Notes under the pieces: model-generated
Seen by the model: the letters and a program-made list of their open reading frames with translations, nothing else
The model's database searches: none
Told to the model about the DNA's origin: nothing
Made by a program: the position numbers and the translations under genes
Assembly (NCBI GenBank): GCA_964215915.1
Contig: CAXPEB010000047.1
Coordinates: 29,835 to 93,834, forward strand
Reading direction: 5' to 3'
DNA length: 64,000 nucleotides
Origin: Bacteroidia bacterium
GTDB lineage: Bacteria; Bacteroidota; Bacteroidia; UBA8524
In this document: in pieces, positions 1 to 64,000 of the stretch
Layout: each line of letters opens with the position of its first letter
Numbering within the stretch: position 1 is the first letter of the stretch

Positions 1-309
1 CCAGAACGTGCATACACGAACTACCAAGCCATTGGGATTTATTCCGGCAAATCCAAGTTAACCGGTGACGAGGCATCTCCCTCCACCCAGTTCACGGGTT
101 GGCAAATTGTGCTAAAAGTAAAAAATGAGGATTCCGCTAAACCCAGGTACTGTTCCACACTGAAAACTCAACCTTCGTTTCCTGCCGACACCCATATTTA
201 CTGCCAAGTGTTGTAAACATGATGCAGTTGGGCACTTATGATTCACCACTCTGCATTATTTATTCTGTAATAATGCGTATTTTTCGCATCAAACCTCAGC
301 TCTCATTCA

Positions 310-3300
310 ATGAACCCATTTTGTTTTCTGTCCATTATGCTTAGAAACACCCTGTCCAGCTGTGTTAGTCTGGTAATATTATTCGGCTTAACCCCTACCA
401 AGGCTCAAGAACCCTCATACTCGCCACTTACCCATTACATTCAAGAGAATCTTGGTCAGGTTAAGGATCAACACGGTAACCCGCGTCCGGATGTTTTCGT
501 CATCGGAACAGCTGGCCAATTGGGCTTTCATTTGCGGAAATGTGGCATGAGCTATCAGCTTTATCATCAGGGGACTGGCTCAAACGACAAGCCTGAGCAA
601 ATAGACAACGCTTCAAATAATTTGACCATATATCGGTTGGATATGAATTGGCTGAACTGCCAGGGCATGAACCAATTCAAACTGTCAGATGAAAACCCAG
701 GGTATTCCAACTACTACAATGTAGCTCGGGGCATGGAGCCGGCTTTATTTGTTAGAGACTACCGAAAACTGATAGCAAAAAACATTTGGCCTGGTGTGGA
801 TCTTCACCTCAGTGTTCAAGATGAGCAAGTGGAAACCGATTGGTACTTGGAAAAAGCGGCAGATCTCTATCACATTCAAATTGAGATTAAGGGAGCTGAA
901 ATCAGCATAGAAGACGGATGCCTGATCATGAAAACTCCATTTGGAGAAATCAGGGAAGGAAAGCTCAAAGTGCTGCAGGGAAACAAACAACTTAAAGCGC
1001 ATTGGATGCTCAACAATAACATTATTAGTTTTGAGGTAGAAGGCGCTAATCCGGAGCTTCCTCTCATTATTGACCCTCCCACTAGAATATGGAGCAGCTA
1101 TTATGGTGGGACAGGAGAAGAAAAAATAAGCGGCTCCGTAGTCGATAAGAACGAAAACCTGATTGTCGGCGGAAATGCAAATTCGCTGAACCTCACCACG
1201 TACGGAATCCACCAACGCAACTTCGGAGGTGGAGCAAGCGGTTTATTTGTTGGGGATGGATTGGTTGCCAAGTTCAATGATAAAGGCATTCGGATCTGGG
1301 CGACTTATTACGGTGGTAATCAGCCGGATAATGTTTTTTCCGTCACCACAGATTCTTCCGATAACATCTATTTTGTTGGCCGAACCAGATCAGATACGGG
1401 AATCGCTTCCCATGGCGGTCACCAAACCACTTATGGCGGTTGGCTATATGATGGATTCATAGTGAAACTAAATACGAATGGAATTCGGCAGTGGAGCAGC
1501 TACATCGGCGGTTCCAGTAGTGATCAATCCTATTCTTGCGCAATTGATCCGGATCAAAATGTATATATCACAGGCTATTCATATTCCAATACTCAAATTG
1601 CAACACCCGGGGCCTGGCAATATGATGTTGGAGCTATTGGAAGTGATGCATTCCTGATGAAATTCACCCCCGGAGGCACCAAAATCTGGGGAACTTATTT
1701 GGGTGGATCAGGAATGGATCAGGCATACGGATGTACCACAGACGATTCCGGTCACGTATATCTTTGCGGATATGCAGATTGTATCTCGACAATGGGATAC
1801 AATAGCTCACATCAGGACACGAATGCCGGTGGATTTGATGCCTTTCTTTCCAAGTTTGATAGCAGTGGAGCTTTATTATGGAGTACTTATTACGGCGGCG
1901 AAGCAGAAGACATCGCTTATTCTTGTAAAATCGGCAAGGAGGGTAATATTTACTTTGTAGGCACTACCCTGAGTGACTCAAATATTGCTTCTTCCGGGGC
2001 TTTTCAAAACAGGCGGGCAGGAGACCAGGACTTGTTTATTGCTAAATTCGATCCGGGTGGACAATGGTTATGGGGAAGCTACTTCGGTGGCAACGCAGAC
2101 GAAATAACCGACTTCAACAGTCTCACTTTGGACCGGCAGGGGAATATATACTTCACAGGAGGTTCTTTATCAATTACTGGCATTGCCTCCTCCGGAGCGT
2201 ATCAAATGAACAACTCAGGAATAAATGATGCATTTCTGGTAAAATTCACCCGCCAGGGTACACGCGTGTGGTCAACCTATTACGGTGGCAACGGTAATGA
2301 CCTCGGTGGAGCCCTCTGTACAACCAGTGAAGATGAATTGTACATGACCGGAAGTTCATCGACCCAGTCTGGACTCGCAACACCTGGCACCCTGCAATAT
2401 TTAAATGGAGGAGGAACGGATGGATTACTCACAAAATTCCGTGTGATTGAATCCAATACAATTTCCCAAGATCAATTTGTATGTTCCGGAAATGAAGCCC
2501 ATAACTTATTCGGGCCTTCATACTCCAATGCCGGTTTTACCTATCGGTGGCTAAAATCTGTTACCGATTCTCTCTCTGGTTTTTATGCAGCTGGAGGGAA
2601 CGACTCATCTTCAACATATAGCCCCGGAGTAATTATCCAAAAAACCTGGTACAAAAGGGTGCTGTCGCAGCATAGCATCCACGATACCTCGAATGTAGTG
2701 CTGCTCCAACCTGCAACGTTTCCAACTGCACATGCTTTGTTATTGGACGACAGCCTTTGTTTTGGCGACTCTTTAAGAATCTTTGATCTTAGCAATTTTA
2801 ACGGAGATAGTGCCTTAAGCTTAAATTGGTTTTGGCATGATACCCTGCTTGGCTCTGGTGACACATTTTCCTTCCTCCCTGCGACCGTTGGCATTGATAG
2901 TATTCAACTCATCGTAACCAGTAATAAAGGGTGTGCCGATACGACCTCATTCTCGTATCACCTTTTTAGGATTGACCATCGCAAGGTCCTACAGTCAGAT
3001 TCAGGCGCACTATGCCCCGGAGATTATCGACTGTTATATTCAACCATAGACCCCGGCTTAACTTTTGACTGGATTCACAATGGACAAAGCATTAAGCAAG
3101 GTATCGATAGCTCCATTCTCGTAAATGATACCGGATCCTATTGGATTAACATTTCCTCACAGGAAGGGTGTTATGCACTCAGTGACACCTTGAATCTGGT
3201 TTATGCGGAACTGCCTGAATTGACACTGCACTCAGATGAGAGTTCTCTTTGTCAAAACACCTGGATTTATGTCACTGACACCACACAGAGTAGCCCTGCC

Positions 3301-4191
3301 TATCAAAGAAAATGGTGGCTGGACGGACAATTACATGGTTCCACAAAATCCATTCATCTCCAACTTACGGACACGGGTGAGCACTGGTTCGTGTTAAGAG
3401 CAGAAACAGCAACTGGGTGTTCGGTGTCTGACTCTCTGTCTGTTATGGTGATATCAAACCCGCAGATCATGGGTCTTAATGGCGTCGTTACGAATACCAG
3501 AATCGATTCATCCTACTTATATACTTCCCTGGCCCAAACTGCGCAAACCTATATCTGGACGCTTAACGAAGGACACTTGATTTCCGGACAAGGAACGAAT
3601 CAGGCAACTATCAATTGGAACGACACAACCAAAGGAGGAATCTCTCTTTTGGTAACTTCCCAAGAAGGTTGTATGGATAGTACACACTATGCTGTGACTA
3701 TGGATTTGGCACCGGCAATCTATCAATTCAGCCCGCAAAACGGAAAACAGGGGGATACGATCAGCGTAGAGGGAGTGAATTTTACCCGCACCACTTTTGT
3801 TTCTGTTGGCGGCGTCATGACTCAATCCTATCAGATTCAAGACCATCGCCATCTTACCGCTATTTTGGGAACCGGAGATGATGGAAAGGTTCGTGTAGAA
3901 ACCCCATATGGAAATGCTGAATTAGGCACCTTTAACTTCCAGGGAGTTTCAGCACGCCCCATCCGGAAAGAGCAATTCCGTATTTATCCAAACCCCGTAT
4001 ACAATCACCTATACATTGAAAGGATAGGAAGTCAACAAAGCATATTCTTTGAGTTGTATGATGCAAATGGACGGCTAATTAAATCAGGGGAACACTCAGA
4101 GGGCATGGTTGCTTTAGACACAGAAGAATTATCTGCGGGGTTATATTTCTTATATATTGAAGGGCAAAGGTTTACGGTTGAGAAATATTAG
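310..4191 (+). CDS. Large secreted cell-surface protein: SBBP-type beta-propeller repeats, IPT/TIG-like domain and type-A T9SS C-terminal sorting domain
   Basis: 1293-aa ORF. The true start is probably ATG 337 (MLRNTLSS..., signal peptide ending TKAQ). More than 12 tandem ~50-aa repeats have a W.(S/T)YYGG ... D ... GN.Y..G core. The C-terminus FRIYPNPVYNHLYIE...GLYFLYIEG fits the T9SS CTD pattern. Confidence 0.8.
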   Translation: MNPFCFLSIMLRNTLSSCVSLVILFGLTPTKAQEPSYSPLTHYIQENLGQVKDQHGNPRPDVFVIGTAGQLGFHLRKCGMSYQLYHQGTGSNDKPEQIDNASNNLTIYRLDMNWLNCQGMNQFKLSDENPGYSNYYNVARGMEPALFVRDYRKLIAKNIWPGVDLHLSVQDEQVETDWYLEKAADLYHIQIEIKGAEISIEDGCLIMKTPFGEIREGKLKVLQGNKQLKAHWMLNNNIISFEVEGANPELPLIIDPPTRIWSSYYGGTGEEKISGSVVDKNENLIVGGNANSLNLTTYGIHQRNFGGGASGLFVGDGLVAKFNDKGIRIWATYYGGNQPDNVFSVTTDSSDNIYFVGRTRSDTGIASHGGHQTTYGGWLYDGFIVKLNTNGIRQWSSYIGGSSSDQSYSCAIDPDQNVYITGYSYSNTQIATPGAWQYDVGAIGSDAFLMKFTPGGTKIWGTYLGGSGMDQAYGCTTDDSGHVYLCGYADCISTMGYNSSHQDTNAGGFDAFLSKFDSSGALLWSTYYGGEAEDIAYSCKIGKEGNIYFVGTTLSDSNIASSGAFQNRRAGDQDLFIAKFDPGGQWLWGSYFGGNADEITDFNSLTLDRQGNIYFTGGSLSITGIASSGAYQMNNSGINDAFLVKFTRQGTRVWSTYYGGNGNDLGGALCTTSEDELYMTGSSSTQSGLATPGTLQYLNGGGTDGLLTKFRVIESNTISQDQFVCSGNEAHNLFGPSYSNAGFTYRWLKSVTDSLSGFYAAGGNDSSSTYSPGVIIQKTWYKRVLSQHSIHDTSNVVLLQPATFPTAHALLLDDSLCFGDSLRIFDLSNFNGDSALSLNWFWHDTLLGSGDTFSFLPATVGIDSIQLIVTSNKGCADTTSFSYHLFRIDHRKVLQSDSGALCPGDYRLLYSTIDPGLTFDWIHNGQSIKQGIDSSILVNDTGSYWINISSQEGCYALSDTLNLVYAELPELTLHSDESSLCQNTWIYVTDTTQSSPAYQRKWWLDGQLHGSTKSIHLQLTDTGEHWFVLRAETATGCSVSDSLSVMVISNPQIMGLNGVVTNTRIDSSYLYTSLAQTAQTYIWTLNEGHLISGQGTNQATINWNDTTKGGISLLVTSQEGCMDSTHYAVTMDLAPAIYQFSPQNGKQGDTISVEGVNFTRTTFVSVGGVMTQSYQIQDHRHLTAILGTGDDGKVRVETPYGNAELGTFNFQGVSARPIRKEQFRIYPNPVYNHLYIERIGSQQSIFFELYDANGRLIKSGEHSEGMVALDTEELSAGLYFLYIEGQRFTVEKY

Positions 4192-4247
4192 TTTTCTTTC
4201 CTCACCCCTCTATACCCCCATTCCCTCACCCGCTTTCACCAAACACA

Positions 4248-5228
4248 CTACCTGATGGAAACAGCGACATTGCCAACCTTGTGTCCCAGTTCCACATATT
4301 TATGGGCTTCCCTGATGTTTTCCAGCGGATAGGTCCTGTCAATGACAGGCTTGAAATCACCCTTTTCCGCAATCCCTTTCAAAAAATCCAGGTCTTCCTT
4401 CTTCCAATGGAAATTGGAGGAGGCTACAATAACTTTTCGATCTTTAAAAAGAGACGAAAAAACCGCAGCCAGAATATGGGAAAACCCGAAATCCGTGCGC
4501 AGGTATTTCCCTTTTGGTTTAAGCAAATGCATACAGACTTTCATGGACGTTTTGCCAACCGTGTCAAAAATCAGGTCGTACTTTTTATCCTCCCGGGTAA
4601 AATCCTGTCGGGTGTAATCCATCACTCTGTCTGCTCCTATCAACTTGATCCTTTCCATATTCCGCGTACTGCAAACTCCTGTGACTCTAGCCCCGAAATA
4701 TTTCGCCAATTGAACCGCTGCAGAACCTACCGAACCAGATGCCCCGTATATCAATACCTCGTGCCCGTTTTTGATTTTACCCTTTTTCTTCAGGTAAACC
4801 AATGCAGAAAGGGACCCGTTGACCATACAAGCGGATTCTTCAAAAGATAGGTTTTCCGGTTTAACGTGAATCAACCCATTCTCCGGAATACACTTGTACT
4901 CGGCATAGGCACCAAAACTTAGTCCCGTATATCCGAATACCTGATCACCGGCTTTGTACCGTTTAACCGTCGGTCCAACCGCTTCAATGGTCCCGGAGAA
5001 CTCCATGCCCAATACCTGATTTTTCGGTTTCTTGAATCCAAACATCAACCCCACCGGCAGTTTTAATAGGGGTGGATGATTGAATCCCCGCATCCTGGGA
5101 TCCTCTGCGGTTACTGAAGTGGCTTGTATTCTAACCAGCACCTCATTGCTTTTGGGAGCCGGTTTTTCAATTTTGGCTATCTGCAGTACTTCTGGGTTGC
5201 CATACCGACTGAATACCGCGGCTTTCAT
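4248..5228 (-). CDS. Zinc-type alcohol dehydrogenase / NADPH:quinone oxidoreductase (MDR superfamily)
   Basis: ORF 4248..5246. The likely start is the internal Met MKAAVF at 5228. The Rossmann motif GASGSVGSAAVQLAKYFGARV and overall MDR/GroES-like layout are present. Confidence 0.8.
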   Translation of the reverse strand: MKAAVFSRYGNPEVLQIAKIEKPAPKSNEVLVRIQATSVTAEDPRMRGFNHPPLLKLPVGLMFGFKKPKNQVLGMEFSGTIEAVGPTVKRYKAGDQVFGYTGLSFGAYAEYKCIPENGLIHVKPENLSFEESACMVNGSLSALVYLKKKGKIKNGHEVLIYGASGSVGSAAVQLAKYFGARVTGVCSTRNMERIKLIGADRVMDYTRQDFTREDKKYDLIFDTVGKTSMKVCMHLLKPKGKYLRTDFGFSHILAAVFSSLFKDRKVIVASSNFHWKKEDLDFLKGIAEKGDFKPVIDRTYPLENIREAHKYVELGHKVGNVAVSIR

Positions 5229-5308
5229 AAGTGTATTCACTATCAATAATCCTTTTCAGGCAAAGTAATAGCACTACCCAAAGCGGAAATTTGATGCAGG
5301 TCAAATAA

Positions 5309-5884
5309 TCACCCCGATGCTAGTTTAGACCTGATCCGGGAAAGCGTTTCCAGAGAGACATTCAGATATGAGGCTATGAGGGTTACAGGCAACTGCTGCA
5401 CTATTCTGGGATCTTTTTTAAGCAGACTCAAATACCGCTGGGAAGCATCCATGGTCTGAAACTCTCTCAGCCTTTGCTCAAACCAGGTAGCATAGTATTC
5501 GATAAACATTTTGTCCAGCATCATTACCTCGGGATACTTCTCTTTCACTTTATGAAAGCGACTGTAGTCAATGATCGTTACTTCCAGGTCAGTCAGGGCT
5601 TCGATGTAAACATCTGCCGGTTTTCTCATGATATAGCTATCCAGTGACACCGCCACATCATCGTGGAAGTACACTTCGGTGGTTATTTCTTTCTCATTAT
5701 GTTCATAGAACTTTCTGGCAACACCGTCTTTAATCAACAGATGCGCCATACAGACTTGTCCGGGCCGAAGCAGATACACCCCCTTGGCAAATTGCTTATT
5801 GACAAACCCTCCTTCTAATTCAGCATGGATATCAGGATTTAGGTTATTGGATAAGTCTTTGATTCTCTTTATGTATGGATTCAT
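5309..5884 (-). CDS. Crp/Fnr family transcriptional regulator
   Basis: 191 aa with an N-terminal cNMP-binding-like beta-roll and a C-terminal HTH (LPVTLIASYLNVSLETLSRIRSKL). Confidence 0.8.
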   Translation of the reverse strand: MNPYIKRIKDLSNNLNPDIHAELEGGFVNKQFAKGVYLLRPGQVCMAHLLIKDGVARKFYEHNEKEITTEVYFHDDVAVSLDSYIMRKPADVYIEALTDLEVTIIDYSRFHKVKEKYPEVMMLDKMFIEYYATWFEQRLREFQTMDASQRYLSLLKKDPRIVQQLPVTLIASYLNVSLETLSRIRSKLASG

Positions 5885-6063
5885 GATTTACTCAACCCGT
5901 TTCGGTCAGAAGTGAATATAGGCTTATCGCTCCTAACGGAGCGAACGAATAAGCAGTTTGTAAGGGCCTGGCAAAGAATGAACGTGGAAGACGCATCGCC
6001 TATGAGTCTTGATATTTGGCATATTGGGTCTGCGAAAAACAATTAGCCATATACGCCTGAAGA

Positions 6064-7533
6064 TTATTTATAGAATTCATAAAAGCGGTTATTGAAAATC
6101 TCTTCCGGATCATATTTCCTTTTAAACATAAAAAACGAATCTGCCTGGGGGTAGGCCAGCCGCATCTTTTCCGACGAAACATGCAACCGGTAGGGAAGGT
6201 AGAAACTGCCCTCCAGGGATAGAGCCACATCAGTCAGAGCCATGGCAAGTTTCTTCATATCTTCCTCGGCCTCCGCGGTCTTTTTCTGATTGAATAAATA
6301 TACAAAGGCAAATACGGGCTCCCGGGCATAATTGAGATAGCTATCATGATCGGCCTGAACACCCCGGATGGTAATATTCAACAAGTCAATCGGGGAATCT
6401 TTCAGAATCGGTTTGACCGCATCCAGATAGGCATTGAAGTTTTTCAGGGGAATAAAATACTCCTGCAAGATATCGGTGCTGTTACTATCTCTGTTCTCAA
6501 TCATTTCAACCGGATCATTGAGCAATTCATTTCTTGAGAACACCTTGCCACTCGTAACCTTGTTCATGCCCCGTTCCAGATCCCAGCGTAACCGTTTCCC
6601 ATATTCGCTGTCCACGCTGCCGCGAAACACCAGTCGCGTCGATTCCAAACTCCTTTTTTCCCTGTCAGTCATTGGTGTCAGTTGTGAGGCACTGCGAACA
6701 AAATAGTTAAGGGTCGCTTCTTCCAAAAAGTGCTTTTCTGAAATTCGGAGCCGACCAAAGACCAGTTCCACATCGGGATTGTCTGCAATTAGTGCTGCAT
6801 AGGTCTCTACGTACTTAGAAGGAGAAAGTGAAGTACTTTTGTATTCCAGAGCAGCATTGTCTACTACCTGGAGTTCCACATCGAGTATGACGCCAAAAAG
6901 GCCATAGCCACCTAAAACCAACCGGAAGAGTTCGGTATTTTCCTCTCTGCTACAATGCACAATGCGGCCATCTGCCTGCATTAAGCTAAAACCCATAATG
7001 CTTGAGGCAAGTGGTGGCAGGTCCTTTTGCCAACCATGTCCGTTCACGCTAACTGAACCACCGACAGAAAATGAGCTGAAAGCCTGCATGATCGCAATTG
7101 ACTTTCCATACCCATCAAGAAAATACAAAGCATCTTCCCACAGAGCCCCGGAACCGATGACCAAGATATTCTTTGAAGTATCCAGATGCATTTCCTTGTA
7201 TGGAAGCATGTCCACTACGATCCCTCCCGGGTATACGGTATGACCGCCCATACTGTGCCTTGCCCCTGAAAGGGATACCTTCAAGCCCTTTTCCCGGGCA
7301 TAGTGCAAAATCGATCTAAGTTGAAAAATCAGTGCCTCCTTTCCCTGAGCGGCAGGGATCAAGGTATCGATAGGTGTCAGGTCTAAACCGCTGGCATCAC
7401 TTATATACCCTCTGGGCGAATCATGTCCCGGTCCTGTTTCTTTCCATTTGGTAAATAGCAAATGTCTGAATGGTATGGCAACGGCGATGAACATCAAAAA
7501 GATCAGGAGAAGCCAAAAATGTTTTCGTTTCAT
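6064..7533 (-). CDS. FAD-linked oxidoreductase (PCMH-type FAD-binding domain, lactone/alditol oxidase-like)
   Basis: 489 aa. It has an N-terminal TM/signal segment, an FAD-binding signature SGARHSMGGH and a C-terminal oxidase-like domain. Confidence 0.7.
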   Translation of the reverse strand: MKRKHFWLLLIFLMFIAVAIPFRHLLFTKWKETGPGHDSPRGYISDASGLDLTPIDTLIPAAQGKEALIFQLRSILHYAREKGLKVSLSGARHSMGGHTVYPGGIVVDMLPYKEMHLDTSKNILVIGSGALWEDALYFLDGYGKSIAIMQAFSSFSVGGSVSVNGHGWQKDLPPLASSIMGFSLMQADGRIVHCSREENTELFRLVLGGYGLFGVILDVELQVVDNAALEYKSTSLSPSKYVETYAALIADNPDVELVFGRLRISEKHFLEEATLNYFVRSASQLTPMTDREKRSLESTRLVFRGSVDSEYGKRLRWDLERGMNKVTSGKVFSRNELLNDPVEMIENRDSNSTDILQEYFIPLKNFNAYLDAVKPILKDSPIDLLNITIRGVQADHDSYLNYAREPVFAFVYLFNQKKTAEAEEDMKKLAMALTDVALSLEGSFYLPYRLHVSSEKMRLAYPQADSFFMFKRKYDPEEIFNNRFYEFYK

Positions 7534-7670
7534 ACAGAACTAATGGCAAGAAAACACAATAATTAGCAAAGCTACCCCTACGGATAAAAGAATACTCCTT
7601 TGCATGATCAACCAGTGAACGATTCAATGCCTATACCCGAAAACCAGACGATCCCCAAACACCACCCGCC

Positions 7671-8435
7671 TCAATTCCAGATTCCGTTGGCTTCCGTTAA
7701 AATGACCGGAACATCGTCCGTTACCAGGATGGTATGCTCGTGCTGCGTAACGTAGCCTCCCCTGTTTCCCACCAGGGTCCAGCCGTCAGGCTGTTCCACG
7801 GCTATCGTCGAGTTTGTGGAGATGAAGGTTTCAATCGCAACAGTAGTATTCTTCCTAAACCGCTCCCTGTTGGTTCTGACTCCGTAGTTCAGGATATTCT
7901 CAGGTCCTTCATGCAGGCTTCTGCCCACTCCATGACCTGCCAGGTTCTTAATCACCCGGAATCCGGATTTTTTCGCCTCACTCTCTATCAACTGGCCGAT
8001 CTCCGAAATCCTGACTCCTCCTTTTATCCGGTGAATCGCCTTGTGCAGAATTTGCCTAGATGCTTCAACCAGCGGCTGATGATTGTGAATGTCTTTGCCC
8101 AGGACAAAAGAACCTCCGTTGTCCGCCCAAAAACCGTCCAACTCGGCAGAAACATCAATATTCACCAGATCGCCTTCTTTCAATATTTTTTTCACGGAGG
8201 GAATTCCATGAGCCGCCTCCTCATTCACACTTATACACGAATAACCCGGGAATCCATAAGTCATATATGGCGCTGACCGCGCTCCATACTTTTTCAGAAT
8301 ACTTCCTCCGTACTCATCCAGCTCCTTGGTGGACATCCCTACCTCCGCATATTCTCTCATCAGCCGAAGCGTCATGCCCACTACTTCGCTGATCCTTTTC
8401 ATCCCGATTAGCTCGGATTCATTTGTTATTGACAT
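7671..8435 (-). CDS. map: Methionine aminopeptidase type I
   Basis: ORF 7671..8519. The likely start is the internal Met at 8435 (MSITNESELIGMKRISEVVG), giving ~255 aa. M24 signatures are present: metal ligands in the order D..D..H..E..E, and GHGVGRSLHEGP. Confidence 0.8.
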   Translation of the reverse strand: MSITNESELIGMKRISEVVGMTLRLMREYAEVGMSTKELDEYGGSILKKYGARSAPYMTYGFPGYSCISVNEEAAHGIPSVKKILKEGDLVNIDVSAELDGFWADNGGSFVLGKDIHNHQPLVEASRQILHKAIHRIKGGVRISEIGQLIESEAKKSGFRVIKNLAGHGVGRSLHEGPENILNYGVRTNRERFRKNTTVAIETFISTNSTIAVEQPDGWTLVGNRGGYVTQHEHTILVTDDVPVILTEANGIWN

Positions 8436-8628
8436 CTCTCTTAATCTATCAGGTATACTTTGAAAAATTGCAGAAGGCTGCAAATGTTTTTTTGTTGGGG
8501 CCAATTTGAGCATTTCCAAGTAAAGGACAAAGCCCTCTTATTCTACCAGATTTGGCAATAATAACCAGAAACAACTAGGCTTGATCCTACATTGTCATTA
8601 CTTTGATCACTGGTTTCCGCAGCTATCA

Positions 8629-9492
8629 TCATCCCCCGAATAGGGTATGCTTGCCTTCCGCCCCGATTCTTCTCACCCGGGTTTTATTCCGGTCGGAAAA
8701 TTCCATAATCCACAATGCCCCATCCGGAGTAACCAACCCACCGCAAGGAGACCACCCCTTCTCAGATTCATAGACTGTCGATACTGCACCACCCGGACTT
8801 ATCTTTTTAACCTTTCCAGCCCCGTAAACCGCTACATACAGGTTCTTTCTTCCATCCATCCATAACCCAAAGAGATAATGACGGTCAGCGACTCCCTCAA
8901 AGGGAGGTTTATCTTCTTTCAGGTTATCTGCCAACACACTTACCTCTCCCGAAGGGGTGATTTTTTTAATTTTCAGATGATCGACGGCATACAGGTTTCC
9001 ATCCGTGTTTGAAAAATACATCCAGCGGATATCCTTGAAGCGGTGCCTCGAAAACACGCTTACCGTACCATTCGGTGTTGTCTTTTTCAGCACTTCCTCC
9101 CCTCCCGATTTTGCCGTCCAGTATGAGTTGTTCGCCCCATCTCTGACCAGGGTGGTATTGTCCAGAAAGCCCTCGACATCGGGGATGGTCTTTTCGAACA
9201 TGCCGGTATTACTCAGGCACCAAACATAGTTTCCCCATTTATCGGTTGCTTCGCCTTCATACCACTCATGCTCCCCGTACAGATTATCCTCCTCATCCAG
9301 GTATAGTTCGTGGGTATGGACATCTTTTACCGCAATGGAACGCTGGCCATCCGGAGAAATCTTCCATACATGGGTTAAGTCCGTGTAGTATATATTCCCT
9401 TTGCTGTCCCTGACTATTCCAATCCCGGGATGTGCATCGGCGAAAGCAAAGCTTAAAAGGCTGCAAAAGCAGAGTACGATTATCCTGTTCAT
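8629..9492 (-). CDS. Hypothetical secreted protein, probably a beta-propeller fold
   Basis: 287 aa with a signal peptide (MNRIIVLCFCSLLSFAFA) and repeated G.IY/LY...D strand-like motifs. No specific family was recognised. Confidence 0.5.
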   Translation of the reverse strand: MNRIIVLCFCSLLSFAFADAHPGIGIVRDSKGNIYYTDLTHVWKISPDGQRSIAVKDVHTHELYLDEEDNLYGEHEWYEGEATDKWGNYVWCLSNTGMFEKTIPDVEGFLDNTTLVRDGANNSYWTAKSGGEEVLKKTTPNGTVSVFSRHRFKDIRWMYFSNTDGNLYAVDHLKIKKITPSGEVSVLADNLKEDKPPFEGVADRHYLFGLWMDGRKNLYVAVYGAGKVKKISPGGAVSTVYESEKGWSPCGGLVTPDGALWIMEFSDRNKTRVRRIGAEGKHTLFGG

Positions 9493-9793
9493 CTTCTCAA
9501 AGATTATTGACCGACAGTTCGTTGCCAGTGATTTGGCTTAAGAAAGCTAGCCAATAGCCCTGAACTCCTCCGGAATGTTCGTCTAAGGAGCCTTTTCTTC
9601 CGAATAGAGACCCTTCCGGACAGTTTCAGACACAAAAACCGAGGGCACAGTACACAGGAGTATTTCTCCCGGGAAAATCGTTCCCGGCACCAGCAAAACC
9701 CCAGAGGAGTTTGGCAAAATTCGAGGCGCGTTTAACAATATCCGGACGGTGGTTACCGGGAAGAAGCTTTACTTTGAGCCCTCGTAAAAACAC

Positions 9794-12700
9794 TTGCTTA
9801 GCAACGGAATGAAAAACTTACTGATCCTCTTATTACTCTCCTTCCATACCCTGTGTGCCCTGGCCCAACCCGGCACCAACGACAGCACGTTTAACCTTAT
9901 TGATCCTGGCTATTCGAATGGACTCGGACCGGATGATCAGATAAGGTCAGTGGCCCTTCAAAACGACGGAAAAGTACTGATAGGCGGCTATTTCACGCAA
10001 TTCAATGAAAAAACCATCAAGCGGATCGCAAGAATCCATGACGGGGTTCCGGATACTTCCTTCAAAACAGGAAACGGCTTCAATGATTACGTGCAATGTA
10101 TTGTTCTGCAAAGCGACGGCAAAATACTGGTAGGAGGCGACTTCACCTCCTACAACGGCGTGACCCGGAACCGGATCGCCAGACTGAATACCGATGGCAG
10201 CCTGGACATGTCCTTTAACCCCGGTAACGGCCCCAACAGCCTGGTAAGAAGTATCGCCATACAAAGCGACGGAAAAATTGTGATTGCCGGAAATTTCACC
10301 ACGTATAGCGGGACGGGTAGAAGCCGGATAGCACGACTGAACAGCAATGGCTCACTGGACAATTCCTATGACCCCGGTTCAGGCTTCAATAGTGCCGTTT
10401 ACAGCATCGGCATTCAGGCCAATGATAAAATCGTGGCCGTGGGTGCCTTTACGCTTTTTGATGGCACCACACGCGAGCGGGTTGCCCGACTTGAAACCGA
10501 TGGGACGCTTGATTTGTCTTTCTTGCCTGGCTTTGGATTTGATAAGACGGCCTATTCCCTGGCACTCGCTCCCAACGGCAATATTGTGGTCGGCGGAGAC
10601 TTCGATTATTTCAACGGAACGGCCCGCAACCGCATAGCCGTGATTGATTCCGGCGGAACCCTGGCAGGTTCGTTTAACCCCGGTAGTGGCTTTAACTCGA
10701 GCGTTTATTCGCTAAGGGTACAGGCCGATGGAAAAATTCTGGCTGGAGGATCTTTTAGCTCGTATGATGGAAATACCGCCAATAAAATCATTCGGCTGGA
10801 GGCTACGGGCAATGAAGACTCCGGCTTTCATGCCGGATCGGGTTTTGGTGGCAGCGGAGGCAATGTCGTTTACTCCATTCAAGTCCACCCGGATGGAAGA
10901 ATCGTGGCAGGAGGAATTTTCCCGAGCTACAATGGCCAGTCGAGAAATAATGTGGTAAGGTTGTTTTCCGACGGCACTCCCGACTATTCGCTCAACAGGT
11001 ATACGGGTTTCAGCGGAAAGGTAAGAAGTATCGTCGTGCAAAAAGACGGTAAAATACTGGCCGGTGGCGACTTCCGGTTTTATAACGGGGTGGAACGCTC
11101 GGGCATCGCCCGCCTGAACAGCGACGGCACGCTGGATACCGGTTTTGCCGTTGGCACCGGCATTAACTACAATATTGCCTATACCGGTGTTCATTCCCTG
11201 TTGTTGCAGGATGACGGAAAGATACTGGTAGGGGGTGACTTCTTTGACTACAACGGAAGCACGGTAAGCGGTTTGATCCGCTTGCATCCGGACGGAACGC
11301 TGGATACCACTTTCAAGACCGGAACCGGCGTGGGCGCGGGGTCCATTTATCATATGGCACTTCAAAGTGATGGCAAAATCATTATCGGCGGTAGTTTTAA
11401 CTCTTATGGTGGCTCTATCAGCTACAAAATCGCACGGATCCATACGGACGGAAGCAGGGACACCTCCTTCAATACCGGGGTATTTCCATATTCCGGGTTT
11501 GATCAGGATGTTAAGGCGCTTGTTATACAACCCGACGGGAAGATCCTGGTGGGTGGTGGTTTCAGCAGATACCGGAATACCTTTGTCAGCAACCGTATCC
11601 TCAGACTAAACCCGGATGGAAGCCTGGACCCCAACTTTTTGCAAACCAATGGCTTCAGCGGAGGAGGGGTTGAGACAATCGGCCTGCAGGCTGATGGCAG
11701 GATCGTGGTGGGTGGAACATTCACTTCCTTCAACGGCACAGCCAGAAACAAAATGGCAAGGGTGGAATCTGACGGAACACTGGATGCCTCCTTCTATCCC
11801 GGAAGCAATGGCTTTAACGGGACGGTAAGTGAGCTGATCGTGCAGGGCGACGGGAAGATTCTGGCCGCCGGAACATTTACCCAATACAACCTGGTCGATT
11901 ATAAACGTATTATACGACTCAACTCAAACGGAACGGTCGATAACGGGATCGACTTCCATACGGGGTTCCCCGATGATGTAGAGACCATTGCCTTACAGCC
12001 CGATGGGAAAATCCTGGCCGGAGGAGTCTTTACTTCGTTTGATGGCTATGGAAGAAACCGGATTGCCCGTATTAACAACACCTGTGTTCCCAACCTGATC
12101 GTGATTGGCGCTTCTGCCTGCGACAGCTTTGTGTTCAACAACCAAACGTACAAGGCCTCTGGGATTTACCAACAGCAGTTCACCAATGCCTATGGCTGCG
12201 ATTCCACCATTCAGCTTAACCTGACAGTACACGCTTCTAGCGGCAGCAACCTCATAATCACCGCCTGTGATACGTTTGCTTTCCTGGGTCAGCAATACAC
12301 CAGCTCCGGTATTTATACCCATGTGATACCCAACAGCGTCGGTTGCGATTCCACCATTACCCTGGACCTCACCATTAACAACAGCACGTCGCAAAGTATT
12401 ACCACCAGCGCATGCAGCAGCTATATACTGAATGGACAGACGTATACCGCTTCGGGCACTTATGTTCAGATGATGACGAACATGGCGGGTTGTGATTCCA
12501 TTATCACGCTGAATCTGACTATTAACGACGCGGATACGGGTGTAAGCCGCACAGGCCCCAACACTTTGCAGGCTAATGCCATCGGGGCCGTGTATCAGTG
12601 GATTGATTGTGACAATACCACCACCCCAGAAATACCCGGTGCTACCGGCAGGACTTTTACGGCTACCCAGAATGGGCGCTATGCGGTACGCGTGACCGAG

Positions 12701-13003
12701 AATAGCTGCACTGGCACTTCTGCCTGTCATACCATTAATAGTGTAGGTATCGAAGACCCGCTGATCCCGAAGGTGGCTCTTTACCCCAATCCGGCAGGTT
12801 CCACAGTAACTCTGGTGTCCGAGGCCCCGCTGAATGGTGCAGACATCCGGCTGAGAACCATGGACGGCAGGCTGATCGGGGAAGAAACTGCCGTGGAGGG
12901 TTCGGTACATACCCTTGACCTGACTCGCCTGGCTCCCGGCATCTACCTGGTTGAAATAACCCAACAACACAGCGTGCTGCGAATCAAACTTGTGAAGGAG
13001 TAG
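9794..13003 (+). CDS. Delta-60-repeat cell-surface protein with cysteine-containing repeats and a type-A T9SS C-terminal domain
   Basis: 1069 aa with a signal peptide. About 13 tandem repeats carry DGKILVGGDF..YNG..RNRIARLN.DGSLD.SFNPG (delta-60 repeat pattern). Four ~60-aa repeats then have C..F.F.GQ.YT.SGIY......N..GCDS.I.L.LT. The C-terminus ALYPNPAGSTVTLV...GIYLVEI fits a T9SS CTD. Confidence 0.8.
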   Translation: MLSNGMKNLLILLLLSFHTLCALAQPGTNDSTFNLIDPGYSNGLGPDDQIRSVALQNDGKVLIGGYFTQFNEKTIKRIARIHDGVPDTSFKTGNGFNDYVQCIVLQSDGKILVGGDFTSYNGVTRNRIARLNTDGSLDMSFNPGNGPNSLVRSIAIQSDGKIVIAGNFTTYSGTGRSRIARLNSNGSLDNSYDPGSGFNSAVYSIGIQANDKIVAVGAFTLFDGTTRERVARLETDGTLDLSFLPGFGFDKTAYSLALAPNGNIVVGGDFDYFNGTARNRIAVIDSGGTLAGSFNPGSGFNSSVYSLRVQADGKILAGGSFSSYDGNTANKIIRLEATGNEDSGFHAGSGFGGSGGNVVYSIQVHPDGRIVAGGIFPSYNGQSRNNVVRLFSDGTPDYSLNRYTGFSGKVRSIVVQKDGKILAGGDFRFYNGVERSGIARLNSDGTLDTGFAVGTGINYNIAYTGVHSLLLQDDGKILVGGDFFDYNGSTVSGLIRLHPDGTLDTTFKTGTGVGAGSIYHMALQSDGKIIIGGSFNSYGGSISYKIARIHTDGSRDTSFNTGVFPYSGFDQDVKALVIQPDGKILVGGGFSRYRNTFVSNRILRLNPDGSLDPNFLQTNGFSGGGVETIGLQADGRIVVGGTFTSFNGTARNKMARVESDGTLDASFYPGSNGFNGTVSELIVQGDGKILAAGTFTQYNLVDYKRIIRLNSNGTVDNGIDFHTGFPDDVETIALQPDGKILAGGVFTSFDGYGRNRIARINNTCVPNLIVIGASACDSFVFNNQTYKASGIYQQQFTNAYGCDSTIQLNLTVHASSGSNLIITACDTFAFLGQQYTSSGIYTHVIPNSVGCDSTITLDLTINNSTSQSITTSACSSYILNGQTYTASGTYVQMMTNMAGCDSIITLNLTINDADTGVSRTGPNTLQANAIGAVYQWIDCDNTTTPEIPGATGRTFTATQNGRYAVRVTENSCTGTSACHTINSVGIEDPLIPKVALYPNPAGSTVTLVSEAPLNGADIRLRTMDGRLIGEETAVEGSVHTLDLTRLAPGIYLVEITQQHSVLRIKLVKE

Positions 13004-13066
13004 GATGAACGGATGAGGTTTTTATGAGGTTTGAGAAAACCTCATCACCTCTCAGTAAGTAATCCT

Positions 13067-14653
13067 CTAAGACCCGAAACTCAATTGAAGGGTATGACCC
13101 GGCGAATGTGGCCCGGTGAGATATCCCTTAAACGGCAATCTGGAATGCATCACCAGAATTCCGCCCTTGGGTATCCGTACCGGAATTTCGGCCCCTTGCT
13201 GAATGAGCAACTCAATCTCGTACGGAGTCAACTCTCTGTGGTGCAAACCCTTTATGATACGCAGGGAGGTTTGTTCATTACGGTTTTCTCTAAGCTGTAT
13301 CCGTATGACCAAAGAATTACGGTCATTCGACAGCTGTTGCCAACCCTTCCTAACTTCCGGAGCACTATAGTAAGGGTTAAACTCAGCCCAAACATGTTCC
13401 GGACTAAGATTAGAACTCTTTAGGATTTGATCGATAGATTCTTTGTGCCACAGGGATTTGGTCAGTTCTGCCAGCTTCTCCGGCGGTATACCCGGGTTTT
13501 CGGCACAAAGCCTATGGGCCTGACTCCTTAAATGACGGCATTCGCGCTCTGTGTAAACCTGTTCCAACACATGATACCCCTTCTTTGCCAGGATGGAAGG
13601 AAGTTTTTGAATAACCTCTCCATTCATTTCCATCCGGTAATGATTCAGGCCCGCTTCAATCCGATCAAACAAGCGCTTGCGAAGCCTGGAGGGTTCCAAA
13701 ACCCGAATAGTCTCTCCCAATCCCAGTAACACCTTCTCCAGTTCAAAGTTGTGCTGCACCTGCATTTCGAAGATCATCCCAAAATGATTTCGTTCCACCA
13801 ACTTCTGACTGGCATGCAGAGGCTTGGTAAGCAGATAGGGCGCTGATTCCATTGTGGCAAAGAAGCGAACCGTTTCAGGAATAGCCTGCGGGCTTACCGT
13901 TACACCGATGACATTTTTAAAATAGTTCCGGAAAAAGTCCTCTTCCTCTAACTGCGACTCCTCATCCATAATTTTAACACCCTCCATCCTATCCAGGGCC
14001 AGTAACTGATAGCTTCGGCTAGTTTCTCTGTGACCCAATACAAACCAACGGTTCTGGTACTCCTTCAATAGCCCGGGATGAAACAAGATATTTTGAGCTG
14101 CTCTGGCTTTGAAAGACTGGTAGGTAATCAGAGTCTGTTTCTTGTTCATTATTGCGTTATACAATACTTCCATCCAGTGCAGGCCCTTCAGATTTTCGTT
14201 TGACTCAAGATCTATAATGGGTCTACCCTTGGTGCGGGAAACCTGTACTTTGTCTTCGAGTCGCTGTACGATTCCTCCCAGATCTTCAAAATGAGAAAAC
14301 CCTTTAAACTGCTTGAGCAAATTGACGGCCTCGGTCAGTTTGTTCAAGTCCTGATCAGTTAGCGGGATATTGGTGATGGAATATTCAGGGTCTTCGTAGC
14401 TGTAGTATTTCTTGTCTGTGATGATGATCGGCGCGTTATATCCCAGTTTTTCACTTCGCATCATCTGGATGTCCATCTGTACGGTGCGCCGGCTTACTCC
14501 TTTATCAATTCCTTCGAATTCGTATAGCGCCTCGGAACAAGCATCGATAAGATCCTCAAGAGTCCATTTTCGGTACCTGTTTTTCAGGCAGTTATCGATG
14601 GTGGTATAGCGCAGGAGAGCATTGCGATTAACGGGCATGGTGAAAATTTTCAA
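13067..14653 (-). CDS. HTH-WYL-WCX family transcriptional regulator with an additional ~190-aa C-terminal domain
   Basis: 528 aa. The layout is an N-terminal winged-HTH region, then a WYL-type domain (LITYQSFKARAAQNILFHPGLLKEYQNRWFVLGHRE), then a WCX-like segment (IRVLEPSRLRKRLFDRIEAG). The unassigned C-terminal part contains WHKE and ...ILVMHSRLPF motifs. Confidence 0.75.
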   Translation of the reverse strand: MKIFTMPVNRNALLRYTTIDNCLKNRYRKWTLEDLIDACSEALYEFEGIDKGVSRRTVQMDIQMMRSEKLGYNAPIIITDKKYYSYEDPEYSITNIPLTDQDLNKLTEAVNLLKQFKGFSHFEDLGGIVQRLEDKVQVSRTKGRPIIDLESNENLKGLHWMEVLYNAIMNKKQTLITYQSFKARAAQNILFHPGLLKEYQNRWFVLGHRETSRSYQLLALDRMEGVKIMDEESQLEEEDFFRNYFKNVIGVTVSPQAIPETVRFFATMESAPYLLTKPLHASQKLVERNHFGMIFEMQVQHNFELEKVLLGLGETIRVLEPSRLRKRLFDRIEAGLNHYRMEMNGEVIQKLPSILAKKGYHVLEQVYTERECRHLRSQAHRLCAENPGIPPEKLAELTKSLWHKESIDQILKSSNLSPEHVWAEFNPYYSAPEVRKGWQQLSNDRNSLVIRIQLRENRNEQTSLRIIKGLHHRELTPYEIELLIQQGAEIPVRIPKGGILVMHSRLPFKGYLTGPHSPGHTLQLSFGS

Positions 14654-14945
14654 AAAAATCCGAAAAAGAATTTAACTGCGCAAAAAGACTGCGCAGTTGC
14701 TCCTAACCTTTGAATTGTGAAACACGAACAAAAAGGAATTCGGCCCCGCTCTTCAAATTGAAGAGTGGGTTGCGAAAAAGGAGGTTTCACTTGTTCATTG
14801 ACATATCCGCATAGTGATATAAAGATCTTTCCGAAAGGAAAGCGCAGATGTTTTCAGGTACGGACCTGCTTCCGGTTTCTGTATAGCCGGAAAGTGCTCT
14901 AAGGAGTATGCTACTTGTCCTGAAATTGATTTGTGTCCAACGCGT

Positions 14946-15047
14946 GTCGGGGGTTCGATTCCCTCTCCTATAGTTTAGGGTAGCTCAGTTGGTAGAGCAG
15001 CGATGTAACGCAGGTTCGAATCCTGCACTCAGTTTTGGTCTGAGTTT
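14946..15047 (+). ncRNA. tRNA-like element that is not a canonical tRNA; candidate Y-RNA-like (YrlA-type) tRNA mimic
   Basis: The first T-arm-like segment is GGGGG-TTCGATT-CCCTC (14949-14965). A canonical D-arm GCTC-AGTTGGTA-GAGC follows at 14983-14998. Only 11 nt later comes a perfect T-arm GCAGG-TTCGAAT-CCTGC (15010-15026). A hairpin ACTCAG-TTTTGGT-CTGAGT plus TTTG follows at 15027-15048. No anticodon stem-loop fits, because the D-stem and T-stem are separated by 11 nt where about 23 are needed. No 7-bp acceptor stem can be paired. Confidence 0.4.
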
Positions 15048-15351
15048 GATTAATGGTTGAATCAACATCCCATGGACTCCAAATCCATCACCGGGACCGC
15101 CTGTCCCCAAATAAGGCAATTGTATCCGGGCGGGAAAAGAGAAACAGAGCGGTGCTTCGGCACCAATCACGGAGTTCCGGGCCGGAAACGGCAGATACCG
15201 CAGGACGACGCGTTTTTCAGGTGATCGCATCCATTCCAGAATGCATTCGGTTGCAGTAAAAATGCCGGTGACTGCTCAAGCAGGTTCCCGCCCCGAAAAC
15301 CGGTTTCTCTTTCCCCCGCCCTATTAAATGAAAATGTAAAAGTAGATTGAT

Positions 15352-16449
15352 ATGAAAAAAGTAATCGTAACACCGGGTCTGGTAGGCTTGGTTTACAAAA
15401 ACGGAAAAACAGAACGTGTATTGACTGAAGGAACCTACTGGATATCCTTGTGGTCTGAAGTGCGCATGTTTGCGATGAACCTGGCATTTCAACCGAAAGA
15501 GAGTCTGGAAGTAGCCTTGCAATCGGAAGTTTTGCAACCCTACCTTGAAATAGTAGAGGTGAAAGAAGGAGAAATCGCTCTGCGTTATGAAAACAACCGT
15601 TTTGTCGGGGTTCTTTTTGCCGGTAAGCATGCTTACTGGAAAGGACTGATCGATTACCGTTTCATCATCGACAATATGGAAAACTGCCGTATTCGTCCGG
15701 AAATCGAAAGAAACATTTTGCGCTACCCGGCCTTTGGGTCATTAACCCGGACATTCCGTGTTGACTCATACTGCAAGGCAGTGTTAAGTATAGAAGGAGA
15801 GGAAGACAAGATTCTTGAACCGGGAGAATACCTGTTCTGGAACAACCGTAAGGTTATCTCCGTTATTCCGGTGGATATGCGTTCTCAGATGATGGAAGTT
15901 TCCGGACAGGAACTGCTTACCCGCGATAAAGCAAGCCTTCGGTTAAGTTTATTTGCTTCCATCCGGGTAAATGATATCCGCAAAGCGGTATTGGAAAATA
16001 CAGCCTACTCCAAACAGGTATACACCATCCTGCAATTGGCCATTCGTGAATTTGTCGGGACCAAAAGCCTGGATGAAATCCTGGAGAACAAGGAGATGAT
16101 TTCCGACTACGTGATGAAAAACAGCAAAGCTGCCATTGCGGAAACCGGAGTAGAGTTAAGCAGCTGCGGGGTTCGTGACATCATCCTTCCGGGAGAAATG
16201 CGCGAGATCTTTAATAAGGTGCTGATTGCGGAGAAACAAGCCGCAGCCAACGTAATCATGCGCCGGGAAGAAACCGCATCCACCCGTTCCCTGTTGAACA
16301 CCGCCAAACTGATGGAAGAAAACGAAGTGCTCTTCCGTCTGAAGGAAATGGAATACGTGGAACGTATCGCCGAAAAAATCGGGAACCTGAGCGTTACCGG
16401 TAACGGAACCCTGATCTCACAGTTAAAAGAGATTTTTGTAAATAAGTAG
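15352..16449 (+). CDS. SPFH/band-7 (stomatin/prohibitin-like) domain protein, soluble, co-operonic with rtcB
   Basis: 365 aa. The C-terminal two thirds show an SPFH core pattern (VDMRSQMMEVSGQELLTRDKASLRLSLFASIRVNDIRKAV...CGVRDIILPGEMREIF) followed by a coiled coil. There is no hydrophobic N-terminal anchor. The N-terminal region looks like partial SPFH-like duplications. The stop lies 17 bp before rtcB. Confidence 0.75.
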   Translation: MKKVIVTPGLVGLVYKNGKTERVLTEGTYWISLWSEVRMFAMNLAFQPKESLEVALQSEVLQPYLEIVEVKEGEIALRYENNRFVGVLFAGKHAYWKGLIDYRFIIDNMENCRIRPEIERNILRYPAFGSLTRTFRVDSYCKAVLSIEGEEDKILEPGEYLFWNNRKVISVIPVDMRSQMMEVSGQELLTRDKASLRLSLFASIRVNDIRKAVLENTAYSKQVYTILQLAIREFVGTKSLDEILENKEMISDYVMKNSKAAIAETGVELSSCGVRDIILPGEMREIFNKVLIAEKQAAANVIMRREETASTRSLLNTAKLMEENEVLFRLKEMEYVERIAEKIGNLSVTGNGTLISQLKEIFVNK

Positions 16450-16465
16450 CGGCTGGGGACCACAC

Positions 16466-17902
16466 TTGGTGGTCCCCATTATGATTGAATTCATGACTAT
16501 TACAAGCGAAGAACTGATAAAATGGAATATTCCAAAAGGCCCGGAATTCGGAATCTGCCTTGATATTTTGAATGCTCTGGATGAAAAATCCTGGAGCAAG
16601 AAGTCTGCGAAACAGGAAATCGATAAAATCTTATCAAACCCGGAAACAAAAAGTCATCCGGCATTTAATGCCCTGAAACAAGTGGTAATACAACGCGAGG
16701 CCAATAAAACCATTGCCGTGGCTGAAAAGGCAAGCAGTTATACGATTTATGGAGAAGAAGGAATAGAAGCGGGAGCTCTGAAGCAAATGGATACTGTGAT
16801 GCGTCTTCCCATTTCCCGTGCCGGAGCATTGATGCCAGACGCACACCAGGGTTACGGTTTACCCATTGGCGGAGTATTGGCTACGGAAAACACCATTATC
16901 CCTTACGGAGTGGGTGTGGATATAGGATGCCGTATGTGCCTGAGCATCTTCGATATCCCGGCAATCCATATAGAACAAAACCGGGAACGTCTGAAAACAG
17001 TTCTAAACCGGAGCTCCAAATTCGGCAAAGCTGTATTCCAAAAACCGCAGGATCATGAAGTACTGGCCAGCCCCTTGTTTAATGAGATTCCATTATTAAG
17101 GGCCCTTCAGGAAAAAGCAGCCAGGCAGATAGGCAGCTCCGGAGGAGGAAACCATTTTGTGGAATTTGGGATATGTGAAATAGTGGATCAAGACAACGAA
17201 TTGGGAATTCAGCCAGGCCAATACTTGTCATTACTCAGCCATTCCGGATCACGCGGACTCGGAGCCAGCATTGCCGGGCATTATACCCGGCTTGCCAAAA
17301 CACAGACCAGGTTGCCGGATGAGCTAAAACACCTGGCATGGCTTAATCTTGATAGTGAGGCGGGACAGGAATACTGGCTGGCAATGAACCTGGCAGGAGA
17401 CTATGCCAGCGCCTGTCATCATCAGATACACGCCAAAGTTGCCCGTGACTTTCAGCTGGAACCTTTGGCCATGGTTGAAAACCACCACAATTTTGCCTGG
17501 AAAGAAACCCTTGAAGATGGAAAGGAATACATTATTCACCGAAAGGGAGCTACACCGGCCGGAAAAGGGGTCTTAGGAATAATTCCTGGCTCCATGACTG
17601 CGCCTGGCTTTATTGTACGTGGGAAAGGGCTCTCAGACTCGTTGAATTCCGCCTCCCACGGAGCAGGCCGGGCCATGTCACGTACCCAAGCAAAGAACTC
17701 ATTGAATGCAAAGGATATGGTTAAACATCTCCAGGACCAGGGAGTTGATTTAATTGGTTCAGGCTTGGATGAGGCACCAATGGCGTATAAAAACATCCAT
17801 GACGTAATGGAAGCACAGAAAGACCTGATAGAAGTGCTGGGAACCTTCCTTCCCAAAGTGGTTCGAATGTGCGGCGACGAAGGTTTCCGGGAAGTGGATT
17901 GA
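16466..17902 (+). CDS. rtcB: RNA-splicing ligase RtcB (3-prime-phosphate / 5-prime-OH RNA ligase)
   Basis: 478 aa with the conserved RtcB motifs MPDAHQGYGLPIGGV, GGGNHFVEFG, HNFAWKE and HGAGRAMSR. A ~100-aa N-terminal extension is not typical of the core enzyme. Several alternative start codons fall in the first 10 codons. Confidence 0.85.
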   Translation: MVVPIMIEFMTITSEELIKWNIPKGPEFGICLDILNALDEKSWSKKSAKQEIDKILSNPETKSHPAFNALKQVVIQREANKTIAVAEKASSYTIYGEEGIEAGALKQMDTVMRLPISRAGALMPDAHQGYGLPIGGVLATENTIIPYGVGVDIGCRMCLSIFDIPAIHIEQNRERLKTVLNRSSKFGKAVFQKPQDHEVLASPLFNEIPLLRALQEKAARQIGSSGGGNHFVEFGICEIVDQDNELGIQPGQYLSLLSHSGSRGLGASIAGHYTRLAKTQTRLPDELKHLAWLNLDSEAGQEYWLAMNLAGDYASACHHQIHAKVARDFQLEPLAMVENHHNFAWKETLEDGKEYIIHRKGATPAGKGVLGIIPGSMTAPGFIVRGKGLSDSLNSASHGAGRAMSRTQAKNSLNAKDMVKHLQDQGVDLIGSGLDEAPMAYKNIHDVMEAQKDLIEVLGTFLPKVVRMCGDEGFREVD

Positions 17903-17923
17903 TCATCTGTCAACTCCGGTCCC

Positions 17924-18874
17924 TCACCTTTCTTCCAGCCATTCTTCCATAGCTGAAAAGAAGTCTCCCTCGTTTTCAATCCATGGGAAATGCCCCGCTT
18001 TGTCAATCAGCACCAAGCCGGAGTTGGGCAAAAGCGCCCTTAGTTTCTCTGCAAATTCGGGAGGGTTATTGGTGTCATACTTTCCATTGAGGATCAAAAC
18101 GGGTGCATTGATTTCCGGAAAACGCTTTTGAAGGTCCAGGTAATGTTGCCTTTCCTCCGGCGTTTCAAACGGATGCTTCCCATCGATGGGTTTTCGGCGC
18201 CCGGCCTTCGAGATCTCTTTGGTAACGGGAATGACTTTTTGTGCACTTTCTTCATCATAACACCACCATTTCAGAGGAGCGTCGGAGAGGTCTCTCCCCG
18301 CTGAGTCAGTATCCGTATGGTGCTTGATGAGGTAATCCCAATCCCGCACGACCTGGGCAAACCACGGAGATTCTTTAATCCTGCTGCTTTCCGATTCTTT
18401 TCTTCTCGCGATCATCTGCTCCTGCGTTCCGGCAATACCGGTTCCTGATAAAATCAGGCCTTCCGAACTTTCCGGATACGTCAGGGCATATTGAAGTGCA
18501 ATGGCGCTTTGGTCAGAGTGTCCGAAAATCCAGATTTTCTCTGCCTTCAGATGCTCCCGTAATGCCTCAATTTCCGCGACAAGATGATCCTGACCGTATT
18601 CTTCGAGGGATTCCGGCACTTCCGATTTGCCCGTACCGCGAGGTTCATAATAAACCACCGTAAAGTGCTTTTCCAGGGGCTTCAGGGTCAGTTGATACCC
18701 GATTTTTCCCGACCTCGGATGGCCAATCAGCATTACCGGTCCATTCCCCCGAACGGAGTAATTGAGTTTCAAATCGCCTACTTGTTCGAAGTAATCGCCA
18801 TTCTTTACATCGTTGCAGCCTGACGACGAGAAAAGCACGAGTAAACAAATGAACTGAAAGATCGTGGCACTCAA
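17924..18874 (-). CDS. Secreted alpha/beta-hydrolase (proline iminopeptidase-like) lipoprotein
   Basis: 316 aa with a lipoprotein-type signal (LFSSSGC), a nucleophile elbow IFGHSDQSA and a C-terminal GHFPWIE typical of alpha/beta hydrolases. Confidence 0.7.
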   Translation of the reverse strand: MSATIFQFICLLVLFSSSGCNDVKNGDYFEQVGDLKLNYSVRGNGPVMLIGHPRSGKIGYQLTLKPLEKHFTVVYYEPRGTGKSEVPESLEEYGQDHLVAEIEALREHLKAEKIWIFGHSDQSAIALQYALTYPESSEGLILSGTGIAGTQEQMIARRKESESSRIKESPWFAQVVRDWDYLIKHHTDTDSAGRDLSDAPLKWWCYDEESAQKVIPVTKEISKAGRRKPIDGKHPFETPEERQHYLDLQKRFPEINAPVLILNGKYDTNNPPEFAEKLRALLPNSGLVLIDKAGHFPWIENEGDFFSAMEEWLEER

Positions 18875-18981
18875 GGTCGGTCCTGTTTAGGCATCGGTCA
18901 AGTATACGCTTTCTGAGATCAAGGTCAAAACCGATGGGCAGGGATCATAATGCTATTCGATCGTTGTATTCTTGCATGGAT

Positions 18982-19011
18982 GCCCATTTTTTACTTGTCT
19001 AAAAAATGGGC
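18982..19011. repeat. Perfect 12-bp inverted repeat with 6-bp spacer (GCCCATTTTTTA-CTTGTC-TAAAAAATGGGC)
   Basis: Read directly from the sequence. It lies in a ~550-bp ORF-poor region upstream of the hydrolase gene. The AT-rich stem fits an operator-like site better than a terminator. Confidence 0.5.
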
Positions 19012-19428
19012 GAAAAAAGGACAGTTTTCCTGAAGGCGCCTTCCAGCCGCACTAACCTCCCTCCGCAACAAAAGCCTGACCATCGCTGGAATCTTTTCCA
19101 TGACTGCATTCTTTTGGAGAACATCCGTTTTCAAGATAATGGAATAGGCAACTCGCTGTTTCGTGAGAAAAGATTAAGGCGATTTGGCGCACAGGCTCCT
19201 GCACGCTTTTGTTGCGGCTCGCGCTGCAGGAAAACGGCCTGACGGCAGAAAAGGGCCGGACCGGGAACCGGATAGATTAATCATAGATTAGCTTAACAGG
19301 ATTGAAAACCCTATTCAGGCAACCGACATTCATTTGATTCGCTAGATAGTAAGAAAGGTTTCTCCTCTTCTGAATAGCAACATGTCCCCACAACTTTTTG
19401 ACTTGATCGGCTTTCTGTCCCGGAAAGG

Positions 19429-19995
19429 TCAGCGGAGTTCTTTTATCTTTTCTTTTGTGGTCCAGACCAAACGGCCACATTCCGTCACGATTATTTCCGA
19501 ATCCGTTTCCGCAAAAGACTCGGCAAAGTCCTGCCTGAATTTTACCCATTTTTCATCAACCTGTTCGCAGGCGATCCGCGCCAGGTAAATGGTCCTGCCG
19601 GTTAGCACCCAAATGGACGGAGTTACTTTGATACCAGCAGCCTTCTGCCTTTGGACCTTAGCACAATCGTTCGGAAAACACTTCAAAAGTGAGTCGACTG
19701 CCTGATCGCCTGTTTCTTTTGACGGAAAGTCGAATTGCCACATCTGAATTTTGGCATAAACGCTCCGGTTGTAGCTGTTTTGGTTCGAGTGAGGGGCTTT
19801 GGCCCTGATCGCCACTTCTCGCTTTTTACTATGGAGTTGCAGCTTGTCTATAGAATGGACAAAGTAGTCCGCCTCAGTGGAAACGATTATTTCAAAGCCC
19901 TCTTGCCTGCGTGCAAAATCTTCGACGGTTTTATCCTGCGGGTATTGAATAGCAGTCAGCAGGCTGAAAGTCACAATGGTCAGCAAAACGTTCAT
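19429..19995 (-). CDS. Hypothetical secreted protein
   Basis: 188 aa with a signal peptide (MNVLLTIVTFSLLTA). No recognisable family. Confidence 0.5.
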   Translation of the reverse strand: MNVLLTIVTFSLLTAIQYPQDKTVEDFARRQEGFEIIVSTEADYFVHSIDKLQLHSKKREVAIRAKAPHSNQNSYNRSVYAKIQMWQFDFPSKETGDQAVDSLLKCFPNDCAKVQRQKAAGIKVTPSIWVLTGRTIYLARIACEQVDEKWVKFRQDFAESFAETDSEIIVTECGRLVWTTKEKIKELR

Positions 19996-20081
19996 GAGTC
20001 CTCAGGTAGAAACGTCCGTAGAGCCTTTTAGGTATGCCCCTTCAATTTGAAAATTAACAAAAAGCCCGGAAACAACCTCCC

Positions 20082-20651
20082 TTATTCTCCGCCGGATACT
20101 TTCCCGTTTAGGGGTTCATAAATCAATTGTACCACTCCGGACCTGAACGTGTTCGTTCCGGTCAGCTTCAGTTCCAGCGGAGTTTTCACCTCTTCAAAGA
20201 GGGGTTTGCCACTTCCCAAAACGATGGGGTGCACGGAAATCCGGTACCGATCTATTAATCCGGACCGGATAAATGTTTGGATCAGTCCGGCCCCGCCATA
20301 TAACCAGATGTCCTTTCCCTCCATGGACTTCAATTTGGCGACCTCTCTTTCCACATCAGAACGGATAAAATGAACACGGTCGTCGTTGCCCGCTTGCCTG
20401 GTAAAAACATACTTCTTTTTATTATGGATGGCCTGCCAGAATTTGTGCTCTTCTTCCGCTGCATTTTCATCCGGATAAAAATTACCCCAGGCTTCGTAGC
20501 TTACTCTGCCGTAGAAGATGGCATCGATGGTTTCCAGGAATCCATAAAAATCCATATCCTCATCCAGGATACACCAATCTGTTTCGCCATTCGGGCCTTC
20601 GATGTAGCCGTCTAAGGACACGGCCAGGTCCAATATTATGTTTCTACTCAT
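20082..20651 (-). CDS. Dihydrofolate reductase family protein (RibD C-terminal domain type)
   Basis: 189 aa. The N-terminus MSRNIILDLAVSLDGYIEGPNGETDW and the GR-[VT]-[ST]-YE motif match the RibD_C/YwjB-like reductase pattern. Confidence 0.75.
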   Translation of the reverse strand: MSRNIILDLAVSLDGYIEGPNGETDWCILDEDMDFYGFLETIDAIFYGRVSYEAWGNFYPDENAAEEEHKFWQAIHNKKKYVFTRQAGNDDRVHFIRSDVEREVAKLKSMEGKDIWLYGGAGLIQTFIRSGLIDRYRISVHPIVLGSGKPLFEEVKTPLELKLTGTNTFRSGVVQLIYEPLNGKVSGGE

Positions 20652-20654
20652 TGC

Positions 20655-21077
20655 TTAATCCTCCACCGCTTCAATTCCCTGTTGTTTCAGATGCTCAAGG
20701 TGTTGCCTCATGGCAGTCAATTGTTCCGGAGAATGTCCTTCCCAATATTCAACTTCGCCCACAACCCGTATCGGATGGGCGGTACGATAGGATTTTGTTG
20801 GGTTCCCCGGGAATTTTTTGTCGGTCAGGTTGGGATCATCTTCATAGTGGCCTGTGGGTTCCACTTGGTAAATTCTTCCCGGACCTTCTCCAACCGCCAA
20901 TTCCGCTCCCCAGATTGCGGCATCCAGTGTAGCCGTAAGATATACATACCGCGCGTGTTTCCTTCTGCCATAATTGGAACGGAAACCCGGTTTGATCAGG
21001 TCCCCGGGTTGCATCTCTGCCTTTGTACCGTGATAGAAAGTCAGGGTTGTTTCTTTTTTCTTATCGATCTCTTTCAT
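20655..21077 (-). CDS. arr: Rifampin ADP-ribosyltransferase
   Basis: 140 aa, colinear with remembered Arr-2 across the whole length. The blocks FYHGTKA, AIWGAELA and YQVEPTGHYEDDPNLTDKKFPGNPTKSYRT all correspond, then the RVVGEVEYWEGH block and the IED-like C-terminal end. Confidence 0.9.
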   Translation of the reverse strand: MKEIDKKKETTLTFYHGTKAEMQPGDLIKPGFRSNYGRRKHARYVYLTATLDAAIWGAELAVGEGPGRIYQVEPTGHYEDDPNLTDKKFPGNPTKSYRTAHPIRVVGEVEYWEGHSPEQLTAMRQHLEHLKQQGIEAVED

Positions 21078-21535
21078 CCTTTATTACCGGTGAATTTGTC
21101 TTTCGTTTCATTCATCAGGGCTATGGCATTGATAAAGTAGCGCTCCATGATGGTCAGTTCATCGTCGGAAAAGGACCCCATTAATGTGTCGGTACCTGCC
21201 TGGAAATCTTTGTAATACGGTTCCAACAGGGCCATGATCTTTTCGGTATCCGGAACAATGTACACCCTGCGTCGGTCGCTTTTGTCCGGCTGTCTTTTTA
21301 CCAGTTTCTTTTTCTCAAACCGATCGATTAAGCCGGTAACCGCTCCGGTAGTCAATCCCGTTAAACCCGCTAGCTCCCCTGCCGTCAGCTTTCCTTTTTG
21401 AAGGAAAAAACCCAGGTATTTGTGATCCGTGCCTGAGAAACCACTTTTCCGGGCTATGGTTTCGTGTAGCTGTATGGATGTATAGGCATACCGTTGACTC
21501 AAACTCCTTAATGCCACGATTCTATCCTTACTCAT
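21074..21535 (-). CDS. MarR family transcriptional regulator
   Basis: 153 aa with a winged-HTH MarR pattern (LTAGELAGLTGLTTGAVTGLIDRFEKKKLVKRQPDKSDRRRVYIVPT). Its start codon overlaps the arr stop by 4 bp, suggesting an operon. Confidence 0.8.
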   Translation of the reverse strand: MSKDRIVALRSLSQRYAYTSIQLHETIARKSGFSGTDHKYLGFFLQKGKLTAGELAGLTGLTTGAVTGLIDRFEKKKLVKRQPDKSDRRRVYIVPDTEKIMALLEPYYKDFQAGTDTLMGSFSDDELTIMERYFINAIALMNETKDKFTGNKG

Positions 21536-21805
21536 TTTACCTCACTCGCTATTTATCTTAGCAACAAAGATATTAAAATCAAAGGAACTCTTCTGAAAAG
21601 AAAGGACCTGGGCTTAAACAATCGGGGTATTCAGAAAAAGCCTATCCTGTCCAAATAACCGCATTCAATAAATGCTTGTCACCGGGAAAACCCAACAATG
21701 ACAAACATCATTTTTTTTCCTGCGCCCGGTCATTTATGAACCCTTGTTTTCTAGGTAATTTTGATCAATCCTTAAAAAGGAAAAGAACAGGCAAAACGAA
21801 AAAAG

Positions 21806-22309
21806 ATGTGGTGGCTTATTATCCTGCTGACCTTATTGCTGGTATTGCTCCTCTGGTTGTTGTGGGCACCACTCACCCTGGTGATTGACAGCAGTCAGGG
21901 CCTATACCGCATCAGCTGGTGGGGTATTGCCAGCGCCCGGATCTTTGCCCACGAAGAACAGGTATTGATGATCCGGTTCAACATCTTCTTCCTGAGGAAA
22001 AACCTGGGCCTTGTGGATATGCTCAACAAGGAAAAAAAGGCAAAAACCGAAAAGAGCAAAGCGAAGAAAAAGAAATACAAGGGACCCGGATGGAGAAAGA
22101 TAAAAAGCGGGATTGCCTCATTCCGGGTAAAAGAATTCCACGTAGAACTGGATACGGGAGATTACGTCTGGAATGCCTGGCTATTTCCTATCGCTTATTT
22201 CGTCAGCAGGGGGAACGTACGGCTTCAAATCAATTTCAACCGGCACAACAGCGCAAGAATTGTCATCGAAAACCGCATGATACGTCTCCTGTACGCATTT
22301 CTAAAATAA
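21806..22309 (+). CDS. Membrane protein, DUF2953 (YtfI)-like
   Basis: 167 aa. It has an N-terminal TM helix MWWLIILLTLLLVLLLWLLWAPL, a lysine-rich linker and a C-terminal domain ending ...IENRMIRLLYAFLK. It is followed at 19 bp by a GerW/YtfJ-family gene, as in the Bacillus ytfI-ytfJ pair. Confidence 0.5.
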   Translation: MWWLIILLTLLLVLLLWLLWAPLTLVIDSSQGLYRISWWGIASARIFAHEEQVLMIRFNIFFLRKNLGLVDMLNKEKKAKTEKSKAKKKKYKGPGWRKIKSGIASFRVKEFHVELDTGDYVWNAWLFPIAYFVSRGNVRLQINFNRHNSARIVIENRMIRLLYAFLK

Positions 22310-22328
22310 CCTTTAAAACTATACTGCA

Positions 22329-22691
22329 ATGGAAATCAACTTCAACGAATTATTAACCAAAATCACTGACTTCATGAAGTCGGAGGCAAAAACGGAAACC
22401 GTAATCGGCGAGCAGTTTACGCTTGGCGAATTCACCTGTGTACCGGTAATTAAAGTAGGAATGGGTTTCGGCTCGGGCGGAGGTGAAGGCGAAGACCCCA
22501 AAAAAGGCAAAGGTACCGGTGCCGGAGCAGGTGCAGGCGTGGGAATCGAACCCATCGGGTTCCTGGTGACCCGTGAAGACAGCATCAGCTTCCTTAGCGC
22601 CGGTAAATCAAAGGGATTGGCAGCCATGTTTGAGCAGGTTCCGGAATTGATTGAAAAGCTGGCCAAGAAAAAAGATCAGCAGGAGGCTTAA
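22329..22691 (+). CDS. GerW/YtfJ family protein (sporulation-protein-YtfJ fold)
   Basis: 120 aa with the family pattern VIGEQFTLGEFTCVPVIKVGMGFGSGGGEGE...GAGAGAGVGIEPIGFLV and a glycine-rich loop. Confidence 0.7.
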   Translation: MEINFNELLTKITDFMKSEAKTETVIGEQFTLGEFTCVPVIKVGMGFGSGGGEGEDPKKGKGTGAGAGAGVGIEPIGFLVTREDSISFLSAGKSKGLAAMFEQVPELIEKLAKKKDQQEA

Positions 22692-22740
22692 GCAGCCGTT
22701 CGATTTATTACGAAAACCACCGATGGTACCGAAAACAGAA

Positions 22741-22766
22741 AGCCGCGGGTTTCGCGGCTTTTTCTT
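22741..22766 (+). terminator. Rho-independent terminator after the GerW-like gene
   Basis: The hairpin AGCCGCG-GGTTT-CGCGGCT is followed by TTTTCTT. Confidence 0.7.
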
Positions 22767-22871
22767 ACTCCATGACTCATAGGAAATGATCGGGTTATTT
22801 CCGGTTGAGCAGACAAGCAGGATCGTCTAACGTCTGCATGCCTTGCTCCTATTTCGTACCTTAGCACAACC

Positions 22872-23963
22872 TTGCGCGTAACAGGAATCATTCTCCCTCT
22901 TTTTTTCGCAGGTATCCTGCAGGTTCAGGCTCAGGACGCCCCCCAAATACGGGTTTTGGGTTTTGTTGATGTGTTTTATGCCTACGACTTCAACAAGCCC
23001 GTGGGCAATGTGCGACAACCTTTCCTTTATAACCACAACCGCCATAATGAGATTAACCTGAACCTGGGATTAATCAAGCTGTCGGTTTCCGATAATAGCT
23101 ACCGGGCTAACCTGGCCCTTCAAACGGGGACTTACCCTCTTGATAACTACGCTGCCGAACCCGGGGTACTGAAGAGCGTGTTCGAAGCCAATGCCGGAAT
23201 CTCCCTGGACAAAAAACACCGGCTCTGGTTGGATGCCGGTGTCTTTGCATCGCATCTGGGCTTTGAATCGGCAATTTCGATGGATAACTGGACGCTTACC
23301 CGTTCCTTATCGGCCGAAAACTCTCCATATTACCTGGCAGGTGCCAAGCTCAGCTATTCCCCGGATAAACGCTGGAATTTTGCCGCCCTCATTTGTAACG
23401 GTTGGCAGCGGATACAGCGGCTCCCCGGAAACTCACTGCCTTCTTTTGGTACGCAGATCGGGTATAAACCTGCCGATAAATTCAGCCTGAACTGGAGCAC
23501 TTTTGCAGGAACCGATTCCCCGGACAGCAACCGCGTAATGCGGTACTTCAGCAACTTCTACGGCAAACTTCTGATAACGGAACGTATAGGACTGATCGCA
23601 GGTTTTGATTTTGGGTTGCAACAAACAAAACCCGGCGGAAACAACTTTGATTTCTGGTATTGTCCCGTATTGATCGCCCGCTACCGTCTGGGGAATACCT
23701 GGGCCATGGCTTTGAGGGCGGAATACTACCAGGACCTGACGGGAGTAATCATTGAAACCAACCTGCCCTATGGTTTCAGTACCTTCGGCTACTCACTGAA
23801 TCTTGATTACCTGCCCAATTCCAGGGTAGCCTGTCGGATGGAAGGACGTTGGCTGAATTCACCTGACCCCCTATTCCAAAAGGGTGGGACCCTGACTCAA
23901 AACAACCTGACTCTGGTAACGTCTATCGCCATAAAATTCGACTCCGCAATAAGGTCCCGGTAA
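22872..23963 (+). CDS. Outer-membrane beta-barrel protein (porin-like)
   Basis: 363 aa with a signal peptide (ILPLFFAGILQVQAQ) and alternating amphipathic beta-strand pattern rich in aromatic residues and Gly. No specific family assigned. Confidence 0.6.
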   Translation: MRVTGIILPLFFAGILQVQAQDAPQIRVLGFVDVFYAYDFNKPVGNVRQPFLYNHNRHNEINLNLGLIKLSVSDNSYRANLALQTGTYPLDNYAAEPGVLKSVFEANAGISLDKKHRLWLDAGVFASHLGFESAISMDNWTLTRSLSAENSPYYLAGAKLSYSPDKRWNFAALICNGWQRIQRLPGNSLPSFGTQIGYKPADKFSLNWSTFAGTDSPDSNRVMRYFSNFYGKLLITERIGLIAGFDFGLQQTKPGGNNFDFWYCPVLIARYRLGNTWAMALRAEYYQDLTGVIIETNLPYGFSTFGYSLNLDYLPNSRVACRMEGRWLNSPDPLFQKGGTLTQNNLTLVTSIAIKFDSAIRSR

Positions 23964-24036
23964 CCCCAAAGCATAGCAAACAAACCGGAACGGCGCTTCT
24001 TGATAATTCCGTATCTCTATGCCTCCCGTCATTCAA

Positions 24037-24111
24037 ATGAGCCGAATAAAATGTGTAATCGGCTCATGTTTTGGGTATATTTGAGCCGAATAGCGTACCT
24101 AATCGGCTCAT
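24037..24111. promoter_or_regulatory. Two tandem copies of an imperfect palindrome ATGAGCCGAAT-N9-AATCGGCTCAT upstream of and overlapping the fic start
   Basis: Copy 1 spans 24037-24067 and copy 2 spans 24082-24111. The arms are TGAGCCGAAT / AATCGGCTCA. The second copy ends in the fic ATG. Confidence 0.5.
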
Positions 24112-25240
24112 GCGTTATAACTGGCAACAAACAGACTGGCCCCATTTTCAGTATGATTCGGCGATACTGGAAGGTCTACTCTTCAAGCTGACCGAACAAA
24201 TGGGTAAGCTCAGGGGTGTAATGAAAGCGCTGCCTGAAGATACCCGCATGGAAGCTATTATCGATACCATGGTATCCGAAGCGATTAAAACTTCAGAGAT
24301 CGAAGGAGAATACCTCAGTCGCGAGGATGTAAAATCTTCCATACGGAATAAACTGGGATTGAATAGTCCTCCTGAAAAAGTTTCTGATAAAAAGGCCCGG
24401 GGAGCCGGGGAACTGATGGTAGCCGTCCGGAATACCTTTTCCGAACCGCTGACAGAACAAATGCTTTTTGACTGGCACCGGCTTTTATTACAAAGTGATC
24501 CGGACATCCATACCGGAGCCTGGCGTACTCATGAAGAACCCATGCAGGTAGTGTCCGGTACTCTTGACAAACAACGCATCCATTTCGAAGCCCCTCCATC
24601 CGCAAAAGTTCCCGGAGAAATGAAACGGTTTATTGATTGGTTCAATGACTCGTCCTCCATTGAAGGTCCGGAAATCAAAAATGCTCCGATCAGAGCAGCT
24701 TTGGCTCACCTGTATTTTGAGAGTATACACCCCTTTGAAGATGGCAACGGACGCATCGGGCGGGCCATTGCCGAGAAAGCCCTTTTACAGGGTTATGGTC
24801 ATCCTTTACTACTAAGCTTATCGGCAACCATTGAGGCAAATAAGAAGGAGTATTACCATTCGCTGGAAAAAGCGCAACAAAGCAATGACGTGACTGCCTG
24901 GACGGAATATTTCCTTAATACCGTCTTGTCCGCAGAAAAGTCGGCAGAAGAGCAGATTGATTTCATCCTCGGTAAGGCTCGTTTTTTTGATCGTTACAAG
25001 GGAATACTCAATCAAAGACAACTCACCGTGTTAAGGCGTATGCTGCAGGAAGGCCCCCAAGGTTTCAAAGGAGGTATGTCAGCCAGGAAATACAGGGCCA
25101 TTGCCCAGATCTCAAAGGCAACGGCAACGAGAGACATGCAACACTTGGCGGAAATAGGGGCCTTTAGACCGGTTGGTGCCGGTCGCAGTGCCCGGTATGA
25201 AATCGTACTACCCGACTCCGGTTCCGGCGAAATTCTTTAG
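24110..25240 (+). CDS. fic: Fic family protein (AMPylase-type fido domain with DUF4172-like N-terminus)
   Basis: The Fic motif HPFEDGNGRIGR is present. The N-terminus MRYNWQQTDWPHFQYD is typical of DUF4172-Fic proteins. A C-terminal winged-helix-like tail is present. The ORF is listed from 24071, but the ATG at 24110 matches the family N-terminus. Confidence 0.85.
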   Translation: MRYNWQQTDWPHFQYDSAILEGLLFKLTEQMGKLRGVMKALPEDTRMEAIIDTMVSEAIKTSEIEGEYLSREDVKSSIRNKLGLNSPPEKVSDKKARGAGELMVAVRNTFSEPLTEQMLFDWHRLLLQSDPDIHTGAWRTHEEPMQVVSGTLDKQRIHFEAPPSAKVPGEMKRFIDWFNDSSSIEGPEIKNAPIRAALAHLYFESIHPFEDGNGRIGRAIAEKALLQGYGHPLLLSLSATIEANKKEYYHSLEKAQQSNDVTAWTEYFLNTVLSAEKSAEEQIDFILGKARFFDRYKGILNQRQLTVLRRMLQEGPQGFKGGMSARKYRAIAQISKATATRDMQHLAEIGAFRPVGAGRSARYEIVLPDSGSGEIL

Positions 25241-25256
25241 TCGGATACTACACCCC

Positions 25257-26285
25257 TTAAGCTTCTATCACTGTAATTCCGCTCAAATCCGCATGCTCCT
25301 TCTTCAGGAAAGCATACGTCAACTTATCCGCTTTGCAGTCAACAAACCGGATCTTCTTCATTTTCTTGTTGTGTTTGAAGAAGGTATTGATAAGCGTTGC
25401 ATTCCGGAAGATAACCCCGCTAAACCCACAGTTTTCAAAAAGGCACTCTTCTATGGTGCCTTCAAAAACGACGTCGGCAATATGCATGGAACGAAAAGAG
25501 GTACGATTCCATACGGCACCTGTTACCGTATTGTTTCCGAAACCACCGGATTTAAGTTCCACTCCCGTAAAATCAGAGTCAGAGAAATCGCAACCCTCAA
25601 CATAGCTCCGCAAAAATTCCGTTTCTATCAGCGAGCACCCATTAAAGGTGTTATTGGACAGGTTTGAACTCTGAATCTTGCTTCTGCTGATATCAGAACC
25701 GGAGAAGTCACAGCTCTCCACATTATTGCTTTTCAATAGAAGCCCCGACAAATCCGAGCCAACGAACAGGCACCGCTGCATATTGGAAGAAGCGAATTTT
25801 TCATGCAGGTTTTTCAACCCGGAGAAGTCCGTATCCACCAGGTTCTCACGCGACATGTCCCAACTACGCCTTTTCCCCTGTCCATTCCCCGACTCAGGCT
25901 GTGTACCGGATGAGACTTCCTCGTTCGCTTCCTCAGGCACCGTGTGTTGAAGGTCTTTGGAAAAGTAGTTGAGGTCGACACCCAGAATTTCTGCGAGTCG
26001 GTTGAAGGTAATGATATCCGGCATGGATTCTCCGCGTTCCCATTTCCCAACCGCCTGCGCACTGATAAACAAGCGCTCGGCAAGCTGGGCCTGTGAAATA
26101 CCGAATTTTTTACGGGCCTCCGTAATGCGTTCACCGATCCTTTTTGTACTTAGCATAGCTGTTTCTTTTTTGACCCTACAAAGGTATTGGCAGCTTTTCC
26201 CGGATTCCTGAAAACAAGCAACACTTCTGGTTGTAATTCCGCTACTTATAGTGGTAATCTGACAACTGTTGGTGGTATTTGACAA
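25257..26285 (-). CDS. XRE-family HTH domain fused to a pentapeptide-repeat domain
   Basis: 342 aa. The N-terminus has an HTH_XRE signature (RITEARKKFGISQAQLAERLFISAQAVGKWERGESMPDIITFNRLAEILGVDLNYF). A linker follows. About 160 aa then carry A(D/N)LxX-type pentapeptide repeats (CDFSGSDISRSKIQSSNLSNNTFNGCSLIETEF...). Confidence 0.75.
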   Translation of the reverse strand: MSNTTNSCQITTISSGITTRSVACFQESGKSCQYLCRVKKETAMLSTKRIGERITEARKKFGISQAQLAERLFISAQAVGKWERGESMPDIITFNRLAEILGVDLNYFSKDLQHTVPEEANEEVSSGTQPESGNGQGKRRSWDMSRENLVDTDFSGLKNLHEKFASSNMQRCLFVGSDLSGLLLKSNNVESCDFSGSDISRSKIQSSNLSNNTFNGCSLIETEFLRSYVEGCDFSDSDFTGVELKSGGFGNNTVTGAVWNRTSFRSMHIADVVFEGTIEECLFENCGFSGVIFRNATLINTFFKHNKKMKKIRFVDCKADKLTYAFLKKEHADLSGITVIEA

Positions 26286-26405
26286 AATTCAGAAAATCCT
26301 CTGTTATCCGCTCGTGATCAGGCACCGGCCGCATCCAGCAATTCTGCCAGCCAGTGAAGGTTCACAATATCGGGCTCATTACAAGGAGCCAGCTCCTTCT
26401 TATTT

Positions 26406-26571
26406 CCCGCAGAATACGCAGAGATGCTGTAGTGTTTGCTCAGAAACCGCTTCTTCCGAACTGATATCAGCGAGATCTGCGAAGCTCTCTTTTGCGCAGA
26501 ATACGCAGACCTACAATGGAAAGAAGCCACTTAGTTGACCGTGGCTCTTGACTCCGCGAGTTCTGCGGGAA
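26406..26571. repeat. Three copies of a ~16-19-bp motif built from CGCAGA half-sites, the third inverted
   Basis: Copy 1 (26406-26422) is CCCGCAGAATACGCAGA. Copy 2 (26494-26509) is GCGCAGAATACGCAGA. Copy 3 (26554-26571) reads TTCCCGCAGAACTCGCGGA on the minus strand. They lie 120-290 bp upstream of the HTH-pentapeptide gene start. Confidence 0.5.
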
Positions 26572-26634
26572 ACAAAATAAATCGATATACAAAAGTACCG
26601 AACAACTAGAACCCGGCACCCAAAACCGAGTACC

Positions 26635-26943
26635 TTATGAAAACTTGCAAGTGTCACAGAAATCAATGTGATGAGGTTGTCCCTCCGTATCTATAGATGT
26701 CACCGCTCCGGTGTCCACGATTATATCTTCACCGATATGCCTTTTATAGTTGGGGTCTGCAAGCATTTCCTTAGCATAGAAATGGCTTCTGCCTTCTGTG
26801 GTTCTGGACAACGCAGGGGGATTAATTCCGTATGGATATTCCACATCAAGTAGTTCGGGGAATAAAGCTCCTTTCTTAACCAGAGCGTCAAATTCCACCC
26901 AGAGTTCATTTTGCAACGTATACAGTTTATCCTGATAGCTCAT
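26635..26943 (-). CDS. Hypothetical small protein
   Basis: 102-aa ORF ending in CDTCKFS. No family recognised. Coding status uncertain. Confidence 0.4.
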   Translation of the reverse strand: MSYQDKLYTLQNELWVEFDALVKKGALFPELLDVEYPYGINPPALSRTTEGRSHFYAKEMLADPNYKRHIGEDIIVDTGAVTSIDTEGQPHHIDFCDTCKFS

Positions 26944-27193
26944 AAATTATCTAAAAGCAGTTTGCTTCGGAAGCGTGCCGATGCATCGTCGGAAATCCCC
27001 AAAACAAGTTACATAAGTATAGGTTGAGTTATCGGCTTAGCAGTTAATTCACCTCCTTTATCCATTCAGCTGCTCAAAGGCATAGAGGAAGGACAAAAAA
27101 AGCCGCCTAACCTTCCTCCTGGAGGAAAGTCAAGCAGCTTCTTGTTGGGTAATGTTTCGGTGAGGTTATTCCGGATGTATCCTCTTTCCGCTT

Positions 27194-30100
27194 TTATGGA
27201 GAAAGTACGATACGCCGGTTATGATAAAGCCCATTGCTGTGTACATGCACCAGGTAAACACCGGGACTCAGGTCGGATACTTTCACACGTACCTTTCTAT
27301 CACTGAGGGACTCCGTACGAATAGCCACGGCTTTGCCGGTCATGTCGGTCAGCTCCAAGGAGAAGTCACTTGCGAAAGGCTCGTCCATTTCCACCGTAAA
27401 GGTGTTTACTGCCGGATTCGGGTACATCCGAAAGCCATTCATTTCTCCGACTACCGATACGGATGTGGTACTGTCATCCGGTGCACGCTTCAGCTGGGGT
27501 CCGGGCCATCCATCAATAAAGGCAGGAACTCCGTTTGTCTCTTCATAGAAACAGGTGCTGGTAAAAGAAGGATGAACGGAACCCGACAACTGGCTCTGGG
27601 TCCAATGCGGAAAGGTAGAGACCCACAAGTCGCTGGAAATTCCGGGATCCCAATAGTTACCCGAGGCTTTTACGGCATAAGGTGTGGGAGCAACACCGGT
27701 ATAGAAGGAGCACATGCCCCCGCCACAGTTATCCGGCATTACACCGGTCATAAACAGGTTGGATGCATAGATCCCCGTATTCCGGAACACATTGTCGCCA
27801 TCCTCCAGGTAAGGCTGTGTTTCATAGAGGTTGATTGCCGTACCGTTATTGAAAAAGGCACAGTTACCTCCGTAATTCCCATTGGGGGCATAAGCCGTGC
27901 TCAGGTTCAGGCGGCCGGATCCATGGAAATCCAAACCTGTCAATTCATTGTAGGAAAAGAGGCAACAGGCCGCCGTAAGGTCAATGCTGTTTGCAGTCTG
28001 CTCGGATAAGATGCCGGTCTCGTTATTGGTAAAGCTTACTTCCTCCAGGTAGGTCTCCACCGGGGATGCATTGGAAATAATGATCCCGAAATCGTTGTTG
28101 GAGAAACCGGCCTGGCGAATTTCCGAATTCTGATTTTGCAGGGTGCTCCACCACCCGACGCTATTACCGGTAAAGGTGCAGTTGTAAAGTCCGAGCCCGC
28201 CATAATCGCTGGACAAGCCGATGTAGTTATTTTTAAAGGAGCAATAAGAGAGGGAAGGCTTCGACACAAAGGTGCTCATGTCCATATCGATGCCTTTGTC
28301 CAGATCTCTGAAAGAGCACTGGAAAATATTAGCCAGGTGGGGTTTGGGCAACCACAGCCCGGTATTCGTCGAGCGGCTTACCAGTCCGACAAAATAGGTA
28401 TACTGGAAGTCTGATGTCACAGATACCCTGAGCCTGGAACCGGATCCCACTGCTACCATACCGCCCACGATGTTGAATTCAGCCAGGTAGTCGGTAGCCG
28501 AAAGGGTATTATCGGGTGTACTGAGTGTTCCATTAATAACTTCCAGCACCTTATCCATAAGTAAGCCGGGAATATTGTTCCCGCTCAGGCTGATCTTTCC
28601 GTTAGTGCCCTGGGAGAAAATTCCGGCATTGGGGTCACTCATATCAAAACGGATGAACCCGCCGGTAAACCCGGGGCTCTTGGTAAAGGTGAAGGTAGCT
28701 CCGTTCATGATCTGCAACTCTCCGTGTATCTCCAGCACGGCATTCTCGCCATCCAGGTAGATGCTTGCTCCCGGATGGAAAACCAACCTGGAACTGGCAT
28801 CTATAACCACCTTGCTGTTGTCAGCAATGCGCAGCACGCCTCCATTGCGGATCTCCAGTTTCGCATTGTCGGTGATCAGCAGTTCTCCGGTATTCTGGCT
28901 GGAATTATCTCCTACCTGTAGCAGGCCATCCGACTGTATTTCCACCCCAATGACCGGATAACAGGTAGAGCCACTGGTATAAACTTCGAAATGCGATCCC
29001 GGAACGGGTGCCGGATTATTTCCGTTGGGCGTATTTCCCAGGCTCATGTTGGCATTGATCCCCAGCACTCCTCCTGTCCGGATTTTTATGAAATTGATCC
29101 TTTTCGGAGTACCCTGCCCCATGTTATAGGTATGATTGATTAACTCCACGGAGCCACTGGTATAGGTGAGCAAAGCATCCGGGAGGTCTGCAAAGGATTC
29201 TTTAAAAAACACCTGGTTCAGCGGGGTCCAGTCGGTATGGTAGGTATTGACCGGCACGATATTCCCCGAGCCGTCGTCTTCTTCCTGCCACTGGAAATCA
29301 TCCATATAACTTTCACCGTTCGACCAGGTCTTGGTCAGGTCATCCCAGTTGGAAAGGATCGGGTAGTTCAGGTTGTTTCGGTAGGGAGATTTCAGCGCAC
29401 AGGAACTCACACTTGGAATAAAGCAGATAGCATCCTGGTGGAGCGTAACATTGACAGAAACAAAGGGAAGGCTTGGGATATAGTCGTTCGGGTCCGGGAA
29501 GACAATATCACCCCCGGGAGCGTTATCCAGGGAGGCGGTTCCGTTCACGCGGTTTCGCTTGTAACTTAAAATGGCCGTTCCAACCCCGGCTGCTCCCGGA
29601 ACTCCCACGAAGGAAAAATTCACTACCGTTCCCTGGTAGATAAGCCGGGTACCCTGTGATGGATCCGGAACGGTATTCAATTCAAGGTTGGAGTACAACC
29701 CGGCAAATAAAATGGCATTGGCTCCCGGAATAAACAGATAGTCGCCCACAAAACCCCAGGCCTCGATATCGGCCAAATTAGAATTAGGGGCATAGGGTTG
29801 TCCGGTTCCCCCGTCACAGGCCCCGTTGCTCAGCGCATAATTCCGGATTTGTATCCCCCTGGAACTGACTTGCGACGGAAATTCTCCCATAGCACTCAAC
29901 TCATTATTCAGGGTAATCCGCTCTGCCGACTCTCCAATACCCGAACCCGACTGCAACGAAGAAAGTATCAATTGCTGCGTAGCCGGCGCCAAAGCAGCAT
30001 CTTCCACCACCCCGATCTTTGAGCTGAGATTCTTCATTGGAATATTCTGAATGATAACATAGGGCCCTACATAGAGGTAGAAATACACATTGATATTGGC

Positions 30101-31429
30101 TATATGGTCAACTGCCGACTGTGCCGCCAGCGGCAGATTGGCTCCGTAATGCGGGGCATCCAGGCTGTAGAATTTTTCGACATCATGCATATGGCCTCCC
30201 GACTCCATCTCCAGCAGGGCATACCGCCCTACAACACCACCCATGCTGATTCCCAGCATCACATTGGGCTCGTCACTGCCGTTTTGTGCTTTCATGTCAT
30301 TGACCATTTTAATGACCGTTTCAACCACACGGGCATTACGTTGAATAAAGTCTGATCCATCCTCGTATTCCACATAAACCAAATCATAGCCATGATTCTC
30401 CAGTGCATAATAGAAGGAGGGATGATCGGCAAGCAAATCGGAACGGAAGCTCTCAAAGTCATTTTCAGGGTCTTCATCAAAAGCTTCCGCGAGTATCGGA
30501 AAGGATATGCCCGGAACAATGATCAGCGGCTTTCTCAGTTTACCATCCCCACAGCCAAAACGGAAGGTTACCAAAGCCTTGCCTTTCACCCCCTGGTAAG
30601 GGGTCTCGGCTTCTACCTCCTGGCTAAAACCGTCTGTGGGACTTGACCAGGTGTATTTGTTCCTTTTGTTTTTGAAAGTGGTGTTGCCATGAACCTGGTT
30701 ACCGGAAGAGGTGGTTACCCGGATCCGGATATTTTTCCATCCATATACGGTATAAACAACCGGTACCGGAATGTCGAAGACGATATTGCGCCAACCTTGC
30801 CCATCGTCAAAATCGATCTCTACCTGATCTATCCCATCGATATGACTTTCATGAAACAAGTCGCTGGCCAGGACAAAGTTCACGGTTCCCGACCAGGAAG
30901 ATTTCCTCAGCGGGGCAGCAAAGAAGCAGGACTGTTTGATGAACGGGCTGGCCATACCGGTCTGAACCAGGTACTGTCCCGACTGATCCGTGGTTAACAG
31001 CCCTTGTGTAAAAGCGTTGGGGTTTATGCGGTCATATTCCCAATGGATGATGCCGATAGGAATATTTCCTGCGGCAAGGTGCGCTGCTACCCGGGTTTCC
31101 ACACTGTCCCAGGGGTCCAGCAGTCCGGTATCCCGGGTCTGACAGGTAAGGAAGGTGTGGTAGATGTCCTGCCAATCATAACGGTCTGCCGCAGGGCTGC
31201 CTGAGGTTGGCCCGTAAACGGAAGGGTCAACACGGTTCAGCGTCCGTTCCAACAAATAATTGGTCTCCATCTGATTGAGGTTGACCTGTTCAAGTAGTGA
31301 ATCGTTTCGTTGCCACCAGGGAGTCAGGGAATCCGACTCCACAAAAAGCTGGGCAACTCCGGCCTTGCCGATCAACAGTACCGTACTGCAGATAATAAGG
31401 CGTAGCATGTAGTGTTTTAATGATACCAT
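27194..31429 (-). CDS. Very large T9SS cargo protein: N-terminal lipase-like alpha/beta-hydrolase module, parallel beta-helix-like repeats, type-A T9SS CTD
   Basis: 1411 aa with a signal peptide. A GxSxG lipase elbow (LGISMGGVVGRYAL) lies in the N-terminal third. Long Gly/Asn/Ser-rich repeats in the middle look like a right-handed beta-helix. The C-terminus FRMYPNPAVNTFTVEM...GVYLVHVHS fits a T9SS CTD. Confidence 0.8.
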   Translation of the reverse strand: MVSLKHYMLRLIICSTVLLIGKAGVAQLFVESDSLTPWWQRNDSLLEQVNLNQMETNYLLERTLNRVDPSVYGPTSGSPAADRYDWQDIYHTFLTCQTRDTGLLDPWDSVETRVAAHLAAGNIPIGIIHWEYDRINPNAFTQGLLTTDQSGQYLVQTGMASPFIKQSCFFAAPLRKSSWSGTVNFVLASDLFHESHIDGIDQVEIDFDDGQGWRNIVFDIPVPVVYTVYGWKNIRIRVTTSSGNQVHGNTTFKNKRNKYTWSSPTDGFSQEVEAETPYQGVKGKALVTFRFGCGDGKLRKPLIIVPGISFPILAEAFDEDPENDFESFRSDLLADHPSFYYALENHGYDLVYVEYEDGSDFIQRNARVVETVIKMVNDMKAQNGSDEPNVMLGISMGGVVGRYALLEMESGGHMHDVEKFYSLDAPHYGANLPLAAQSAVDHIANINVYFYLYVGPYVIIQNIPMKNLSSKIGVVEDAALAPATQQLILSSLQSGSGIGESAERITLNNELSAMGEFPSQVSSRGIQIRNYALSNGACDGGTGQPYAPNSNLADIEAWGFVGDYLFIPGANAILFAGLYSNLELNTVPDPSQGTRLIYQGTVVNFSFVGVPGAAGVGTAILSYKRNRVNGTASLDNAPGGDIVFPDPNDYIPSLPFVSVNVTLHQDAICFIPSVSSCALKSPYRNNLNYPILSNWDDLTKTWSNGESYMDDFQWQEEDDGSGNIVPVNTYHTDWTPLNQVFFKESFADLPDALLTYTSGSVELINHTYNMGQGTPKRINFIKIRTGGVLGINANMSLGNTPNGNNPAPVPGSHFEVYTSGSTCYPVIGVEIQSDGLLQVGDNSSQNTGELLITDNAKLEIRNGGVLRIADNSKVVIDASSRLVFHPGASIYLDGENAVLEIHGELQIMNGATFTFTKSPGFTGGFIRFDMSDPNAGIFSQGTNGKISLSGNNIPGLLMDKVLEVINGTLSTPDNTLSATDYLAEFNIVGGMVAVGSGSRLRVSVTSDFQYTYFVGLVSRSTNTGLWLPKPHLANIFQCSFRDLDKGIDMDMSTFVSKPSLSYCSFKNNYIGLSSDYGGLGLYNCTFTGNSVGWWSTLQNQNSEIRQAGFSNNDFGIIISNASPVETYLEEVSFTNNETGILSEQTANSIDLTAACCLFSYNELTGLDFHGSGRLNLSTAYAPNGNYGGNCAFFNNGTAINLYETQPYLEDGDNVFRNTGIYASNLFMTGVMPDNCGGGMCSFYTGVAPTPYAVKASGNYWDPGISSDLWVSTFPHWTQSQLSGSVHPSFTSTCFYEETNGVPAFIDGWPGPQLKRAPDDSTTSVSVVGEMNGFRMYPNPAVNTFTVEMDEPFASDFSLELTDMTGKAVAIRTESLSDRKVRVKVSDLSPGVYLVHVHSNGLYHNRRIVLSP

Positions 31430-31888
31430 AATTTTCAGGTTGTTAAATGAAACCAGCGGTGTCTGCGGTGAATGCGCTCTTTGGCAGCAGTTCCCTCAGG
31501 ACAACGGAGGCGAATACGTATTGAAAGTTATCCGCTTAAGTGAGGGGCGGAACATCCCATTTCGCAAGTGTGCGGAACAATGGGATTACCGTGTCAATTG
31601 ATCGAAGAACCGTGCTATGGGTTCCAAATGCAGGGTTTATTGAGGTCAGGAAAGAAGGTTCCGTATCGAAGAAGCAAGCCGTTAACGACCCGATTTTTTA
31701 TGTATGGAAGACTTCCCAAAACGCATCAGGCGTTAAACCCATACTCCCCTGCCCAACCTATTATGTCTGTATGCCGTATATCGGAATACTTCCCCTACAT
31801 CGGAGTGCGGCATATAATTTGACTTCACCCTACCGCATCCGCTTTAGCGGATTTTACCTATACCCGAACAACCTGAACCCCCAGGCTT

Positions 31889-34855
31889 TTGAGTGCCCGG
31901 ACTCCATACCAACCCTTACTTCGTACCGCCCTTTTCTGGGCATTCCTTCTTTCTATGCTCGGTGCGGTAAATGCACAAAAGGAAAATAACATCTGGTATT
32001 TCGGAGAAGGAGTAGGACTGAATTTCAATCATACTCCTCCGCTCCCACTTACTTCCGGTGTTCAAAAGGCCTATGAAGGCTGTGCTTCCGTGAGTGATGC
32101 CGATGGGAGGCCCCTCTTTTATACCGATGGGCTGAAGGTATACGACCGGTATAATGGCCTGATGATTAACGGCGACAGCCTTAAAAGCGGCTTCTCGTCC
32201 ACCCAATCGGCACTTATCCTGAAAAAGCCGGGAAGCTCACATCTCTATTATCTTTTTTCTTCCGGATGCAATTCTTCCGGGTCTCCCTCACAGGATATTT
32301 ATGGGTTCCATTATAGTGTGGTAGATATTTCAAAAAATGGAGGAAGAGGTGAAGTCATCCAAAAAAACATCCCCTTGCTGCAGGACACCTCTTTCGAGAA
32401 ACTGGTGGCGGTAAAGGATGCATTCGGTTGCGGTTTCTGGGTAATTACCCACGACACCCGTATCGGTACTTTTTTCTCTTTCCACGTTACGGAAGCAGGG
32501 GTAGATCCGGTACCGGTACGTTCCAAAACCGGTTACGTCAGTACCGTACTTAGCGGAGGCAGCACCGGGTACATGAAAGCCTCCCCCGATGGCACCCGAA
32601 TCGCTACGGCCTATTATTTTTACCACCGCCTGGAGCTTTTCGACTTCAACCGGGAAACGGGGCAAGTCTCCAACTGTCTGTTACTGGACAGCACCTTCGA
32701 CTATATTTACTATGGTCTCAGCTTTTCCCCAAACAGTCGTTACCTGTACGCTACCGCACCCCTGATCAACCGACCTGATCTCTATTCCGAGTTATTCCAG
32801 TATGAGGTAGCGCTCGCCGATCCTTCCGCCATCATTGCTTCCAGGATGCTCATCCATAAAAAAGATTCTACATCCTCTTTTTCTTATTGTGCTCTGCAGC
32901 TGGGACCGGATGGGAAGATCTACCTCTGCCAGCTATCGTACGGGTCACCGAGTTATTCCCTGTTGGGGGTCATAGAAAATCCGGACCGGAAAGGATTGGA
33001 CTGCGGGTTTGTGGACTCCGGTGTAGTCATTAACAAGGTATCAAGAAAAAGAACTTCCTACGGCTTGCCGAACATGGTGGATAACCCCGCTCCCTTTAGC
33101 CTGGAGTTTGACCTGGAAGATGTTTCCCTTTGCGGATCGGAACCGGCTGTACTGGATGCCAGTCACCTGAAAGGCCATTTTCTTTGGAGTACCGGTGATA
33201 CGTCCAAAATTATTAAAGTCAGCAATCCCGGCACCTACACACTCTCCCTTTCCAACCATTGCGGTACTTATACGGATACGGTAAAGGTTATCGACGGAGG
33301 CAGCCATGCTCCTCCCCTGCTGTCCCTGGGGCCGGATACAACACTATGCGGACCTTTTTCCCTCCTTCTGGACGGAGGCAGTAACAGAAAGCGATACCGA
33401 TGGAGTACCGGTGATGTATCGGAAACGCTTCACGTCAGTGAGCCCGGACTCTACACGCTGACGGTAACCGACACCAACAACTGCACGGCCCATGACACCC
33501 TAAAAATCCGGCAGCTGAAGACTCCCGTAGTCCAGGCCACAATTGATACCACCGTATGCCCCTTCGTCAGGCTGAGCATCACAAACCCTGACCCGGATGC
33601 AGGTTACATGTGGAACTCAGGGGATACCGGACTCATTCTGAATGTAACCGAAACCGGTCGCTATACGGCTACCCTGAAAAGTCCCTGGTGTACAGACTCC
33701 GGCTTTGTGAATGTGGATACCATCCCCCCACCCTCCGAACTGGTTTTTGACCTGGGAAAAGACACCCTGCTATGCAGCGGCTGGAGCTATACCCTAATGG
33801 GCGCAAGGGATATACAGGAAAAACTGCTGTGGAATACCGGAGACACCTCCACTACGCTGACCGTGAATACCGCCGGACTATATATTCTTACGGCCAGCTC
33901 CTCCTGTGGCTCTTACAGCGATTCGGTGAGGATCTCCTACGGCACTCCCTTCAAGGTGTATTTGGGTAATGACACGGCTTTCTGCGGCCCATTCCGTCAC
34001 CTGCTGGACGCAGGAAAGGGGGCCTCACAATACCTCTGGAATACGGGAGATACTACCGTTTCTATTCTGGCTGATTACCCGGACCTGTATGCCGTTGCCG
34101 TTATTGACAGCAACTCCTGTAAAACCGGAGACACCATTAACATCGGACAACTCAACACCCCTCTGGTTGCAATAGAAATGGACGAACTTACCTGTCACTA
34201 TGTACTGTTGAGCATTCCCGGGCAGGACAGTACCGTGAGTTGCACCTGGAGCACCGGCGACACAACCCTGAATATCCGGGTTACCGAAACCGGCACCTAT
34301 TCCGTGACCCTGCGTAACCGGTTCTGCAGCCTCACCACCTCTTTCGAGGTCCCGAAACTTCCTATGCCTATTGTGGACCTTGGACCGGATACCAGCATTT
34401 GCGAAGGAGAACCAATCACCCTGGATGCCGGAGACGATGGTGAAGATTATCTCTGGAATACCGGAGACACTACACAGGAAATTTCCGTGTTTCGCGAAGG
34501 CTGGTACAGCGTGATCATTACCCGAAATAACTGCAGCAACGCCGACAGTGTATGGGTTGGCCCCATTTGCGATATGTGGTACTTCATCCCGAATGCCTTC
34601 ACCCCTGGCGACGATGTTCACAACGACGTCTTTTCGGTAAACGGGCAATACCTGAAGCAGGTGGATATGCAGATCTATAACCGATGGGGACAACTCATCT
34701 ATTCGGACTCAGGGCGCAACCCCTCCTGGAACGGCACACACAATGCCGCCCCCTGTCCGGATGGTGTATACCTCTACCGGATTTCAGTAAAAGGATACAA
34801 AAACGGAAGACTTCTTAAAGAATACCGGCACGGCACGGTAACGTTGCTGAGATAA
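31889..34855 (+). CDS. Gliding-motility-associated C-terminal domain (CHU_C, type-B T9SS CTD) cell-surface protein with repeated Ig-like/PKD-like modules
   Basis: 988 aa with a signal peptide. Repeats contain C...W.TGD(T/V)S..L.V...G.Y.(L/V)T and CGS/CTD-type motifs. The C-terminus WYFIPNAFTPGDDVHNDVF...YNRWGQLIY...WNG is the CHU_C signature. Confidence 0.8.
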   Translation: MSARTPYQPLLRTALFWAFLLSMLGAVNAQKENNIWYFGEGVGLNFNHTPPLPLTSGVQKAYEGCASVSDADGRPLFYTDGLKVYDRYNGLMINGDSLKSGFSSTQSALILKKPGSSHLYYLFSSGCNSSGSPSQDIYGFHYSVVDISKNGGRGEVIQKNIPLLQDTSFEKLVAVKDAFGCGFWVITHDTRIGTFFSFHVTEAGVDPVPVRSKTGYVSTVLSGGSTGYMKASPDGTRIATAYYFYHRLELFDFNRETGQVSNCLLLDSTFDYIYYGLSFSPNSRYLYATAPLINRPDLYSELFQYEVALADPSAIIASRMLIHKKDSTSSFSYCALQLGPDGKIYLCQLSYGSPSYSLLGVIENPDRKGLDCGFVDSGVVINKVSRKRTSYGLPNMVDNPAPFSLEFDLEDVSLCGSEPAVLDASHLKGHFLWSTGDTSKIIKVSNPGTYTLSLSNHCGTYTDTVKVIDGGSHAPPLLSLGPDTTLCGPFSLLLDGGSNRKRYRWSTGDVSETLHVSEPGLYTLTVTDTNNCTAHDTLKIRQLKTPVVQATIDTTVCPFVRLSITNPDPDAGYMWNSGDTGLILNVTETGRYTATLKSPWCTDSGFVNVDTIPPPSELVFDLGKDTLLCSGWSYTLMGARDIQEKLLWNTGDTSTTLTVNTAGLYILTASSSCGSYSDSVRISYGTPFKVYLGNDTAFCGPFRHLLDAGKGASQYLWNTGDTTVSILADYPDLYAVAVIDSNSCKTGDTINIGQLNTPLVAIEMDELTCHYVLLSIPGQDSTVSCTWSTGDTTLNIRVTETGTYSVTLRNRFCSLTTSFEVPKLPMPIVDLGPDTSICEGEPITLDAGDDGEDYLWNTGDTTQEISVFREGWYSVIITRNNCSNADSVWVGPICDMWYFIPNAFTPGDDVHNDVFSVNGQYLKQVDMQIYNRWGQLIYSDSGRNPSWNGTHNAAPCPDGVYLYRISVKGYKNGRLLKEYRHGTVTLLR

Positions 34856-34905
34856 CCCGAAACAAGATTCGCTTGCATTCGGGGATCAAGCCTGCCGAAA
34901 ACCGG

Positions 34906-35442
34906 TTATTGACACTTGATTCCTTCGCTGGTCGGGCGGGTTAGCCCTTCTCCCTCTTTGTATTGATCCGGGAAAGTACAGCTGCTGCAATTGGTAATAA
35001 CCACATCGCCACTCAAGAGGCTGGCCTTTCCTGAAAAGGGGAAAGTATCCTGGGAACTGGGATCGGGTACGATGGTAACGGCAAAGCCGTCAAAGTCAAA
35101 TTCCCCTGAAGAAGCTTTGGTGCTATCTGTACCCAAACCATCCCACTGTGGGTTTAGCTCATCGCTTTCCCAAACAAGGTTACCGTTTCGCAGGATGCGG
35201 AGGTTACGGACTTCCAGTTTTTCTCCGATCACCAGGAAGCGATCATTCAACCCATCGCCATCCGGGGTAAAAGCGGTTGGATTATACAACTTCAGGGAAT
35301 CTCCCATCAGCGACTCATTTGTTATGGTAAAAGGGGCCGATGCACAGGACTGCGTCACCGTATTATCTTCTTCTCCCTTTTTGCAGGCTGCCGCCAGCAG
35401 CAGGCAAACGGATATTCCAATCAGGTTCAGGCTTATTTTCAT
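34906..35442 (-). CDS. Small lipoprotein containing a CHU_C-like segment
   Basis: 178 aa with a lipobox (LLAAAC) and an internal segment YNPTAFTPDGDGLNDRFLVIGEKLEVRNLRILRNGNLVWESDELNPQWDG that resembles the gliding-associated C-terminal domain. Confidence 0.6.
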   Translation of the reverse strand: MKISLNLIGISVCLLLAAACKKGEEDNTVTQSCASAPFTITNESLMGDSLKLYNPTAFTPDGDGLNDRFLVIGEKLEVRNLRILRNGNLVWESDELNPQWDGLGTDSTKASSGEFDFDGFAVTIVPDPSSQDTFPFSGKASLLSGDVVITNCSSCTFPDQYKEGEGLTRPTSEGIKCQ

Positions 35443-35571
35443 GGTTTCAGTATTGCTGTATAAATGTATAGACCATTTCGTAAGTAATTCGTTGCCTGTG
35501 AATATAAGTAATCGCTTGCCGGTTTCCGTATTACGGGGTTAACTCCGGGTACCTACAAGGCATTGCAGGGC

Positions 35572-35603
35572 ATAAAAAAAACCGGCAGGAAATCCTGCCG
35601 GCA
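35572..35603 (-). terminator. Rho-independent terminator for the 35658..37472 gene
   Basis: On the minus strand, the hairpin CCGGCAGG-ATTT-CCTGCCGG is followed by TTTTTTTT. A second hairpin GGAACCCCT...AGGGGTTCC sits just before it at 35611-35636. Confidence 0.7.
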
Positions 35604-35657
35604 CTAAATCGGAACCCCTGTTGGACAAGGGTTCCGTTATCCGAATCTTAGGATCCG

Positions 35658-37472
35658 TTATTTCACAAACAACACGATACTCCGGTTTTCGCCGGCACCG
35701 CTTAGTTTGATCAGGTAAACCCCGGCGGGCAGATGTGTACCCGAAAGATCGAGTGACAGGCGGTTATCCCCTTCTTTCATCCGGAACTGACCACGGTAAT
35801 ATTCTCTGCCCAGCAGGTCATACACCCCAACATCCAGTCCGGCATCCGTCTCTGCAGTTACCTCCAGCACCACTTCCTTATCGGCATCCATCCGCATGGG
35901 ATTAGGCATTAGCACGGCACTGCTGTACACTTCTTTCTTCACGGGGACCATGGACGAATTGTCGCCGTCACGGTCGGAAGGCTGGTAGCATACTTCGCTT
36001 TCCTGCAGACTCTGCGGATCATACATCTGGAAAGCAAAATCGTAGTAATCGTAGGGGTAAAACTCGCCCCCGGTTTCTTCATGCATGGCCTGTCCGGGGA
36101 GCTGCTCAGGATCCTGCAGGTCGGTATTGCAGGCTGTTACCCCATTGAAATAGGCCTTTACGAGGAAATGATCGCGGGCGCCAATGGTGTAAGGCGGTAT
36201 ATGCCACGAATACCCGTACACCGCGATCCCATCGGTATTTCGTCCGTAACCGTTAAGCTGGTCAATGCGGATACCCACGTCGATATCCGTTTCACCATAG
36301 GTAAACTGTCCGTTGGACACCGCATTTCCGCTATTATCGGTTTTGATCACCACCACATCTCCACCACCGAAAAAGCCCTGGTCCGTATAACCCGCCAGGT
36401 AATACTCGTATTGTCCGGAGGTATTCTCCCGTTCGATGAGGTGGTTACAGTAGTCGTTATAATTTGTGGGACCACCGTTGAAGTAGTTGAACAAATGGTC
36501 CCAAACGATGTTCCTGCTGTAATCGATCGCCACAAACCAAAAGTCGTAACTGTTCATCATGTCGGAATAACCTCCGATAACAAAACCCTCCGCATTGGCA
36601 TCAATACCGGTATTAGCCGATTGCTGAATGCAGGTAAACACATCCCTTGAGTTAGGAGTTCCGTACATTTCCGGATAACCCAGGGTCACCCCGTACACAC
36701 TGTTCACCTTCAGTAAAAAGGCATCGGTTTGGGGAGCGCCGGCGGAGTTGTCGGTATGTTCACCTACCACATACACTTCGTAGTAGTTGAACTGGCTGTT
36801 GTATACCGTTGACTCGATAATGTCATAAGGAATATCCGAGTCCGTCAGGTAAGTGGTGCCGGTCAGGTCGTAGGTAGACCCCCAAAGCAGAGTACCTGCC
36901 TGATTTATTTTGAGGATAAAAACCCGGTTGAACCCGGTAGTGGCATCGGTAAAATAACCGCAGATATATAAATCGCCCGGATTGGAAACCGATTCCGTGA
37001 TCGCCTGAACGTGTACATCCGTATAGCTACCGAAAGAGGTAAAATACCCGCTGGAACTCATCACGTTTCCGCTTTGATCCATATACGTATAATACACGCC
37101 CATGGGGTTGATGGATCCGTTGACATACCCACCTGCAATGGCAAAGCCACTGCCGTCGCTAAATTCCAGCGAACGCACTTCGTGGGAAGTGAGGTTAACC
37201 GGGTTACCGGGATTATCCGTCAGAAAGTAGGTGTTATTGAAATATGGAGCTCCGCTTACATTCCCATCGATATCCGTGCGTTGCACATTGATTTTGTTAG
37301 GGTTGGCATTACCGGCGGGACCAATCAGAAAATGGCCGGTATTGGAGCCGGAATAAGCATTGTGCCCACAGCTCAGAAAATCATCGTCTGAGGTACCGTA
37401 AAGGTGTTGAAAGTATTGCGCCTTGGCACTTAGCCCCGCTATGACCAAAGCAATGGTGAGAATATTTTTCAT
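35658..37472 (-). CDS. Secreted protein with type-A T9SS C-terminal domain
   Basis: 604 aa with a signal peptide (MKNILTIALVIAGLSAKAQ). The C-terminus VLMPNPMRMDADKEVVLEV...GVYLIKLSGAGENRSIVLFVK fits a T9SS CTD. Confidence 0.8.
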   Translation of the reverse strand: MKNILTIALVIAGLSAKAQYFQHLYGTSDDDFLSCGHNAYSGSNTGHFLIGPAGNANPNKINVQRTDIDGNVSGAPYFNNTYFLTDNPGNPVNLTSHEVRSLEFSDGSGFAIAGGYVNGSINPMGVYYTYMDQSGNVMSSSGYFTSFGSYTDVHVQAITESVSNPGDLYICGYFTDATTGFNRVFILKINQAGTLLWGSTYDLTGTTYLTDSDIPYDIIESTVYNSQFNYYEVYVVGEHTDNSAGAPQTDAFLLKVNSVYGVTLGYPEMYGTPNSRDVFTCIQQSANTGIDANAEGFVIGGYSDMMNSYDFWFVAIDYSRNIVWDHLFNYFNGGPTNYNDYCNHLIERENTSGQYEYYLAGYTDQGFFGGGDVVVIKTDNSGNAVSNGQFTYGETDIDVGIRIDQLNGYGRNTDGIAVYGYSWHIPPYTIGARDHFLVKAYFNGVTACNTDLQDPEQLPGQAMHEETGGEFYPYDYYDFAFQMYDPQSLQESEVCYQPSDRDGDNSSMVPVKKEVYSSAVLMPNPMRMDADKEVVLEVTAETDAGLDVGVYDLLGREYYRGQFRMKEGDNRLSLDLSGTHLPAGVYLIKLSGAGENRSIVLFVK

Positions 37473-37511
37473 GGTTGTTTTATTGGTTTTTTAGGTTGTT
37501 AAGTATGGAAA

Positions 37512-37536
37512 CCCTGCCGGAACAATACCGGCAGGG
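37512..37536 (-). terminator. Hairpin downstream of the 37552..42072 gene (weak terminator candidate)
   Basis: CCCTGCCGG-AACAATA-CCGGCAGGG. Only a short T-run follows on the minus strand. Confidence 0.35.
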
Positions 37537-37551
37537 TTGGGAGAACAGGAG

Positions 37552-40500
37552 CTATTTTTCTACTATCAGTTTTTCTTTCAGGACAAGGTCTCCGGCCAGG
37601 TAGACCTGCACGAAATAGAGACCGGGAGCAATCCCGGGCAGGTGCATGGAAATGGTAGGATCTGCCTTACCCTGATAAAGCACTGTCACCTGCTGACCCA
37701 GCGCATTTTTCAGTTCCACGCGAACTTCCGTACCAGGGAGGATATCGCCTGCCAGTTCCAGGGTGACCTTGTCGCTGGCCGGGTTCGGATAAATACGGAA
37801 GTCCGTGTTTTTTTCCAGGCTGCTGTAATCCGGGTTTCCAGGGGTATTGTGGCAGGTAAGGGGAGCCGGAATAACAAAAGGTTGGCCGGTACTGGTGCCC
37901 GGATGGTCCGTAATGCTGAAACTTACATCGACCCTTGGATTGCCCCAGTCATAGACGTCTCTTTCAATGAAGACATTCTCACAGGTCCAGAAACCGCAGG
38001 GCACCCCGAACGACTGAGCGCCGGGGCTCATGTATTTCAGGTTGAGTTTGCCATTGATGTATTTGGGTGCATTCACCACAAACCTTCCCTGTCCGAGTGC
38101 CGCAAAGGTGGGTGGGTAATCGATAAGGGTTTGAGCACCACCCAGGTCGAAGAATGAATTCGAGACAAACAGCGGATCTCCCGTACCGGAACTGGTCATA
38201 AAAATACCGTTGGCTCCGGTGGGGGTCGGCGGGTAGGTATTAAAGTCGACCCCGACGAGGTTAACCACCACATTATTATAAGCCGGCGTATAGGGCAAGG
38301 GAATGCAGGTACGGTAAGTACCATTCAGCAGGGTAACGATCGCCATTTCGCCGCCTCCCATATCAATAGCCTGAGCACCCCAGTGTTCCCAATTGTTCCA
38401 GTATTCGAAGCGGGTACCGTTGTTATCAAAGTTGGCATCCAGCGGTTGCAGGAAGAACATTTTCCATTCCCGCGGGAACATATCCGCCTGGCTGCCCGGG
38501 TTCCATGCCGTTACATCCACATTGGCCATATTCCCCAGGATATAATTCTGCCCGTTTATCTGGATCAGATCGATACCGTATTCATGCGGTCCGCCGAAAT
38601 TATCGCTCATCGTATTCAGGATGAACGGGTTGTCGAAGATCGGGGTCAGGGTGTTGGGATCCAGCACCAGGTTCATGGTCGCACTGCGTTCGGGTGGAGG
38701 AGGACCGAATTGTCCGCTCGGCACAATTCCGTTGACGCTTCCGGTCACCCAGATATCCATAGAACCCTCTGTAATAGCAATGCGGGTGGCTATATCAAAA
38801 TCCATCCCTGATCCCCAGAGCCAGTCAAAAGTTCTGCTGGTCATGGAAGAGAGGTAGCTGGGCGTGCCGTCATCCAGATCAATCCAGGTCACAAATGCCG
38901 ATTTGGGCAAGTCATACCGCAAAGCACCCTTAAAGCCACATACATATAACCGCCGGTCATCGGTAACATAGCGAATGGCAGAGTGCATGGGATACAAGTC
39001 GCCCCCACCCTGGTATTCGCGCTCATCGATCAGGTTTCCGTTGTCATCCACCACCAGTATCTTCATTTTACCGGCAGCCTGACAGATCATGTACCAGCGG
39101 TTCTTGGCCTTTCCATCGATCAACACCTGCAAATCCACCACCCGCACATCCGGGTCGTTGGAGTTATACTCCACCGAGGTGATGATGCTGCCCTGGTCGT
39201 TGAGGTACATGAAATGCGGGATAGCCATACCGCTCCGGAAAATGGTACCGGCCATAACACTGTAGTTCGTGGTATTGGGGACCATCTTGGTGGTGTAGTG
39301 CTTCACATCCTCAGGCATCTGGTAGTTTTTCGACGGACCGGGGCCGCTGGCGCAAGGCTCAACCAACACGGAGATTTCTGCTTCGTTACGGCATCCGTTG
39401 GCATCGGTACCGGTAACGGTAAACACATAGCCAGGCACCGGCGGGGTCACCACAATGGTCTTGCAGTCGCCGCTGCAATAGAGGGTAGCATTGGGCCAGT
39501 ACTTGCTGTACCAGGAATACGACTCTGCGCCATCCGCGATGAGGGTTACTGCAGTGCCGGCGCAAACCGGAGGAGGAGTAACCGGGTTAGAAGTAACCGT
39601 TACGTTCGGTTTATTGGCATTGGTCACATTCACCTGGGCAGGCAGATTTTCCGTGCATCCAAGATGGTTGGTATAGGAGTAAATCAGGGTATACCTGCCG
39701 GTGGCCGGTGCGCTAAATGAATATACCCCTGCTGTGTAATTCACTCCGGGACCGGAAAAACTGCCCCCGGAATTCATGGGCGGAAAGACGTATTCGGAAA
39801 GATCGTCAATGGTGGTCAGCCCTTCGCAAAGAGCGGGCGGCAGATCAAAACGAGTGGTTAGTGTGGTGGGATTGAGTGTCACATCATCCATAAACACATA
39901 TCCATTATTAGCCAGCCCGAAACCCAGATTGCCAATCATCAGGTTGTTCAGAGGAGTAGTGCCATTGTAGGTGAACTCCACGGAAAAGAAGTGCCATTCC
40001 TGGTCATCGGGCACCACGGCTTCCGTAAGGTATTGTCCCGTAGTGTTGTATGTATAGGGTGCTATGGGCGCCAGTGTGGAAGCTTCGCCACGGAACACGA
40101 TCCGGTTGGTTTGGCTAAACCCGAATGGACCCGTATAAGCGGATTTGGCCCAGAAAGTCAGGGTATAGGAGACCCCTGGCTGTATGGGTGTGGAAAGTAT
40201 GGATTGAATGGCTTCTTCGGTTACTGTTCCGGGTCCCTGCGGATACCAGCCCAATCCCAGCACACCGTCGTTACCCGTTCCGTTCCAGCTGTCGGAAGCC
40301 GGGCTACAAATGGAAGGGCCAGTGGGAAGGGTGAGGTCCGGATTGGATGGAGGAAAACAGTTCCTAACCAGCAAATCGGGCGTTTCCAAAAGGGGTTCCC
40401 AGCAGTGAATACTGGCATTATCCGGCGGAATCGGCTCTCCACAGGCTACCCCGCTTTCAAAATCCCCGTTCATGATCATGTTGCAGGCCGAGGGAATGCA

Positions 40501-42072
40501 ATTGGTGCTGTTGATATAAGCAAGAACATAGGTGATATTGCCCCGGTTACCCGAAGTGGTGTTCACCGGCACATAGCGCAATAAAGCCACGCCGGTATTA
40601 CCCGCCGGTGTGAAGGTAATGGTGGTGGCTCCGTTGCCGCTGCTTACGTTAACGGAACCCATGCCGTTGATGACCTCCAGGCATTCGAACTCATCGGCAT
40701 TGTAATCATTGCCCAACAACCCCGATCCCGAAATATTCACCGGCGTGGCAGTTGGGGTGATCCAGGTAAAGGTGCCGTTGGAATTAATACCGTCATTCAC
40801 TCCGGCAATCTCCAGCCCGCTGCACTGGCTGCCTCCGTAACTGTAATTGTTGGCGGTATACAGGAGATTCCCGTAGGTGGTGTTCACCTTGTATCCCAGC
40901 TCGCACAACACCGTCCGTTCTTCGGGTTTCAGGTAGCGTTTCATATACAAGCTTCCAGTACCACTGGCATTGGACATGGTGTAATACTGGTTATTCGGAT
41001 GAGGTGTGGGCGACGCGCACTGGTCTTCGAAATGGCTTAAGCTGGAGCCAGACTCATAACAATTCGGGGTATAGACGGCCTGGTTCACCGCACCCGCAAA
41101 ATTTACGGCAGTAGAACAAACCGTATTGTCAGGAATACAGCTACCCAGGTTGGGTGAAAGCGTATTGATGGGGTTCAGCGCCGGATTAAAGGTATAATCG
41201 TACATGCTGCAACCGGAATTGGTAATGAGGTTTTGACCGGCCGGGGTCTCCAGGAACAAATCGTACCGTGAATAAAAGGGGAAGCCGCTGCCCAGCCTGG
41301 AGCTTCCGTCTTCATGGATCAGGGAAGCAAAGCCCAGCGCATGTGTGATCTCGTGCAGGGCTACCGTATACAAGTCGATCTCTCCGGAAGCCGTGGCTGC
41401 GGTCAGGTCGGTATGCCAGATAACGGAAGGGTGATGAAAATTGAACGCAATCATCCCGTGGTAAAAAGCACCACTGCCACCGGGAGAACTTCCGCTGGTG
41501 ATCAACGGAGAGCTTACGCCGGTATATCCGTCCACCCCGGAATTGATGGTTTTCCATATCTCACCATCCAGGATGCCGGAAGCCGGAGGCGAAACCACCG
41601 GAAGCGTGTAAAAGGCAGAAGCCAGGCCAAGGATATTGGAGGTCAGCGGATAGGTGTACACATTCCCGATATCCCTCACCCAGATATTGACCCGTACATT
41701 GGGGTTGGCCGGAACGATAAACGCCGACAAGTCGGTAAATAACTGGCACAGCACCGCCCGGCGGTCGATATCGGCGGCAGCCTGTGTTTCGCAGCCGCTT
41801 CCATATTCGAAATACAGGTTGAAATACCCGGCCGTACAGAGCAGGTACGAGGGTACAACGGGGTTGGTAGCCAGGTTATCTCCGGTTTTTGGAGGGGCTT
41901 CCGTTTTTTGGACCCTCACATCTTCCAGCGAATAGGCATTGCCGAAGCGGTCGAACACCTTATCGAAAATCCCGTCGGGCGACAAGGTAGGTGGAGGATC
42001 TGCAGATTGTCCGGACAGCAAGGTGGTTCGGACACAGAGTAAAAGAAACAGAAGTGCAAGCGTTTTTTTCAT
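37552..42072 (-). CDS. Very large T9SS cargo protein with a zincin-type metalloprotease motif
   Basis: 1506 aa with a signal peptide (MKKTLALLFLLLCVRTTLLSGQ). An HExxH motif (ALHEITHALGFASLIHEDGS) is present. Multiple Cys-rich Ig-like modules follow. The C-terminus FRIYPNPASDKVTLEL...GLYFVQVYLAGDLVLKEKLIVEK fits a T9SS CTD. Confidence 0.8.
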   Translation of the reverse strand: MKKTLALLFLLLCVRTTLLSGQSADPPPTLSPDGIFDKVFDRFGNAYSLEDVRVQKTEAPPKTGDNLATNPVVPSYLLCTAGYFNLYFEYGSGCETQAAADIDRRAVLCQLFTDLSAFIVPANPNVRVNIWVRDIGNVYTYPLTSNILGLASAFYTLPVVSPPASGILDGEIWKTINSGVDGYTGVSSPLITSGSSPGGSGAFYHGMIAFNFHHPSVIWHTDLTAATASGEIDLYTVALHEITHALGFASLIHEDGSSRLGSGFPFYSRYDLFLETPAGQNLITNSGCSMYDYTFNPALNPINTLSPNLGSCIPDNTVCSTAVNFAGAVNQAVYTPNCYESGSSLSHFEDQCASPTPHPNNQYYTMSNASGTGSLYMKRYLKPEERTVLCELGYKVNTTYGNLLYTANNYSYGGSQCSGLEIAGVNDGINSNGTFTWITPTATPVNISGSGLLGNDYNADEFECLEVINGMGSVNVSSGNGATTITFTPAGNTGVALLRYVPVNTTSGNRGNITYVLAYINSTNCIPSACNMIMNGDFESGVACGEPIPPDNASIHCWEPLLETPDLLVRNCFPPSNPDLTLPTGPSICSPASDSWNGTGNDGVLGLGWYPQGPGTVTEEAIQSILSTPIQPGVSYTLTFWAKSAYTGPFGFSQTNRIVFRGEASTLAPIAPYTYNTTGQYLTEAVVPDDQEWHFFSVEFTYNGTTPLNNLMIGNLGFGLANNGYVFMDDVTLNPTTLTTRFDLPPALCEGLTTIDDLSEYVFPPMNSGGSFSGPGVNYTAGVYSFSAPATGRYTLIYSYTNHLGCTENLPAQVNVTNANKPNVTVTSNPVTPPPVCAGTAVTLIADGAESYSWYSKYWPNATLYCSGDCKTIVVTPPVPGYVFTVTGTDANGCRNEAEISVLVEPCASGPGPSKNYQMPEDVKHYTTKMVPNTTNYSVMAGTIFRSGMAIPHFMYLNDQGSIITSVEYNSNDPDVRVVDLQVLIDGKAKNRWYMICQAAGKMKILVVDDNGNLIDEREYQGGGDLYPMHSAIRYVTDDRRLYVCGFKGALRYDLPKSAFVTWIDLDDGTPSYLSSMTSRTFDWLWGSGMDFDIATRIAITEGSMDIWVTGSVNGIVPSGQFGPPPPERSATMNLVLDPNTLTPIFDNPFILNTMSDNFGGPHEYGIDLIQINGQNYILGNMANVDVTAWNPGSQADMFPREWKMFFLQPLDANFDNNGTRFEYWNNWEHWGAQAIDMGGGEMAIVTLLNGTYRTCIPLPYTPAYNNVVVNLVGVDFNTYPPTPTGANGIFMTSSGTGDPLFVSNSFFDLGGAQTLIDYPPTFAALGQGRFVVNAPKYINGKLNLKYMSPGAQSFGVPCGFWTCENVFIERDVYDWGNPRVDVSFSITDHPGTSTGQPFVIPAPLTCHNTPGNPDYSSLEKNTDFRIYPNPASDKVTLELAGDILPGTEVRVELKNALGQQVTVLYQGKADPTISMHLPGIAPGLYFVQVYLAGDLVLKEKLIVEK

Positions 42073-42259
42073 GACGAAGGGTTTTAGTTGCAGTTTCGAA
42101 TGGATAGAAGCTTCTTTCCCCTGCTAACAGGGGATACGAGGTATTACTCAAAGCTATACCCCAACGCAGGCACCCTTCAAGCGCCAATACACCCATGATG
42201 ATATTTCGGGATAAGTGCCGTTTTATTGGCAATAAGTGTTTGTGTGCCGGATCAAAGGC

Positions 42260-43018
42260 TCAATACTCGCCCTGGTAAAGGGTTTTGAGCAGTTCGGATT
42301 TTTTACGGGTAGCTACTTCCAGCTCGGTGCCATCGGTCATGGTAACATAACCTCCCCCTTTGCCTTTGGAATAGGCGGTGATAAAATTAAGGTTGACCAG
42401 GTGTTTGTGGTGAATCCGGAAAAACCCGAAGCGCCCCAGTTCCTGTTCGTAATGCGAAAGTATCCTCGACACATAGGCCCGGGTCCCGTCGGTAAAATAG
42501 ATGCTGGTATAGTGCCCGTCTGCTTCGCAGCGAACAATGGAATTGGCATCCACAAACCGGTAACCGGTGAGGTTGGGAATACCCACCTTTTTCACCTCGG
42601 TTGCGGTGTGGTGAGCCGACAGTTGTGCTGCCTCATGCTGTTTGCGTTCTGCCCTGCCCAGGGCCTTGTTTACAGCCTCCCGGAAATCTGTCTTGCTGAC
42701 CGGTTTAAGAATATAATCACAGGCAGAAGCCCGCACGGCCTGAATGCCGTAGCTGTCGTATGCAGTCACAAAGATCACCTCTGCAGGAAAGGAAGGAAAG
42801 CGCTTCAGCAGGTCGAAACCGGAACCATCCGGAAGCTGAATGTCCAGGAAAACAATGTCCGGTTGGCAACGGGTTACCTCCCGGCTTGCTTCGGCCACAC
42901 TTCCAGCAATGGCCAGCACCTCAAGCCGGGGAAACATCTCCTCCAGCAAAAGGGCGATCATCCTTTGCGCATCCGCTTCATCATCTACTATTAATGCACT
43001 AAAACCGGGTATTTTCAT
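42260..43018 (-). CDS. LytTR-family two-component response regulator
   Basis: 252 aa. The receiver domain has DIVFLDIQLPDGSG and the conserved Asp and Lys. The C-terminal LytTR DNA-binding domain reads ...HYTSIYFTDGTRAYVSRILSHYEQEL... Its start overlaps the upstream kinase gene by 20 bp. Confidence 0.85.
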   Translation of the reverse strand: MKIPGFSALIVDDEADAQRMIALLLEEMFPRLEVLAIAGSVAEASREVTRCQPDIVFLDIQLPDGSGFDLLKRFPSFPAEVIFVTAYDSYGIQAVRASACDYILKPVSKTDFREAVNKALGRAERKQHEAAQLSAHHTATEVKKVGIPNLTGYRFVDANSIVRCEADGHYTSIYFTDGTRAYVSRILSHYEQELGRFGFFRIHHKHLVNLNFITAYSKGKGGGYVTMTDGTELEVATRKKSELLKTLYQGEY

Positions 43019-45974
43019 GCCTGATCGGGGGAATTAACAATTGAACCTTTACACCGCCATGTGGCCCATTGGCGCGCAAGCTAACCCGTATTCCCAGCCC
43101 GAAGAGCTGGTTATACGTTTTGGCGCGGTTACCGGCCAGGCGCATACCGAGGTGACTTTTTCCTTTGACGGATCCATCCCGTATACCGGGACCATTATCT
43201 TCTACCGTCACCTCCAGCCATCCATTCTCCATCAACCTAACTTTCACCCATACCTCGCCTTTGCTGTCCAGTTGAGAAATACCATGTTTCAATGCATTTT
43301 CCACATAGGGCTGTACCAGCATGGATGGCACCAGCGTGGTAAGTGGAATTTGTTCTTCTATGTCCAGGTGATACGCCAGCTTTTCCTTAAAGCGCAGTTT
43401 TTCCAGCTTCAGGTAAGTCAGCAGGTAATCCTTTTCCTCTTCGAGGGTGATGAAGGTTTCCTGCGAATACTGCATGGTGAACCGGATCAGTTTGGCAAAA
43501 ATATCCAGGTAATCGTTTACCGGTTGGTAATCCTTTTTGTAGCTGAAATACTGGATGGAGTTCAGGCAGTTATAGATGAAGTGCGGGTTGATCTGCGCCT
43601 TGATCGCTTCCAGCTCCAGTTCAGCGAGTCGCCTCTTCTGCTGGATTTTTCGGTATTGCCGGTTCTTTTCAGTGACCACCACCCGGAATATCAGCAGGAA
43701 GACAAACCCCGCTGCCAGAATACCCATCGTCCAGCGGAACCAGGCGGTTTGCCAGAATGCCGGGTGAATATGGATGGGCAATAGTGCCGTGTCGCTGACT
43801 ACCCCTCTGAAGTTGACGGCCCTGACCAGTAGCCGGTATTCTCCGGGGAGCAGACCACTGAAACCGATATCGGGGCTTTCCGTTTCTATCCAGTTGTCGC
43901 TAAGGCCTTCCAGCTTATAGCGGTATTTGACATTTCCCAGGCTTTCGTAGGCAATGGCACTGAGTGATACCTGCACATCATTCTGCTTGTGGCTTAGCGA
44001 CAGGTTGCCGGGAAAATGCCAAAGGCTGTCGCCCACCCGCACGGTGGTGATCCAGGCAAGAGGTCTCGGATAATCGGGGAAAGATTCCGATCGTACCGGC
44101 AACACCCCGACACCGGCTGCCGTCGACACAAACACCGTATCCGACCTCACAAATAAGCCCAGCGTATTGGCCGAAGGGAGGCCATCAAAAAAGGTATAAC
44201 TCTCCACGCTTTTCTCCTGCAAATCCGCGTCAAACACCACCCTGAACACTCCCCGATCCGTAGCCAGCCAGCATAAGGTGTCGTTTTGAAAAAAGATCTG
44301 CCGGATATAGCTCGTCCCGGGCATCCCATCCCTTCCCACATGCCGGACTTCCCCGGTTGCAGTATTATACCGGAACAGGCCCTTTACGCTGGTGCCAACA
44401 AGTACATAATCGTTTTGTGCCTGGGCAAAGCTGGTGATATGGGCCTGACTGAGAAGCGAATCCCGGATTTTCCGGGCAGGGGTCCGGTGGCTTTTCTGAA
44501 GAAACAGCCCGTTGGGCGTCCCAATCAGTGCCCTCTGATCATCCAATGGACAAATGGCCGTTGCCCTGCCGGGAAACAGGGGAGGCAAAAAAGGGTCCAT
44601 GCTATCCTGACGTGGATCTACAATAAAAACCCCGGAATGCGTAGCCAGCATCCATCGGTTATCCTCAACCCGCGCAAAATCCTTGATGCTGTATCCGGCC
44701 ACAAAATAGCGGTAATCCAGGGATAACCCCTTCTCCCCCATCTTCATAAAGTTCAGGATACTGTTCCCCCCGACGCAGATATGCCTGTCCACACTTTTAA
44801 CAATCCTCACTCCCAATCCGTAATCTACGGGAGACAAAGGAAGGGTATGCGTTTTTCCTCCGTCCATTACGGAAAGAAACGGCTTGTGGTACCCGATATA
44901 CACCCGACCGGAGGAATCCCCGCAAATGCCGAGGGGCATATTGGAAGGCAGCTGTCTTCTTTTTACCAGCAGCACATTCTCCCAATGCTTCTCAGAGATA
45001 AACAACAGCCCCTTGTCTTTTGTGGTGAACCATTTGTTGTTGTCGCGGTCTGTGAACACATAGTTGATGATAACATCTTCCAGGAATAGCAAGGGCTCAT
45101 TTTTCTCAGCACTATTTATGTTGCCCCGGTATTCCACACCTCCCCTCTGGTACGTGAGCCACAGGTCGTGGTTTCGGTCTATCACCACATGCTTGATCTC
45201 ACTGCTCAGTTTCTGCTCCCATAACTTCACGGCTTTTTTTCCTTCTTTGATCTCAAAAGCTATTATCCGGTTGTCTGAGGGCAGGTATACGACCATATGT
45301 CCGGCATCTTCGCTAAGATATCCAAGAGGGAAGATTCCGGATTCCGTAAATAACGTGTCGAATTTTTTGCTTCTCAGATCATAGGTTCCGAAAACCGTAA
45401 CCTTCTCCTCATCGGACTGCAGGTATATCCGGTTATTCATCACCCCGTGTACATAACTGGGTCGACTAAAGCTGATTTGTTCGGCAACGATGGAATCACC
45501 ATAAAAATGTAAAAGCCCTTCCGTGATCCGGTCGTCGGCAACCCAAACCTCTCCGGTAACCCTATCCCGGAAAACATGGTTCAGGGTCTTCCCATTGAGC
45601 AGCTTCAGCTTTTGGTCCTCCCAGGCCGTAATCACCTTGCCGTTTTCGTAGTAAGACAGGTTATTGAGCAGGGGGACCAACACCACCCTGCCCCCTTTTA
45701 CAGGCGCGGCCACCAGGATCTCCTTATCCACCAGGTTCATACGTTCATCAATGACCTTAAACCGTTTGCCATCAAATAGAACAGCGCCGTTGTCTGTCCC
45801 TATCCAGATAAACCCGCGTTCATCCTGTTGGACGACATAGCCCACGGTACCCGGGTATCCGTCGAGTTGCGAATAGGCTTTCATCCCGGGAATCTGCGCT
45901 TGCACGGAGATCCATAAGGAAGCAAGCCAGGTCAAACACAAAATGTGCAGGCGGTTTGGTTTCATCAGGTTCAT
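42999..45974 (-). CDS. Sensor histidine kinase with N-terminal periplasmic beta-propeller (two-component regulator propeller / Y_Y_Y-like) and LytS-type kinase core
   Basis: 991 aa with a signal peptide. It has a ~700-aa repeat-rich propeller region and one TM helix (WFRWTMGILAAGFVFLLIF). The His_kinase box is NPHFIYNCLNSIQYF. The HATPase region is QPYVENALKHG...DNGPGI. Confidence 0.8.
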   Translation of the reverse strand: MNLMKPNRLHILCLTWLASLWISVQAQIPGMKAYSQLDGYPGTVGYVVQQDERGFIWIGTDNGAVLFDGKRFKVIDERMNLVDKEILVAAPVKGGRVVLVPLLNNLSYYENGKVITAWEDQKLKLLNGKTLNHVFRDRVTGEVWVADDRITEGLLHFYGDSIVAEQISFSRPSYVHGVMNNRIYLQSDEEKVTVFGTYDLRSKKFDTLFTESGIFPLGYLSEDAGHMVVYLPSDNRIIAFEIKEGKKAVKLWEQKLSSEIKHVVIDRNHDLWLTYQRGGVEYRGNINSAEKNEPLLFLEDVIINYVFTDRDNNKWFTTKDKGLLFISEKHWENVLLVKRRQLPSNMPLGICGDSSGRVYIGYHKPFLSVMDGGKTHTLPLSPVDYGLGVRIVKSVDRHICVGGNSILNFMKMGEKGLSLDYRYFVAGYSIKDFARVEDNRWMLATHSGVFIVDPRQDSMDPFLPPLFPGRATAICPLDDQRALIGTPNGLFLQKSHRTPARKIRDSLLSQAHITSFAQAQNDYVLVGTSVKGLFRYNTATGEVRHVGRDGMPGTSYIRQIFFQNDTLCWLATDRGVFRVVFDADLQEKSVESYTFFDGLPSANTLGLFVRSDTVFVSTAAGVGVLPVRSESFPDYPRPLAWITTVRVGDSLWHFPGNLSLSHKQNDVQVSLSAIAYESLGNVKYRYKLEGLSDNWIETESPDIGFSGLLPGEYRLLVRAVNFRGVVSDTALLPIHIHPAFWQTAWFRWTMGILAAGFVFLLIFRVVVTEKNRQYRKIQQKRRLAELELEAIKAQINPHFIYNCLNSIQYFSYKKDYQPVNDYLDIFAKLIRFTMQYSQETFITLEEEKDYLLTYLKLEKLRFKEKLAYHLDIEEQIPLTTLVPSMLVQPYVENALKHGISQLDSKGEVWVKVRLMENGWLEVTVEDNGPGIRDGSVKGKSHLGMRLAGNRAKTYNQLFGLGIRVSLRANGPHGGVKVQLLIPPIRHENTRF

Positions 45975-46254
45975 GCGACAACTCTATTCTGAAAAGTTGC
46001 GAAGACGTCTCCATATCCCGAAATACCGATTCTCAAAAGCGATTCTTTAACGGGAGCAAACAGGGACGCTCCGGATAAATATAACTGCGGAGGACGGTAT
46101 TTCATTTTACCCCCTGTTTTTTTAGGTGGTCATCCCCCAACGGAAATCCTTAAGAAAAACGAGAGCGCCACTTCGCAAAACCAGCCTGTTTCTCTGCAAA
46201 ATCTGAGGGCCGTTCGCTTCCGATCCCTGCTATCTTCAGGGAAAAAGAAGAGCC

Positions 46255-48798
46255 ATGCAACTGACAAAACACAACTTCAAATTGTCAGGAGGGATCTTCC
46301 TCCTGGCTTTACTTTTCCTATTGAGCCTGCCCGTATCGCTCAAGGCCCAGCTTCAGTTCGAACAACAGTTGGAACTGACTTCCTGGTTCGAGGGCTGGAG
46401 CAGCCTGGAGTATTATGACGCGGTGGAACTGCCCGATAAGTCCTTCGCCGTATATATTGGCGGGTATAAGGTCCATCCCAATAACCCCAACCAGATCGAC
46501 CAGGTTTTTTCCGGCCTGATCTTCCTGGATAAATACGGGGAGATCATCCTGGATCCGCAAACGGGCTTACCCAAACATTATTTTTTTGAGATTGGCCTTG
46601 TCAATGACGGGTTTGTCACAAACCCGGAAACCGCCGGTAAGAACCTGCTCTACCTAAGCGACGGCACCTTTGTTATCTATGGGATGGATATGGATAGACG
46701 TTTTACGGTGATCCGCCTGGATATTAACGGCAATATCCTATTCAATAAAAAAATGGTACCGGTTACCGGGCTGCTATGCAACAACCAGCCGGGGCAAACT
46801 CCCGGCGACTTCACCCTTACCGAAGTGTATGATGCCGTGGTCCTCAACCGGAACAAGATACTCTTCCTCTGCGGTTCCACCTACGCTACCGTCGACCCGA
46901 ACAACGTACAGTGCAACCATTATCTCAGCCTGTTGCGTATCGATAAATTCGGAAACTTCGACAACTTCTACTACGAATACCGAAGCCTCCCTGACCATTA
47001 TGATGACCAGGTGGAAGGATGCCGCCTGAAGCCCTCCAAATACGGAGGCTATATCTTCAGCTTTGCTACCCGTTCCATGAGCCAGATTGATGTCTTGTCC
47101 AGCCGTGGACTAGTGGAAGTGAAACCGGATGGAAGCATCAACTGGGTGGCGTGGAACGTGCCTTTCAAAGACTGGATTGAGCTGGAAGATGATCACTTCG
47201 TAAGTGTAGGTTTCCGAAACAGCCATAACCAATTCAACGGAACATTTACCCCCTACGGACAGATCTGTGAATGGAAAGTGATTCCCGCCTGGCAATATGT
47301 CGATGAAATTGCCGGAGCCGAAGTGGAAAATGCGAAGTTCTCCTCTCTGGTAAAAAAAGACGATAAGTATGTCTGCGTCGGGTCCTATAACTGGGCTCCC
47401 CTGCTTACGGCATTCCCTGACGACCTCAGCACCTACCTCACGCAGTATACCTATACGTTTGAAGATGAAAATGCCATGCTGCTGGACATCAGAGAGCAGA
47501 ATGACAACGCCTACCTGATCGGAGGGTTCGGTACGCGGTTCACAAGCAGTCCGCCTTCACACGGAAAACTGGCCTACGCCTGCAATGACCCTTACCTGAT
47601 CCGGCTTCCTGCCGATCTGGAAGGCTGGTGCGCCGAAGGAAGGGAGATTCCCTTCGAAGAGAAATACTTTAACAGCTACTACTCCGAAGGCGGTGAGAAA
47701 CTCAGTGCGGATATTGATTTTGAAAATATGGAAACGGCAACCTTGCTGGAATCCATGGAGAAAGACCCGCTTTGCTGTACCGAGTCGGTTTCCGTAACGG
47801 GCGACGCCTATATCTGCATGCAGGGCGGACTGAGCGTCCTCTCTGCCAACTACACTCCGAACGGAACCGAGAGGATTTACTGGACCCATGACGGGAAAGT
47901 GGTTGCCGGTAGCGATAACGAGGTTAGTATTGAAGTTTCCGAGGCAGGCGATTATTTCTTTTTCGTAGAACTGGCCAACGGTTGCCTCGGTCAGGGTCAC
48001 TTTACGGTACACTACTATTCCAGTCCGGCCTGGGGTGTCCCTTCCTTATTCAGCACACGATGCCTGAATGATCCGGCCTTTAACCTCTACCTGGTCAACG
48101 AACCGGTTCCGGGTACCTGGACCGGCACAGGGGTAACCGGCAGCTTCCCCAATTACCAGTTCGATCCGGAACTGGCCGGACCCGGCCTGCATACCCTCCA
48201 CGTACATTATCAAGACCAGTATGGCTGCGAATGGGATTTTGATATCGATATTCCGGTAGTGGGCCAACCCGTTCAGGCTCCTGCAATCCCCACCAGCTTC
48301 TGTGTTTACAGTGGCCCTTATGCGCTTCCGGCCGGTGGCGACTGGGTGAATTTCAATAACCAGACAAGTATGATACAGATCATTCCGTCCCAGTACTGCG
48401 TAGGCTGTACGCTTGAATTGGTTTACTGCGAGTTCTTCAACAGCGGAAGTACCTATTGTACCATTTGCGACCCGGATACGATCGTGATCACATTCCATGA
48501 CTGTACTCCCGGCAAAAGAGCCCTGGGACTGGAAGAGGCACAACCCGGCACTCAGCTGAGTGCCAGCGTATATCCCAATCCCGCTTCCGACGGAGCAGAG
48601 GTGATCCTGTCACAGAGTTCGGATTACACCCTGATCCTGCGTAACATGCTGGGCGAAGAGGTACAATCGGCACGCTTCAGCGGCAGCAGGTACAAGATTG
48701 AAACGGAAGGTTTGGCCAGCGGACTCTATTTGCTGGAACTGCGAAATGCCCGTAACGAAAGCCTGGTACTTAAACTAACGATTGAGGGGAAACCGTAA
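46255..48798 (+). CDS. Secreted protein with type-A T9SS C-terminal domain
   Basis: 847 aa with a signal peptide (IFLLALLFLLSLPVSLKAQ). The C-terminus VYPNPASDGAEVILSQSSDYTLILRNMLGEEV...GLYLLELRNARNESLVLKLTIE fits a T9SS CTD. Confidence 0.8.
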   Translation: MQLTKHNFKLSGGIFLLALLFLLSLPVSLKAQLQFEQQLELTSWFEGWSSLEYYDAVELPDKSFAVYIGGYKVHPNNPNQIDQVFSGLIFLDKYGEIILDPQTGLPKHYFFEIGLVNDGFVTNPETAGKNLLYLSDGTFVIYGMDMDRRFTVIRLDINGNILFNKKMVPVTGLLCNNQPGQTPGDFTLTEVYDAVVLNRNKILFLCGSTYATVDPNNVQCNHYLSLLRIDKFGNFDNFYYEYRSLPDHYDDQVEGCRLKPSKYGGYIFSFATRSMSQIDVLSSRGLVEVKPDGSINWVAWNVPFKDWIELEDDHFVSVGFRNSHNQFNGTFTPYGQICEWKVIPAWQYVDEIAGAEVENAKFSSLVKKDDKYVCVGSYNWAPLLTAFPDDLSTYLTQYTYTFEDENAMLLDIREQNDNAYLIGGFGTRFTSSPPSHGKLAYACNDPYLIRLPADLEGWCAEGREIPFEEKYFNSYYSEGGEKLSADIDFENMETATLLESMEKDPLCCTESVSVTGDAYICMQGGLSVLSANYTPNGTERIYWTHDGKVVAGSDNEVSIEVSEAGDYFFFVELANGCLGQGHFTVHYYSSPAWGVPSLFSTRCLNDPAFNLYLVNEPVPGTWTGTGVTGSFPNYQFDPELAGPGLHTLHVHYQDQYGCEWDFDIDIPVVGQPVQAPAIPTSFCVYSGPYALPAGGDWVNFNNQTSMIQIIPSQYCVGCTLELVYCEFFNSGSTYCTICDPDTIVITFHDCTPGKRALGLEEAQPGTQLSASVYPNPASDGAEVILSQSSDYTLILRNMLGEEVQSARFSGSRYKIETEGLASGLYLLELRNARNESLVLKLTIEGKP

Positions 48799-49042
48799 AG
48801 AGCTTATCCATACCATTCGCGTGAAGAGAACCCTGTTCCCGTTCGGGGGCAGGGTTTTTCATTCGGCTTCGGAACAGTCAACAGTCTTAGCGAAACTGCC
48901 AGAAACAACCGAGTTGTAGGGCTTGCATAGATGGGAATGCTTCATCCGTAACACGGTTCCTCAGCGGATACCTATATCCCGCCTGAACTCCCGGCATTCC
49001 TTCCTCTTTTCCGTTTATGTTTGCCGCATACGAACCTCCACC

Positions 49043-49501
49043 ATGAATGCCAACTTCCTGTTCCGTGAAGCACAGATCCGCGACATCGGGCAAATACAGC
49101 GCGTAAGAAATTCAGTAACGGAAAACACGTTATCAGATCCGGCCCTGGTAACAGATGCCCTGTGCGAAGATTTCCTGACAAACAGGGGGAAAGGATGGGT
49201 ATGTGAAATCGATAAACGCATCGTGGGATTTTCCATTGCCGACCTCAGGGATGACAATGTATGGGCGCTGTTTGTAGAGCCGGGCTATGAAAAGCAGGGA
49301 ATCGGGAAAGCCTTGCACCGGCTTATGCTTGACTGGTACTTTGGCCAGGGGAAAAGCCATATCTGGCTGGGAACTTCTCCGGCAACCCGTGCGGAAACTT
49401 TTTACAGAAAGCAGGGATGGATAGAAAACGGCATCCATGGCAAGGGGGAAATCCGGTTTGAAATGACCCGGGAAGACTGGGAAAAGTCTTCCGGGAAATA
49501 A
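49043..49501 (+). CDS. GNAT family N-acetyltransferase
   Basis: ORF 48923..49501. The likely start is ATG 49043 (MNANFLFREAQIRDIG). The acetyl-CoA binding motif is VGFSIADLRDDNVWALFVEPGYEKQGIGKALHRLM. Confidence 0.75.
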   Translation: MNANFLFREAQIRDIGQIQRVRNSVTENTLSDPALVTDALCEDFLTNRGKGWVCEIDKRIVGFSIADLRDDNVWALFVEPGYEKQGIGKALHRLMLDWYFGQGKSHIWLGTSPATRAETFYRKQGWIENGIHGKGEIRFEMTREDWEKSSGK

Positions 49502-49569
49502 TACAGGCCCTTCTTTCTTTTGTGAAGTAGCAGCCGTTTCACCAATGGGTTATTTATCTTGCTGTCTGT

Positions 49570-50460
49570 ATGGATTTCGGCCATGTCATAGATCCGGGAA
49601 ACGCCTCCTTTCAGCTTCCGGAAGACCCAACTACCAATAACGCCGTATTGTCTTCCGGAAATGGAAAACTACGCGTACACGTGGGTTGCGCCAAATGGGA
49701 TATCCCCGAATGGAAAGGGGTCATTTATCCGCCAAACCTGGCCAGAAAACACTTTTTGACGTATTACGGCAAAGCCTTTAATGCCGTGGAGCTGAATGCC
49801 ACCTTCTATTCGGTGTTCCGTCCGGAGACCCTGATGAGGTGGATTGACAACACGCCGGAAGGTTTCCTTTTCTGCCCGAAATTCCATTCCGGTATCAGCC
49901 ACCGTAACTGGTCCCGGCCATGTCCGGAAGAAACCTTCAATTTCCTGGAATCCGTCAGTCACCTGGGGGAAAAGCTGGGACCCTGTTTCCTGCAACTACA
50001 CGAACGAACAGGCCTTGCACATGCGTCCTCCATCCTGAATTTCCTGGGAAACCTGCCTCCCGGCCAGAATGTATTTGTGGAGCTCAGGCACCCTGCGTGG
50101 TTCCTTCCTTCCGATGATACCACGACGTTTTTCGATACCTTGGAGGAACTGAGATGCGGGGTAGTCATTACGGATACTCTGGGCAGGCGGGATGCGGCGC
50201 ACATGCGGTTGACAACGCCATCGGCTTTTGTGCGATTCAACGGATATGGACTGCACCCGACTGATTACCTGCGCATCGATGCCTGGGTGGAACGGATACG
50301 GCGCTGGGAGCAACAAGGCCTGGAGCAGCTTTATTTCTTCATGCACCAAAAAGACGAAACCCACTCTCCGGTATTGGCTGCTTATTTTATCCGGAAATTG
50401 AACGAAGGCCGGGAGGAAAGCCTCCCCGAACCGGCATTCTATTCAACATCGTTGCTCTAA
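49570..50460 (+). CDS. DUF72 (YecE-like) family protein
   Basis: 296 aa with the DUF72 pattern: an N-terminal W-containing motif (CAKWDIPEWKGVIYP), FLTYYGKAFNAVELNATFYS and TPEGFLFCPKFHSGISH. Confidence 0.75.
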   Translation: MDFGHVIDPGNASFQLPEDPTTNNAVLSSGNGKLRVHVGCAKWDIPEWKGVIYPPNLARKHFLTYYGKAFNAVELNATFYSVFRPETLMRWIDNTPEGFLFCPKFHSGISHRNWSRPCPEETFNFLESVSHLGEKLGPCFLQLHERTGLAHASSILNFLGNLPPGQNVFVELRHPAWFLPSDDTTTFFDTLEELRCGVVITDTLGRRDAAHMRLTTPSAFVRFNGYGLHPTDYLRIDAWVERIRRWEQQGLEQLYFFMHQKDETHSPVLAAYFIRKLNEGREESLPEPAFYSTSLL

Positions 50461-50479
50461 AGGAGAGCATGCGGCTCCG

Positions 50480-51061
50480 TTACTTTCCATACCAATGTTT
50501 CAGCTTCGCGGAAGCTTCTTGCGGATGGGCACTGATATATTCCGGCAACCCCATGGGATAGCCGAAATCACAGGGCAGATCAAACACATCCCATTGAACT
50601 TCAAATACCTGGAAGTAAGGAATATCAAGGATTTCGTCCAGAAGCATAAAGGCAACCGCTCCCTGGGTCAGAACGCTGTCTCGGCAAGGGATGCGAATGG
50701 TGGTTTTTGTATTATCGCTTACTTTATTGATCAGGTATGGAACAGCGGCTTCACCCAGTTTCACGATTTCCCGGTAGAGGGAATCTCCCCGGTTCAAAGA
50801 AGCTGAATCCGACTTAACGGGGTTGGCCACCTGCCTGATCTCCCCGATCCTTTCCACAAGAACCGCGGCAGATGGAGGCCTCACTGTGTCCGTTTCTCTT
50901 TCACCCTCTATATCCTCTGTTTTCCGGGAAGTATGCGTGTCTCCGGAACAGGCCCAGAGAAACACCACAAGCAGCGGAATGAGTATCCCCATCCCGTTGT
51001 TTCCATATCCATCCATACGCATAATACCTTGCAAACCGTTGTGTTTCCGTATTGTATTCAT
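50480..51061 (-). CDS. Hypothetical lipoprotein
   Basis: The ORF runs to 51211, but an internal Met (MNTIRKH... or MGILIPLLVVFLWACSGD with a lipobox) is the likely start. The exact start is uncertain, between 50992 and 51061. Confidence 0.5.
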   Translation of the reverse strand: MNTIRKHNGLQGIMRMDGYGNNGMGILIPLLVVFLWACSGDTHTSRKTEDIEGERETDTVRPPSAAVLVERIGEIRQVANPVKSDSASLNRGDSLYREIVKLGEAAVPYLINKVSDNTKTTIRIPCRDSVLTQGAVAFMLLDEILDIPYFQVFEVQWDVFDLPCDFGYPMGLPEYISAHPQEASAKLKHWYGK

Positions 51062-51357
51062 AGTACCGTCAGGAATTGGATGAGTTCGCCGAGTCCGGCA
51101 CAGGCAAGGCCTAAAAGCAGGCCTGTTAGCAAACGTATACTCTTTCTCAAAATACGAATACCGATCCATACACCGGCAAGATTGATCAAGCCACTGAGCA
51201 GGAGCGCCCAATCCGGAACTTTGGCCAGGTACAGGATTTCCTCGTTTCCATAACTCCTGAATAAAAGCAGTGTGCGTACGAAGGCGTACCCGTTCAGGAA
51301 TATCAGTAAGCCACCGGCGATGATTTCATTCGCGGAAGTCAGTATTCGTTTTTTCAT
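51058..51357 (-). CDS. Small integral membrane protein
   Basis: 99 aa with two or three hydrophobic helices (IIAGGLLIFLNGYAFV, WALLLSGLINLAGVWIGI, LLTGLLLGLACAGLG). Confidence 0.5.
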   Translation of the reverse strand: MKKRILTSANEIIAGGLLIFLNGYAFVRTLLLFRSYGNEEILYLAKVPDWALLLSGLINLAGVWIGIRILRKSIRLLTGLLLGLACAGLGELIQFLTVL

Positions 51358-51385
51358 ATCGGTTGCCTTAAAGGGCGGGCCTCAT

Positions 51386-51709
51386 TTATTTGGGTTCCAG
51401 CGAAAGCACATACGCATGACTTTCGTTCAAAAGGGCCACAAGCAAGTCCGGTTTATTCCACAAGTCCTCCGGAATAAGCACATATCCGCGCATCACCGCC
51501 CCGTGTGAATGGTACAAGGTGGTATTCAGTTCCTGCAGGTATTTTTTCTGGACTTCCGCCGAAAACCGGATACCCAGTTCCCCGTCTTTGTTCAACATAG
51601 AGAACATGTGACCATTGGCCGAAGTATAAGGGACCGTTTTGCCTTTCCGCTCAAAACGCGGGCATTGTGCCACCAATTCATCGTACTGTTTGATTCTGTT
51701 CGGATCCAT
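51386..51709 (-). CDS. TfoX N-terminal-domain-like protein
   Basis: 107 aa. The pattern GHMFSMLNKDGELGIRF...MRGYVLIPEDLWNKPDLLVALLNESHAYV resembles TfoX_N / YjbR-like small proteins. Confidence 0.5.
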   Translation of the reverse strand: MDPNRIKQYDELVAQCPRFERKGKTVPYTSANGHMFSMLNKDGELGIRFSAEVQKKYLQELNTTLYHSHGAVMRGYVLIPEDLWNKPDLLVALLNESHAYVLSLEPK

Positions 51710-51861
51710 CTCTTTTAGTGTTTTTCTATTTCAAGGACTCTTTCGAATTTCCGCTTCTCTTTTCACAGACACCTAAACCCTTCATTTTCCATAATTTGAA
51801 AAATCAATATACCCAAAAACCGGTATCCGGAGAACCTTAATTCTATCAAACAAAACGGAGC

Positions 51862-52452
51862 TTATCTTATTTCAACGGACCGGATCAGTTTCAGCGCCAT
51901 CGAATCAAACTCCGGGTCCTCCATGGAGGCCTTGCTGTTGATCACTTCCAGGCGAACAAGGTTATTTATGGCCGTACATACCTGCACCGTGCCTGTACTA
52001 TCTGCAAGCGTCTCGCAGTAGAGGATAAAATCCGTATTCCGGCTCTTGATCCATTGCTCGTTGCGGTAGGTTTTTTCGCCGTGCAGCCGCCTATCCCGAT
52101 CGGCCAGGTTGTCCAGCATTTCGTGCACCTGTGATGGGGCAATCTGATGCGTTTTGTTGTTCAGGCATTCCGGGCGGTAATGGCTAATGATTATTCCCAG
52201 GTAATGGTTCGGGTATTGGCGGAAGAACCCCGTCTCTAGCGGACTAAAAACATGGATGCTGTCACTCAGGGAAACAGTGATCCGGTCGTCGCAGGTATAG
52301 TCGGAAAGGAGAACCAGTTCCTTTTTGTATGGAAGGGCAAAAGGTGTCCGGAGACGAATTTCCGTATCCAGTTCAGGAAGCAAAACCACGGTCGGGCTTC
52401 CCGGGTCGCAGGACAAAAACAGCAACAGGAAAAGTAGCGGAAGTATTCTCAA
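51862..52452 (-). CDS. Hypothetical lipoprotein
   Basis: 196 aa with a lipoprotein signal (LLFLLLFLSCDPG). No family recognised. Confidence 0.5.
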   Translation of the reverse strand: MRILPLLFLLLFLSCDPGSPTVVLLPELDTEIRLRTPFALPYKKELVLLSDYTCDDRITVSLSDSIHVFSPLETGFFRQYPNHYLGIIISHYRPECLNNKTHQIAPSQVHEMLDNLADRDRRLHGEKTYRNEQWIKSRNTDFILYCETLADSTGTVQVCTAINNLVRLEVINSKASMEDPEFDSMALKLIRSVEIR

Positions 52453-52545
52453 GGGTTCTCTTTGAGGTAAAGATAAGGATTCCGGGAAGCACCGTTTTAA
52501 CCGATGGAAGGTGAACTTCTTTACGACGGGATAAGACGATGAACC

Positions 52546-53337
52546 TTGTTGACGTTAACTTGCAGTATGCTCTCCCGAATTTTCAGGTTCCTTGTTGTCG
52601 CATTTCTGGTCTGTGCTTTCCAGGTGGCGAGGGGACAAACTTTCGAAAGGTCCTTTCGTGGCCACTGGGCTTCCACCCTTTGGGAGTTTGCCTTCCATAT
52701 AGATAGCACTTATGAAAGGGCTTCCTTCGGACACTACGGGCACACCCTGGTTGAAGGGCGTTACGAACGTACGGGAGACACGATACATTTGTTAAGCGGG
52801 TACGAAAATACAAGCCAGACCGTGAATGAATATTACCTGCTGGATTCCAACGGTTACCTGATTGACCTTTCCCTGAGGTATGATTATGCTCCGGTAACCG
52901 CCACCGCAACCAAGCCTGATTCCGAGCTAACACGCTGGTCTTACCCGAGCAGGGTACGGCGTGTCAAATACCCCCAAACCGATGATCCTGACCCACGGAA
53001 ACGGGCAGAACTGGAAACCGTACTGCAGATGGCCCTTAACTCTCCTTCCATTCGTAAATATTACCATTTCGATCAATTCCCGAAAAGACGACTGGTGATC
53101 GCGAGTTATTATCATCTCAAAGCGGATACGCTGAGTGTCGATTCGCATACGGTGATCTTCCTGCCCAAAGAACAGATCCGGGATGCCTTTTTTATTGAGA
53201 TAGAGGACCTCAACCAAAACCGCGATAAGATAGAGATTGACCTTATACTCCACGGAGAAGGAGTCAGTCTCTGGTTTTATTTTGTAAAAAGAGAGGGGGT
53301 ATGGATAGAAGGGGATGTTTATGAAACGGAAAACTGA
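52546..53337 (+). CDS. Hypothetical secreted protein
   Basis: 263 aa with a signal peptide (IFRFLVVAFLVCAFQVARGQ). No family recognised. Confidence 0.5.
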   Translation: MLTLTCSMLSRIFRFLVVAFLVCAFQVARGQTFERSFRGHWASTLWEFAFHIDSTYERASFGHYGHTLVEGRYERTGDTIHLLSGYENTSQTVNEYYLLDSNGYLIDLSLRYDYAPVTATATKPDSELTRWSYPSRVRRVKYPQTDDPDPRKRAELETVLQMALNSPSIRKYYHFDQFPKRRLVIASYYHLKADTLSVDSHTVIFLPKEQIRDAFFIEIEDLNQNRDKIEIDLILHGEGVSLWFYFVKREGVWIEGDVYETEN

Positions 53338-53508
53338 GGTCCTTTCCGTTTTAAGGTTTCGTTACTATTCGATCAATGTACGGAAAGAACACTTTGCGGG
53401 GAATAATTCTTGAAAACCCTCTCTTGCCTGGAACAGGAATCATTTGTCGAAAAACAGCAAACGCAAGTAACTCTTCAGACGTATACCTCGTTCCTCAAGC
53501 GGATTACC

Positions 53509-55701
53509 ATGAACCGAGTCATGAACCGAATCCTTTTACTCTTTTCTTTCTCCTTATTTTCTCTGCTCCGATTGTCTGCACAGGCTCCGCAGATCAACTG
53601 GCAGCGTTGTCTGGGCGGAAGCGACGGTGATTTTGGACAGGCAGTGCTTCTGACTTCAGACGACCATTACCTGGTAGTGAGCTCCACCAACTCTATGGAT
53701 GGGGATGTTGACGATAAACCTGCACAAACCGATATCTGGATACTGAAACTGGATGCCAATGGAAACACGCTCTGGCAATTGGTAGTAGGTGGGCTCTATC
53801 CGGATTTCGGCATTGATGCCACCGAGTGTAGCGACGGAGGTTTTGCCATACTGGGGAGAAGCTACATGGATGCCAGTGGTAATGATAACGATCTCCGGAT
53901 CACCCGGCTGAGTCGCGACGGGGCACTGCTTTGGGACAAAACCTACGGAGGCAGCTATTCGGATCAGGGGAATGCCATCCTGGAGACTCCGGATCAGGGT
54001 TTCCTCGTAGCCGGTGTAACCCACTCCTCTGACGGGGATATTGTTTCCCAACACCACGGTAATGCCGATGCCTGGCTCCTGAAGCTGGATGCCGGTGGAA
54101 AAATTGAATGGGAACATTGCTATGGCGGCTCGGATAATGACTGGGCAAACAGCATAATTGCCTGCAGGGAAGGCGGGTACTTGTTCGCCGGGTTCACTGC
54201 CTCTGACGACGGTGATCTCAGTCCCACCAATATGGATGGAAACGCTTTCTGGGCCGTGAAGCTTAATGAGCAGGGAAGTATAGAATGGCAATGGCGTCAC
54301 TCGCGATCCCCGTACGATCATCTGAATGCAGTGATCCAGGCTCGGGATGGAAGTTATGTCGCTTGCGGCCAAACTTACCACAACGCACAGGGCCTCTGGG
54401 ATTCCTATCTGGTTAAATTCAACCCTGCTGGTCAGATGGTAGCAGAATGGTCTTCCGAAACCCTGTATCCCGATTACTTTTTTGACCTCTGTGAAACGGC
54501 TGAAGGAAACATCGTCGCTTGCGGAATAGGGAGCCAGGATCCTCATATGATTCCTTTTGACGCCTCCCTTTATAAATTCAACCTGAATGACCTTAGTCTG
54601 CAATGGGTAGATTTTTACGGGGGAAATGAAAGAGACGCTGCTTATTCCATAGCGCTTTGCCCGGACAGCGGATTTGTACTCTGCGGCATTACCAAATCCA
54701 ATGACGGGGATGTTAGCGGCAACCACGGCGATTACGACAACTGGATACTGAAACTTGATCCGGAACCGCTAAAGATTTTCGGCGCTCCTATCCTGTGCCC
54801 CGGAGAAGAAAACTGGTACCGGCAGAACCGGCCATATGCCTGCGACTGGTACCTGGATGATTTGTTTCAAACCTATGCCGACAGTTTCCGGACATCCTTT
54901 GTTTCTGCCGGAACATACCGGCTGAAGGCGTGTTACGAAGTACCGGGAAGAGTTTACTGCGATTCGGTACTCCTTGAAGTCAAAGCTCGCCCGCAACTCA
55001 ATCTGCCGGAAAGTACAGCAGCCTGTGCGCCCCTGGAAATGACCGTTTGTCCCGGAGCCCTGCAACCCGGATTGCAATTTCGGTGGAGCAACGGCTCCAC
55101 GGATTCCTGCATTGTCGTAAAAACTCCCGGCTGGCACACCACAACCGCCTCCTCAGAGTATTGCAGCACAACGGACAGCATCCGGGTGGTAGAATATCCT
55201 TTGCCGGATTTCCGCATCCTGCAGCCGGATACCCTTTGTATGGATGACCAACATCCGCTCACACTCCTGGCCGAACCCGATTCTTTTCCGCTATATAGCT
55301 GGAACGGAGGGCTTTCCATAGATACGTGGATGGAAGTGTATACGGATGATCCGGTAAGCCTGGAAGTCACCAACAGCCAGGGTTGTTCCCGGGAAATCCG
55401 TTTCAAACCGCTCAACGGGTGCCCGATGACCTGGTATATCCCGGATGCGTTCAGTCCAAACGGCGACAACCTGAACGACAGCTTCCGTGTGGAAGGCTTT
55501 GGGATCGCTTCGTATGAAATCTCCGTCACCGACCGGTGGGGGGAGGTTCTCTATACTGGGAAGGACGGAGTCTGGGACGGAAGGTTCCGGGGGAAGCCTG
55601 TACCCAATGGGCTGTACCTCGTACTAATCCGCCTGGAACCCGAAAACCCAACCCTCTCCAAACCCCAAAATCTGAAAATGATGCTGAAAGTCATAAGGTA
55701 A
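53509..55701 (+). CDS. Gliding-motility-associated C-terminal domain (CHU_C) cell-surface protein with N-terminal beta-propeller-like repeats
   Basis: ORF from 53410. The likely start is ATG 53509 (MNRVMNRILLLFSFSLFSLLRLSAQA). About 8 repeats of the G(G/S)..(D/N).G..I......G(G/Y).(L/F).G.T.S.DGD(V/I) type are present. The C-terminus WYIPDAFSPNGDNLNDSFRVEGFGI...DRWGEVLYTGKDGVWDG is the CHU_C signature. Confidence 0.8.
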   Translation: MNRVMNRILLLFSFSLFSLLRLSAQAPQINWQRCLGGSDGDFGQAVLLTSDDHYLVVSSTNSMDGDVDDKPAQTDIWILKLDANGNTLWQLVVGGLYPDFGIDATECSDGGFAILGRSYMDASGNDNDLRITRLSRDGALLWDKTYGGSYSDQGNAILETPDQGFLVAGVTHSSDGDIVSQHHGNADAWLLKLDAGGKIEWEHCYGGSDNDWANSIIACREGGYLFAGFTASDDGDLSPTNMDGNAFWAVKLNEQGSIEWQWRHSRSPYDHLNAVIQARDGSYVACGQTYHNAQGLWDSYLVKFNPAGQMVAEWSSETLYPDYFFDLCETAEGNIVACGIGSQDPHMIPFDASLYKFNLNDLSLQWVDFYGGNERDAAYSIALCPDSGFVLCGITKSNDGDVSGNHGDYDNWILKLDPEPLKIFGAPILCPGEENWYRQNRPYACDWYLDDLFQTYADSFRTSFVSAGTYRLKACYEVPGRVYCDSVLLEVKARPQLNLPESTAACAPLEMTVCPGALQPGLQFRWSNGSTDSCIVVKTPGWHTTTASSEYCSTTDSIRVVEYPLPDFRILQPDTLCMDDQHPLTLLAEPDSFPLYSWNGGLSIDTWMEVYTDDPVSLEVTNSQGCSREIRFKPLNGCPMTWYIPDAFSPNGDNLNDSFRVEGFGIASYEISVTDRWGEVLYTGKDGVWDGRFRGKPVPNGLYLVLIRLEPENPTLSKPQNLKMMLKVIR

Positions 55702-55702
55702 A

Positions 55703-56578
55703 TCAGATTGCTATCACCCGCTTCCTATGCCCGGGCTCCCAGATAAGCCTTACAAAAGCGCTGAACCTTTCATTTTGCCTCACTAATGGAACACCGGTAA
55801 CAATACCCACCAGAAGATTTTCTGTCACACCCACTCTCATTTGGGGTCTCATAGTCATCCACAAGCTCCTTCCCGATAGCGTTTTGTTGAATTCGGTGCC
55901 AATGAAGTTCCGGGTACCCGGTATCATGTAATGTACACTTGTATTGATCTGGTAATGGATATGAATTTTCCGTGCTCCCAGATGATGGTTAATCACGGGT
56001 CCGGTGTACAATAGAGAATGGAAGTTGTTACCCCAACGTTTGGCGAGAATAACAAAAGGGTTGTAACTATTTCCGCGTATAAAAGGATTACCGAAACTTC
56101 GAAAATCCGATAACTCCAACTCGTGGATATAGCCCAGGGCCATAGAAGTTGCCATCCCTTCATTTACGAGAAATGACCATTGGGTTGCCACTTTAATACT
56201 ATTCAATCGGTTTGCAGGTATGGAATCTTTGTGGGTTCCGCTGAGTGGAGAATATAAGGTGAAGGGTAGCTCTACTTCCAAACCCAACCGATTTATAGGT
56301 GCCCATTCATATTCGATAAGGGCTTCATATGAATCAAACCTTAGATTATCGGTAAGTCCCAGCCCGATATTCCACTCCCTCTCCCCTTTGCGGGCTCCCA
56401 AATCCCGGATAAGGTCAATGTATAAGGGTTCTGCATGGAGAACCTTGTCCGGTTCCCGCAGGTCTTCCACCTCACTGATATAGAGGCTGTCCTGAAGCTT
56501 GTTATTATTTTGCGCACAAACAAGTGCAGAGGAAACCAGTGCGATGAACAATGGTCCCATTGTTTTGGTAATTTTCAT
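55703..56578 (-). CDS. Putative outer-membrane beta-barrel protein
   Basis: 291 aa with a signal peptide (MGPLFIALVSSALVCAQ) and alternating beta-strand pattern. The family was not identified. Confidence 0.55.
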   Translation of the reverse strand: MKITKTMGPLFIALVSSALVCAQNNNKLQDSLYISEVEDLREPDKVLHAEPLYIDLIRDLGARKGEREWNIGLGLTDNLRFDSYEALIEYEWAPINRLGLEVELPFTLYSPLSGTHKDSIPANRLNSIKVATQWSFLVNEGMATSMALGYIHELELSDFRSFGNPFIRGNSYNPFVILAKRWGNNFHSLLYTGPVINHHLGARKIHIHYQINTSVHYMIPGTRNFIGTEFNKTLSGRSLWMTMRPQMRVGVTENLLVGIVTGVPLVRQNERFSAFVRLIWEPGHRKRVIAI

Positions 56579-56621
56579 GAAGATTGTTTTGAATGATAGA
56601 AACAGCGGTTGTTACCGCCGG

Positions 56622-57047
56622 TTAAAAAAGATCAGAAAACAATCTTATCTCAGGTGGAGGTGTATGAAGTTGACTATGTCCTTTTATCAGTTGTTCCGCG
56701 CCGAAACCGTGAATATTTGCGTTTTGGTGTATGTTTGGTGTTATAGCCGAACTTATATCTCCGCACACCTTCATCACAAAGGTTCCGGACTTCTTTTTCT
56801 CCCAAGACTCACTCGAGTCATGGTCATCATATTCCGTAAATGCCTGCTCAAATCCCAGAATCTGTTCTATCAAAAGTTCAACGATACTTTCCTGGTCGTT
56901 TACAGAAAGGTTCTCAGGAATACCTTCATGATAAATATCTGCAGTATCCACACTGATATTGAGTAGGTATACCGCCATCACGCCCCAAAAAAGACGGATC
57001 GTCCTGCTGTTGCGAATATACCTGAGTATTTGCCCGTTCATTGTCAA
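56622..57047 (-). CDS. Hypothetical protein
   Basis: 141-aa ORF with an acidic central region. No family recognised. Confidence 0.4.
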   Translation of the reverse strand: MTMNGQILRYIRNSRTIRLFWGVMAVYLLNISVDTADIYHEGIPENLSVNDQESIVELLIEQILGFEQAFTEYDDHDSSESWEKKKSGTFVMKVCGDISSAITPNIHQNANIHGFGAEQLIKGHSQLHTPPPEIRLFSDLF

Positions 57048-57236
57048 AAGAAACCCGTATCGGTGCTAGTCAGTAAAATTCGGATTTGATTCACAGACAC
57101 AACATACTACCAAACGTTGCGTCGCCTTTGCCAATAACCGCCGCGTGGACTTTTTAGTAAACTGAACCGGGTTGACTGTGGGGTGCATGAAGTCGCCTCG
57201 CCGCTACCCGACATGTTTAGCCACAATTTTTCGAGA

Positions 57237-57908
57237 CTAATACTCAAGGATAGCAAAATACAGCCGGCAGTTCATAGGGTGATCAGGATCACGACATAAC
57301 CTGGGGTATTGCGTCCCAATATCCCCTATTACTATCCTTTCGGGTTCCACCCCTTTGGAGATGAGATAATTCCTTGCTTTTTCCGCTCTCTTTATGGAAT
57401 ATTCTTCCTCACCTGGAATTGCATGAGACTCTATTTCTATCCTCATTGTTTTGTACCTGAGCATGAAGTAGATTATTGAATTATCGAGCAGGCAATACTG
57501 TACAGGGTGAATTGAATCTGATCCGGGTTTCATAAGTAACACATTGCTCCCGCCGATTCCATAATCCGAATATTTCTCGACACTATCCCGGTTGCAGGTT
57601 GATCGCTCACATACCGAAATTTCCTCCAGCATTTTTTTCAACCACCCTGTGTCCAAACGAGTTGAATAATACTGCTCAGCATGCTTGTTATGTTTTTCAA
57701 GGCTGTCCTCGGAATACCGGTGATCTATAACACAAGTAACCGGTGCCATAAAAACCTCAACCTCGTACTGCCCGGCTATCTCAATCATACATTTTCCGCT
57801 GAAGACATTGTGCCAATTGACAATAATAGCGGTATCGGGCACATTAACTTGCCCACGAACGAAACATAAACTCAGTAGCAGACCTGTCAAAATAAGCGTC
57901 GGTTTCAT
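57237..57908 (-). CDS. Hypothetical secreted protein
   Basis: 223 aa with a signal peptide (MKPTLILTGLLLSLCFVRGQ). Confidence 0.5.
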   Translation of the reverse strand: MKPTLILTGLLLSLCFVRGQVNVPDTAIIVNWHNVFSGKCMIEIAGQYEVEVFMAPVTCVIDHRYSEDSLEKHNKHAEQYYSTRLDTGWLKKMLEEISVCERSTCNRDSVEKYSDYGIGGSNVLLMKPGSDSIHPVQYCLLDNSIIYFMLRYKTMRIEIESHAIPGEEEYSIKRAEKARNYLISKGVEPERIVIGDIGTQYPRLCRDPDHPMNCRLYFAILEY

Positions 57909-57989
57909 AATCCCTCTTTATAGATTAATCGGTTAGCCCGGACGGTTATTGCATGCTTTACTTACTATTCTGAAATAAGGAGCCTTGTT

Positions 57990-58388
57990 CTACAGACTGA
58001 TTTCATACAGATAGCAGACGTTATTGACCGTATCTCTGAAATACCTGGAATCATCTGCGCTTCCCCCCTTACTTCCATAAACCACACAATTTTCATCCGG
58101 CTCAAACCAAGCGGGACAAGCCTTCGGTTTTTCCCAGGCTTCTGCGGATAAAATCAGGTCATTGTCTGCAACAAACCGCTCCCACCAGTCTGCAGTTGTT
58201 TGCAACTGCAGGTATACCTCATACTCCCGGGTGAAATGTGCCGATTGCCAGTAGGTGCCTTTCAAGACTTTCACGTCATGGGGAACCTCGCTTCGAGACC
58301 ATTGTGAAAAAGCTTCTTCCGGGTCTGAAGTATGGATTCCTGAACAGGATAAAAAGAGCACGACAAGTATCCAAACTGATTTCCTCAT
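57990..58388 (-). CDS. Hypothetical small lipoprotein
   Basis: 132 aa with a lipoprotein signal (VWILVVLFLSCSG). Confidence 0.5.
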   Translation of the reverse strand: MRKSVWILVVLFLSCSGIHTSDPEEAFSQWSRSEVPHDVKVLKGTYWQSAHFTREYEVYLQLQTTADWWERFVADNDLILSAEAWEKPKACPAWFEPDENCVVYGSKGGSADDSRYFRDTVNNVCYLYEISL

Positions 58389-58530
58389 ACAATCTCCCCG
58401 TCAATCTAACCTATTTTTTAGTTCTGTCTGTTTACGGCCTCATCCTAATCCGCTTCAGAGGGGCCGAGCGGTTAATCATAAAATTCTTCCTCACATGCAA
58501 CATTCTGCGCCTTCAGGGTTTCTGTCTGGT

Positions 58531-60582
58531 ATGCGTCCTTTGCTCTGTATCCTTCTCTGCATCGGTAGCCTGATGTTGAAGGCACAACCTAACGACTGGC
58601 AAACCTGGTATTTCGGGCTGCGCCTGGGGATGACCTATACCAGCGGTTCCAGAGTGCTTCTCAGTGATTCCAAACTGGGCGCCAACTACGGAGCGGCCTG
58701 CATCTCTTACCCCTCCGACGGACGCTACATGATGGTTACCAACGGTACGGTTATCTATTCCAAGGGCTTTCAGCTAATGAACAAGCAGTTGTCCGTTCCC
58801 CAGCCTATCTTCTCCTTTTTTGTCCCCGACCCGGCTGCCGAACTGAACTACTACCTTTTTGTGGTTGATAACCAGGGTACCATCCATTATATCCATATCG
58901 ATCATTCCGACCCTTCCGGGATCGGCACCGTAGACGGGACCCAACAGACTCTTAGAAGCAACGCCGATCATCATTTCACCGCAGTAAAACGGATCTATGG
59001 CGACGGTTATTGGCTAATCACCCATACCAAAGGCAGCGATGAGTTTCAGGCATTCGCCATTACCAAGAACGGGGTATCCACACAGCCGGTTATCTCGAAT
59101 ACCGGGTCCTCCACCTCTTCCTTAAAAAACTGGGTTTATGGCAATATGGTAAGCGACAAAAGCGGGAAAAGGCTGTTGCACTGTTTCTCCCGCGGAGGTA
59201 GCGGAAATGTTGCAGAACTCCTGAATATCGACAAGCAATGTGGCACCCTCAGCCATTCGCAAAACCTGGAGATCTCCGGTTCCGACAGGGGTTGCCAGGG
59301 GGCTTTTTCCCTCAATGACAGGTTTGTCTATGTTAGCTCAGGCGGGGTCTATCAATACGACCTCAACGAAACCACACCCATCATCAAAGGCAATTACCTA
59401 TTGGCTTCAGGGGGTGCCTCCCCGAAAATTGCCCTTACCCCCGACGGGATCATCATGATGAGCAGGGCCGACGGTTCCAGCGTCACCTCCAAAGTCTGCA
59501 CCATCGAACAGGCTAACACCGCCAACCCGCAGTACTTTTACGACAAGGTAAACCTGAACGATCAGGGCGATTACCGCTACGTGGAAAATTTCCCTGCCTT
59601 TATCATGGATTGGTCGGACCCGCTGCAAGACCCCAACTACCCGCTACCGGAAGTATCCATCGAACAGTTATGTACCGGAAACCCCACCCGTTTCGATGTA
59701 AAGGGGACTTTTCAATACGATTCCCTGCTCTGGGAATTTGGCGACGGCATCACCGCAGACACACGACAAAGCAATCACGAGTATCTTCTTGCTGCTTCCT
59801 ATACGGTCACTTTCAACTGGTACCTCTGCGGACAACGTTACTCCATAGCCAAAACCATTACGGTGAATGAGTACCCGCAGTTTTCGCTGGGGCCGGATAC
59901 GCTCTTGTGTTTCGGAACGGTATGGAACCTGGAGGGACCGGCCAATGCAGATGCCTATACCTGGAACACCGGGGAAAGTACCCGGAACCTGGAGGTTGAA
60001 GAACAGGGGCTGTACTGGCTGGACGTGTTTAACGGCACCTGTTCCTCTCGCGACAGCATTCTTATCAATTACCGCCCCGATGTCCTGGTAGAACTGGGAA
60101 CCGGTCACCATTTGTGCCCGGACGATTCCGGACTGGTACGACTGGATGCCGGAAAAGGGTTTGAAACATACCGTTGGACCCCTACCGGTGACACCACACA
60201 ATGGATTGATGTGCGCAAGACCGGTGAGTATTTTGTAGTGGTCAATGACTTTCATGGCTGCCCGGGAAAGGATGGCACTTATGTAGAACGGCGCTGTCCG
60301 GTATTCCTGGAATTACCCAATGCCTTTAGTCCCAATGGAGACGGGATCAATGACCTGCTGATCATCCCCTCCAGCGACGCGCTGGAATACAGGCTTCGCA
60401 TATACAACCGCTGGGGTCAGCTGGTATTTCAGAGCGACAAACCGGAACAATCCTGGGACGGCAAATACAAGGGGAAACCCGTTCAGGAAGACGTGTATGT
60501 GATGGTGTTAAATTACAAAGGCTACGTAGACGGTATTCTCCGGAACTTTTCACGCCGGGAAACACTGCATCTGATCCGCTGA
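58531..60582 (+). CDS. Gliding-motility-associated C-terminal domain (CHU_C) cell-surface protein
   Basis: ORF from 58255. The likely start is ATG 58531 (MRPLLCILLCIGSLMLKAQ). The C-terminus LELPNAFSPNGDGINDLLIIP...YNRWGQLVFQSDKPEQSWDGKYKGKP is the CHU_C signature. Confidence 0.8.
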   Translation: MRPLLCILLCIGSLMLKAQPNDWQTWYFGLRLGMTYTSGSRVLLSDSKLGANYGAACISYPSDGRYMMVTNGTVIYSKGFQLMNKQLSVPQPIFSFFVPDPAAELNYYLFVVDNQGTIHYIHIDHSDPSGIGTVDGTQQTLRSNADHHFTAVKRIYGDGYWLITHTKGSDEFQAFAITKNGVSTQPVISNTGSSTSSLKNWVYGNMVSDKSGKRLLHCFSRGGSGNVAELLNIDKQCGTLSHSQNLEISGSDRGCQGAFSLNDRFVYVSSGGVYQYDLNETTPIIKGNYLLASGGASPKIALTPDGIIMMSRADGSSVTSKVCTIEQANTANPQYFYDKVNLNDQGDYRYVENFPAFIMDWSDPLQDPNYPLPEVSIEQLCTGNPTRFDVKGTFQYDSLLWEFGDGITADTRQSNHEYLLAASYTVTFNWYLCGQRYSIAKTITVNEYPQFSLGPDTLLCFGTVWNLEGPANADAYTWNTGESTRNLEVEEQGLYWLDVFNGTCSSRDSILINYRPDVLVELGTGHHLCPDDSGLVRLDAGKGFETYRWTPTGDTTQWIDVRKTGEYFVVVNDFHGCPGKDGTYVERRCPVFLELPNAFSPNGDGINDLLIIPSSDALEYRLRIYNRWGQLVFQSDKPEQSWDGKYKGKPVQEDVYVMVLNYKGYVDGILRNFSRRETLHLIR

Positions 60583-60595
60583 AACAGAACCTGAC

Positions 60596-61192
60596 TCAGA
60601 TTACCGCCAGGATTACCCAAAATAACGAGACAGCCAGCCCTGATGCAAGAGCCAGCAGGGCAAGCATACAACCACTCGCTCCGGAATTTTTGGATGCCCC
60701 TTTTGCGGTATGCGGATCGGGACTTATCCTATCCAGCAGTTCGAGCTCTTCCAGGTTCAAAGGCAGTTCGACAAAGTTTCGTTCGCTTTCCGGGAGCTTA
60801 CTGACTCCCCCGCCAAAATCACATAAATAGGCATACCCCTTTTCGGAGACGGCCATAACAGTATCGTACGCCGTATCTTCTTTCGAAACAAAGAACATCA
60901 TCCGGGTACCCGGGACTTCGGGAATGTGGTAGGTATCCGAACCAAGCGTAACATAGCCGGTGGCATCCTGCCGGAGCTCAACCCCTTCCGGATAACGCAG
61001 ATAGTTGACGAAGTATTCGAATATTTCCAGTTCGGGTACGTGGGAGAAGGTGACCACAAACGTGGTGTCATTCAAGACGCGTATCTCAATACCCTGGGCG
61101 GCCTTCTCAGCAGCATACAGATTGGCGAGGTTCCGAACTGCCGTACGTATTTGTTCTTTTCCGGAACCGGTTACCAAAATATACTCTTCCAT
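60596..61192 (-). CDS. Hypothetical tail-anchored membrane protein
   Basis: 198 aa. The only hydrophobic segment is at the extreme C-terminus (GCMLALLALASGLAVSLFWVILAVI). Confidence 0.5.
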   Translation of the reverse strand: MEEYILVTGSGKEQIRTAVRNLANLYAAEKAAQGIEIRVLNDTTFVVTFSHVPELEIFEYFVNYLRYPEGVELRQDATGYVTLGSDTYHIPEVPGTRMMFFVSKEDTAYDTVMAVSEKGYAYLCDFGGGVSKLPESERNFVELPLNLEELELLDRISPDPHTAKGASKNSGASGCMLALLALASGLAVSLFWVILAVI

Positions 61193-61236
61193 ACCCTGTG
61201 CTCTATTTTGTAAGGCAAAATACGGAATTGCACCGG

Positions 61237-62316
61237 TTATTTCGGGAGGGTATAGCGGAAAGTGAACTGGTTGGTAAACCGGGAGGTATTCGCTTTGAAA
61301 TCCTTGATAAGGCCGGCGTTAAAGTCTATCCATATGCCATTATACACATTGAGTTCGGCACCCAGGCTCATCCAGAAACTGGCAGATTCTGTAAGGGAAA
61401 CATACTGCCCCTGTGCCTCGGCAAAACCTTTAAAGCGGTTGGATCCAATATAGAGTCTGCTACTCAGGCTGGCGCTGTGCAGGCTTTTGCCCTCCGACAG
61501 GTAATTGCGGTAATACCCACCCAGGAGGAACTGGCCTTTTTCTTTGAACGCGGGCAGCGACCAGGTAAGCCAGGTATTGAAAGCCGAATACCGTACGTTT
61601 TTCAGCAGTGAATCCGCCGACTGTCCGACCCAGGCCACGGCAAAATCCAGCTTCTCCGCATTCCAATTCTTCTCCAGGTATTCATCGCGCATTTCCTGCA
61701 CCTGCTGGTCAAGTTCCACCTTTCTGCGAGCCAGGTTTTCAGAAATATAGCGGGCGATGGCTTTTTTGTCCTCGTCACTCAGCTGTGTTGCTTTGAGATT
61801 ATTCTCACGGATGTATTCCTCGGTAAGCTCACGCTTGAGTTTTTCACGCCTGGCCATTACTTCGAATATGCGGGTAAGGTACTTCTGGTCTGTCCGCAAA
61901 TCCCCTTTGTCGATCAGCGATACCCGATAACCGAGGGCAAGGTTGCTGAGCATGCCCGAGTCGGTATAGGTGCCGATGGAAACGCGGGAAGTACGGAGAA
62001 AGGACTTGTCCTGATAATCCCGGAGACTCAACTGGTTTCGGTTGAACACCAGTATGGGGTTGAGTTCGAGGGCAAAAGAGCTTGGAACAATCAAACCGGT
62101 TCCATTAAAAAACTGCGAGGCAGCCACCCCGAAATCCTCTACGTTGGAAGGCCGGAGGAGGTTTCCCGGGTTCGTCCCCAGAGCCTTGAACGCCGGAAAG
62201 TCGGGAATGGCAAAATTCAACTTGTACTTTTTCACCAGGCTATCCGCCCCGGTCTGAGCCACAGCAGTCAGGCAGAAAGAAAGCAGCACAAAAAGAGTAA
62301 AGGACAAACGTTTCAT
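61237..62316 (-). CDS. Putative outer-membrane protein
   Basis: 359 aa with a signal peptide (MKRLSFTLFVLLSFCLTAVAQ), a central coiled-coil/charged segment and a C-terminal beta-strand-rich region ending with aromatic residues. Confidence 0.55.
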   Translation of the reverse strand: MKRLSFTLFVLLSFCLTAVAQTGADSLVKKYKLNFAIPDFPAFKALGTNPGNLLRPSNVEDFGVAASQFFNGTGLIVPSSFALELNPILVFNRNQLSLRDYQDKSFLRTSRVSIGTYTDSGMLSNLALGYRVSLIDKGDLRTDQKYLTRIFEVMARREKLKRELTEEYIRENNLKATQLSDEDKKAIARYISENLARRKVELDQQVQEMRDEYLEKNWNAEKLDFAVAWVGQSADSLLKNVRYSAFNTWLTWSLPAFKEKGQFLLGGYYRNYLSEGKSLHSASLSSRLYIGSNRFKGFAEAQGQYVSLTESASFWMSLGAELNVYNGIWIDFNAGLIKDFKANTSRFTNQFTFRYTLPK

Positions 62317-62317
62317 G

Positions 62318-62788
62318 TCATTTCAGTTTCACGTCCGTCAATAAGTCCTGTGCTTCCTTTTCCACCTCATAGGGTTCTTCCATTTTCCCTACCGCCTCGT
62401 TTTCCTGAAGGATTTCCAGGACAAAGGTTCCATTGGTCTTTTCTCCGTCGGGTGAAACAAAGGTGGCATTGATGATAAGCGCACGGTCGCGGTTCTCCTC
62501 TACCTCACCGGGAAGATCGAACACGGTGTCTCCTGAGCGGTTGTCTCCGCTGAAATGATCCAGCACGGTTTGTCCGTCGGAATCATACAGGGATATTTCA
62601 TAGGTACAGAGAACAATTCCGGTGACCCTAACGCGGCATTGCACCGGCAGCTTGTCGGGTTGCAGTAAAATGGCAAAAGGCATGATAAATAGGGATTGGT
62701 TCGATTCAAAATTACGCATCGCAACTCCGGCATGTCTCCCGATTTTCCGTGATATTGTTCGGTAATTCTTCGTTCCAAAAGCCGCCAC
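62318..62788 (-). CDS. Hypothetical protein
   Basis: 156-aa ORF immediately upstream of, and abutting, the 61237..62316 gene, suggesting an operon. No family recognised. Confidence 0.45.
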   Translation of the reverse strand: MAAFGTKNYRTISRKIGRHAGVAMRNFESNQSLFIMPFAILLQPDKLPVQCRVRVTGIVLCTYEISLYDSDGQTVLDHFSGDNRSGDTVFDLPGEVEENRDRALIINATFVSPDGEKTNGTFVLEILQENEAVGKMEEPYEVEKEAQDLLTDVKLK

Positions 62789-62830
62789 ACCCGCTTATGC
62801 TTTGACGGCTTTTCGCTTATTTCGCAGTGC

Positions 62831-63709
62831 ATGAAAGTCTGTGGCTTCACCTTTATCCGCAACGCCCTGATCTACGATTATCCTGTCGTGGAGGCAATTC
62901 GCTCCATTCTCCCCCTTTGCAGCGAAGTGGTGGTGGCTGTGGGAAAATCGGAAGACAACACTCTGGAATTGGTCAGGGATATTGACCCGGACAAGATCCG
63001 TATTGTCGAAACCGAATGGAATGACTCGCTAAGGGAAGGAGGGCAAGTGCTGGCGCTGGAAACAGACAAGGCCTATGCAGCCTTACCGGAAGATTGCGAC
63101 TGGGCCATCTATATCCAGGGAGATGAAGTACTTCATGAAGACGGTTATGCGGCTCTGAAGAAAGCGATGGAACAGTACCTCGAAGATCGGGAGGTGGATG
63201 GATTGCTTCTTCCTTACCGGCATTTTTACGGTTCGTATGACTATATCGGGGATGCGGCAGACTGGTACCCGTACGAAATTCGCGTGGTAAGAAAGCGGAA
63301 GGATATTTATTCTTACAAAGATGCGCAGGGGTTCCGCAAAGGCCAAAACGAGAAATTACAGGTGGTTAAGGTAAATGCATACATGCATCATTACGGTTGG
63401 GTGAAACAACCGGAAGCGATGAAAAAGAAAGAGCTGAACTTCCATAAGTACTGGCATGACGACCGGTGGATTGCGGAAAATGTGGTGCCTGCCGTGGAGT
63501 TTGACTACAACAGCCGGGTTAAAGCCCTTCATCGGTTTACGGGGGAACATCCGCAGGTAATGGAGAAACGTATCGCCTCCAGAAACTGGAAATTCGAATT
63601 CGATATTGCCTACAACCGGTTGAGCTTTAAGGATAAAGCGAAGAACTGGTTGAGGGACAAGCTGGGTATTGACCTGGGTTACCGAAACTACAGGCTGCTT
63701 CGTAAATAA
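62831..63709 (+). CDS. Putative glycosyltransferase (family 2-like)
   Basis: 292 aa. The N-terminal pattern CGFTFIRNALIYDYPVVEAIRSILPLCSEVVVAVGKSEDNT and a later acidic DxD-like region (DCDWAIYIQGDEV) resemble small GT-A fold transferases. Assignment tentative. Confidence 0.5.
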   Translation: MKVCGFTFIRNALIYDYPVVEAIRSILPLCSEVVVAVGKSEDNTLELVRDIDPDKIRIVETEWNDSLREGGQVLALETDKAYAALPEDCDWAIYIQGDEVLHEDGYAALKKAMEQYLEDREVDGLLLPYRHFYGSYDYIGDAADWYPYEIRVVRKRKDIYSYKDAQGFRKGQNEKLQVVKVNAYMHHYGWVKQPEAMKKKELNFHKYWHDDRWIAENVVPAVEFDYNSRVKALHRFTGEHPQVMEKRIASRNWKFEFDIAYNRLSFKDKAKNWLRDKLGIDLGYRNYRLLRK

Positions 63710-63733
63710 GCCTTAATGCTAAGCTGACAGTAC

Positions 63734-64000
63734 TCAGACCACCTTTTTCATTGGTGTATTGCTGAAATATTCACTCGGGGTAAGCCCGAAATACTCTTTG
63801 AAGTCGCGGCAGAAATGTGCGGAATCGGTATAACCTAAGTCCAGGGCAAGAACTCCCAGGGTGCCCCTATTCAGTAAGCCCAGGTTGTGGGCCCGATAAA
63901 GGCGGATAAGCCGGCTGTAGTTTTTCGGTCCGATCCCAAGCTGGTTCCGGAACATCCGCTGTAGCTGTCTCTCCCCGATAGAAAGGCGGTCACTGATTTC
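63734..64000 (-). CDS. AraC/XylS family transcriptional regulator (C-terminal part only; gene continues beyond window end)
   Basis: The AraC-type HTH pair reads ...IGERQLQRMFRNQLGIGPKNYSRLIRLYRAHNLGL...LDLGYTDSAHFCRDFKEYFGLTPSEY. The reading frame stays open to position 64000. Confidence 0.7.
   Translation of the reverse strand, partial: EISDRLSIGERQLQRMFRNQLGIGPKNYSRLIRLYRAHNLGLLNRGTLGVLALDLGYTDSAHFCRDFKEYFGLTPSEYFSNTPMKKVV

What the first reader, a model, noticed from the sequence alone, without database searches (positions are those of the whole stretch)
15352..17902. Atypical partners in the rtcB operon: anchorless SPFH protein with internal SPFH-like duplications, and RtcB with a 100-aa N-terminal extension
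SPFH/band-7 proteins are normally membrane-anchored scaffolds. This one has no hydrophobic N-terminus. Its first 170 aa contain two segments (VIVTPGLVGLVYKNGKTERVLTEG and VKEGEIALRYENNRFVGVLFAGKHAYW) that each resemble the start of an SPFH domain. The RtcB here begins with about 100 residues (MTITSEELIKWNIPKGPEFGICLDILNALDE...) upstream of the conserved catalytic core. Both features suggest a specialised complex rather than a housekeeping RtcB.
Basis: partly seen in the sequence, partly recalled or inferred. Interest (0 to 1): 0.5.

Follow-up and report, generated by a model that had tools for sequence, protein, structure and literature searches.

The report
SPFH–RtcB RNA-repair operon with tRNA-mimic leader

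Summary
All three observations hold. The 365-aa SPFH protein has no hydrophobic segment. It carries two extra copies of the β-module that begins an SPFH domain. RtcB has a conserved N-terminal extension of about 85-95 aa. Both N-termini are conserved as protein in hundreds of relatives, so they are coding.

Neither feature is peculiar to this genome. They mark a large Bacteroidota family. In 52 of 75 informative related loci, rtcB lies directly downstream of the SPFH gene.

The locus matches the Band-7/RtcB/tRNA-like RNA repair system predicted by Burroughs and Aravind (2016). I know that paper only through a citing preprint.

- a divergent WYL regulator;
- a conserved repeat operator, ACTGCGCA-N5-ACTGCGCA, at the promoter;
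- a structured leader of about 630 nt. It holds two circularly permuted tRNA mimics of the YrlA type and a pseudoknot, with strong covariation. It has no Rfam family.

Best reading: a damage-induced operon in which a soluble SPFH ring or cage, the tRNA-mimic RNA and RtcB work together in tRNA repair. The assembly is inferred, not shown.

Verdict: new member of a known, uncharacterised kind. Interest is moderate.

The parts
13067..14653 (-). Divergent transcription regulator with WYL and WCX domains and a weak PhyH-like C-terminal region. The likely true start is the ATG at 14638 (MPVNRN...).
   Evidence: Pfam WYL E 3.4e-9 and WCX E 2.9e-8. The C-terminal PhyH-like match is below cut-off. A homologue sits divergently upstream of the SPFH gene in 31 of 73 informative loci.
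14674..14712 (+). Candidate operator, a direct repeat ACTGCGCA-N5-ACTGCGCA (also read as an inverted repeat AACTGCGCA-N7-TGCGCAGTT). It is followed by a Bacteroidetes-type -7 box (CCTTTG, 14707-14712). The transcription start is inferred near 14720.
   Evidence: The motif is conserved at the same place in about 20 loci. It recurs directly upstream of rtcB in L008, L029 and L018. The inverted repeat was also picked up. Binding by the WYL protein is inferred.
14720..14868 (+). 5' part of the leader, with hairpins (for example 14745-14769 and 14827-14842). Its sequence is conserved only with the closest relative. Many other loci carry a tRNA-Tyr(GTA) gene or a tRNA array at this position.
   Evidence: The window and L001 intergenic regions are 88% identical, with compensatory changes in hairpins. 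ARAGORN tRNA calls in related loci.
14869..14920 (+). Conserved 5' domain of the leader RNA. It comprises hairpin H1 (14869-14892, loop GUUUCUGUAUAG), hairpin H2 (14894-14909) and the conserved AUAUGCUGCU stretch.
   Evidence: Alignment A5 and RNAalifold. Helices 1 and 2 are 97-98% paired, and 9 of their 14 pairs change on both sides.
14939..15004 (+). tRNA-mimic module 1, circularly permuted. It runs: closing stem 5' strand (14939-14943), T-arm (14949-14965), acceptor-like stem closed by a loop (14966-14980), UA, D-arm (14983-14998), closing stem 3' strand (15000-15004).
   Evidence: Rfam YrlA match at 14923-15025, 43.4 bits, E 2.8e-7, below the gathering score of 69. Across the seven helices of alignment A5 (H1, H2, module 1 and the T-arm of module 2), 96.2% of cells pair against 42-52% in slid controls, 176 cells change on both sides against 23-30, and 0 of 500 shuffles reach the observed values. 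The four helices of module 1 are 83-100% paired. A conventional-order acceptor stem is not supported: 53.8% paired, equal to controls.
15010..15088 (+). tRNA-mimic module 2, also permuted. It runs: T-arm (15010-15026), closed acceptor-like hairpin (15027-15045), D-arm-like hairpin (15048-15063), anticodon-arm-like hairpin (15072-15088, loop CUCCAAA). The 'anticodon' differs between loci.
   Evidence: RNAalifold on A6 predicts 15 pairs, 13 with compensatory changes. An anticodon-like arm occurs in 52 of 63 loci against 9% of shuffles. Sequences were inspected. The D-arm-like hairpin was read by eye and not tested for covariation.
15093..15117 (+). H-type pseudoknot: GGGAC-CGCCU-GUCCC, an A-rich linker, then GGC pairing back to the hairpin loop.
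   Evidence: The pattern (stem, loop, stem, A-rich linker, complement of the loop) occurs in 55 of 63 loci against 25% of shuffles. The paired segments differ between loci. The shuffles preserved only base composition.
15118..15351 (+). 3' part of the leader. It has tetraloop hairpins (GGUGCUUCGGCACC near 15150-15165; CCGGAAACGG) and the widely conserved GAUACCG motif (near 15193-15199). No terminator precedes the SPFH start.
   Evidence: The motif recurs across loci. The fold of 14700-15351 has a z-score of -5.06 against shuffles. No intrinsic terminator was found apart from the tRNA-like arms.
15352..15744 (+). SPFH protein, two extra N-terminal β-modules: R1 (aa 1-64, 15352-15543) and R2 (aa 65-131, 15544-15744).
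   Evidence: hhalign between modules. AlphaFold strands. Conserved from Met1 in 20 relatives. Module number varies among relatives of 365, 433 and 503 aa.
15745..16449 (+). SPFH protein, third β-module plus the α/β SPFH core (aa 132-278), long helices (aa 281-344) and a conserved C-terminal tail.
   Evidence: Pfam Band_7. Foldseek matches stomatin, HflK/C, prohibitin, QmcA, erlin and flotillin (E 1e-14 to 1e-9) and major vault protein, which gives the longest alignments.
16454..16478 (+). Hairpin between the two genes (10 bp, 7 of them G-C, no U tract). It overlaps the mechanical TTG 'start' at 16466.
   Evidence: A hairpin of different sequence occupies the same place in L001, L016, L031, L056 and L078. 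Its function is unknown.
16493..16747 (+). RtcB N-terminal extension (aa 1-85), a helical domain with consensus MKITGxxLxxxGxPEGKAIGxALE.
   Evidence: Conserved in all 26 aligned homologues. A profile search found 452 matches. Most of the 150 listed hits match at their N-terminus, and those checked with Pfam are RtcB N-termini or fragments. Others are the C-termini of HD-domain proteins of about 270 aa, and one is an HD+extension+RtcB fusion. The model has four helices, pLDDT 75.
16748..17902 (+). RtcB catalytic core with stop codon.
   Evidence: Pfam RtcB E 1.5e-82. Alignment to Pyrococcus horikoshii RtcB keeps the Cys, His and Asp metal ligands and the SHGAGR histidine. These residues are invariant in A2.

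Best explanation
The region 13067-17902 is one regulated RNA-repair module. It consists of a divergent WYL-domain regulator, a promoter with a repeat operator, a leader RNA of about 630 nt, the SPFH gene and rtcB.

Shown here:
- the gene order and its conservation;
- the operator motif;
- the covarying structure of the leader, which holds two circularly permuted tRNA mimics of the YrlA type and a pseudoknot;
- the lack of a membrane anchor in the SPFH protein and its three-fold β-module;
- an intact RtcB active site;
- a conserved RtcB N-terminal domain that accompanies SPFH linkage.

Inferred:
1. The WYL protein binds the operator and releases or activates transcription when it senses damaged RNA. 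This is by analogy with WYL regulators that bind nucleic acid and with RtcR, which senses tRNA fragments.
2. The leader is cut out of the operon transcript as a stable RNA, as Y RNAs are in the Salmonella rsr-yrlBA-rtcBA operon.
3. The SPFH protein forms a soluble ring or cage, as every structurally solved relative does. Its N-terminal β-modules play the part of the repeat domains of the vault protein.
4. The RNA and the RtcB extension bring the ligase to this scaffold, where RtcB reseals tRNAs cut by ribotoxins (2',3'-cyclic phosphate or 3'-phosphate ends joined to 5'-OH ends).
For: Domains.

Family-wide conservation of both N-termini.

Synteny: rtcB lies directly downstream in 52 of 75 loci, and the WYL gene lies upstream in 31 of 73.

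Leader RNA: a homologous element was found in 54 of 80 loci by nhmmer. The double T-arm was found in 62 of 80 related loci plus the window by a stricter motif filter. Covariation is strong.

The intergenic DNA is more conserved (88% nucleotide identity) than the flanking proteins (77% and 68% amino-acid identity).

The operator is shared by the leader-SPFH promoter and, where rtcB has its own promoter, by rtcB.

The SPFH fold matches only ring- and cage-forming relatives and the vault protein.

The extension domain is present in two RtcB subtypes that are only about 29% identical to each other, both SPFH-linked.

Literature: the Band-7 + RtcB + tRNA-like RNA system was predicted by Burroughs and Aravind 2016, as cited in 10.1101/312249. 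An SPFH gene lies inside the rtc locus of P. aeruginosa (PMC13086221).
Against: No experiment or computation here shows that the three components touch each other.

Nineteen of 75 loci have no rtcB within 5 kb. Two SPFH-linked RtcBs lack the extension.

The deletion of the rtc-embedded SPFH gene in P. aeruginosa gave no phenotype in the assays of PMC13086221. RNA damage was not among the conditions in the passages I read.

The relative orientation of domains in the SPFH model is uncertain (pTM 0.57).

I could not read the 2016 paper itself.
Confidence: 0.6

Rival explanations
1. The leader RNA is mainly a decoy or a sensor and not a scaffold partner. Its tRNA-like modules, including an anticodon-like arm whose 'anticodon' varies freely, would soak up anticodon nucleases. 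Alternatively, their cleavage would signal damage and control expression of the genes downstream. SPFH and RtcB would then act independently of the RNA.
For: The anticodon-like loop keeps the tRNA loop pattern but not its triplet. [quoted passage not shown] The RNA lies in the 5' leader with no terminator before the SPFH gene. Many relatives also carry real tRNA genes or arrays in the same transcript position. Santamaria-Gomez et al. proposed a sponge role for array tRNAs that are co-regulated with rtcB (PMC8421152).
Against: The RNA is tied to the SPFH gene even where rtcB is absent. That points to a link between the RNA and the SPFH protein. The closed acceptor stems and the conserved non-tRNA domains (H1, pseudoknot, GAUACCG) are not needed for a simple decoy.
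Confidence: 0.2
2. The SPFH protein attaches peripherally to the membrane despite lacking a transmembrane helix. It would place RtcB at the inner membrane, where imported tRNase toxins enter, in the manner of classical SPFH microdomain scaffolds.
For: Most of the closest structural matches are membrane-associated SPFH assemblies. Some SPFH proteins bind membranes through hairpins or lipid modification (general knowledge).
Against: There is no hydrophobic segment anywhere (maximum hydropathy 0.92). No partner of the NfeD or FtsH type is in the locus. Extra β-modules in front of an SPFH core also occur in the soluble vault protein.
Confidence: 0.1
3. The adjacency is historical linkage in one phylum and has no functional meaning. 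The N-terminal features would then be neutral lineage-specific decorations.
For: All 80 loci examined are from Bacteroidota. Nineteen of 75 lack rtcB nearby.
Against: Two very different RtcB subtypes both sit next to the SPFH gene and both carry the extension. The same operator serves both genes. The pairing is also reported in Pseudomonas and 'certain other bacteria'. The N-terminal modules and the extension are conserved at the protein level.
Confidence: 0.05

Closest known systems
Band-7 (SPFH) + RtcB + 'band-7-associated tRNA' repair system predicted by Burroughs and Aravind, Nucleic Acids Res 2016. Known to me only through the citing preprint 10.1101/312249.
   Same: An SPFH/Band-7 protein is encoded next to RtcB together with a tRNA-like non-coding RNA. 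There is no Ro protein. The citing text also says that YrlA-type RNA is occasionally found next to the Band-7 protein.
   Different: The RNA here is not one conventional tRNA look-alike. Covariation supports two permuted modules plus further domains and rejects a conventional acceptor stem. I could not check whether the 2016 paper describes the N-terminal β-modules, the RtcB extension, the WYL regulator or the operator.
rsr-yrlBA-rtcBA operon of Salmonella (Ro60 orthologue, Y RNAs including the tRNA-like YrlA, RtcB, RtcA, regulator RtcR)
   Same: RtcB is co-transcribed with a permuted tRNA-mimic RNA that lies inside the operon. A divergent regulator has a ligand-sensing domain. The order of arms (T-arm, closed acceptor, D-arm, closing stem) is that of YrlA.
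   Different: No Ro/TROVE protein was found among window ORFs of 330-850 aa. No RtcA was found: the ORFs adjacent to the operon and the 330-850 aa ORFs scanned with Pfam gave no RNA-cyclase match. The regulator is a WYL protein, not the sigma-54 activator RtcR. The RNA scores below the Rfam YrlA threshold in the window, and no YrlA match at threshold appeared in 13 relatives. An SPFH protein takes the place of Ro.
Eukaryotic vault particle (major vault protein, vault RNA, TEP1 with a TROVE domain)
   Same: The protein has a row of small β-repeat domains, then an SPFH-like domain, then a long helix. It has no membrane anchor. It is associated with a small structured RNA. Vault protein gave the longest structural alignments, 419-479 columns.
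   Different: There are only two extra β-modules (up to four in relatives) against nine in the vault protein. Sequence identity is 11-13%. The best-scoring matches are stomatin and HflK/C, not the vault protein. No cage has been demonstrated.
Membrane SPFH cages (HflK/C-FtsH, QmcA-YbbJ, stomatin, prohibitin, flotillin, erlin)
   Same: The SPFH α/β core and the following long helices match, Foldseek E 1e-14 to 1e-9. Pfam Band_7 is above cut-off.
   Different: There is no transmembrane or hydrophobic anchor. There is no NfeD or protease partner in the locus. Two duplicated β-modules precede the core.
PaFlo8 (PA14_60630), an SPFH gene inside the rtcR-rtcA-rtcB locus of Pseudomonas aeruginosa (PMC13086221)
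   Same: An SPFH gene is embedded in an RtcB repair locus.
   Different: That locus has RtcR and RtcA. I could not compare the sequences. No phenotype was found for its deletion in growth, virulence, motility, biofilm or oxidative-stress assays.
Long tRNA arrays co-regulated with rtcB in Anabaena (PMC8421152)
   Same: In many relatives of this locus, 1 to 18 tRNA genes lie on the same strand just upstream of the leader RNA and the SPFH gene. Like the cyanobacterial arrays, they are linked to an RtcB system.
   Different: The window itself has no tRNA gene at all. The Anabaena array is controlled by a different repeat and repressor.

Membership tests
SPFH / Band 7 superfamily (PF01145) | Profile match above the curated threshold | tested here: met
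   91.6 bits against a cut-off of 23.6, aa 141-307.
SPFH / Band 7 superfamily (PF01145) | α/β SPFH fold followed by long helices | tested here: met
   AlphaFold model with pLDDT 82.5. Foldseek probability 1.00 to stomatin, HflK/C, prohibitin, QmcA and others.
SPFH / Band 7 superfamily (PF01145) | Membrane anchor (typical of the family, not strictly defining) | tested here: not met
   The maximum 19-residue hydropathy is 0.92, so there is no candidate helix.
SPFH / Band 7 superfamily (PF01145) | Assembly into large rings or cages | not testable with these tools
   This needs multimer modelling or biochemistry.
RtcB 3'-phosphate/5'-OH RNA ligase (PF01139) | Profile match above the curated threshold | tested here: met
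   278.5 bits against a cut-off of 27. No NCBIfam equivalog cut-off is reached, so this is a distinct subfamily.
RtcB 3'-phosphate/5'-OH RNA ligase (PF01139) | Metal-binding Cys/His/Asp residues and the guanylylated histidine | tested here: met
   PDAHQGYG, DIGCRM, GGGNHF, SHSGSRG, NHHN and SHGAGR align with the corresponding motifs of P. horikoshii RtcB. They are invariant in 26 homologues.
Band-7/RtcB/tRNA-like RNA repair system (Burroughs and Aravind 2016) | Band-7 gene adjacent to rtcB | tested here: met
   The genes are 43 nt apart on the same strand. The arrangement is conserved in 52 of 75 loci.
Band-7/RtcB/tRNA-like RNA repair system (Burroughs and Aravind 2016) | Adjacent tRNA-like non-coding RNA | tested here: met
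   Weak tRNA and YrlA matches, with a structure supported by covariation. Whether this is the same RNA that the authors named b7a-tRNA could not be checked.
YrlA Y-RNA-like family (Rfam RF02553) | Covariance-model score at or above the gathering score | tested here: not met
   43.4 bits against 69 in the window. No YrlA match at threshold in 13 related loci.
YrlA Y-RNA-like family (Rfam RF02553) | Permuted tRNA-like domain: T-arm, closed acceptor stem, D-arm, closing stem | tested here: met
   All four helices are present and covary.
YrlA Y-RNA-like family (Rfam RF02553) | Ro (Rsr) protein partner and a Ro-binding stem | tested here: not met
   No TROVE domain among window ORFs of 330-850 aa, and none in the operon. 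A Ro-binding stem was not identified.
WYL-domain transcription regulators | WYL and WCX domains above threshold | tested here: met
   WYL 37.0 bits against 21.8. WCX 34.4 bits against 23.9. The N-terminal DNA-binding domain was not detected by Pfam. DNA binding was not tested.
C-terminal tail of class II CCA-adding enzymes (candidate homologue of the RtcB extension) | Significant sequence or structure similarity | tested here: inconclusive

The most novel reading that the evidence does not exclude
The SPFH protein builds a free, vault-like protein shell in the bacterial cytoplasm. Its wall would be made of the duplicated β-modules. The shell would enclose or dock RtcB, through its N-terminal domain, together with the double tRNA-mimic RNA. 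This would be a dedicated RNA-repair compartment and a prokaryotic counterpart of the vault ribonucleoprotein. The leader of about 500-630 nt would be a new large structured RNA class that is absent from Rfam.
Probability: 0.25. Interest if true: 0.8.

Novelty: new member of a known kind. Interest (0 to 1): 0.5.

Why it matters
The substrates and cofactors of bacterial RtcB are still largely unknown. The Band-7 branch of RtcB systems has never been studied experimentally.

This locus offers a compact, well-defined test case: one regulator, one operator, one structured RNA, one scaffold protein and one ligase. It has clear domain boundaries and hundreds of natural variants.

If the SPFH protein forms a soluble particle with the RNA and the ligase, two things follow. 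SPFH proteins would be shown to organise RNA biology as well as membranes. The link between vault-like and Ro-like ribonucleoproteins and RNA repair would also become directly testable.

If not, the leader RNA is still a large covarying RNA with no family assignment.

Tried and rejected
1. A word-index search with the RtcB extension alone found nothing, not even the protein itself. That search was wasted. The exhaustive profile search worked instead.

3. I tested whether the RNA is one conventional tRNA built from D-arm 1, T-arm 2 and flanking acceptor strands. This was rejected: pairing equals the controls.

4. Membership in Rfam YrlA was rejected at the curated threshold.

5. A phage origin for the SPFH system was rejected: there are no relatives in the viral contig collection. 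The extension domain itself, however, does occur in jumbo-phage-like contigs.

6. The TTG at 16466 as the rtcB start was rejected. It lies in a conserved hairpin, and homologues start at the position of ATG 16493.

7. I looked for Ro/TROVE and other repair genes elsewhere in the window and found none among the ORFs tested. There are no tRNA genes and no Rfam matches at threshold in the 64 kb.

8. The Burroughs and Aravind paper could not be retrieved.

9. I looked for a kissing interaction between the H1 loop and the GAUACCG motif by eye. I saw no convincing covariation and dropped the idea.
Full report
**What is at the coordinates.** The interval holds two same-strand genes. One encodes an SPFH protein (15352-16449, 365 aa). 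The other encodes RtcB, listed mechanically from TTG 16466 to 17902. Pfam confirms Band_7 (aa 141-307, E 7.7e-26) and RtcB (E 1.5e-82).

**The surroundings.** Upstream and divergent lies a 528-aa protein with WYL and WCX domains (13067-14653). Between it and the SPFH gene is a 700-bp gap with no credible ORF. Downstream is a convergent α/β-hydrolase gene. I judge that gene unrelated because it is absent from all 80 related loci.

**Check 1: the SPFH protein has no anchor.** The highest 19-residue hydropathy is 0.92, so there is no membrane helix.

**Check 2: the N-terminal duplications are real.**
- On its own, the N-terminal fragment matches the start of the Band_7 profile at aa 5-39 (E 0.0037, below cut-off).
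- I cut a 16-sequence alignment into three segments and compared them profile against profile.
  - aa 1-64 vs 65-131: probability 94%, E 1.4e-7.
  - aa 65-131 vs 132-178: probability 96%, E 3.6e-9.
  - aa 1-64 vs 132-178: probability 83%.
- The third segment is the true start of the SPFH domain.
- The AlphaFold model (pLDDT 82.5, pTM 0.57) shows three five-stranded β units, then the α/β core (to aa 278), then long helices at aa 281-344.
- The protein is conserved from Met1 in relatives. Relatives of 433 and 503 aa contain one and two more modules.

**Check 3: the RtcB extension is real.**
- The 120 best homologues are mostly 460-485 aa (range 438-501), and nearly all cover the query from MTITS onward.
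- In the alignment they begin MKITG or MTITS, which places the start at ATG 16493.
- The TTG at 16466 lies inside a 10-bp hairpin (16454-16478). That hairpin recurs with a different sequence in five other loci.
- Alignment to solved RtcB structures begins at residue 95. The extension is therefore about 85-95 aa.
- The catalytic motifs are intact and invariant.

**Is this unusual?** Not within its family. A scan of one genome per species returned at least 564 confirmed relatives of the SPFH protein. The best 80 are all from Bacteroidota. Of the 75 loci with enough downstream DNA:
- 52 have rtcB directly downstream on the same strand;
- 4 have it elsewhere within 5 kb;
- 19 have none within 5 kb.

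Eleven of the 52 carry a second RtcB subtype that is only 28-38% identical to this one. Most of those still match the extension profile (E 1e-6 to 1e-8). Only two SPFH-linked RtcBs, each about 390 aa, lack the extension. A WYL homologue lies divergently upstream in 31 of 73 informative loci. Equally, the features are a family norm and not an oddity of this genome.

- Rfam gives a sub-threshold match to YrlA, the tRNA-like Y RNA, at 14923-15025 (43.4 bits against 69, E 2.8e-7). It also gives a borderline tRNA match that lacks an anticodon arm. ARAGORN calls nothing.
- The gap is 88% identical to that of the closest relative. The flanking proteins are only 77% and 68% identical.
- The region folds far better than shuffles (z = -5.06).
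- A homologous element lies 300-700 nt upstream of the SPFH gene, on the same strand, in 54 of 80 loci by single-sequence nhmmer.
- A stricter motif filter finds the double T-arm in 62 of 80 related loci plus the window.

**Structure of the leader, 5' domain and module 1.** On a 22-sequence alignment, RNAalifold predicts 39 pairs, 29 of them with compensatory changes. In the pair count:
- 96.2% of cells pair, against 42-52% when partners are slid;
- 176 cells change on both sides, against 23-30;
- no shuffle of 500 reaches the observed values.

The helices are two 5' hairpins and a circularly permuted tRNA. The permuted tRNA runs: closing stem, T-arm, acceptor stem closed by a loop, UA, D-arm, closing stem.

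**Structure of the leader, module 2 and beyond.** Next comes a second T-arm and a second closed acceptor hairpin. A D-arm-like hairpin (read by eye) and an anticodon-like arm follow. The acceptor hairpin and the anticodon-like arm covary (13 of 15 pairs). The 'anticodon' of that arm is not conserved. After it lies an H-type pseudoknot with an A-rich linker. That pattern is present in 55 of 63 loci against 25% of shuffles. Further hairpins and a conserved GAUACCG motif come next.

**A conventional tRNA reading fails.** A tRNA made of D-arm 1 and T-arm 2 is not supported. Its acceptor pairing equals the controls.

**No Rfam family fits.** Neither the window nor 13 related loci give a YrlA match at the curated threshold. 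I found no terminator between the RNA and the SPFH start. The RNA is therefore probably the operon's leader and would be processed from it. That step is inferred.

**Regulation.** The sequence ACTGCGCA-N5-ACTGCGCA (14674-14698) is followed by a CCTTTG box that resembles the Bacteroidetes -7 element. This pair is conserved in about 20 loci. In three loci where rtcB is separated from the SPFH gene, the same motif sits directly upstream of rtcB. This fits one regulator controlling both genes. That the WYL protein is the binder is inferred from its constant divergent position.

**Structural relatives of the SPFH protein.** Foldseek finds stomatin, HflK/C, prohibitin, QmcA, erlin and flotillin (E 1e-14 to 1e-9), all of which form rings or cages. 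It also finds the major vault protein, which gives the longest alignments (419-479 columns). The architecture (β-repeats, SPFH-like domain, long helix, no anchor, an associated small RNA) parallels the vault protein. Sequence identity is only 11-13%, and I could not inspect the residue-level alignment. I therefore treat the parallel as suggestive.

**The RtcB extension.**
- A profile of the extension searched against 1.84 billion representative proteins gave 452 matches. Most of the 150 listed hits match at their N-terminus; the four of these with a Pfam assignment carry an RtcB domain.
- Three listed hits are proteins of about 207-277 aa with the domain at the C-terminus, and one of them has an HD-domain match. 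One is an HD+extension+RtcB fusion of 662 aa.
- These lie in contigs that look like jumbo phages: many small ORFs, a homing endonuclease and ribonucleotide reductase. One matches a 462-kb phage record.
- Against solved structures, the profile weakly hits the C-terminal tails of two CCA-adding enzymes (E 0.095 and 1.3).
- The four-helix model (pLDDT 75) found no significant structural neighbour.
- The domain is therefore mobile and associated with RNA-end-processing enzymes. Its link to the CCA tail is unproven.

**Comparison with what is known.** A preprint on the YrlA structure summarises Burroughs and Aravind (2016). In certain bacteria RtcB is encoded next to a Band-7 protein and a predicted tRNA-like RNA. 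Occasionally YrlA lies next to the Band-7 protein. The RNA had not been validated experimentally (10.1101/312249). This locus fits that description. I could not obtain the 2016 paper. I therefore cannot say which details it already contains: the β-modules, the extension, the WYL operator, or the two-module RNA with its pseudoknot.

Other related reports:
- An SPFH gene inside the rtc locus of P. aeruginosa has been noted. Its deletion gave no phenotype in general assays (PMC13086221).
- Long tRNA arrays co-regulated with rtcB are known in Anabaena (PMC8421152). This is relevant because many relatives of this locus carry 1-18 tRNA genes just upstream of the leader. The window itself has none.

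**Mechanism and confidence.**
- I am confident (about 0.85) that this is a WYL-regulated operon of leader RNA, SPFH gene and rtcB, belonging to the Band-7 branch of RtcB repair systems.
- I am much less sure (about 0.4) of the working model, in which a soluble SPFH ring or cage organises the tRNA-mimic RNA and RtcB for resealing of cleaved tRNAs.
- The main rival is that the RNA acts as a decoy or sensor for anticodon nucleases.

**Verdict.** The locus is an ordinary member of a predicted, experimentally untouched system.

Noticed in passing
window 14720-15351 (+): The 5' leader of the SPFH-rtcB operon is a large structured RNA. It holds two circularly permuted tRNA mimics, an H-type pseudoknot, tetraloop hairpins and a conserved GAUACCG motif. 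It is conserved across Bacteroidota with strong covariation. tRNA finders and Rfam thresholds do not detect it.
   Followed up: yes
L003-L080, about 600-3500 nt upstream of the SPFH gene (for example L019 2701-3949, L050 3044-4159, L072 2036-3296): Many related loci carry tRNA genes on the same strand just upstream of the leader RNA. There is often a single tRNA-Tyr(GTA), and sometimes an array of up to 18. The arrays are rich in Tyr, Gln, Asp, Asn, His, Lys, Glu, Phe, Leu and Arg species, which are known targets of anticodon nucleases. The window has no tRNA gene.
   Followed up: partly
window 14674-14712; also L008 about 6170-6215, L029 about 6190-6235, L018 about 7720-7770: A conserved repeat, ACTGCGCA-N5-ACTGCGCA, next to a TTTG promoter box. 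It occurs upstream of the leader and, in some loci, again directly upstream of rtcB. It is a candidate WYL operator.
   Followed up: partly
window 13067-13640 (-), C-terminal ~190 aa of the WYL protein: The regulator ends in a region with a weak, sub-threshold match to the PhyH (2-oxoglutarate/Fe(II) oxygenase) family. Relatives either keep this region (matches to about aa 500-528) or stop near aa 340. I did not examine whether the catalytic residues are present.
   Followed up: no
window 16454-16478 (+): A G+C-rich 10-bp hairpin without a U tract lies between the SPFH stop codon and the rtcB start. A hairpin of different sequence occupies the same place in five other loci. It may be a processing or stabilising element.
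   Followed up: partly
L081 4701-5534; L082 6001-7989: The RtcB N-terminal domain also occurs at the C-terminus of HD-domain proteins of about 270 aa, and in an HD+domain+RtcB fusion. Both are in metagenomic contigs with jumbo-phage-like gene content.
   Followed up: partly
P0012, P0015 (433 aa); P0016, P0020, P0043 (501-507 aa): Flavobacterium, Chryseobacterium and Sediminibacterium relatives of the SPFH protein have three or four N-terminal β-modules in place of two. The module number is evolutionarily plastic.
   Followed up: partly
window 9794-13003, 46255-48798, 53410-55701, 58255-60582: Several large secreted repeat proteins carry type IX secretion C-terminal sorting domains, which fits a Bacteroidota origin. 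A Fic/DOC gene lies at 24071-25240. None of these is linked to the finding.
   Followed up: no

What the first reader, a model, noticed from the sequence alone, without database searches (positions are those of the whole stretch)
20082..21535. Rifampin ADP-ribosyltransferase (arr) in an operon-like arrangement with MarR and a RibD-C-type reductase
The 140-aa ORF is colinear with Arr enzymes over its whole length, through the blocks FYHGTKA, AIWGAELA, YQVEPTGHYEDDPNLTDKKFPGNPTKSYRT and WEGH. Arr inactivates rifamycins. The MarR gene start overlaps the arr stop by 4 bp. A dihydrofolate-reductase-family (RibD_C) gene ends 3 bp before the arr start. This looks like a compact three-gene unit with a dedicated repressor. 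There is no sign of an integron or transposon around it, so this looks like an intrinsic environmental resistance gene.
Basis: partly seen in the sequence, partly recalled or inferred. Interest (0 to 1): 0.55.

Follow-up and report, generated by a model that had tools for sequence, protein, structure and literature searches.

The report
Rifamycin-resistance operon with dedicated MarR regulator
A Bacteroidota chromosome carries an ordinary rifamycin-inactivating gene (arr), but the regulator gene in front of it belongs to an apparently undescribed family that, across this phylum, sits with one conserved DNA site in front of either of two unrelated rifamycin-destroying enzymes.

Summary
The three genes are real, on the minus strand at the stated coordinates. 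It is marR (21535-21074), then arr (21077-20655), then ribD_C (20651-20082). The marR stop overlaps the arr start (ATGA), and ribD_C starts 3 nt after the arr stop.

Arr is a clear family member: NCBIfam rifampin_ARR 221 bits against a cutoff of 130, 57% identity to Arr-ms, all catalytic and binding residues kept. arr in Bacteroidota is already documented, so the gene itself is ordinary.

The regulator is the new part. In 83 loci with MarR orthologues (59-75% identity), 76 of the 81 with readable downstream sequence have a rifamycin-inactivating gene next. It is arr in 27 and the unrelated phosphotransferase rph in 49. Nearly all have the palindrome TTATCTTTG-N3-CTAAGATAA 14-22 nt before the marR ATG, over a Bacteroidota-type -7 box. 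The motif occurs at marR, not at arr genes that lack the regulator.

The likely mechanism is a rifamycin-released autorepressor. Repression and the ligand are inferred, not shown.

The RibD_C gene (60% identity to B. subtilis YyaP) recurs in such operons, but its role is unknown. There is no mobile element within about 8 kb here, yet the marR-arr module also occurs on multidrug-resistance plasmids of Empedobacter and Riemerella.

The parts
21074..21535 (-). marR: first gene of the operon, 153 aa. It is a MarR-family winged-helix regulator of a Bacteroidota subfamily coupled to arr or rph.
   Evidence: ORF. Pfam MarR_2 4e-11 (43 bits, cutoff 27) and MarR 1.9e-10. Best PDB match 2rdp, a MarR, at 8.5e-10. 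3467 clusters at E<=1e-20, all named only 'MarR family'. No cysteine in 82 of 83 family members.
20655..21077 (-). arr: NAD+-dependent rifamycin ADP-ribosyltransferase, 140 aa.
   Evidence: NCBIfam NF033144 rifampin_ARR equivalog at 221 bits against a cutoff of 130. Pfam Arr-ms 165 bits. PDB 2hw2/9iaf Arr-ms at 1e-47 and 9iba ARR-2 at 1e-42. 56.7% identity to Arr-ms over 127 ungapped residues. H16, Y46 and D81 correspond to Arr-ms H19, Y49 and D84; HGT, SNY, DPNL, S96, R98 and W112 are kept.
20082..20651 (-). ribD_C (yyaP-like): 189-aa reductase of the RibD_C / DHFR-like superfamily, substrate unknown. Third gene of the operon.
   Evidence: Pfam RibD_C 2.7e-25. PDB 2gd9, B. subtilis YyaP, at 4e-65. 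It fails the riboflavin RibD reductase models (TIGR00227 23 bits against a cutoff of 150). No canonical DHFR_1 hit.
21553..21573 (.). Inferred MarR operator. It is a 21-bp palindrome, ATATCTTTGTTGCTAAGATAA on the coding strand, ending 17 nt before the marR ATG.
   Evidence: Inverted repeat TATCTT/AAGATA. One of only two hits in the 64-kb window at <=2 mismatches, against 0.22 expected. The same motif is at the same position in 79 of 83 MarR loci at >=12/14. Information content is near 2 bits at 14 or more positions. It is also present in 8 further loci. Binding itself is not shown.
21565..21572 (-). Putative Bacteroidota-type -7 promoter box TATCTTTG (consensus TAnnTTTG). It forms the left arm of the palindrome.
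   Evidence: Sequence. In the family logo the left arm prefers T (86%) at the one position where perfect symmetry would need A, which makes it TTTG. A weak TTTG lies about 20 nt upstream. The TAnnTTTG/-33 TTTG consensus is recalled from the Bacteroides/Flavobacterium promoter literature and was not tested here.
21538..21544 (-). Degenerate third half-site TGAGGTA (family consensus TAAGATA), just before the marR start codon.
   Evidence: The family consensus is TTA-N3-A-N-TAAGATA downstream of the palindrome. The window copy matches 5 of 7.
21074..21077 (-). ATGA junction: the marR stop TGA overlaps the arr start ATG, suggesting translational coupling.
   Evidence: Sequence. The same 4-nt overlap is seen in Adhaeribacter swui and in the sister contig L162.
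20649..20657 (-). arr stop TAA, 3-nt spacer GCA, then the ribD_C start ATG.
   Evidence: Sequence. No minus-strand terminator-like site is predicted inside 20082-21535.
19429..19995 (-). 188-aa hypothetical protein with an N-terminal hydrophobic signal-like segment, 86 nt downstream of ribD_C. It may be co-transcribed. It is not part of the conserved module.
   Evidence: ORF. No Pfam or NCBIfam family. It is present in the same position in L081 and has no homologue in any other arr or MarR locus.

Best explanation
This is a chromosomal, minus-strand operon marR-arr-ribD_C in a Bacteroidota genome.

Arr is a bona fide rifamycin ADP-ribosyltransferase. By analogy with Arr-ms it uses NAD+ to ADP-ribosylate the ansa-chain 23-hydroxyl, so that the drug no longer binds RNA polymerase.

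marR is the first gene. It encodes a member of a Bacteroidota-wide MarR subfamily that serves as the local regulator of rifamycin-inactivating genes, either arr or the unrelated phosphotransferase rph.

The proposed mechanism has four steps:
1. A MarR dimer binds the conserved 21-bp palindrome (plus a third half-site). This site overlies the -7 promoter box and the transcription start region of its own gene.
2. Binding represses the whole operon.
3. A rifamycin-type ansamycin binds MarR and releases it.
4. marR, arr and ribD_C are then expressed together, and tight spacing (a 4-nt overlap and a 3-nt gap) couples their translation.

The YyaP-like RibD_C reductase is co-expressed, but its substrate is unknown.

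Shown here: family membership, intact Arr active-site residues, gene geometry, the MarR-cargo association and conservation of the operator.

Inferred, not shown: DNA binding, repression, the identity of the inducer and the resistance phenotype.
For: Arr identity:
- NCBIfam equivalog model at 221 bits against a cutoff of 130 and Pfam at 165 bits.
- Arr-ms and ARR-2 structures matched at 1e-47 and 1e-42.
- H-Y-D triad, HGT, S-N-Y, DPN[VL], S99, R101 and W115 equivalents all conserved. These are the residues listed as key in PMC8492726 and PMC6092378.

Operon structure:
- Same strand, ATGA overlap, 3-nt gap.
- No internal terminator-like site on the coding strand.

Regulator-cargo coupling:
- A metagenome scan used the MarR protein alone as query, so the cargo was not part of the selection. 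It gave 80 loci.
- With the window, L008 and L055 this makes 83 loci. The next gene is rph in 49 and arr in 27. RibD_C comes first and then the contig ends in 2, other or unknown in 3, and 2 have no sequence left.
- The ~870-aa cargo is NCBIfam RIF_Ptrans_rph at 1400-1450 bits against a cutoff of 999.
- After removing MarR sequences >90% identical, 69 remain: 40 rph, 23 arr.
- Eight further places, six of them from named organisms, all have an arr gene or arr-similar sequence after marR; in L177 it is no longer an intact ORF.

Operator:
- 79 of 83 loci match >=12 of 14 specified positions, with the site ending 14-22 nt before the ATG.
- The logo is near 2 bits in both arms while the flanks are unconserved.
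- In 849 kb around 80 arr genes, a perfect motif occurs only in the two loci that also have this MarR.
- The recognition-helix region LTGLTTGAVTGLIDRFEKKxLVKR is >=90% conserved across the family, which fits one shared operator.

Not a thiol sensor: 82 of 83 members have no cysteine.
Against: - No experiment or expression data exists for any member. Ligand identity rests only on gene neighbourhood.
- arr-type and rph-type MarRs form separate clades. The coupling therefore reflects two old lineages rather than frequent cargo swapping, which gives fewer independent events than the number of loci suggests.
- A few members precede other genes: a VOC/glyoxalase in L101 and an unknown small protein in L133 and L145.
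- Rifamycins (700-900 Da) are larger than typical MarR ligands.
- The window's -33 element and third half-site are imperfect.
- The literature tools cover only part of the literature, so a prior description cannot be excluded.
Confidence: 0.6

Rival explanations
1. The MarR is a general xenobiotic or multidrug-stress regulator, like E. coli MarR, that happens to sit next to arr. Induction would be by phenolics or other stresses, not by rifamycins.
For: MarR proteins are often promiscuous (established knowledge). A few family members precede a VOC/glyoxalase gene or RibD_C reductases. The neighbourhoods of several loci are rich in small detoxification genes.
Against: 76 of 81 informative loci have a rifamycin-inactivating enzyme as the immediate cargo. 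These enzymes come from two structurally unrelated families whose only known shared property is their substrate. No efflux pump or other drug-class gene was seen as cargo.
Confidence: 0.15
2. The conserved palindrome is not a protein operator. It would be a transcription-factor-independent rifampicin-sensing promoter arrangement, with two face-to-face promoters, as described for Bacillus helD and pps. MarR would play a secondary role.
For: Rifampicin sensing by convergent promoters exists and is reported as widespread (PMC12802891). The reverse complement of the right arm (TATCTTAG) resembles the Bacteroidota -7 box, so the element could be read as two overlapping opposed -7 boxes.
Against: The motif is found only where this MarR is present and is absent upstream of 78 arr genes that lack it. 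The third direct half-site, and near-invariance well beyond what promoter boxes show, point to a sequence-specific protein. The protein's recognition helix is also conserved. The right arm carries A where a -7 box needs T.
Confidence: 0.07
3. Concerning the third gene: the RibD_C protein is a drug-insensitive dihydrofolate reductase. The operon would then be a two-drug unit (rifamycin plus antifolate), assembled by co-selection.
For: It belongs to the DHFR-like superfamily and matches PDB chains deposited as dihydrofolate reductases (3jtw, 2xw7, 1cz3). On the Riemerella plasmid the marR-arr region is followed by a canonical DHFR gene. From my own knowledge, untested here: RibD_C-type proteins such as M. 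tuberculosis Rv2671 and a soil-metagenome clone have been reported to give antifolate resistance, and arr and dfrA cassettes co-occur in integrons.
Against: No hit to the canonical DHFR_1 model. No function is known for YyaP; the PDB entry calls it hypothetical. Five sampled orthologues sit in unrelated contexts. The Riemerella region is a mosaic with a tet(X) fragment.
Confidence: 0.2
4. Concerning the third gene: RibD_C reductases are an unrecognised accessory of rifamycin resistance, for example NADPH-dependent reduction of the drug or of its quinone form.
For: RibD_C genes of at least three different subfamilies (26%, 35% and 66-100% identity to the window's) lie inside MarR-controlled operons. 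The arrangements are marR-ribD_C-arr (L093, L144, L157), marR-arr-ribD_C (the window; L144 and L157 also have a second copy after arr) and marR-ribD_C... (L137; probably L151). One more lies just upstream of marR-rph (L121). RibD_C lies within 6 kb of arr in about 10 of 80 unrelated arr loci, directly adjacent in L015, L066 and L079.
Against: Most marR-arr and marR-rph loci lack it. Close orthologues are usually elsewhere in the genome. No chemistry is known. RibD_C genes are common in accessory detoxification neighbourhoods, which could produce the association.
Confidence: 0.15
5. Arr here has a physiological role other than antibiotic resistance, for example the guanidine-related or ROS/DNA-damage roles proposed for some arr genes.
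For: Such roles have been suggested from gene neighbourhoods in Actinobacteria (PMC8492726).
Against: Sister regulators with the same operator control rph, a dedicated rifamycin phosphotransferase. The rifampin-contact residues are conserved.
Confidence: 0.05

Closest known systems
Arr-ms (M. smegmatis, PDB 2HW2) and Arr-2 (integron-borne), rifampin ADP-ribosyltransferases
   Same: Single ~140-aa Arr domain, 57% identity to Arr-ms with no gaps. The H-Y-D catalytic residues, the NAD+ motifs HGT and S-N-Y, and the DPN[VL] and rifampin-contact residues are all kept.
   Different: The host is a Bacteroidota chromosome. The gene is preceded by a MarR gene rather than by an RAE element (Actinobacteria) or an integron cassette promoter (Proteobacteria). 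Activity is untested.
Rifamycin-associated element (RAE) regulon of Actinobacteria
   Same: One conserved palindromic cis-element precedes several unrelated rifamycin-resistance genes (arr, rph and others). It overlaps a promoter, and induction by rifamycins is the proposed logic (PMC12802891 discussion).
   Different: For RAE the binding factor is still unknown. Here the candidate factor is encoded next to the site. The element is AT-rich, sits upstream of the regulator gene, and is found in a different phylum. I did not compare the two sequences.
Dual convergent-promoter rifampicin alarm of Bacillus subtilis (helD, pps/rph)
   Same: It controls a rifamycin phosphotransferase homologue and other rifampicin-protection genes in response to the drug.
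   Different: That system needs no transcription factor. Here a dedicated MarR and a symmetric operator are the conserved features, and the motif is absent from arr genes without the MarR.
MarR-family local repressors of resistance genes (for example E. coli MarR, S. aureus MepR)
   Same: About 150-aa winged-helix protein, a palindromic site over its own promoter, and autoregulated operon logic.
   Different: The cargo is a drug-inactivating enzyme rather than a pump. The apparent specificity is for one antibiotic class. There are no cysteines, so it is not of the OhrR/MgrA redox type. No ligand has been demonstrated.
Bacillus subtilis YyaP (PDB 2GD9), a RibD_C-fold protein of unknown function
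   Same: 222 bits (E = 4e-65) over residues 2-179, with the G-G-A/S-x-L-I nucleotide-binding stretch conserved.
   Different: Here it is embedded in an arr operon. The function of YyaP itself is unknown.
Rifamycin phosphotransferase RPH
   Same: It is the alternative cargo of the sister MarR clade, behind the same operator.
   Different: It is not present in this window.

Membership tests
Arr (rifampin ADP-ribosyltransferase) | Matches the curated family models above their cutoffs over the whole domain | tested here: met
   NF033144 at 221.2 bits against a cutoff of 130, model positions 3-131 of 131. PF12120 at 165 bits, positions 1-99 of 99.
Arr (rifampin ADP-ribosyltransferase) | H-Y-D catalytic motif (Arr-ms H19, Y49, D84) | tested here: met
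   H16, Y46 and D81 in an ungapped alignment to 2hw2. The residues are as defined in PMC8492726.
Arr (rifampin ADP-ribosyltransferase) | NAD+ motifs HGT and S[NH][YF]; DPN[VL]; S99, R101 and W115 equivalents | tested here: met
   HGT at 16-18, SNY at 34-36, DPNL at 81-84, plus S96, R98 and W112.
Arr (rifampin ADP-ribosyltransferase) | ADP-ribosylates rifamycins and raises the MIC | not testable with these tools
   Needs an enzyme assay or heterologous expression.
MarR-family transcriptional regulator | Winged helix-turn-helix MarR domain above the curated cutoff, about 150 aa | tested here: met
   MarR_2 at 43.3 bits (cutoff 27) and MarR at 40.9 bits (cutoff 24.6). 20 MarR structures matched.
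MarR-family transcriptional regulator | Palindromic site at its own promoter | tested here: met
   A conserved 21-bp palindrome ends 14-22 nt before the ATG in 79 of 83 loci. Presence and conservation were tested; binding was not.
MarR-family transcriptional regulator | Ligand-dependent release from DNA (here: by rifamycins) | not testable with these tools
   Inferred only from cargo specificity.
Redox-sensing MarR (OhrR/MgrA type) | Conserved sensing cysteine | tested here: not met
   No cysteine in the window protein or in 82 of 83 family members.
RibD_C / DHFR-like reductase superfamily | RibD_C domain above the cutoff | tested here: met
   PF01872 at 89.8 bits against a cutoff of 24.1. 2gd9 at 4e-65.
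Riboflavin-pathway RibD reductase | Meets the equivalog or domain model cutoff | tested here: not met
   TIGR00227 at 23.3 bits against 150; TIGR01508 at 16.6 bits against 186.
Canonical dihydrofolate reductase (FolA/DfrA, PF00186) | DHFR_1 domain | tested here: not met
   No DHFR_1 hit at E<=0.01. DHFR activity itself is not testable here.
Integron cassette or transposon-borne arr | Integrase or transposase next to the gene | tested here: not met
   The ORFs checked with Pfam within about 8 kb gave WYL/WCX regulator, Band_7, alpha/beta hydrolase, YtfJ, BBP2 porin, Fic and HTH-pentapeptide domains; RtcB at 16466-17902 was assigned by eye only. No mobility gene was found among the ORFs checked, and GC is 0.45-0.49, like the flanks. 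attC sites were not searched.
Actinobacterial RAE-controlled resistance gene | The 19-bp RAE palindrome in the 5' region | not tested
Only its existence and length were taken from PMC12802891.

The most novel reading that the evidence does not exclude
The MarR encoded at 21074-21535 is a member of a phylum-wide family of direct rifamycin-sensing repressors in Bacteroidota. The family has a single conserved operator, TTATCTTTG-N3-CTAAGATAA plus a third half-site. It controls arr in one clade and rph in the sister clade. This would make it the first protein sensor assigned to the rifamycin resistome. RibD_C reductases, and the VOC and unknown proteins found as rarer cargos, would then be unrecognised rifamycin-resistance factors.
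Probability: 0.45. Interest if true: 0.65.

Novelty: new member of a known kind. Interest (0 to 1): 0.45.

Why it matters
- How bacteria detect rifamycins is only partly solved. In Actinobacteria the factor that binds the RAE element is still unknown, and in Bacillus sensing is done by promoter architecture without a sensor protein (PMC12802891).
- A small cysteine-free MarR with a defined operator, present in culturable strains with complete genomes (Olivibacter sp. SDN3, Niabella ginsenosidivorans, Adhaeribacter swui), makes a protein-based rifamycin sensor directly testable. It could also serve as a biosensor part.
- The coupling of sister regulators to rph is independent genomic evidence that Bacteroidota arr genes really are about rifamycins.
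- The regulator offers a way to find further rifamycin-resistance genes among its rarer cargos (RibD_C, VOC, unknowns).
- The same module is already on multidrug-resistance plasmids of Riemerella and Empedobacter from poultry and food.

Tried and rejected
- The sigma-70 promoter and terminator scan of 19000-22400 gave counts no higher than shuffles. It is not informative for Bacteroidota promoters and was used only to note that no minus-strand terminator lies inside the operon.
- A second operator-like hit at 52456-52476 (TTCTCTTTGAGGTAAAGATAA) lacks the CTAAGATA core and lies between two ORFs with no family. With 0.22 hits expected by chance, I treat it as chance.
- A literature search for YyaP found nothing relevant. 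YyaP is also absent from the rifampicin-induced proteome tables of PMC12802891.
- Five close RibD_C orthologues were sampled to see whether YyaP-type genes generally accompany arr, rph or marR. None did, so I reject the idea of a fixed three-gene unit.
- No rph or second marR copy is in the window.
- No tRNA is in the window and there is no compositional island.
- Searches for a described MarR regulator of arr or rph returned nothing pertinent. This is absence from the searchable library only.
- I did not predict structures. The Arr and RibD_C proteins have solved relatives at 57% and about 60% identity, and a MarR model would not identify the ligand.
Full report
**1. What is in the sequence.**

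Window 20082-21535 holds three contiguous ORFs, all on the minus strand. They are 21535..21074 (153 aa), 21077..20655 (140 aa) and 20651..20082 (189 aa). The coding strand reads ATGA at 21077-21074, so the stop of the 153-aa gene overlaps the start of the 140-aa gene. It reads TAA-GCA-ATG at 20657-20649, so the 189-aa gene starts 3 nt after the stop of the 140-aa gene. The real order is marR -> arr -> ribD_C, with the regulator first. No terminator-like site is predicted on the coding strand inside the unit.

**2. The enzyme.**

- The 140-aa protein matches Pfam Arr-ms end to end (165 bits). It matches the NCBIfam equivalog model rifampin_ARR at 221 bits against a cutoff of 130.
- It aligns without gaps to the solved Arr-ms structure (2hw2/9iaf, E = 1e-47) and to ARR-2 (9iba). 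Identity to Arr-ms is 56.7% over 127 residues.
- Every residue the literature lists as essential is present: H16, Y46 and D81 (Arr-ms H19, Y49 and D84), HGT, S-N-Y, DPNL, S96, R98 and W112. The definitions come from PMC8492726 and PMC6092378.
- Membership in the Arr family is therefore met on every sequence criterion. Activity is untested.
- arr in Bacteroidota is not new. A survey found 401 sequences in 392 genomes of the phylum and no universal genomic context (PMC8492726).
- More than 8000 clusters match at E<=1e-10. The best genome hits are 76-80% identical and come from Hymenobacter, Saprospiraceae and Flavipsychrobacter, but also from cyanobacteria and Firmicutes.

**3. The setting.**

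- A protein at 27194-31429 carries a T9SS sorting domain (Por_Secre_tail), which fits a Bacteroidota host.
- The ORFs checked with Pfam within about 8 kb gave these families: a WYL/WCX regulator, Band_7, an alpha/beta hydrolase, YtfJ, a BBP2 porin, a Fic/DUF4172 protein and an HTH-pentapeptide protein. The 478-aa ORF at 16466-17902 looks RtcB-like by eye but was not scanned, and two ORFs have no family.
- I found no integrase or transposase among the ORFs checked. GC (0.45-0.49) matches the flanks, and there is no tRNA.
- A sister organism with 94% MarR identity has the same synteny, including ribD_C (L162).

**4. The regulator is the interesting part.**

- The 153-aa protein is a MarR-family winged-helix protein.
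- I used it alone as query against metagenome contigs. This returned 80 loci with orthologues of 59-75% identity. The cargo was not part of the query.
- Together with the window, L008 and L055 this gives 83 loci. The gene immediately downstream on the same strand is an ~870-aa protein in 49 loci and arr in 27.
- Five representatives of the ~870-aa protein were tested. Each scores 1400-1450 bits on NCBIfam RIF_Ptrans_rph (rifamycin-inactivating phosphotransferase, cutoff 999). Their higher-scoring 'phosphoenolpyruvate synthase' models appear to be legacy names for the same family; B. subtilis 'Pps' is treated as an RPH homologue in PMC12802891.
- Of the other seven loci, two run out of sequence and two begin with a RibD_C-like gene before the contig ends. 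One has a VOC/glyoxalase gene and two have an unknown small protein.
- After collapsing MarR sequences above 90% identity, 69 remain: 40 rph and 23 arr.
- Eight further places all show an arr gene or arr-similar sequence after marR. Six are from named organisms: Sinomicrobium sp. M5D2P9, Olivibacter sp. SDN3, Niabella ginsenosidivorans, Adhaeribacter swui, Fulvivirga imtechensis AK7 and an Empedobacter brevis plasmid. The other two are the sister contig L162 and a Riemerella anatipestifer plasmid, where arr appears degraded.
- Arr and RPH are structurally unrelated. What they share is their substrate.

**5. A conserved operator.**

- Upstream of marR the window has ATATCTTTGTTGCTAAGATAA (21573-21553 on the coding strand), ending 17 nt before the ATG.
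- The same element is at the same place in 79 of 83 loci at >=12 of 14 specified positions.
- The consensus is TTATCTTTGyNaCTAAGATAt, followed by TTA-N3-A-N-TAAGATA and then the start codon. Both arms reach about 2 bits per position, while the sequence just upstream is unconserved. The proteins are only about 62-75% identical to each other.
- All eight additional loci have it.
- In 849 kb surrounding 80 arr genes from other genomes, a perfect copy occurs only in the two loci that also carry this MarR, and there it is upstream of marR. The element therefore goes with the regulator, not with arr.
- The left arm reads TATCTTTG, which is the Bacteroidota -7 promoter consensus TAnnTTTG (from my own knowledge of the Bacteroides/Flavobacterium promoter literature). 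At the one position where perfect symmetry would require A, the left arm prefers T (86%). This suggests it doubles as the -7 box. A weak TTTG lies about 20 nt upstream.
- The presumed DNA-recognition stretch of the protein, LTGLTTGAVTGLIDRFEKKxLVKR, is >=90% conserved family-wide.
- 82 of 83 members have no cysteine, so this is not a thiol-redox MarR.

**6. Mechanism proposed.**

1. A MarR dimer, possibly two given the third half-site, binds over the -7 box and start site and represses marR-arr-ribD_C.
2. A rifamycin-type ligand releases it.
3. Arr then ADP-ribosylates the drug.

The cis-element, the geometry and the cargo association are shown. Binding, repression and the inducer are inferred.

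A neighbour-joining tree separates arr-type from rph-type regulators. The association is therefore old and largely vertical within each clade. That lowers the number of independent events, but it also shows that one operator and regulator design has been kept for two different rifamycin enzymes.

**7. Rivals.**

- A general stress MarR fits poorly with the cargo specificity.
- A factor-independent promoter sensor like the Bacillus dual-promoter system (PMC12802891) is worth keeping in mind, because the right arm's complement resembles a -7 box. However, the motif is absent from MarR-less arr genes, and the third half-site and extreme conservation point to a protein.
- A non-antibiotic role for Arr is disfavoured by the rph sister clade.

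**8. The third gene.**

- The 189-aa protein is a RibD_C-fold reductase that matches B. subtilis YyaP, a solved structure of unknown function, at 222 bits.
- It fails the riboflavin RibD models and has no canonical DHFR domain.
- RibD_C genes recur in these operons:
  - marR-ribD_C-arr in L093, L144 and L157. L157 also has a YyaP-type copy after arr at 66% identity, and L144 has matching fragments there.
  - marR-ribD_C... in L137 (truncated, 20.9 bits, below the Pfam cutoff) and probably L151 (38 residues, recognised by eye only).
  - A RibD_C gene just upstream of marR-rph in L121.
- RibD_C also lies within 6 kb of arr in about 10 of 80 other loci and is adjacent in L015, L066 and L079.
- Against a fixed link, most marR-arr and marR-rph loci lack it. 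Five sampled orthologues of 64-72% identity sit among unrelated small detoxification genes.
- I therefore treat ribD_C as an occasional, co-expressed passenger whose role is open. It could be a drug-insensitive DHFR, a rifamycin-directed reductase, or something unrelated.

**9. Mobility.**

The same marR-arr module, with a perfect operator, is on Empedobacter brevis plasmids next to tet(36), mphG and lnu(H). It is also on a Riemerella anatipestifer plasmid with blaOXA, ere(D), erm(F), estT and a tet(X) fragment fused to a canonical DHFR ORF. In Fulvivirga imtechensis a DDE transposase is adjacent. 'Intrinsic' therefore describes this locus, not the module.

**10. Literature.**

Within the searchable library I found nothing describing a MarR regulator of arr or rph. 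All database names for the family are generic. The 2026 paper on rifampicin sensing states that the RAE-binding factor is still unknown, and 'MarR' and 'Bacteroid' do not occur in its main text. This is absence of evidence in a partial library, not proof of novelty.

**11. Verdict.**

The arr gene is real and ordinary. The added value is a well-supported, testable hypothesis: this MarR subfamily, with its operator, is the rifamycin-resistance regulator of Bacteroidota.

Noticed in passing
P0003 and many ~240-aa hits; L074 5710-6393: Cyanobacterial Arr proteins of about 240 aa are tandem Arr domains. The C-terminal domain is intact (71% identity to the window Arr). The N-terminal copy (58% identity) reads EAAPE where the catalytic EDDPN should be, so its catalytic Asp is lost. 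It looks like a pseudo-enzyme domain fused to an active one.
   Followed up: partly
L176 (Empedobacter brevis pSE1-3-20kb, NZ_CP043636.1) and L177 (Riemerella anatipestifer plasmid NZ_CP072192.1): The marR-arr module with a perfect operator sits on small multidrug-resistance plasmids. These carry tet(36), mphG and lnu(H), or blaOXA, ere(D), erm(F) and estT. In the Riemerella plasmid arr is no longer an intact ORF, and a tet(X) N-terminal fragment is fused in frame to a canonical DHFR.
   Followed up: partly
L101 673-1074; L133 and L145 downstream of marR: A few members of the same MarR family, with the same operator, precede other genes. One is a VOC/glyoxalase-fold protein (L101). L133 and L145 have a small protein with no family. 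These are candidates for unrecognised rifamycin-related functions, but the contigs are too short to see more.
   Followed up: partly
window 52456-52476: A second operator-like sequence, TTCTCTTTGAGGTAAAGATAA (1 mismatch), lies between two divergent ORFs with no family (51862-52452 minus strand, 52546-53337 plus strand). It lacks the CTAAGATA core and is probably chance.
   Followed up: partly
window 13067-17902: A WYL/WCX-domain regulator (13067-14653, minus strand) lies next to a Band_7/SPFH protein (15352-16449) and a 478-aa ORF that looks RtcB-like by eye (16466-17902, not scanned). This may be an RNA-repair type cluster.
   Followed up: no
window 21806-23963: Divergent from marR are a 167-aa membrane-like protein with no family, a homologue of the sporulation protein family YtfJ (Spore_YtfJ, 2.7e-20) and an OmpL-like BBP2 porin. 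Finding a YtfJ-family gene in a Bacteroidota genome is curious. The trio is conserved in the sister contig L162.
   Followed up: no
window 24071-26285: A Fic/DUF4172 protein (24071-25240) is followed, convergently, by an HTH_3 + pentapeptide-repeat protein (25257-26285).
   Followed up: no
L175 (Niabella ginsenosidivorans CP015772.1) 4956-5523: Here marR and arr are separated by 566 nt with no called gene, unlike the 0-90 nt seen elsewhere. It could be a degraded insert or a missed small gene.
   Followed up: no

Follow-up and report, generated by a model that had tools for sequence, protein, structure and literature searches.

Results

Gene model and domain architecture

The window analysed here, a stretch of 64,000 nucleotides from a Bacteroidia bacterium, contains a minus-strand gene encoding a helix-turn-helix (HTH) domain fused to a pentapeptide-repeat protein (PRP) domain. 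This gene, designated HTH-PRP, faces a fic gene. The coding features are as follows.

24071..25240, plus strand: fic gene (DUF4172 and Fic domains; ORF list and Pfam), convergent with the HTH-PRP gene, their stop codons lying 16 bp apart
25257..26156, minus strand: HTH-PRP coding sequence, ATG at 26156 and stop codon at 25257-25259, 299 residues (ORF list, public gene call and homologue alignment)
25959..26156, minus strand: XRE/Cro-C1-type HTH domain, residues 1-66, the best-conserved region of HTH-PRP (Pfam HTH_3, AlphaFold2 and Foldseek)
25866..25958, minus strand: variable and disordered linker, residues 67-97 (pLDDT below 50 at residues 69-97; homologue alignment)
25260..25865, minus strand: PRP domain, a right-handed quadrilateral β-helix of about 10 coils, residues 98-299 (Pfam, AlphaFold2 and Foldseek)

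The minus-strand open reading frame is uninterrupted over positions 25257..26285 in the ORF list, and the sequence-only reading had taken it in full, as a 342-residue protein starting at a TTG codon. The public gene call on an identical contig comprises 299 residues. Homologues align from residue 1, with 30 of them all beginning at an equivalent MLxTK sequence, and a conserved –7 box and three predicted operator boxes fall within the 43 codons by which the TTG frame is longer. For these three reasons, the 342-residue model was rejected and the true start was assigned to the ATG at position 26156. Thus, the 43 additional residues are spurious and correspond to the promoter and the operator.

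Pfam, the homologues, AlphaFold2, and Foldseek agree on an XRE-type HTH fused to a genuine pentapeptide-repeat domain, as the sequence-only reading had proposed. The AlphaFold2 model of the 299-residue protein (mean pLDDT of 84 with a 30-sequence alignment) consists of the HTH domain, which contains five helices within residues 1-66, a disordered linker, and a confidently predicted β-helix (pLDDT mostly above 90 over residues 100-299). We found no solved structure containing an HTH and a PRP domain together. Residues 13-65 match HTH_3 (PF01381) with an E-value of 1.1e-14 and 54.7 bits for a curated cut-off of 23, which assigns the domain to the XRE/Cro-C1 family. Its closest structural matches in the PDB, according to Foldseek, are the restriction-modification controller (C) proteins C.BclI and C.AhdI (TM-scores of 0.75-0.88 on the target), and NCBIfam models of antitoxin families show weak similarity. 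In the homologue alignment, mean conservation fell from 0.78 (HTH) to 0.64 (PRP domain) and 0.37 (linker); the linker is poorly conserved in sequence and varies from 26 to 45 residues in length.

The repeat region does score as pentapeptide repeats in HMM searches, above the curated Pfam cut-offs for both Pentapeptide_4 (PF13599; E-value of 2.4e-16, 60 bits for a cut-off of 38) and Pentapeptide (PF00805; E-value of 4.9e-10, 39.2 bits for a cut-off of 20.2). LD_SV2 was also matched in this domain. Together with the quadrilateral β-helix fold, these scores place it in the PRP superfamily. It had been described as about 160 residues of A(D/N)LxX repeats; the domain is larger, about 200 residues in about 10 coils, and the repeat is closer to [CS][DN][FL]Sx. 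The β-helix displays a conserved N-cap (SWDMS...DFSGL) and a short C-terminal helix (residues 278-286). Length variants among the homologues are insertions of 20, 40, or 60 residues, that is, of whole coils. Comparison of conservation face by face revealed no clearly preferred face of the β-helix. Foldseek matched about 45 PRP structures with a probability of 1.0, including QnrB1, MfpA, AlbG, AhQnr, EfsQnr, and HetL.

At the level of sequence families, the protein scored 34.1 bits against the Qnr model (NCBIfam NF033086; cut-off of 240) and 25.2 bits against the MfpA model (NCBIfam NF000349; cut-off of 360), and it belongs to neither family. The PRP domain is near neutral or weakly acidic, with a net charge of –4 in the window protein and of –1 to –10 across the family.

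A large family of HTH-PRP fusions

A word-indexed homologue search returned 4083 clusters with E-values below 1e-5. The best 120 of these 4083 clusters were all full length, displayed 48-75% identity, and contained both domains, so that the fusion is not an artefact of a missed stop codon. The names attached to these 120 entries were limited to 'pentapeptide repeat-containing protein', 'transcriptional regulator', and 'YjbI'. When representatives clustered at 50% identity were searched exhaustively with HMMER, 89 matches had E-values below 1e-30, and about 60 of them were full-length proteins sharing this architecture, with identities as low as about 30%. A survey using a single genome for each species located relatives in at least 583 species, the majority of them Bacteroidota; Chitinophagales, Sphingobacteriales, Flavobacteriales, Bacteroidales, Ignavibacteria, and a few oddly labelled records were represented among the species listed. 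A search of PLSDB by tblastn returned no plasmid copy.

One candidate stand-alone PRP homologue (P0203) was rejected as a mis-called fragment, an HTH being encoded in frame directly upstream of its called start. The HTH-PRP fusion is effectively obligate in this subfamily. The combination of a DNA-binding domain and a pentapeptide-repeat domain, considered odd at first reading, is therefore not rare: the architecture is common and defines a large and strongly conserved family present in at least 583 species. Our literature search found no paper on an HTH-PRP fusion. The window gene is an ordinary member of this large, uncharacterised family, and what is new here is the corrected gene model, a conserved triple predicted operator, and a link to an exporter.

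A conserved array of predicted operators in the HTH-PRP promoter

The following features were detected upstream of the HTH-PRP start codon.

26262..26280, minus strand: predicted operator box 1, AAATACCACCAACAGTTGT, distal and most palindromic, 21 bp from box 2 (PWM scan)
26241..26259, minus strand: predicted operator box 2, GATTACCACTATAAGTAGC, 21 bp from box 3 (PWM scan)
26220..26238, minus strand: predicted operator box 3, AATTACAACCAGAAGTGTT, proximal, just upstream of a degenerate –33 region (PWM scan)
26179..26186, minus strand: –7 box, TACCTTTG, consensus TAnnTTTG, 30 nt upstream of the ATG (sequence and 71 of 74 homologous promoters)

The –7 box was named on the basis of the TAnnTTTG motif, which is the Bacteroidetes –7 consensus. 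To compare promoters, the 110 nt upstream of 78 homologues were aligned with the corresponding sequence of the window. From distal to proximal, the family boxes consist of the palindrome ACAAC-N5-GTTGT, followed by ACAACTATAAGTAGC and then by TTACAACTAtAAGT. Two or three boxes were detected by the PWM in 74 of the 78 promoters, and 104 of 113 spacings were exactly 21 bp. Since 21 bp corresponds to two helical turns, all boxes lie on one face of the DNA. The distance between the core A of box 3 and the T of the –7 box was 47-48 nt in 71 of 74 promoters, so that only a few bases separate the end of the array from the –33 element downstream of it. The distance from the –7 box to the ATG was variable (20-65 nt) among the aligned promoters.

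The array is almost exclusive to the promoters of the family. The PWM detected 191 boxes in the 78 promoters versus 130 in the remaining 836 kb of flanking DNA, both strands included, and the bias was stronger for paired boxes (140 versus 2 weak ones). Scanning metagenome contigs for triple boxes produced 121 matches: in 78 cases an HTH-PRP gene followed at a distance of 76-110 nt, 11 matches were too near a contig end to judge, and 32 lacked an HTH-PRP gene. Only three of the latter had authentic promoter features, the other 29 being chance matches located mostly inside coding repeats. Thus, 78 of the 81 authentic-looking matches precede an HTH-PRP gene. Orphan arrays precede a SAM-methyltransferase gene (locus L164) and another gene (locus L156). 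Among more distant relatives, two that are Bacteroidota-like retain the array, and one with a 58% GC content, which lacks a Bacteroidetes promoter, still carries a pair of ACAAC boxes at a distance of 20 nt, with the palindrome ACAACCATTGGTTGC among them. Within the 64-kb window, palindromes with at most one mismatch numbered three for a chance expectation of 1.7, which we regard as chance level. The only one adjacent to a gene start was box 1, in the promoter of HTH-PRP itself, and no other operator was found in the window.

The pairing of a near-invariant HTH with an array almost exclusive to its own promoters is strong comparative evidence for autoregulation, which we consider very likely. 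Judging from these alignments, the HTH and the phased array form a conserved, dedicated pair. The XRE-type HTH fold is shared with C proteins such as C.AhdI and C.BclI, and HTH-PRP resembles both C proteins and lambdoid repressors in having phased palindromic boxes directly upstream of its own promoter, an arrangement implying cooperative autoregulation. It differs from C proteins by the presence of three boxes with a 21-bp phasing instead of a two-operator C-box, by the attached 200-residue β-helix, and by a promoter of the Bacteroidetes –33/–7 type. No restriction-modification gene was found in the 64-kb window or among the conserved neighbours of the homologous loci. Because the boxes precede the –33 element, they could serve in activation, in repression through cooperative occlusion, or in a switch between the two like that of controller proteins. 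By analogy with the latter proteins, this location makes possible a concentration-dependent switch from activation to repression.

A recurrent ABC-2 exporter operon

Genes encoding an ABC ATPase and an ABC-2 permease were located directly downstream of HTH-PRP, on the same strand, in 20 of 80 homologous loci. The intergenic distance ranged from –20 to +72 nt and was often –1. The ATPase was typed as DrrA-like (TIGR01188, 288.6 bits) and the permease as DrrB-like or ABC2_membrane. The same pair was found downstream in two of five more distant relatives, including an organism with a 60% GC content, and it is the only recurrent partner of HTH-PRP in the homologous loci. Compared by eye between four orders, the ABC pair was about 80% similar. 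This similarity across orders, combined with very variable flanks, suggests that HTH-PRP and the ABC pair form a mobile self-contained cassette. There is no exporter in the window, where the downstream gene is the convergent fic.

Other downstream genes are heterogeneous, three quarters of the loci having unrelated genes at this position. Genes recurring in two to nine loci encode AraC, β-lactamase family, RibD_C, DUF1801, methyltransferase, AHSA1/SRPBCC, PhnB-like, and glyoxalase/bleomycin-resistance proteins, which are typical accessory functions of the xenobiotic type. No recurrent toxin biosynthesis genes were detected in the neighbourhoods of the homologous loci, and no small GTPase of the MfpB type was found among the conserved or immediate neighbours in 81 loci. 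In the window, a cluster encoding MarR, the rifampin ADP-ribosyltransferase Arr, and RibD_C lies 4 kb from the HTH-PRP gene.

Discussion

A probable autoregulated factor with a dose-controlled β-helix

The reading that we favour, and regard as probable on balance, is that HTH-PRP is an autoregulated XRE-family factor whose PRP domain acts as an effector or a sensor, in a layout resembling the PRP-plus-exporter modules of the McbEFG type. The less specific part of this reading, a dedicated autoregulatory HTH carrying a functional PRP domain, we hold with considerable confidence. Dimers of the HTH would occupy the three boxes cooperatively, and box occupancy would set the level of HTH-PRP itself and of any co-transcribed genes. 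In about a quarter of the species, these genes encode the DrrA/DrrB-like ABC-2 exporter, which would generate an McbEFG-like module. In the window, the gene stands alone and the local output would be limited to HTH-PRP. Given that the regulator seems mostly to control its own gene alone and that the fusion is obligate, a dose-controlled effector or sensor is the most plausible role for the PRP domain. This domain would most likely bind a protein partner, the leading candidate being a type II topoisomerase or its poisoned complex, or else a toxic compound. Feedback through the HTH would regulate the dose of the PRP domain and link it to export.

In McbEFG, the immunity module for microcin B17, the PRP McbG is associated with the ABC-2 exporter McbE/McbF. 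The combination of an approximately 200-residue PRP with an ABC ATPase and a permease is matched in the exporter-bearing HTH-PRP loci, to which the likeness is limited (20 of 80, plus two of the five distant relatives); the window locus does not share it. The fold of AlbG, which is associated with an albicidin pump, is likewise matched by the β-helix of HTH-PRP in the Foldseek search. HTH-PRP differs from both McbEFG and AlbG by its own N-terminal HTH and its dedicated predicted operator array. It further differs from McbEFG in that toxin biosynthesis genes are not found nearby and that the exporter is absent from the window and from most loci. HTH-PRP belongs to none of the gyrase-protecting PRP families tested by sequence, and its PRP domain is linked to gyrase only through its fold and by analogy.

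Does the PRP domain act on a topoisomerase?

PRPs of the Qnr-like fold protect gyrase from specific poisons (PMC7897471). This shared fold, together with the parallel between the PRP-plus-ABC-2 layout and McbEFG, is the reason for which we infer that a type II topoisomerase, or its poisoned complex, is the leading candidate partner of the PRP domain. That the domain does act on a topoisomerase is a tentative proposal by analogy, and we would sooner expect the contrary. The best indirect support for the DNA-mimic idea comes from the recurrent operon with the DrrAB-like ABC-2 exporter, which is absent from the window. Counting against the topoisomerase reading are the low scores with the Qnr and MfpA models, the near-neutral net charge, and the lack of an MfpB-like neighbour and of toxin biosynthesis genes. 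Qnr and MfpA have a quadrilateral β-helix of similar length with a C-terminal helix, as does HTH-PRP, and they have no counterpart of its N-terminal DNA-binding domain. In the predicted structure, the coils of HTH-PRP look regular and Qnr-type loops are not evident. Another precedent comes from cyanobacteria, in which the PRP HetL modulates HetR, a transcription factor, via protein-protein contacts and illustrates the participation of a PRP in transcriptional control. HetL is structurally similar to HTH-PRP, which matches the HetL model weakly (29 bits, far below the cut-off of 260). It is a separate protein devoid of a DNA-binding domain, and the phylum and the process differ.

If a topoisomerase were the partner, HTH-PRP might function as a self-titrating sensor: capture of the β-helix by stalled or poisoned complexes of gyrase or topoisomerase IV, or by a toxin, would pull the HTH off the three operators, so that damage to the enzyme would directly increase production of the protective PRP and, in loci that have it, of the exporter. 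We consider this scheme rather improbable in its specifics. In a variant of it, the β-helix may act as an intramolecular DNA mimic masking its own HTH until a partner binds.

Alternative readings

The main rival to an effector or sensor acting through a protein partner is a classical drug-responsive repressor, in which the PRP domain would be only a scaffold for dimerisation, cooperativity, or ligand sensing and would not act on topoisomerases. When bound by a small molecule or a peptide, this scaffold would free the HTH from the operators, and the exporter would be induced. XRE-type HTH domains are routinely joined to unrelated C-terminal oligomerisation or sensor domains, and an operon with a DrrAB-like exporter is the usual layout of a regulator and its pump. 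A near-neutral PRP domain that is not strongly acidic and fails the Qnr and MfpA models would also fit, and a scaffold could tolerate variation of the coil number by whole 20-residue units while the operator spacing stays at 21 bp. Nevertheless, conservation of the PRP domain (0.64), with its specific N-cap and C-terminus, exceeds the needs of a plain spacer, most loci have no pump to regulate, and no PRP is known to us that binds a small-molecule inducer. We therefore regard such a repressor, including its induction by a ligand of the PRP domain, as unlikely but deserving attention.

The triple array could alternatively be the strongest, autoregulatory site of a global regulator controlling many genes through single ACAAC-N5-GTTGT sites. 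Multiple targets would explain why the HTH and the half-sites are near-invariant across classes, even in the high-GC relative, and the orphan arrays at L164 (SAM-methyltransferase) and L156 point in the same direction. However, a mobile self-contained cassette would equally explain this invariance, and the distribution of the sites argues against a regulon. The sole palindrome with at most one mismatch located by a gene start in the 64-kb window is in the gene's own promoter, the total in the window (three versus 1.7 expected) is at chance level, and the flanks of 80 loci (836 kb) hold only two weak further paired boxes. We consider a global regulator improbable.

The remaining alternative concerns fic, next to which the HTH-PRP gene had been reported to sit. 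The adjacency is real in the window, but the genes are convergent and the association is not a feature of the family, since fic neighbours HTH-PRP in only two of 81 loci, the window and L016. Fic proteins of the FicT type are toxins that target gyrase and topoisomerase IV, and some Fic relatives modify GyrB and ParE. HTH-PRP could then be the XRE-type antitoxin or regulator of a toxin-antitoxin or defence pair with a Fic AMP-transferase, and the immediate vicinity of fic in these two loci, its intact HPFEDGNGR motif, and the weak similarity of the HTH to antitoxin families are in keeping with such a role. A co-directional and conserved operon of an XRE antitoxin with Fic/Doc is not what is found: convergent genes form no operon, and the lack of conservation nearly refutes the pairing. 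In addition, Fic carries its own inhibitory T-x-x-x-E-G helix, as read from its sequence. Fic was accordingly rejected as a functional partner at the level of the family, and we regard the pairing as very improbable. Finally, the joining of two genes through a frameshift or an overlooked stop codon, as an annotation or assembly artefact, is already refuted by the continuity of the frame, the presence of an identical protein on an independent Logan contig, and the hundreds of full-length homologues with the same architecture.

With these alternatives weighed, an autoregulated factor carrying a dose-controlled β-helix remains our preferred reading. Apart from a few examples in drug resistance (Qnr, MfpA, McbG, and AlbG), the native roles of PRPs are not well understood. 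HTH-PRP offers a handle on this question: a large conserved family in which a PRP is hard-wired to a DNA-binding domain, with a precisely predictable operator (three ACAAC-N5-GTTGT boxes phased by 21 bp) and a recurrent DrrAB-like exporter partner. These properties make binding, regulation, the inducing signal, and topoisomerase interaction approachable by simple assays, and thereby the native function of a PRP experimentally accessible. Should the PRP domain act on gyrase, the family would represent a new kind of regulatory logic behind intrinsic resistance in environmental Bacteroidota. Should it be only a scaffold, the HTH-PRP proteins would still form a new and useful class among the XRE regulators, one whose operator is defined.

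A folded repeat element upstream of the promoter

The hint of autoregulation in the sequence-only reading was based on a set of CGCAGA direct repeats upstream of the gene. The repeats exist: GCGCAGAATACGCAGA occurs at positions 26407-26422 and 26494-26509, with inverted partners at 26467-26481 and 26553-26567. They are located 250-350 bp upstream of the start codon and nowhere else in the window. Autoregulation is very likely, through the ACAAC-N5-GTTGT array at positions 26220-26280, but these repeats were rejected as the operator because of their distance from the start and their absence from the 80 homologous loci. The repeat region contains no usable ORF. Tandem Repeats Finder reported nothing in 26100-26800, and Rfam nothing significant in 25000-27300. 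RNA folding of the region gave –84.2 kcal/mol (z-score of –5.25) for the minus strand and –68.5 kcal/mol (z-score of –4.1) for the plus strand. The CGCAGA repeat region is a separate, strongly folding local element, and it comes after a terminator-like hairpin located 3' of the upstream 102-residue ORF.

Coil number and operator spacing

The aligned proteins of the HTH-PRP family, in which an XRE helix-turn-helix is joined by a linker to a pentapeptide-repeat (PRP) beta-helix, ranged in size from 295 to 379 residues. In the homologue alignment A1 (columns ~185-320), insertions were of exactly 20, 40 or 60 residues, corresponding to one to three whole beta-helix coils. The spacing of the operators remained constant at 21 bp across homologues differing in coil number, ruling out the possibility that the length of the beta-helix rod acts as a ruler of operator geometry.

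One database entry appeared to be a stand-alone PRP:

L202, 1-1053: C-terminal portion of an HTH-PRP protein encoded by an organism of 60% GC, mis-called as a stand-alone PRP of 201 residues

The stand-alone call was rejected. The HTH-PRP protein of this locus has an unusually long linker (~110 residues) containing a duplicated DEIPPFQGG segment, and its gene is followed by the ABC/ABC-2 pair (a DrrAB-like ATPase and a permease).

Promoter-operator arrays lacking a cognate gene

Full promoter-operator arrays that were not followed by an HTH-PRP gene were detected in three loci:

L164, ~700-760, minus orientation: orphan array
L156, 5166-5201: orphan array
L176, 1351-1387: orphan array

The array of L164 is located directly ahead of a gene encoding a SAM-dependent methyltransferase, which it is predicted from sequence to drive directly. 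In L008 and L023, the gene located just downstream of the HTH-PRP gene encodes a member of this methyltransferase's family. Together, the orphan arrays and this kinship suggest that the regulator was lost by deletion or that control is exerted in trans.

In many homologous loci (e.g. L009, L018, and L029), the promoter spacer between -33 and -7 harbors a semi-conserved inverted repeat, GATTCnGGAAATGAATC, a possible second regulatory site that would serve a different factor. Its counterpart in the window is poorly kept (TTTTCAGGAATCCGGGAAAAGC).

A structured repeat element upstream of the HTH-PRP gene

26400-26575: two repeat units of ~87 bp, flanked by hairpins at 26383-26398 and 26593-26621

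Each unit contains GCAGAATACGCAGA and an inverted partner (TCTGCG...), which together give a long-range stem with inner hairpins. The RNA fold of the minus strand had an energy of -84.2 kcal/mol (z of -5.25). No ORF and no Rfam match were found in the element, and neither the rest of the window nor any of 80 related loci contained a further copy. Candidate explanations are an sRNA, a 3'UTR structure, and a mobile-element remnant.

Distribution and neighboring genes

Near-typical members (61-67% identical) were found in three records labelled as non-Bacteroidota, two of which also contained the ABC pair:

L005 (CP034120.1): Glaciecola amylolytica
L055: Cloacimonadota MAG
L079: Oscillospiraceae MAG

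Either the cassette was moved by horizontal transfer or the records are mislabelled or contaminated.

In the window, two further features lie near the HTH-PRP gene:

24071-25240, plus strand: DUF4172-Fic gene
19429-21535, minus strand: genes for a MarR regulator, Arr-ms (rifampin ADP-ribosyltransferase family), and two RibD_C (dihydrofolate-reductase-like) proteins

GyrB and ParE are the targets of some Fic toxins. The Fic protein of the window has an intact HPFEDGNGR motif, the inhibitory-helix motif TSEIEG, and a wHTH-like match at its C-terminus. A Fic gene adjoined the HTH-PRP gene at 2 of 81 loci, the window and L016 (6990-8108, directly downstream, 37% identity between the Fic proteins), slightly above chance expectation and too few for claiming a link. 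The MarR/Arr-ms/RibD_C cluster, at a distance of 4 kb from the HTH-PRP gene, is tightly packed, with overlapping start and stop codons, and looks like a resistance-type accessory operon.
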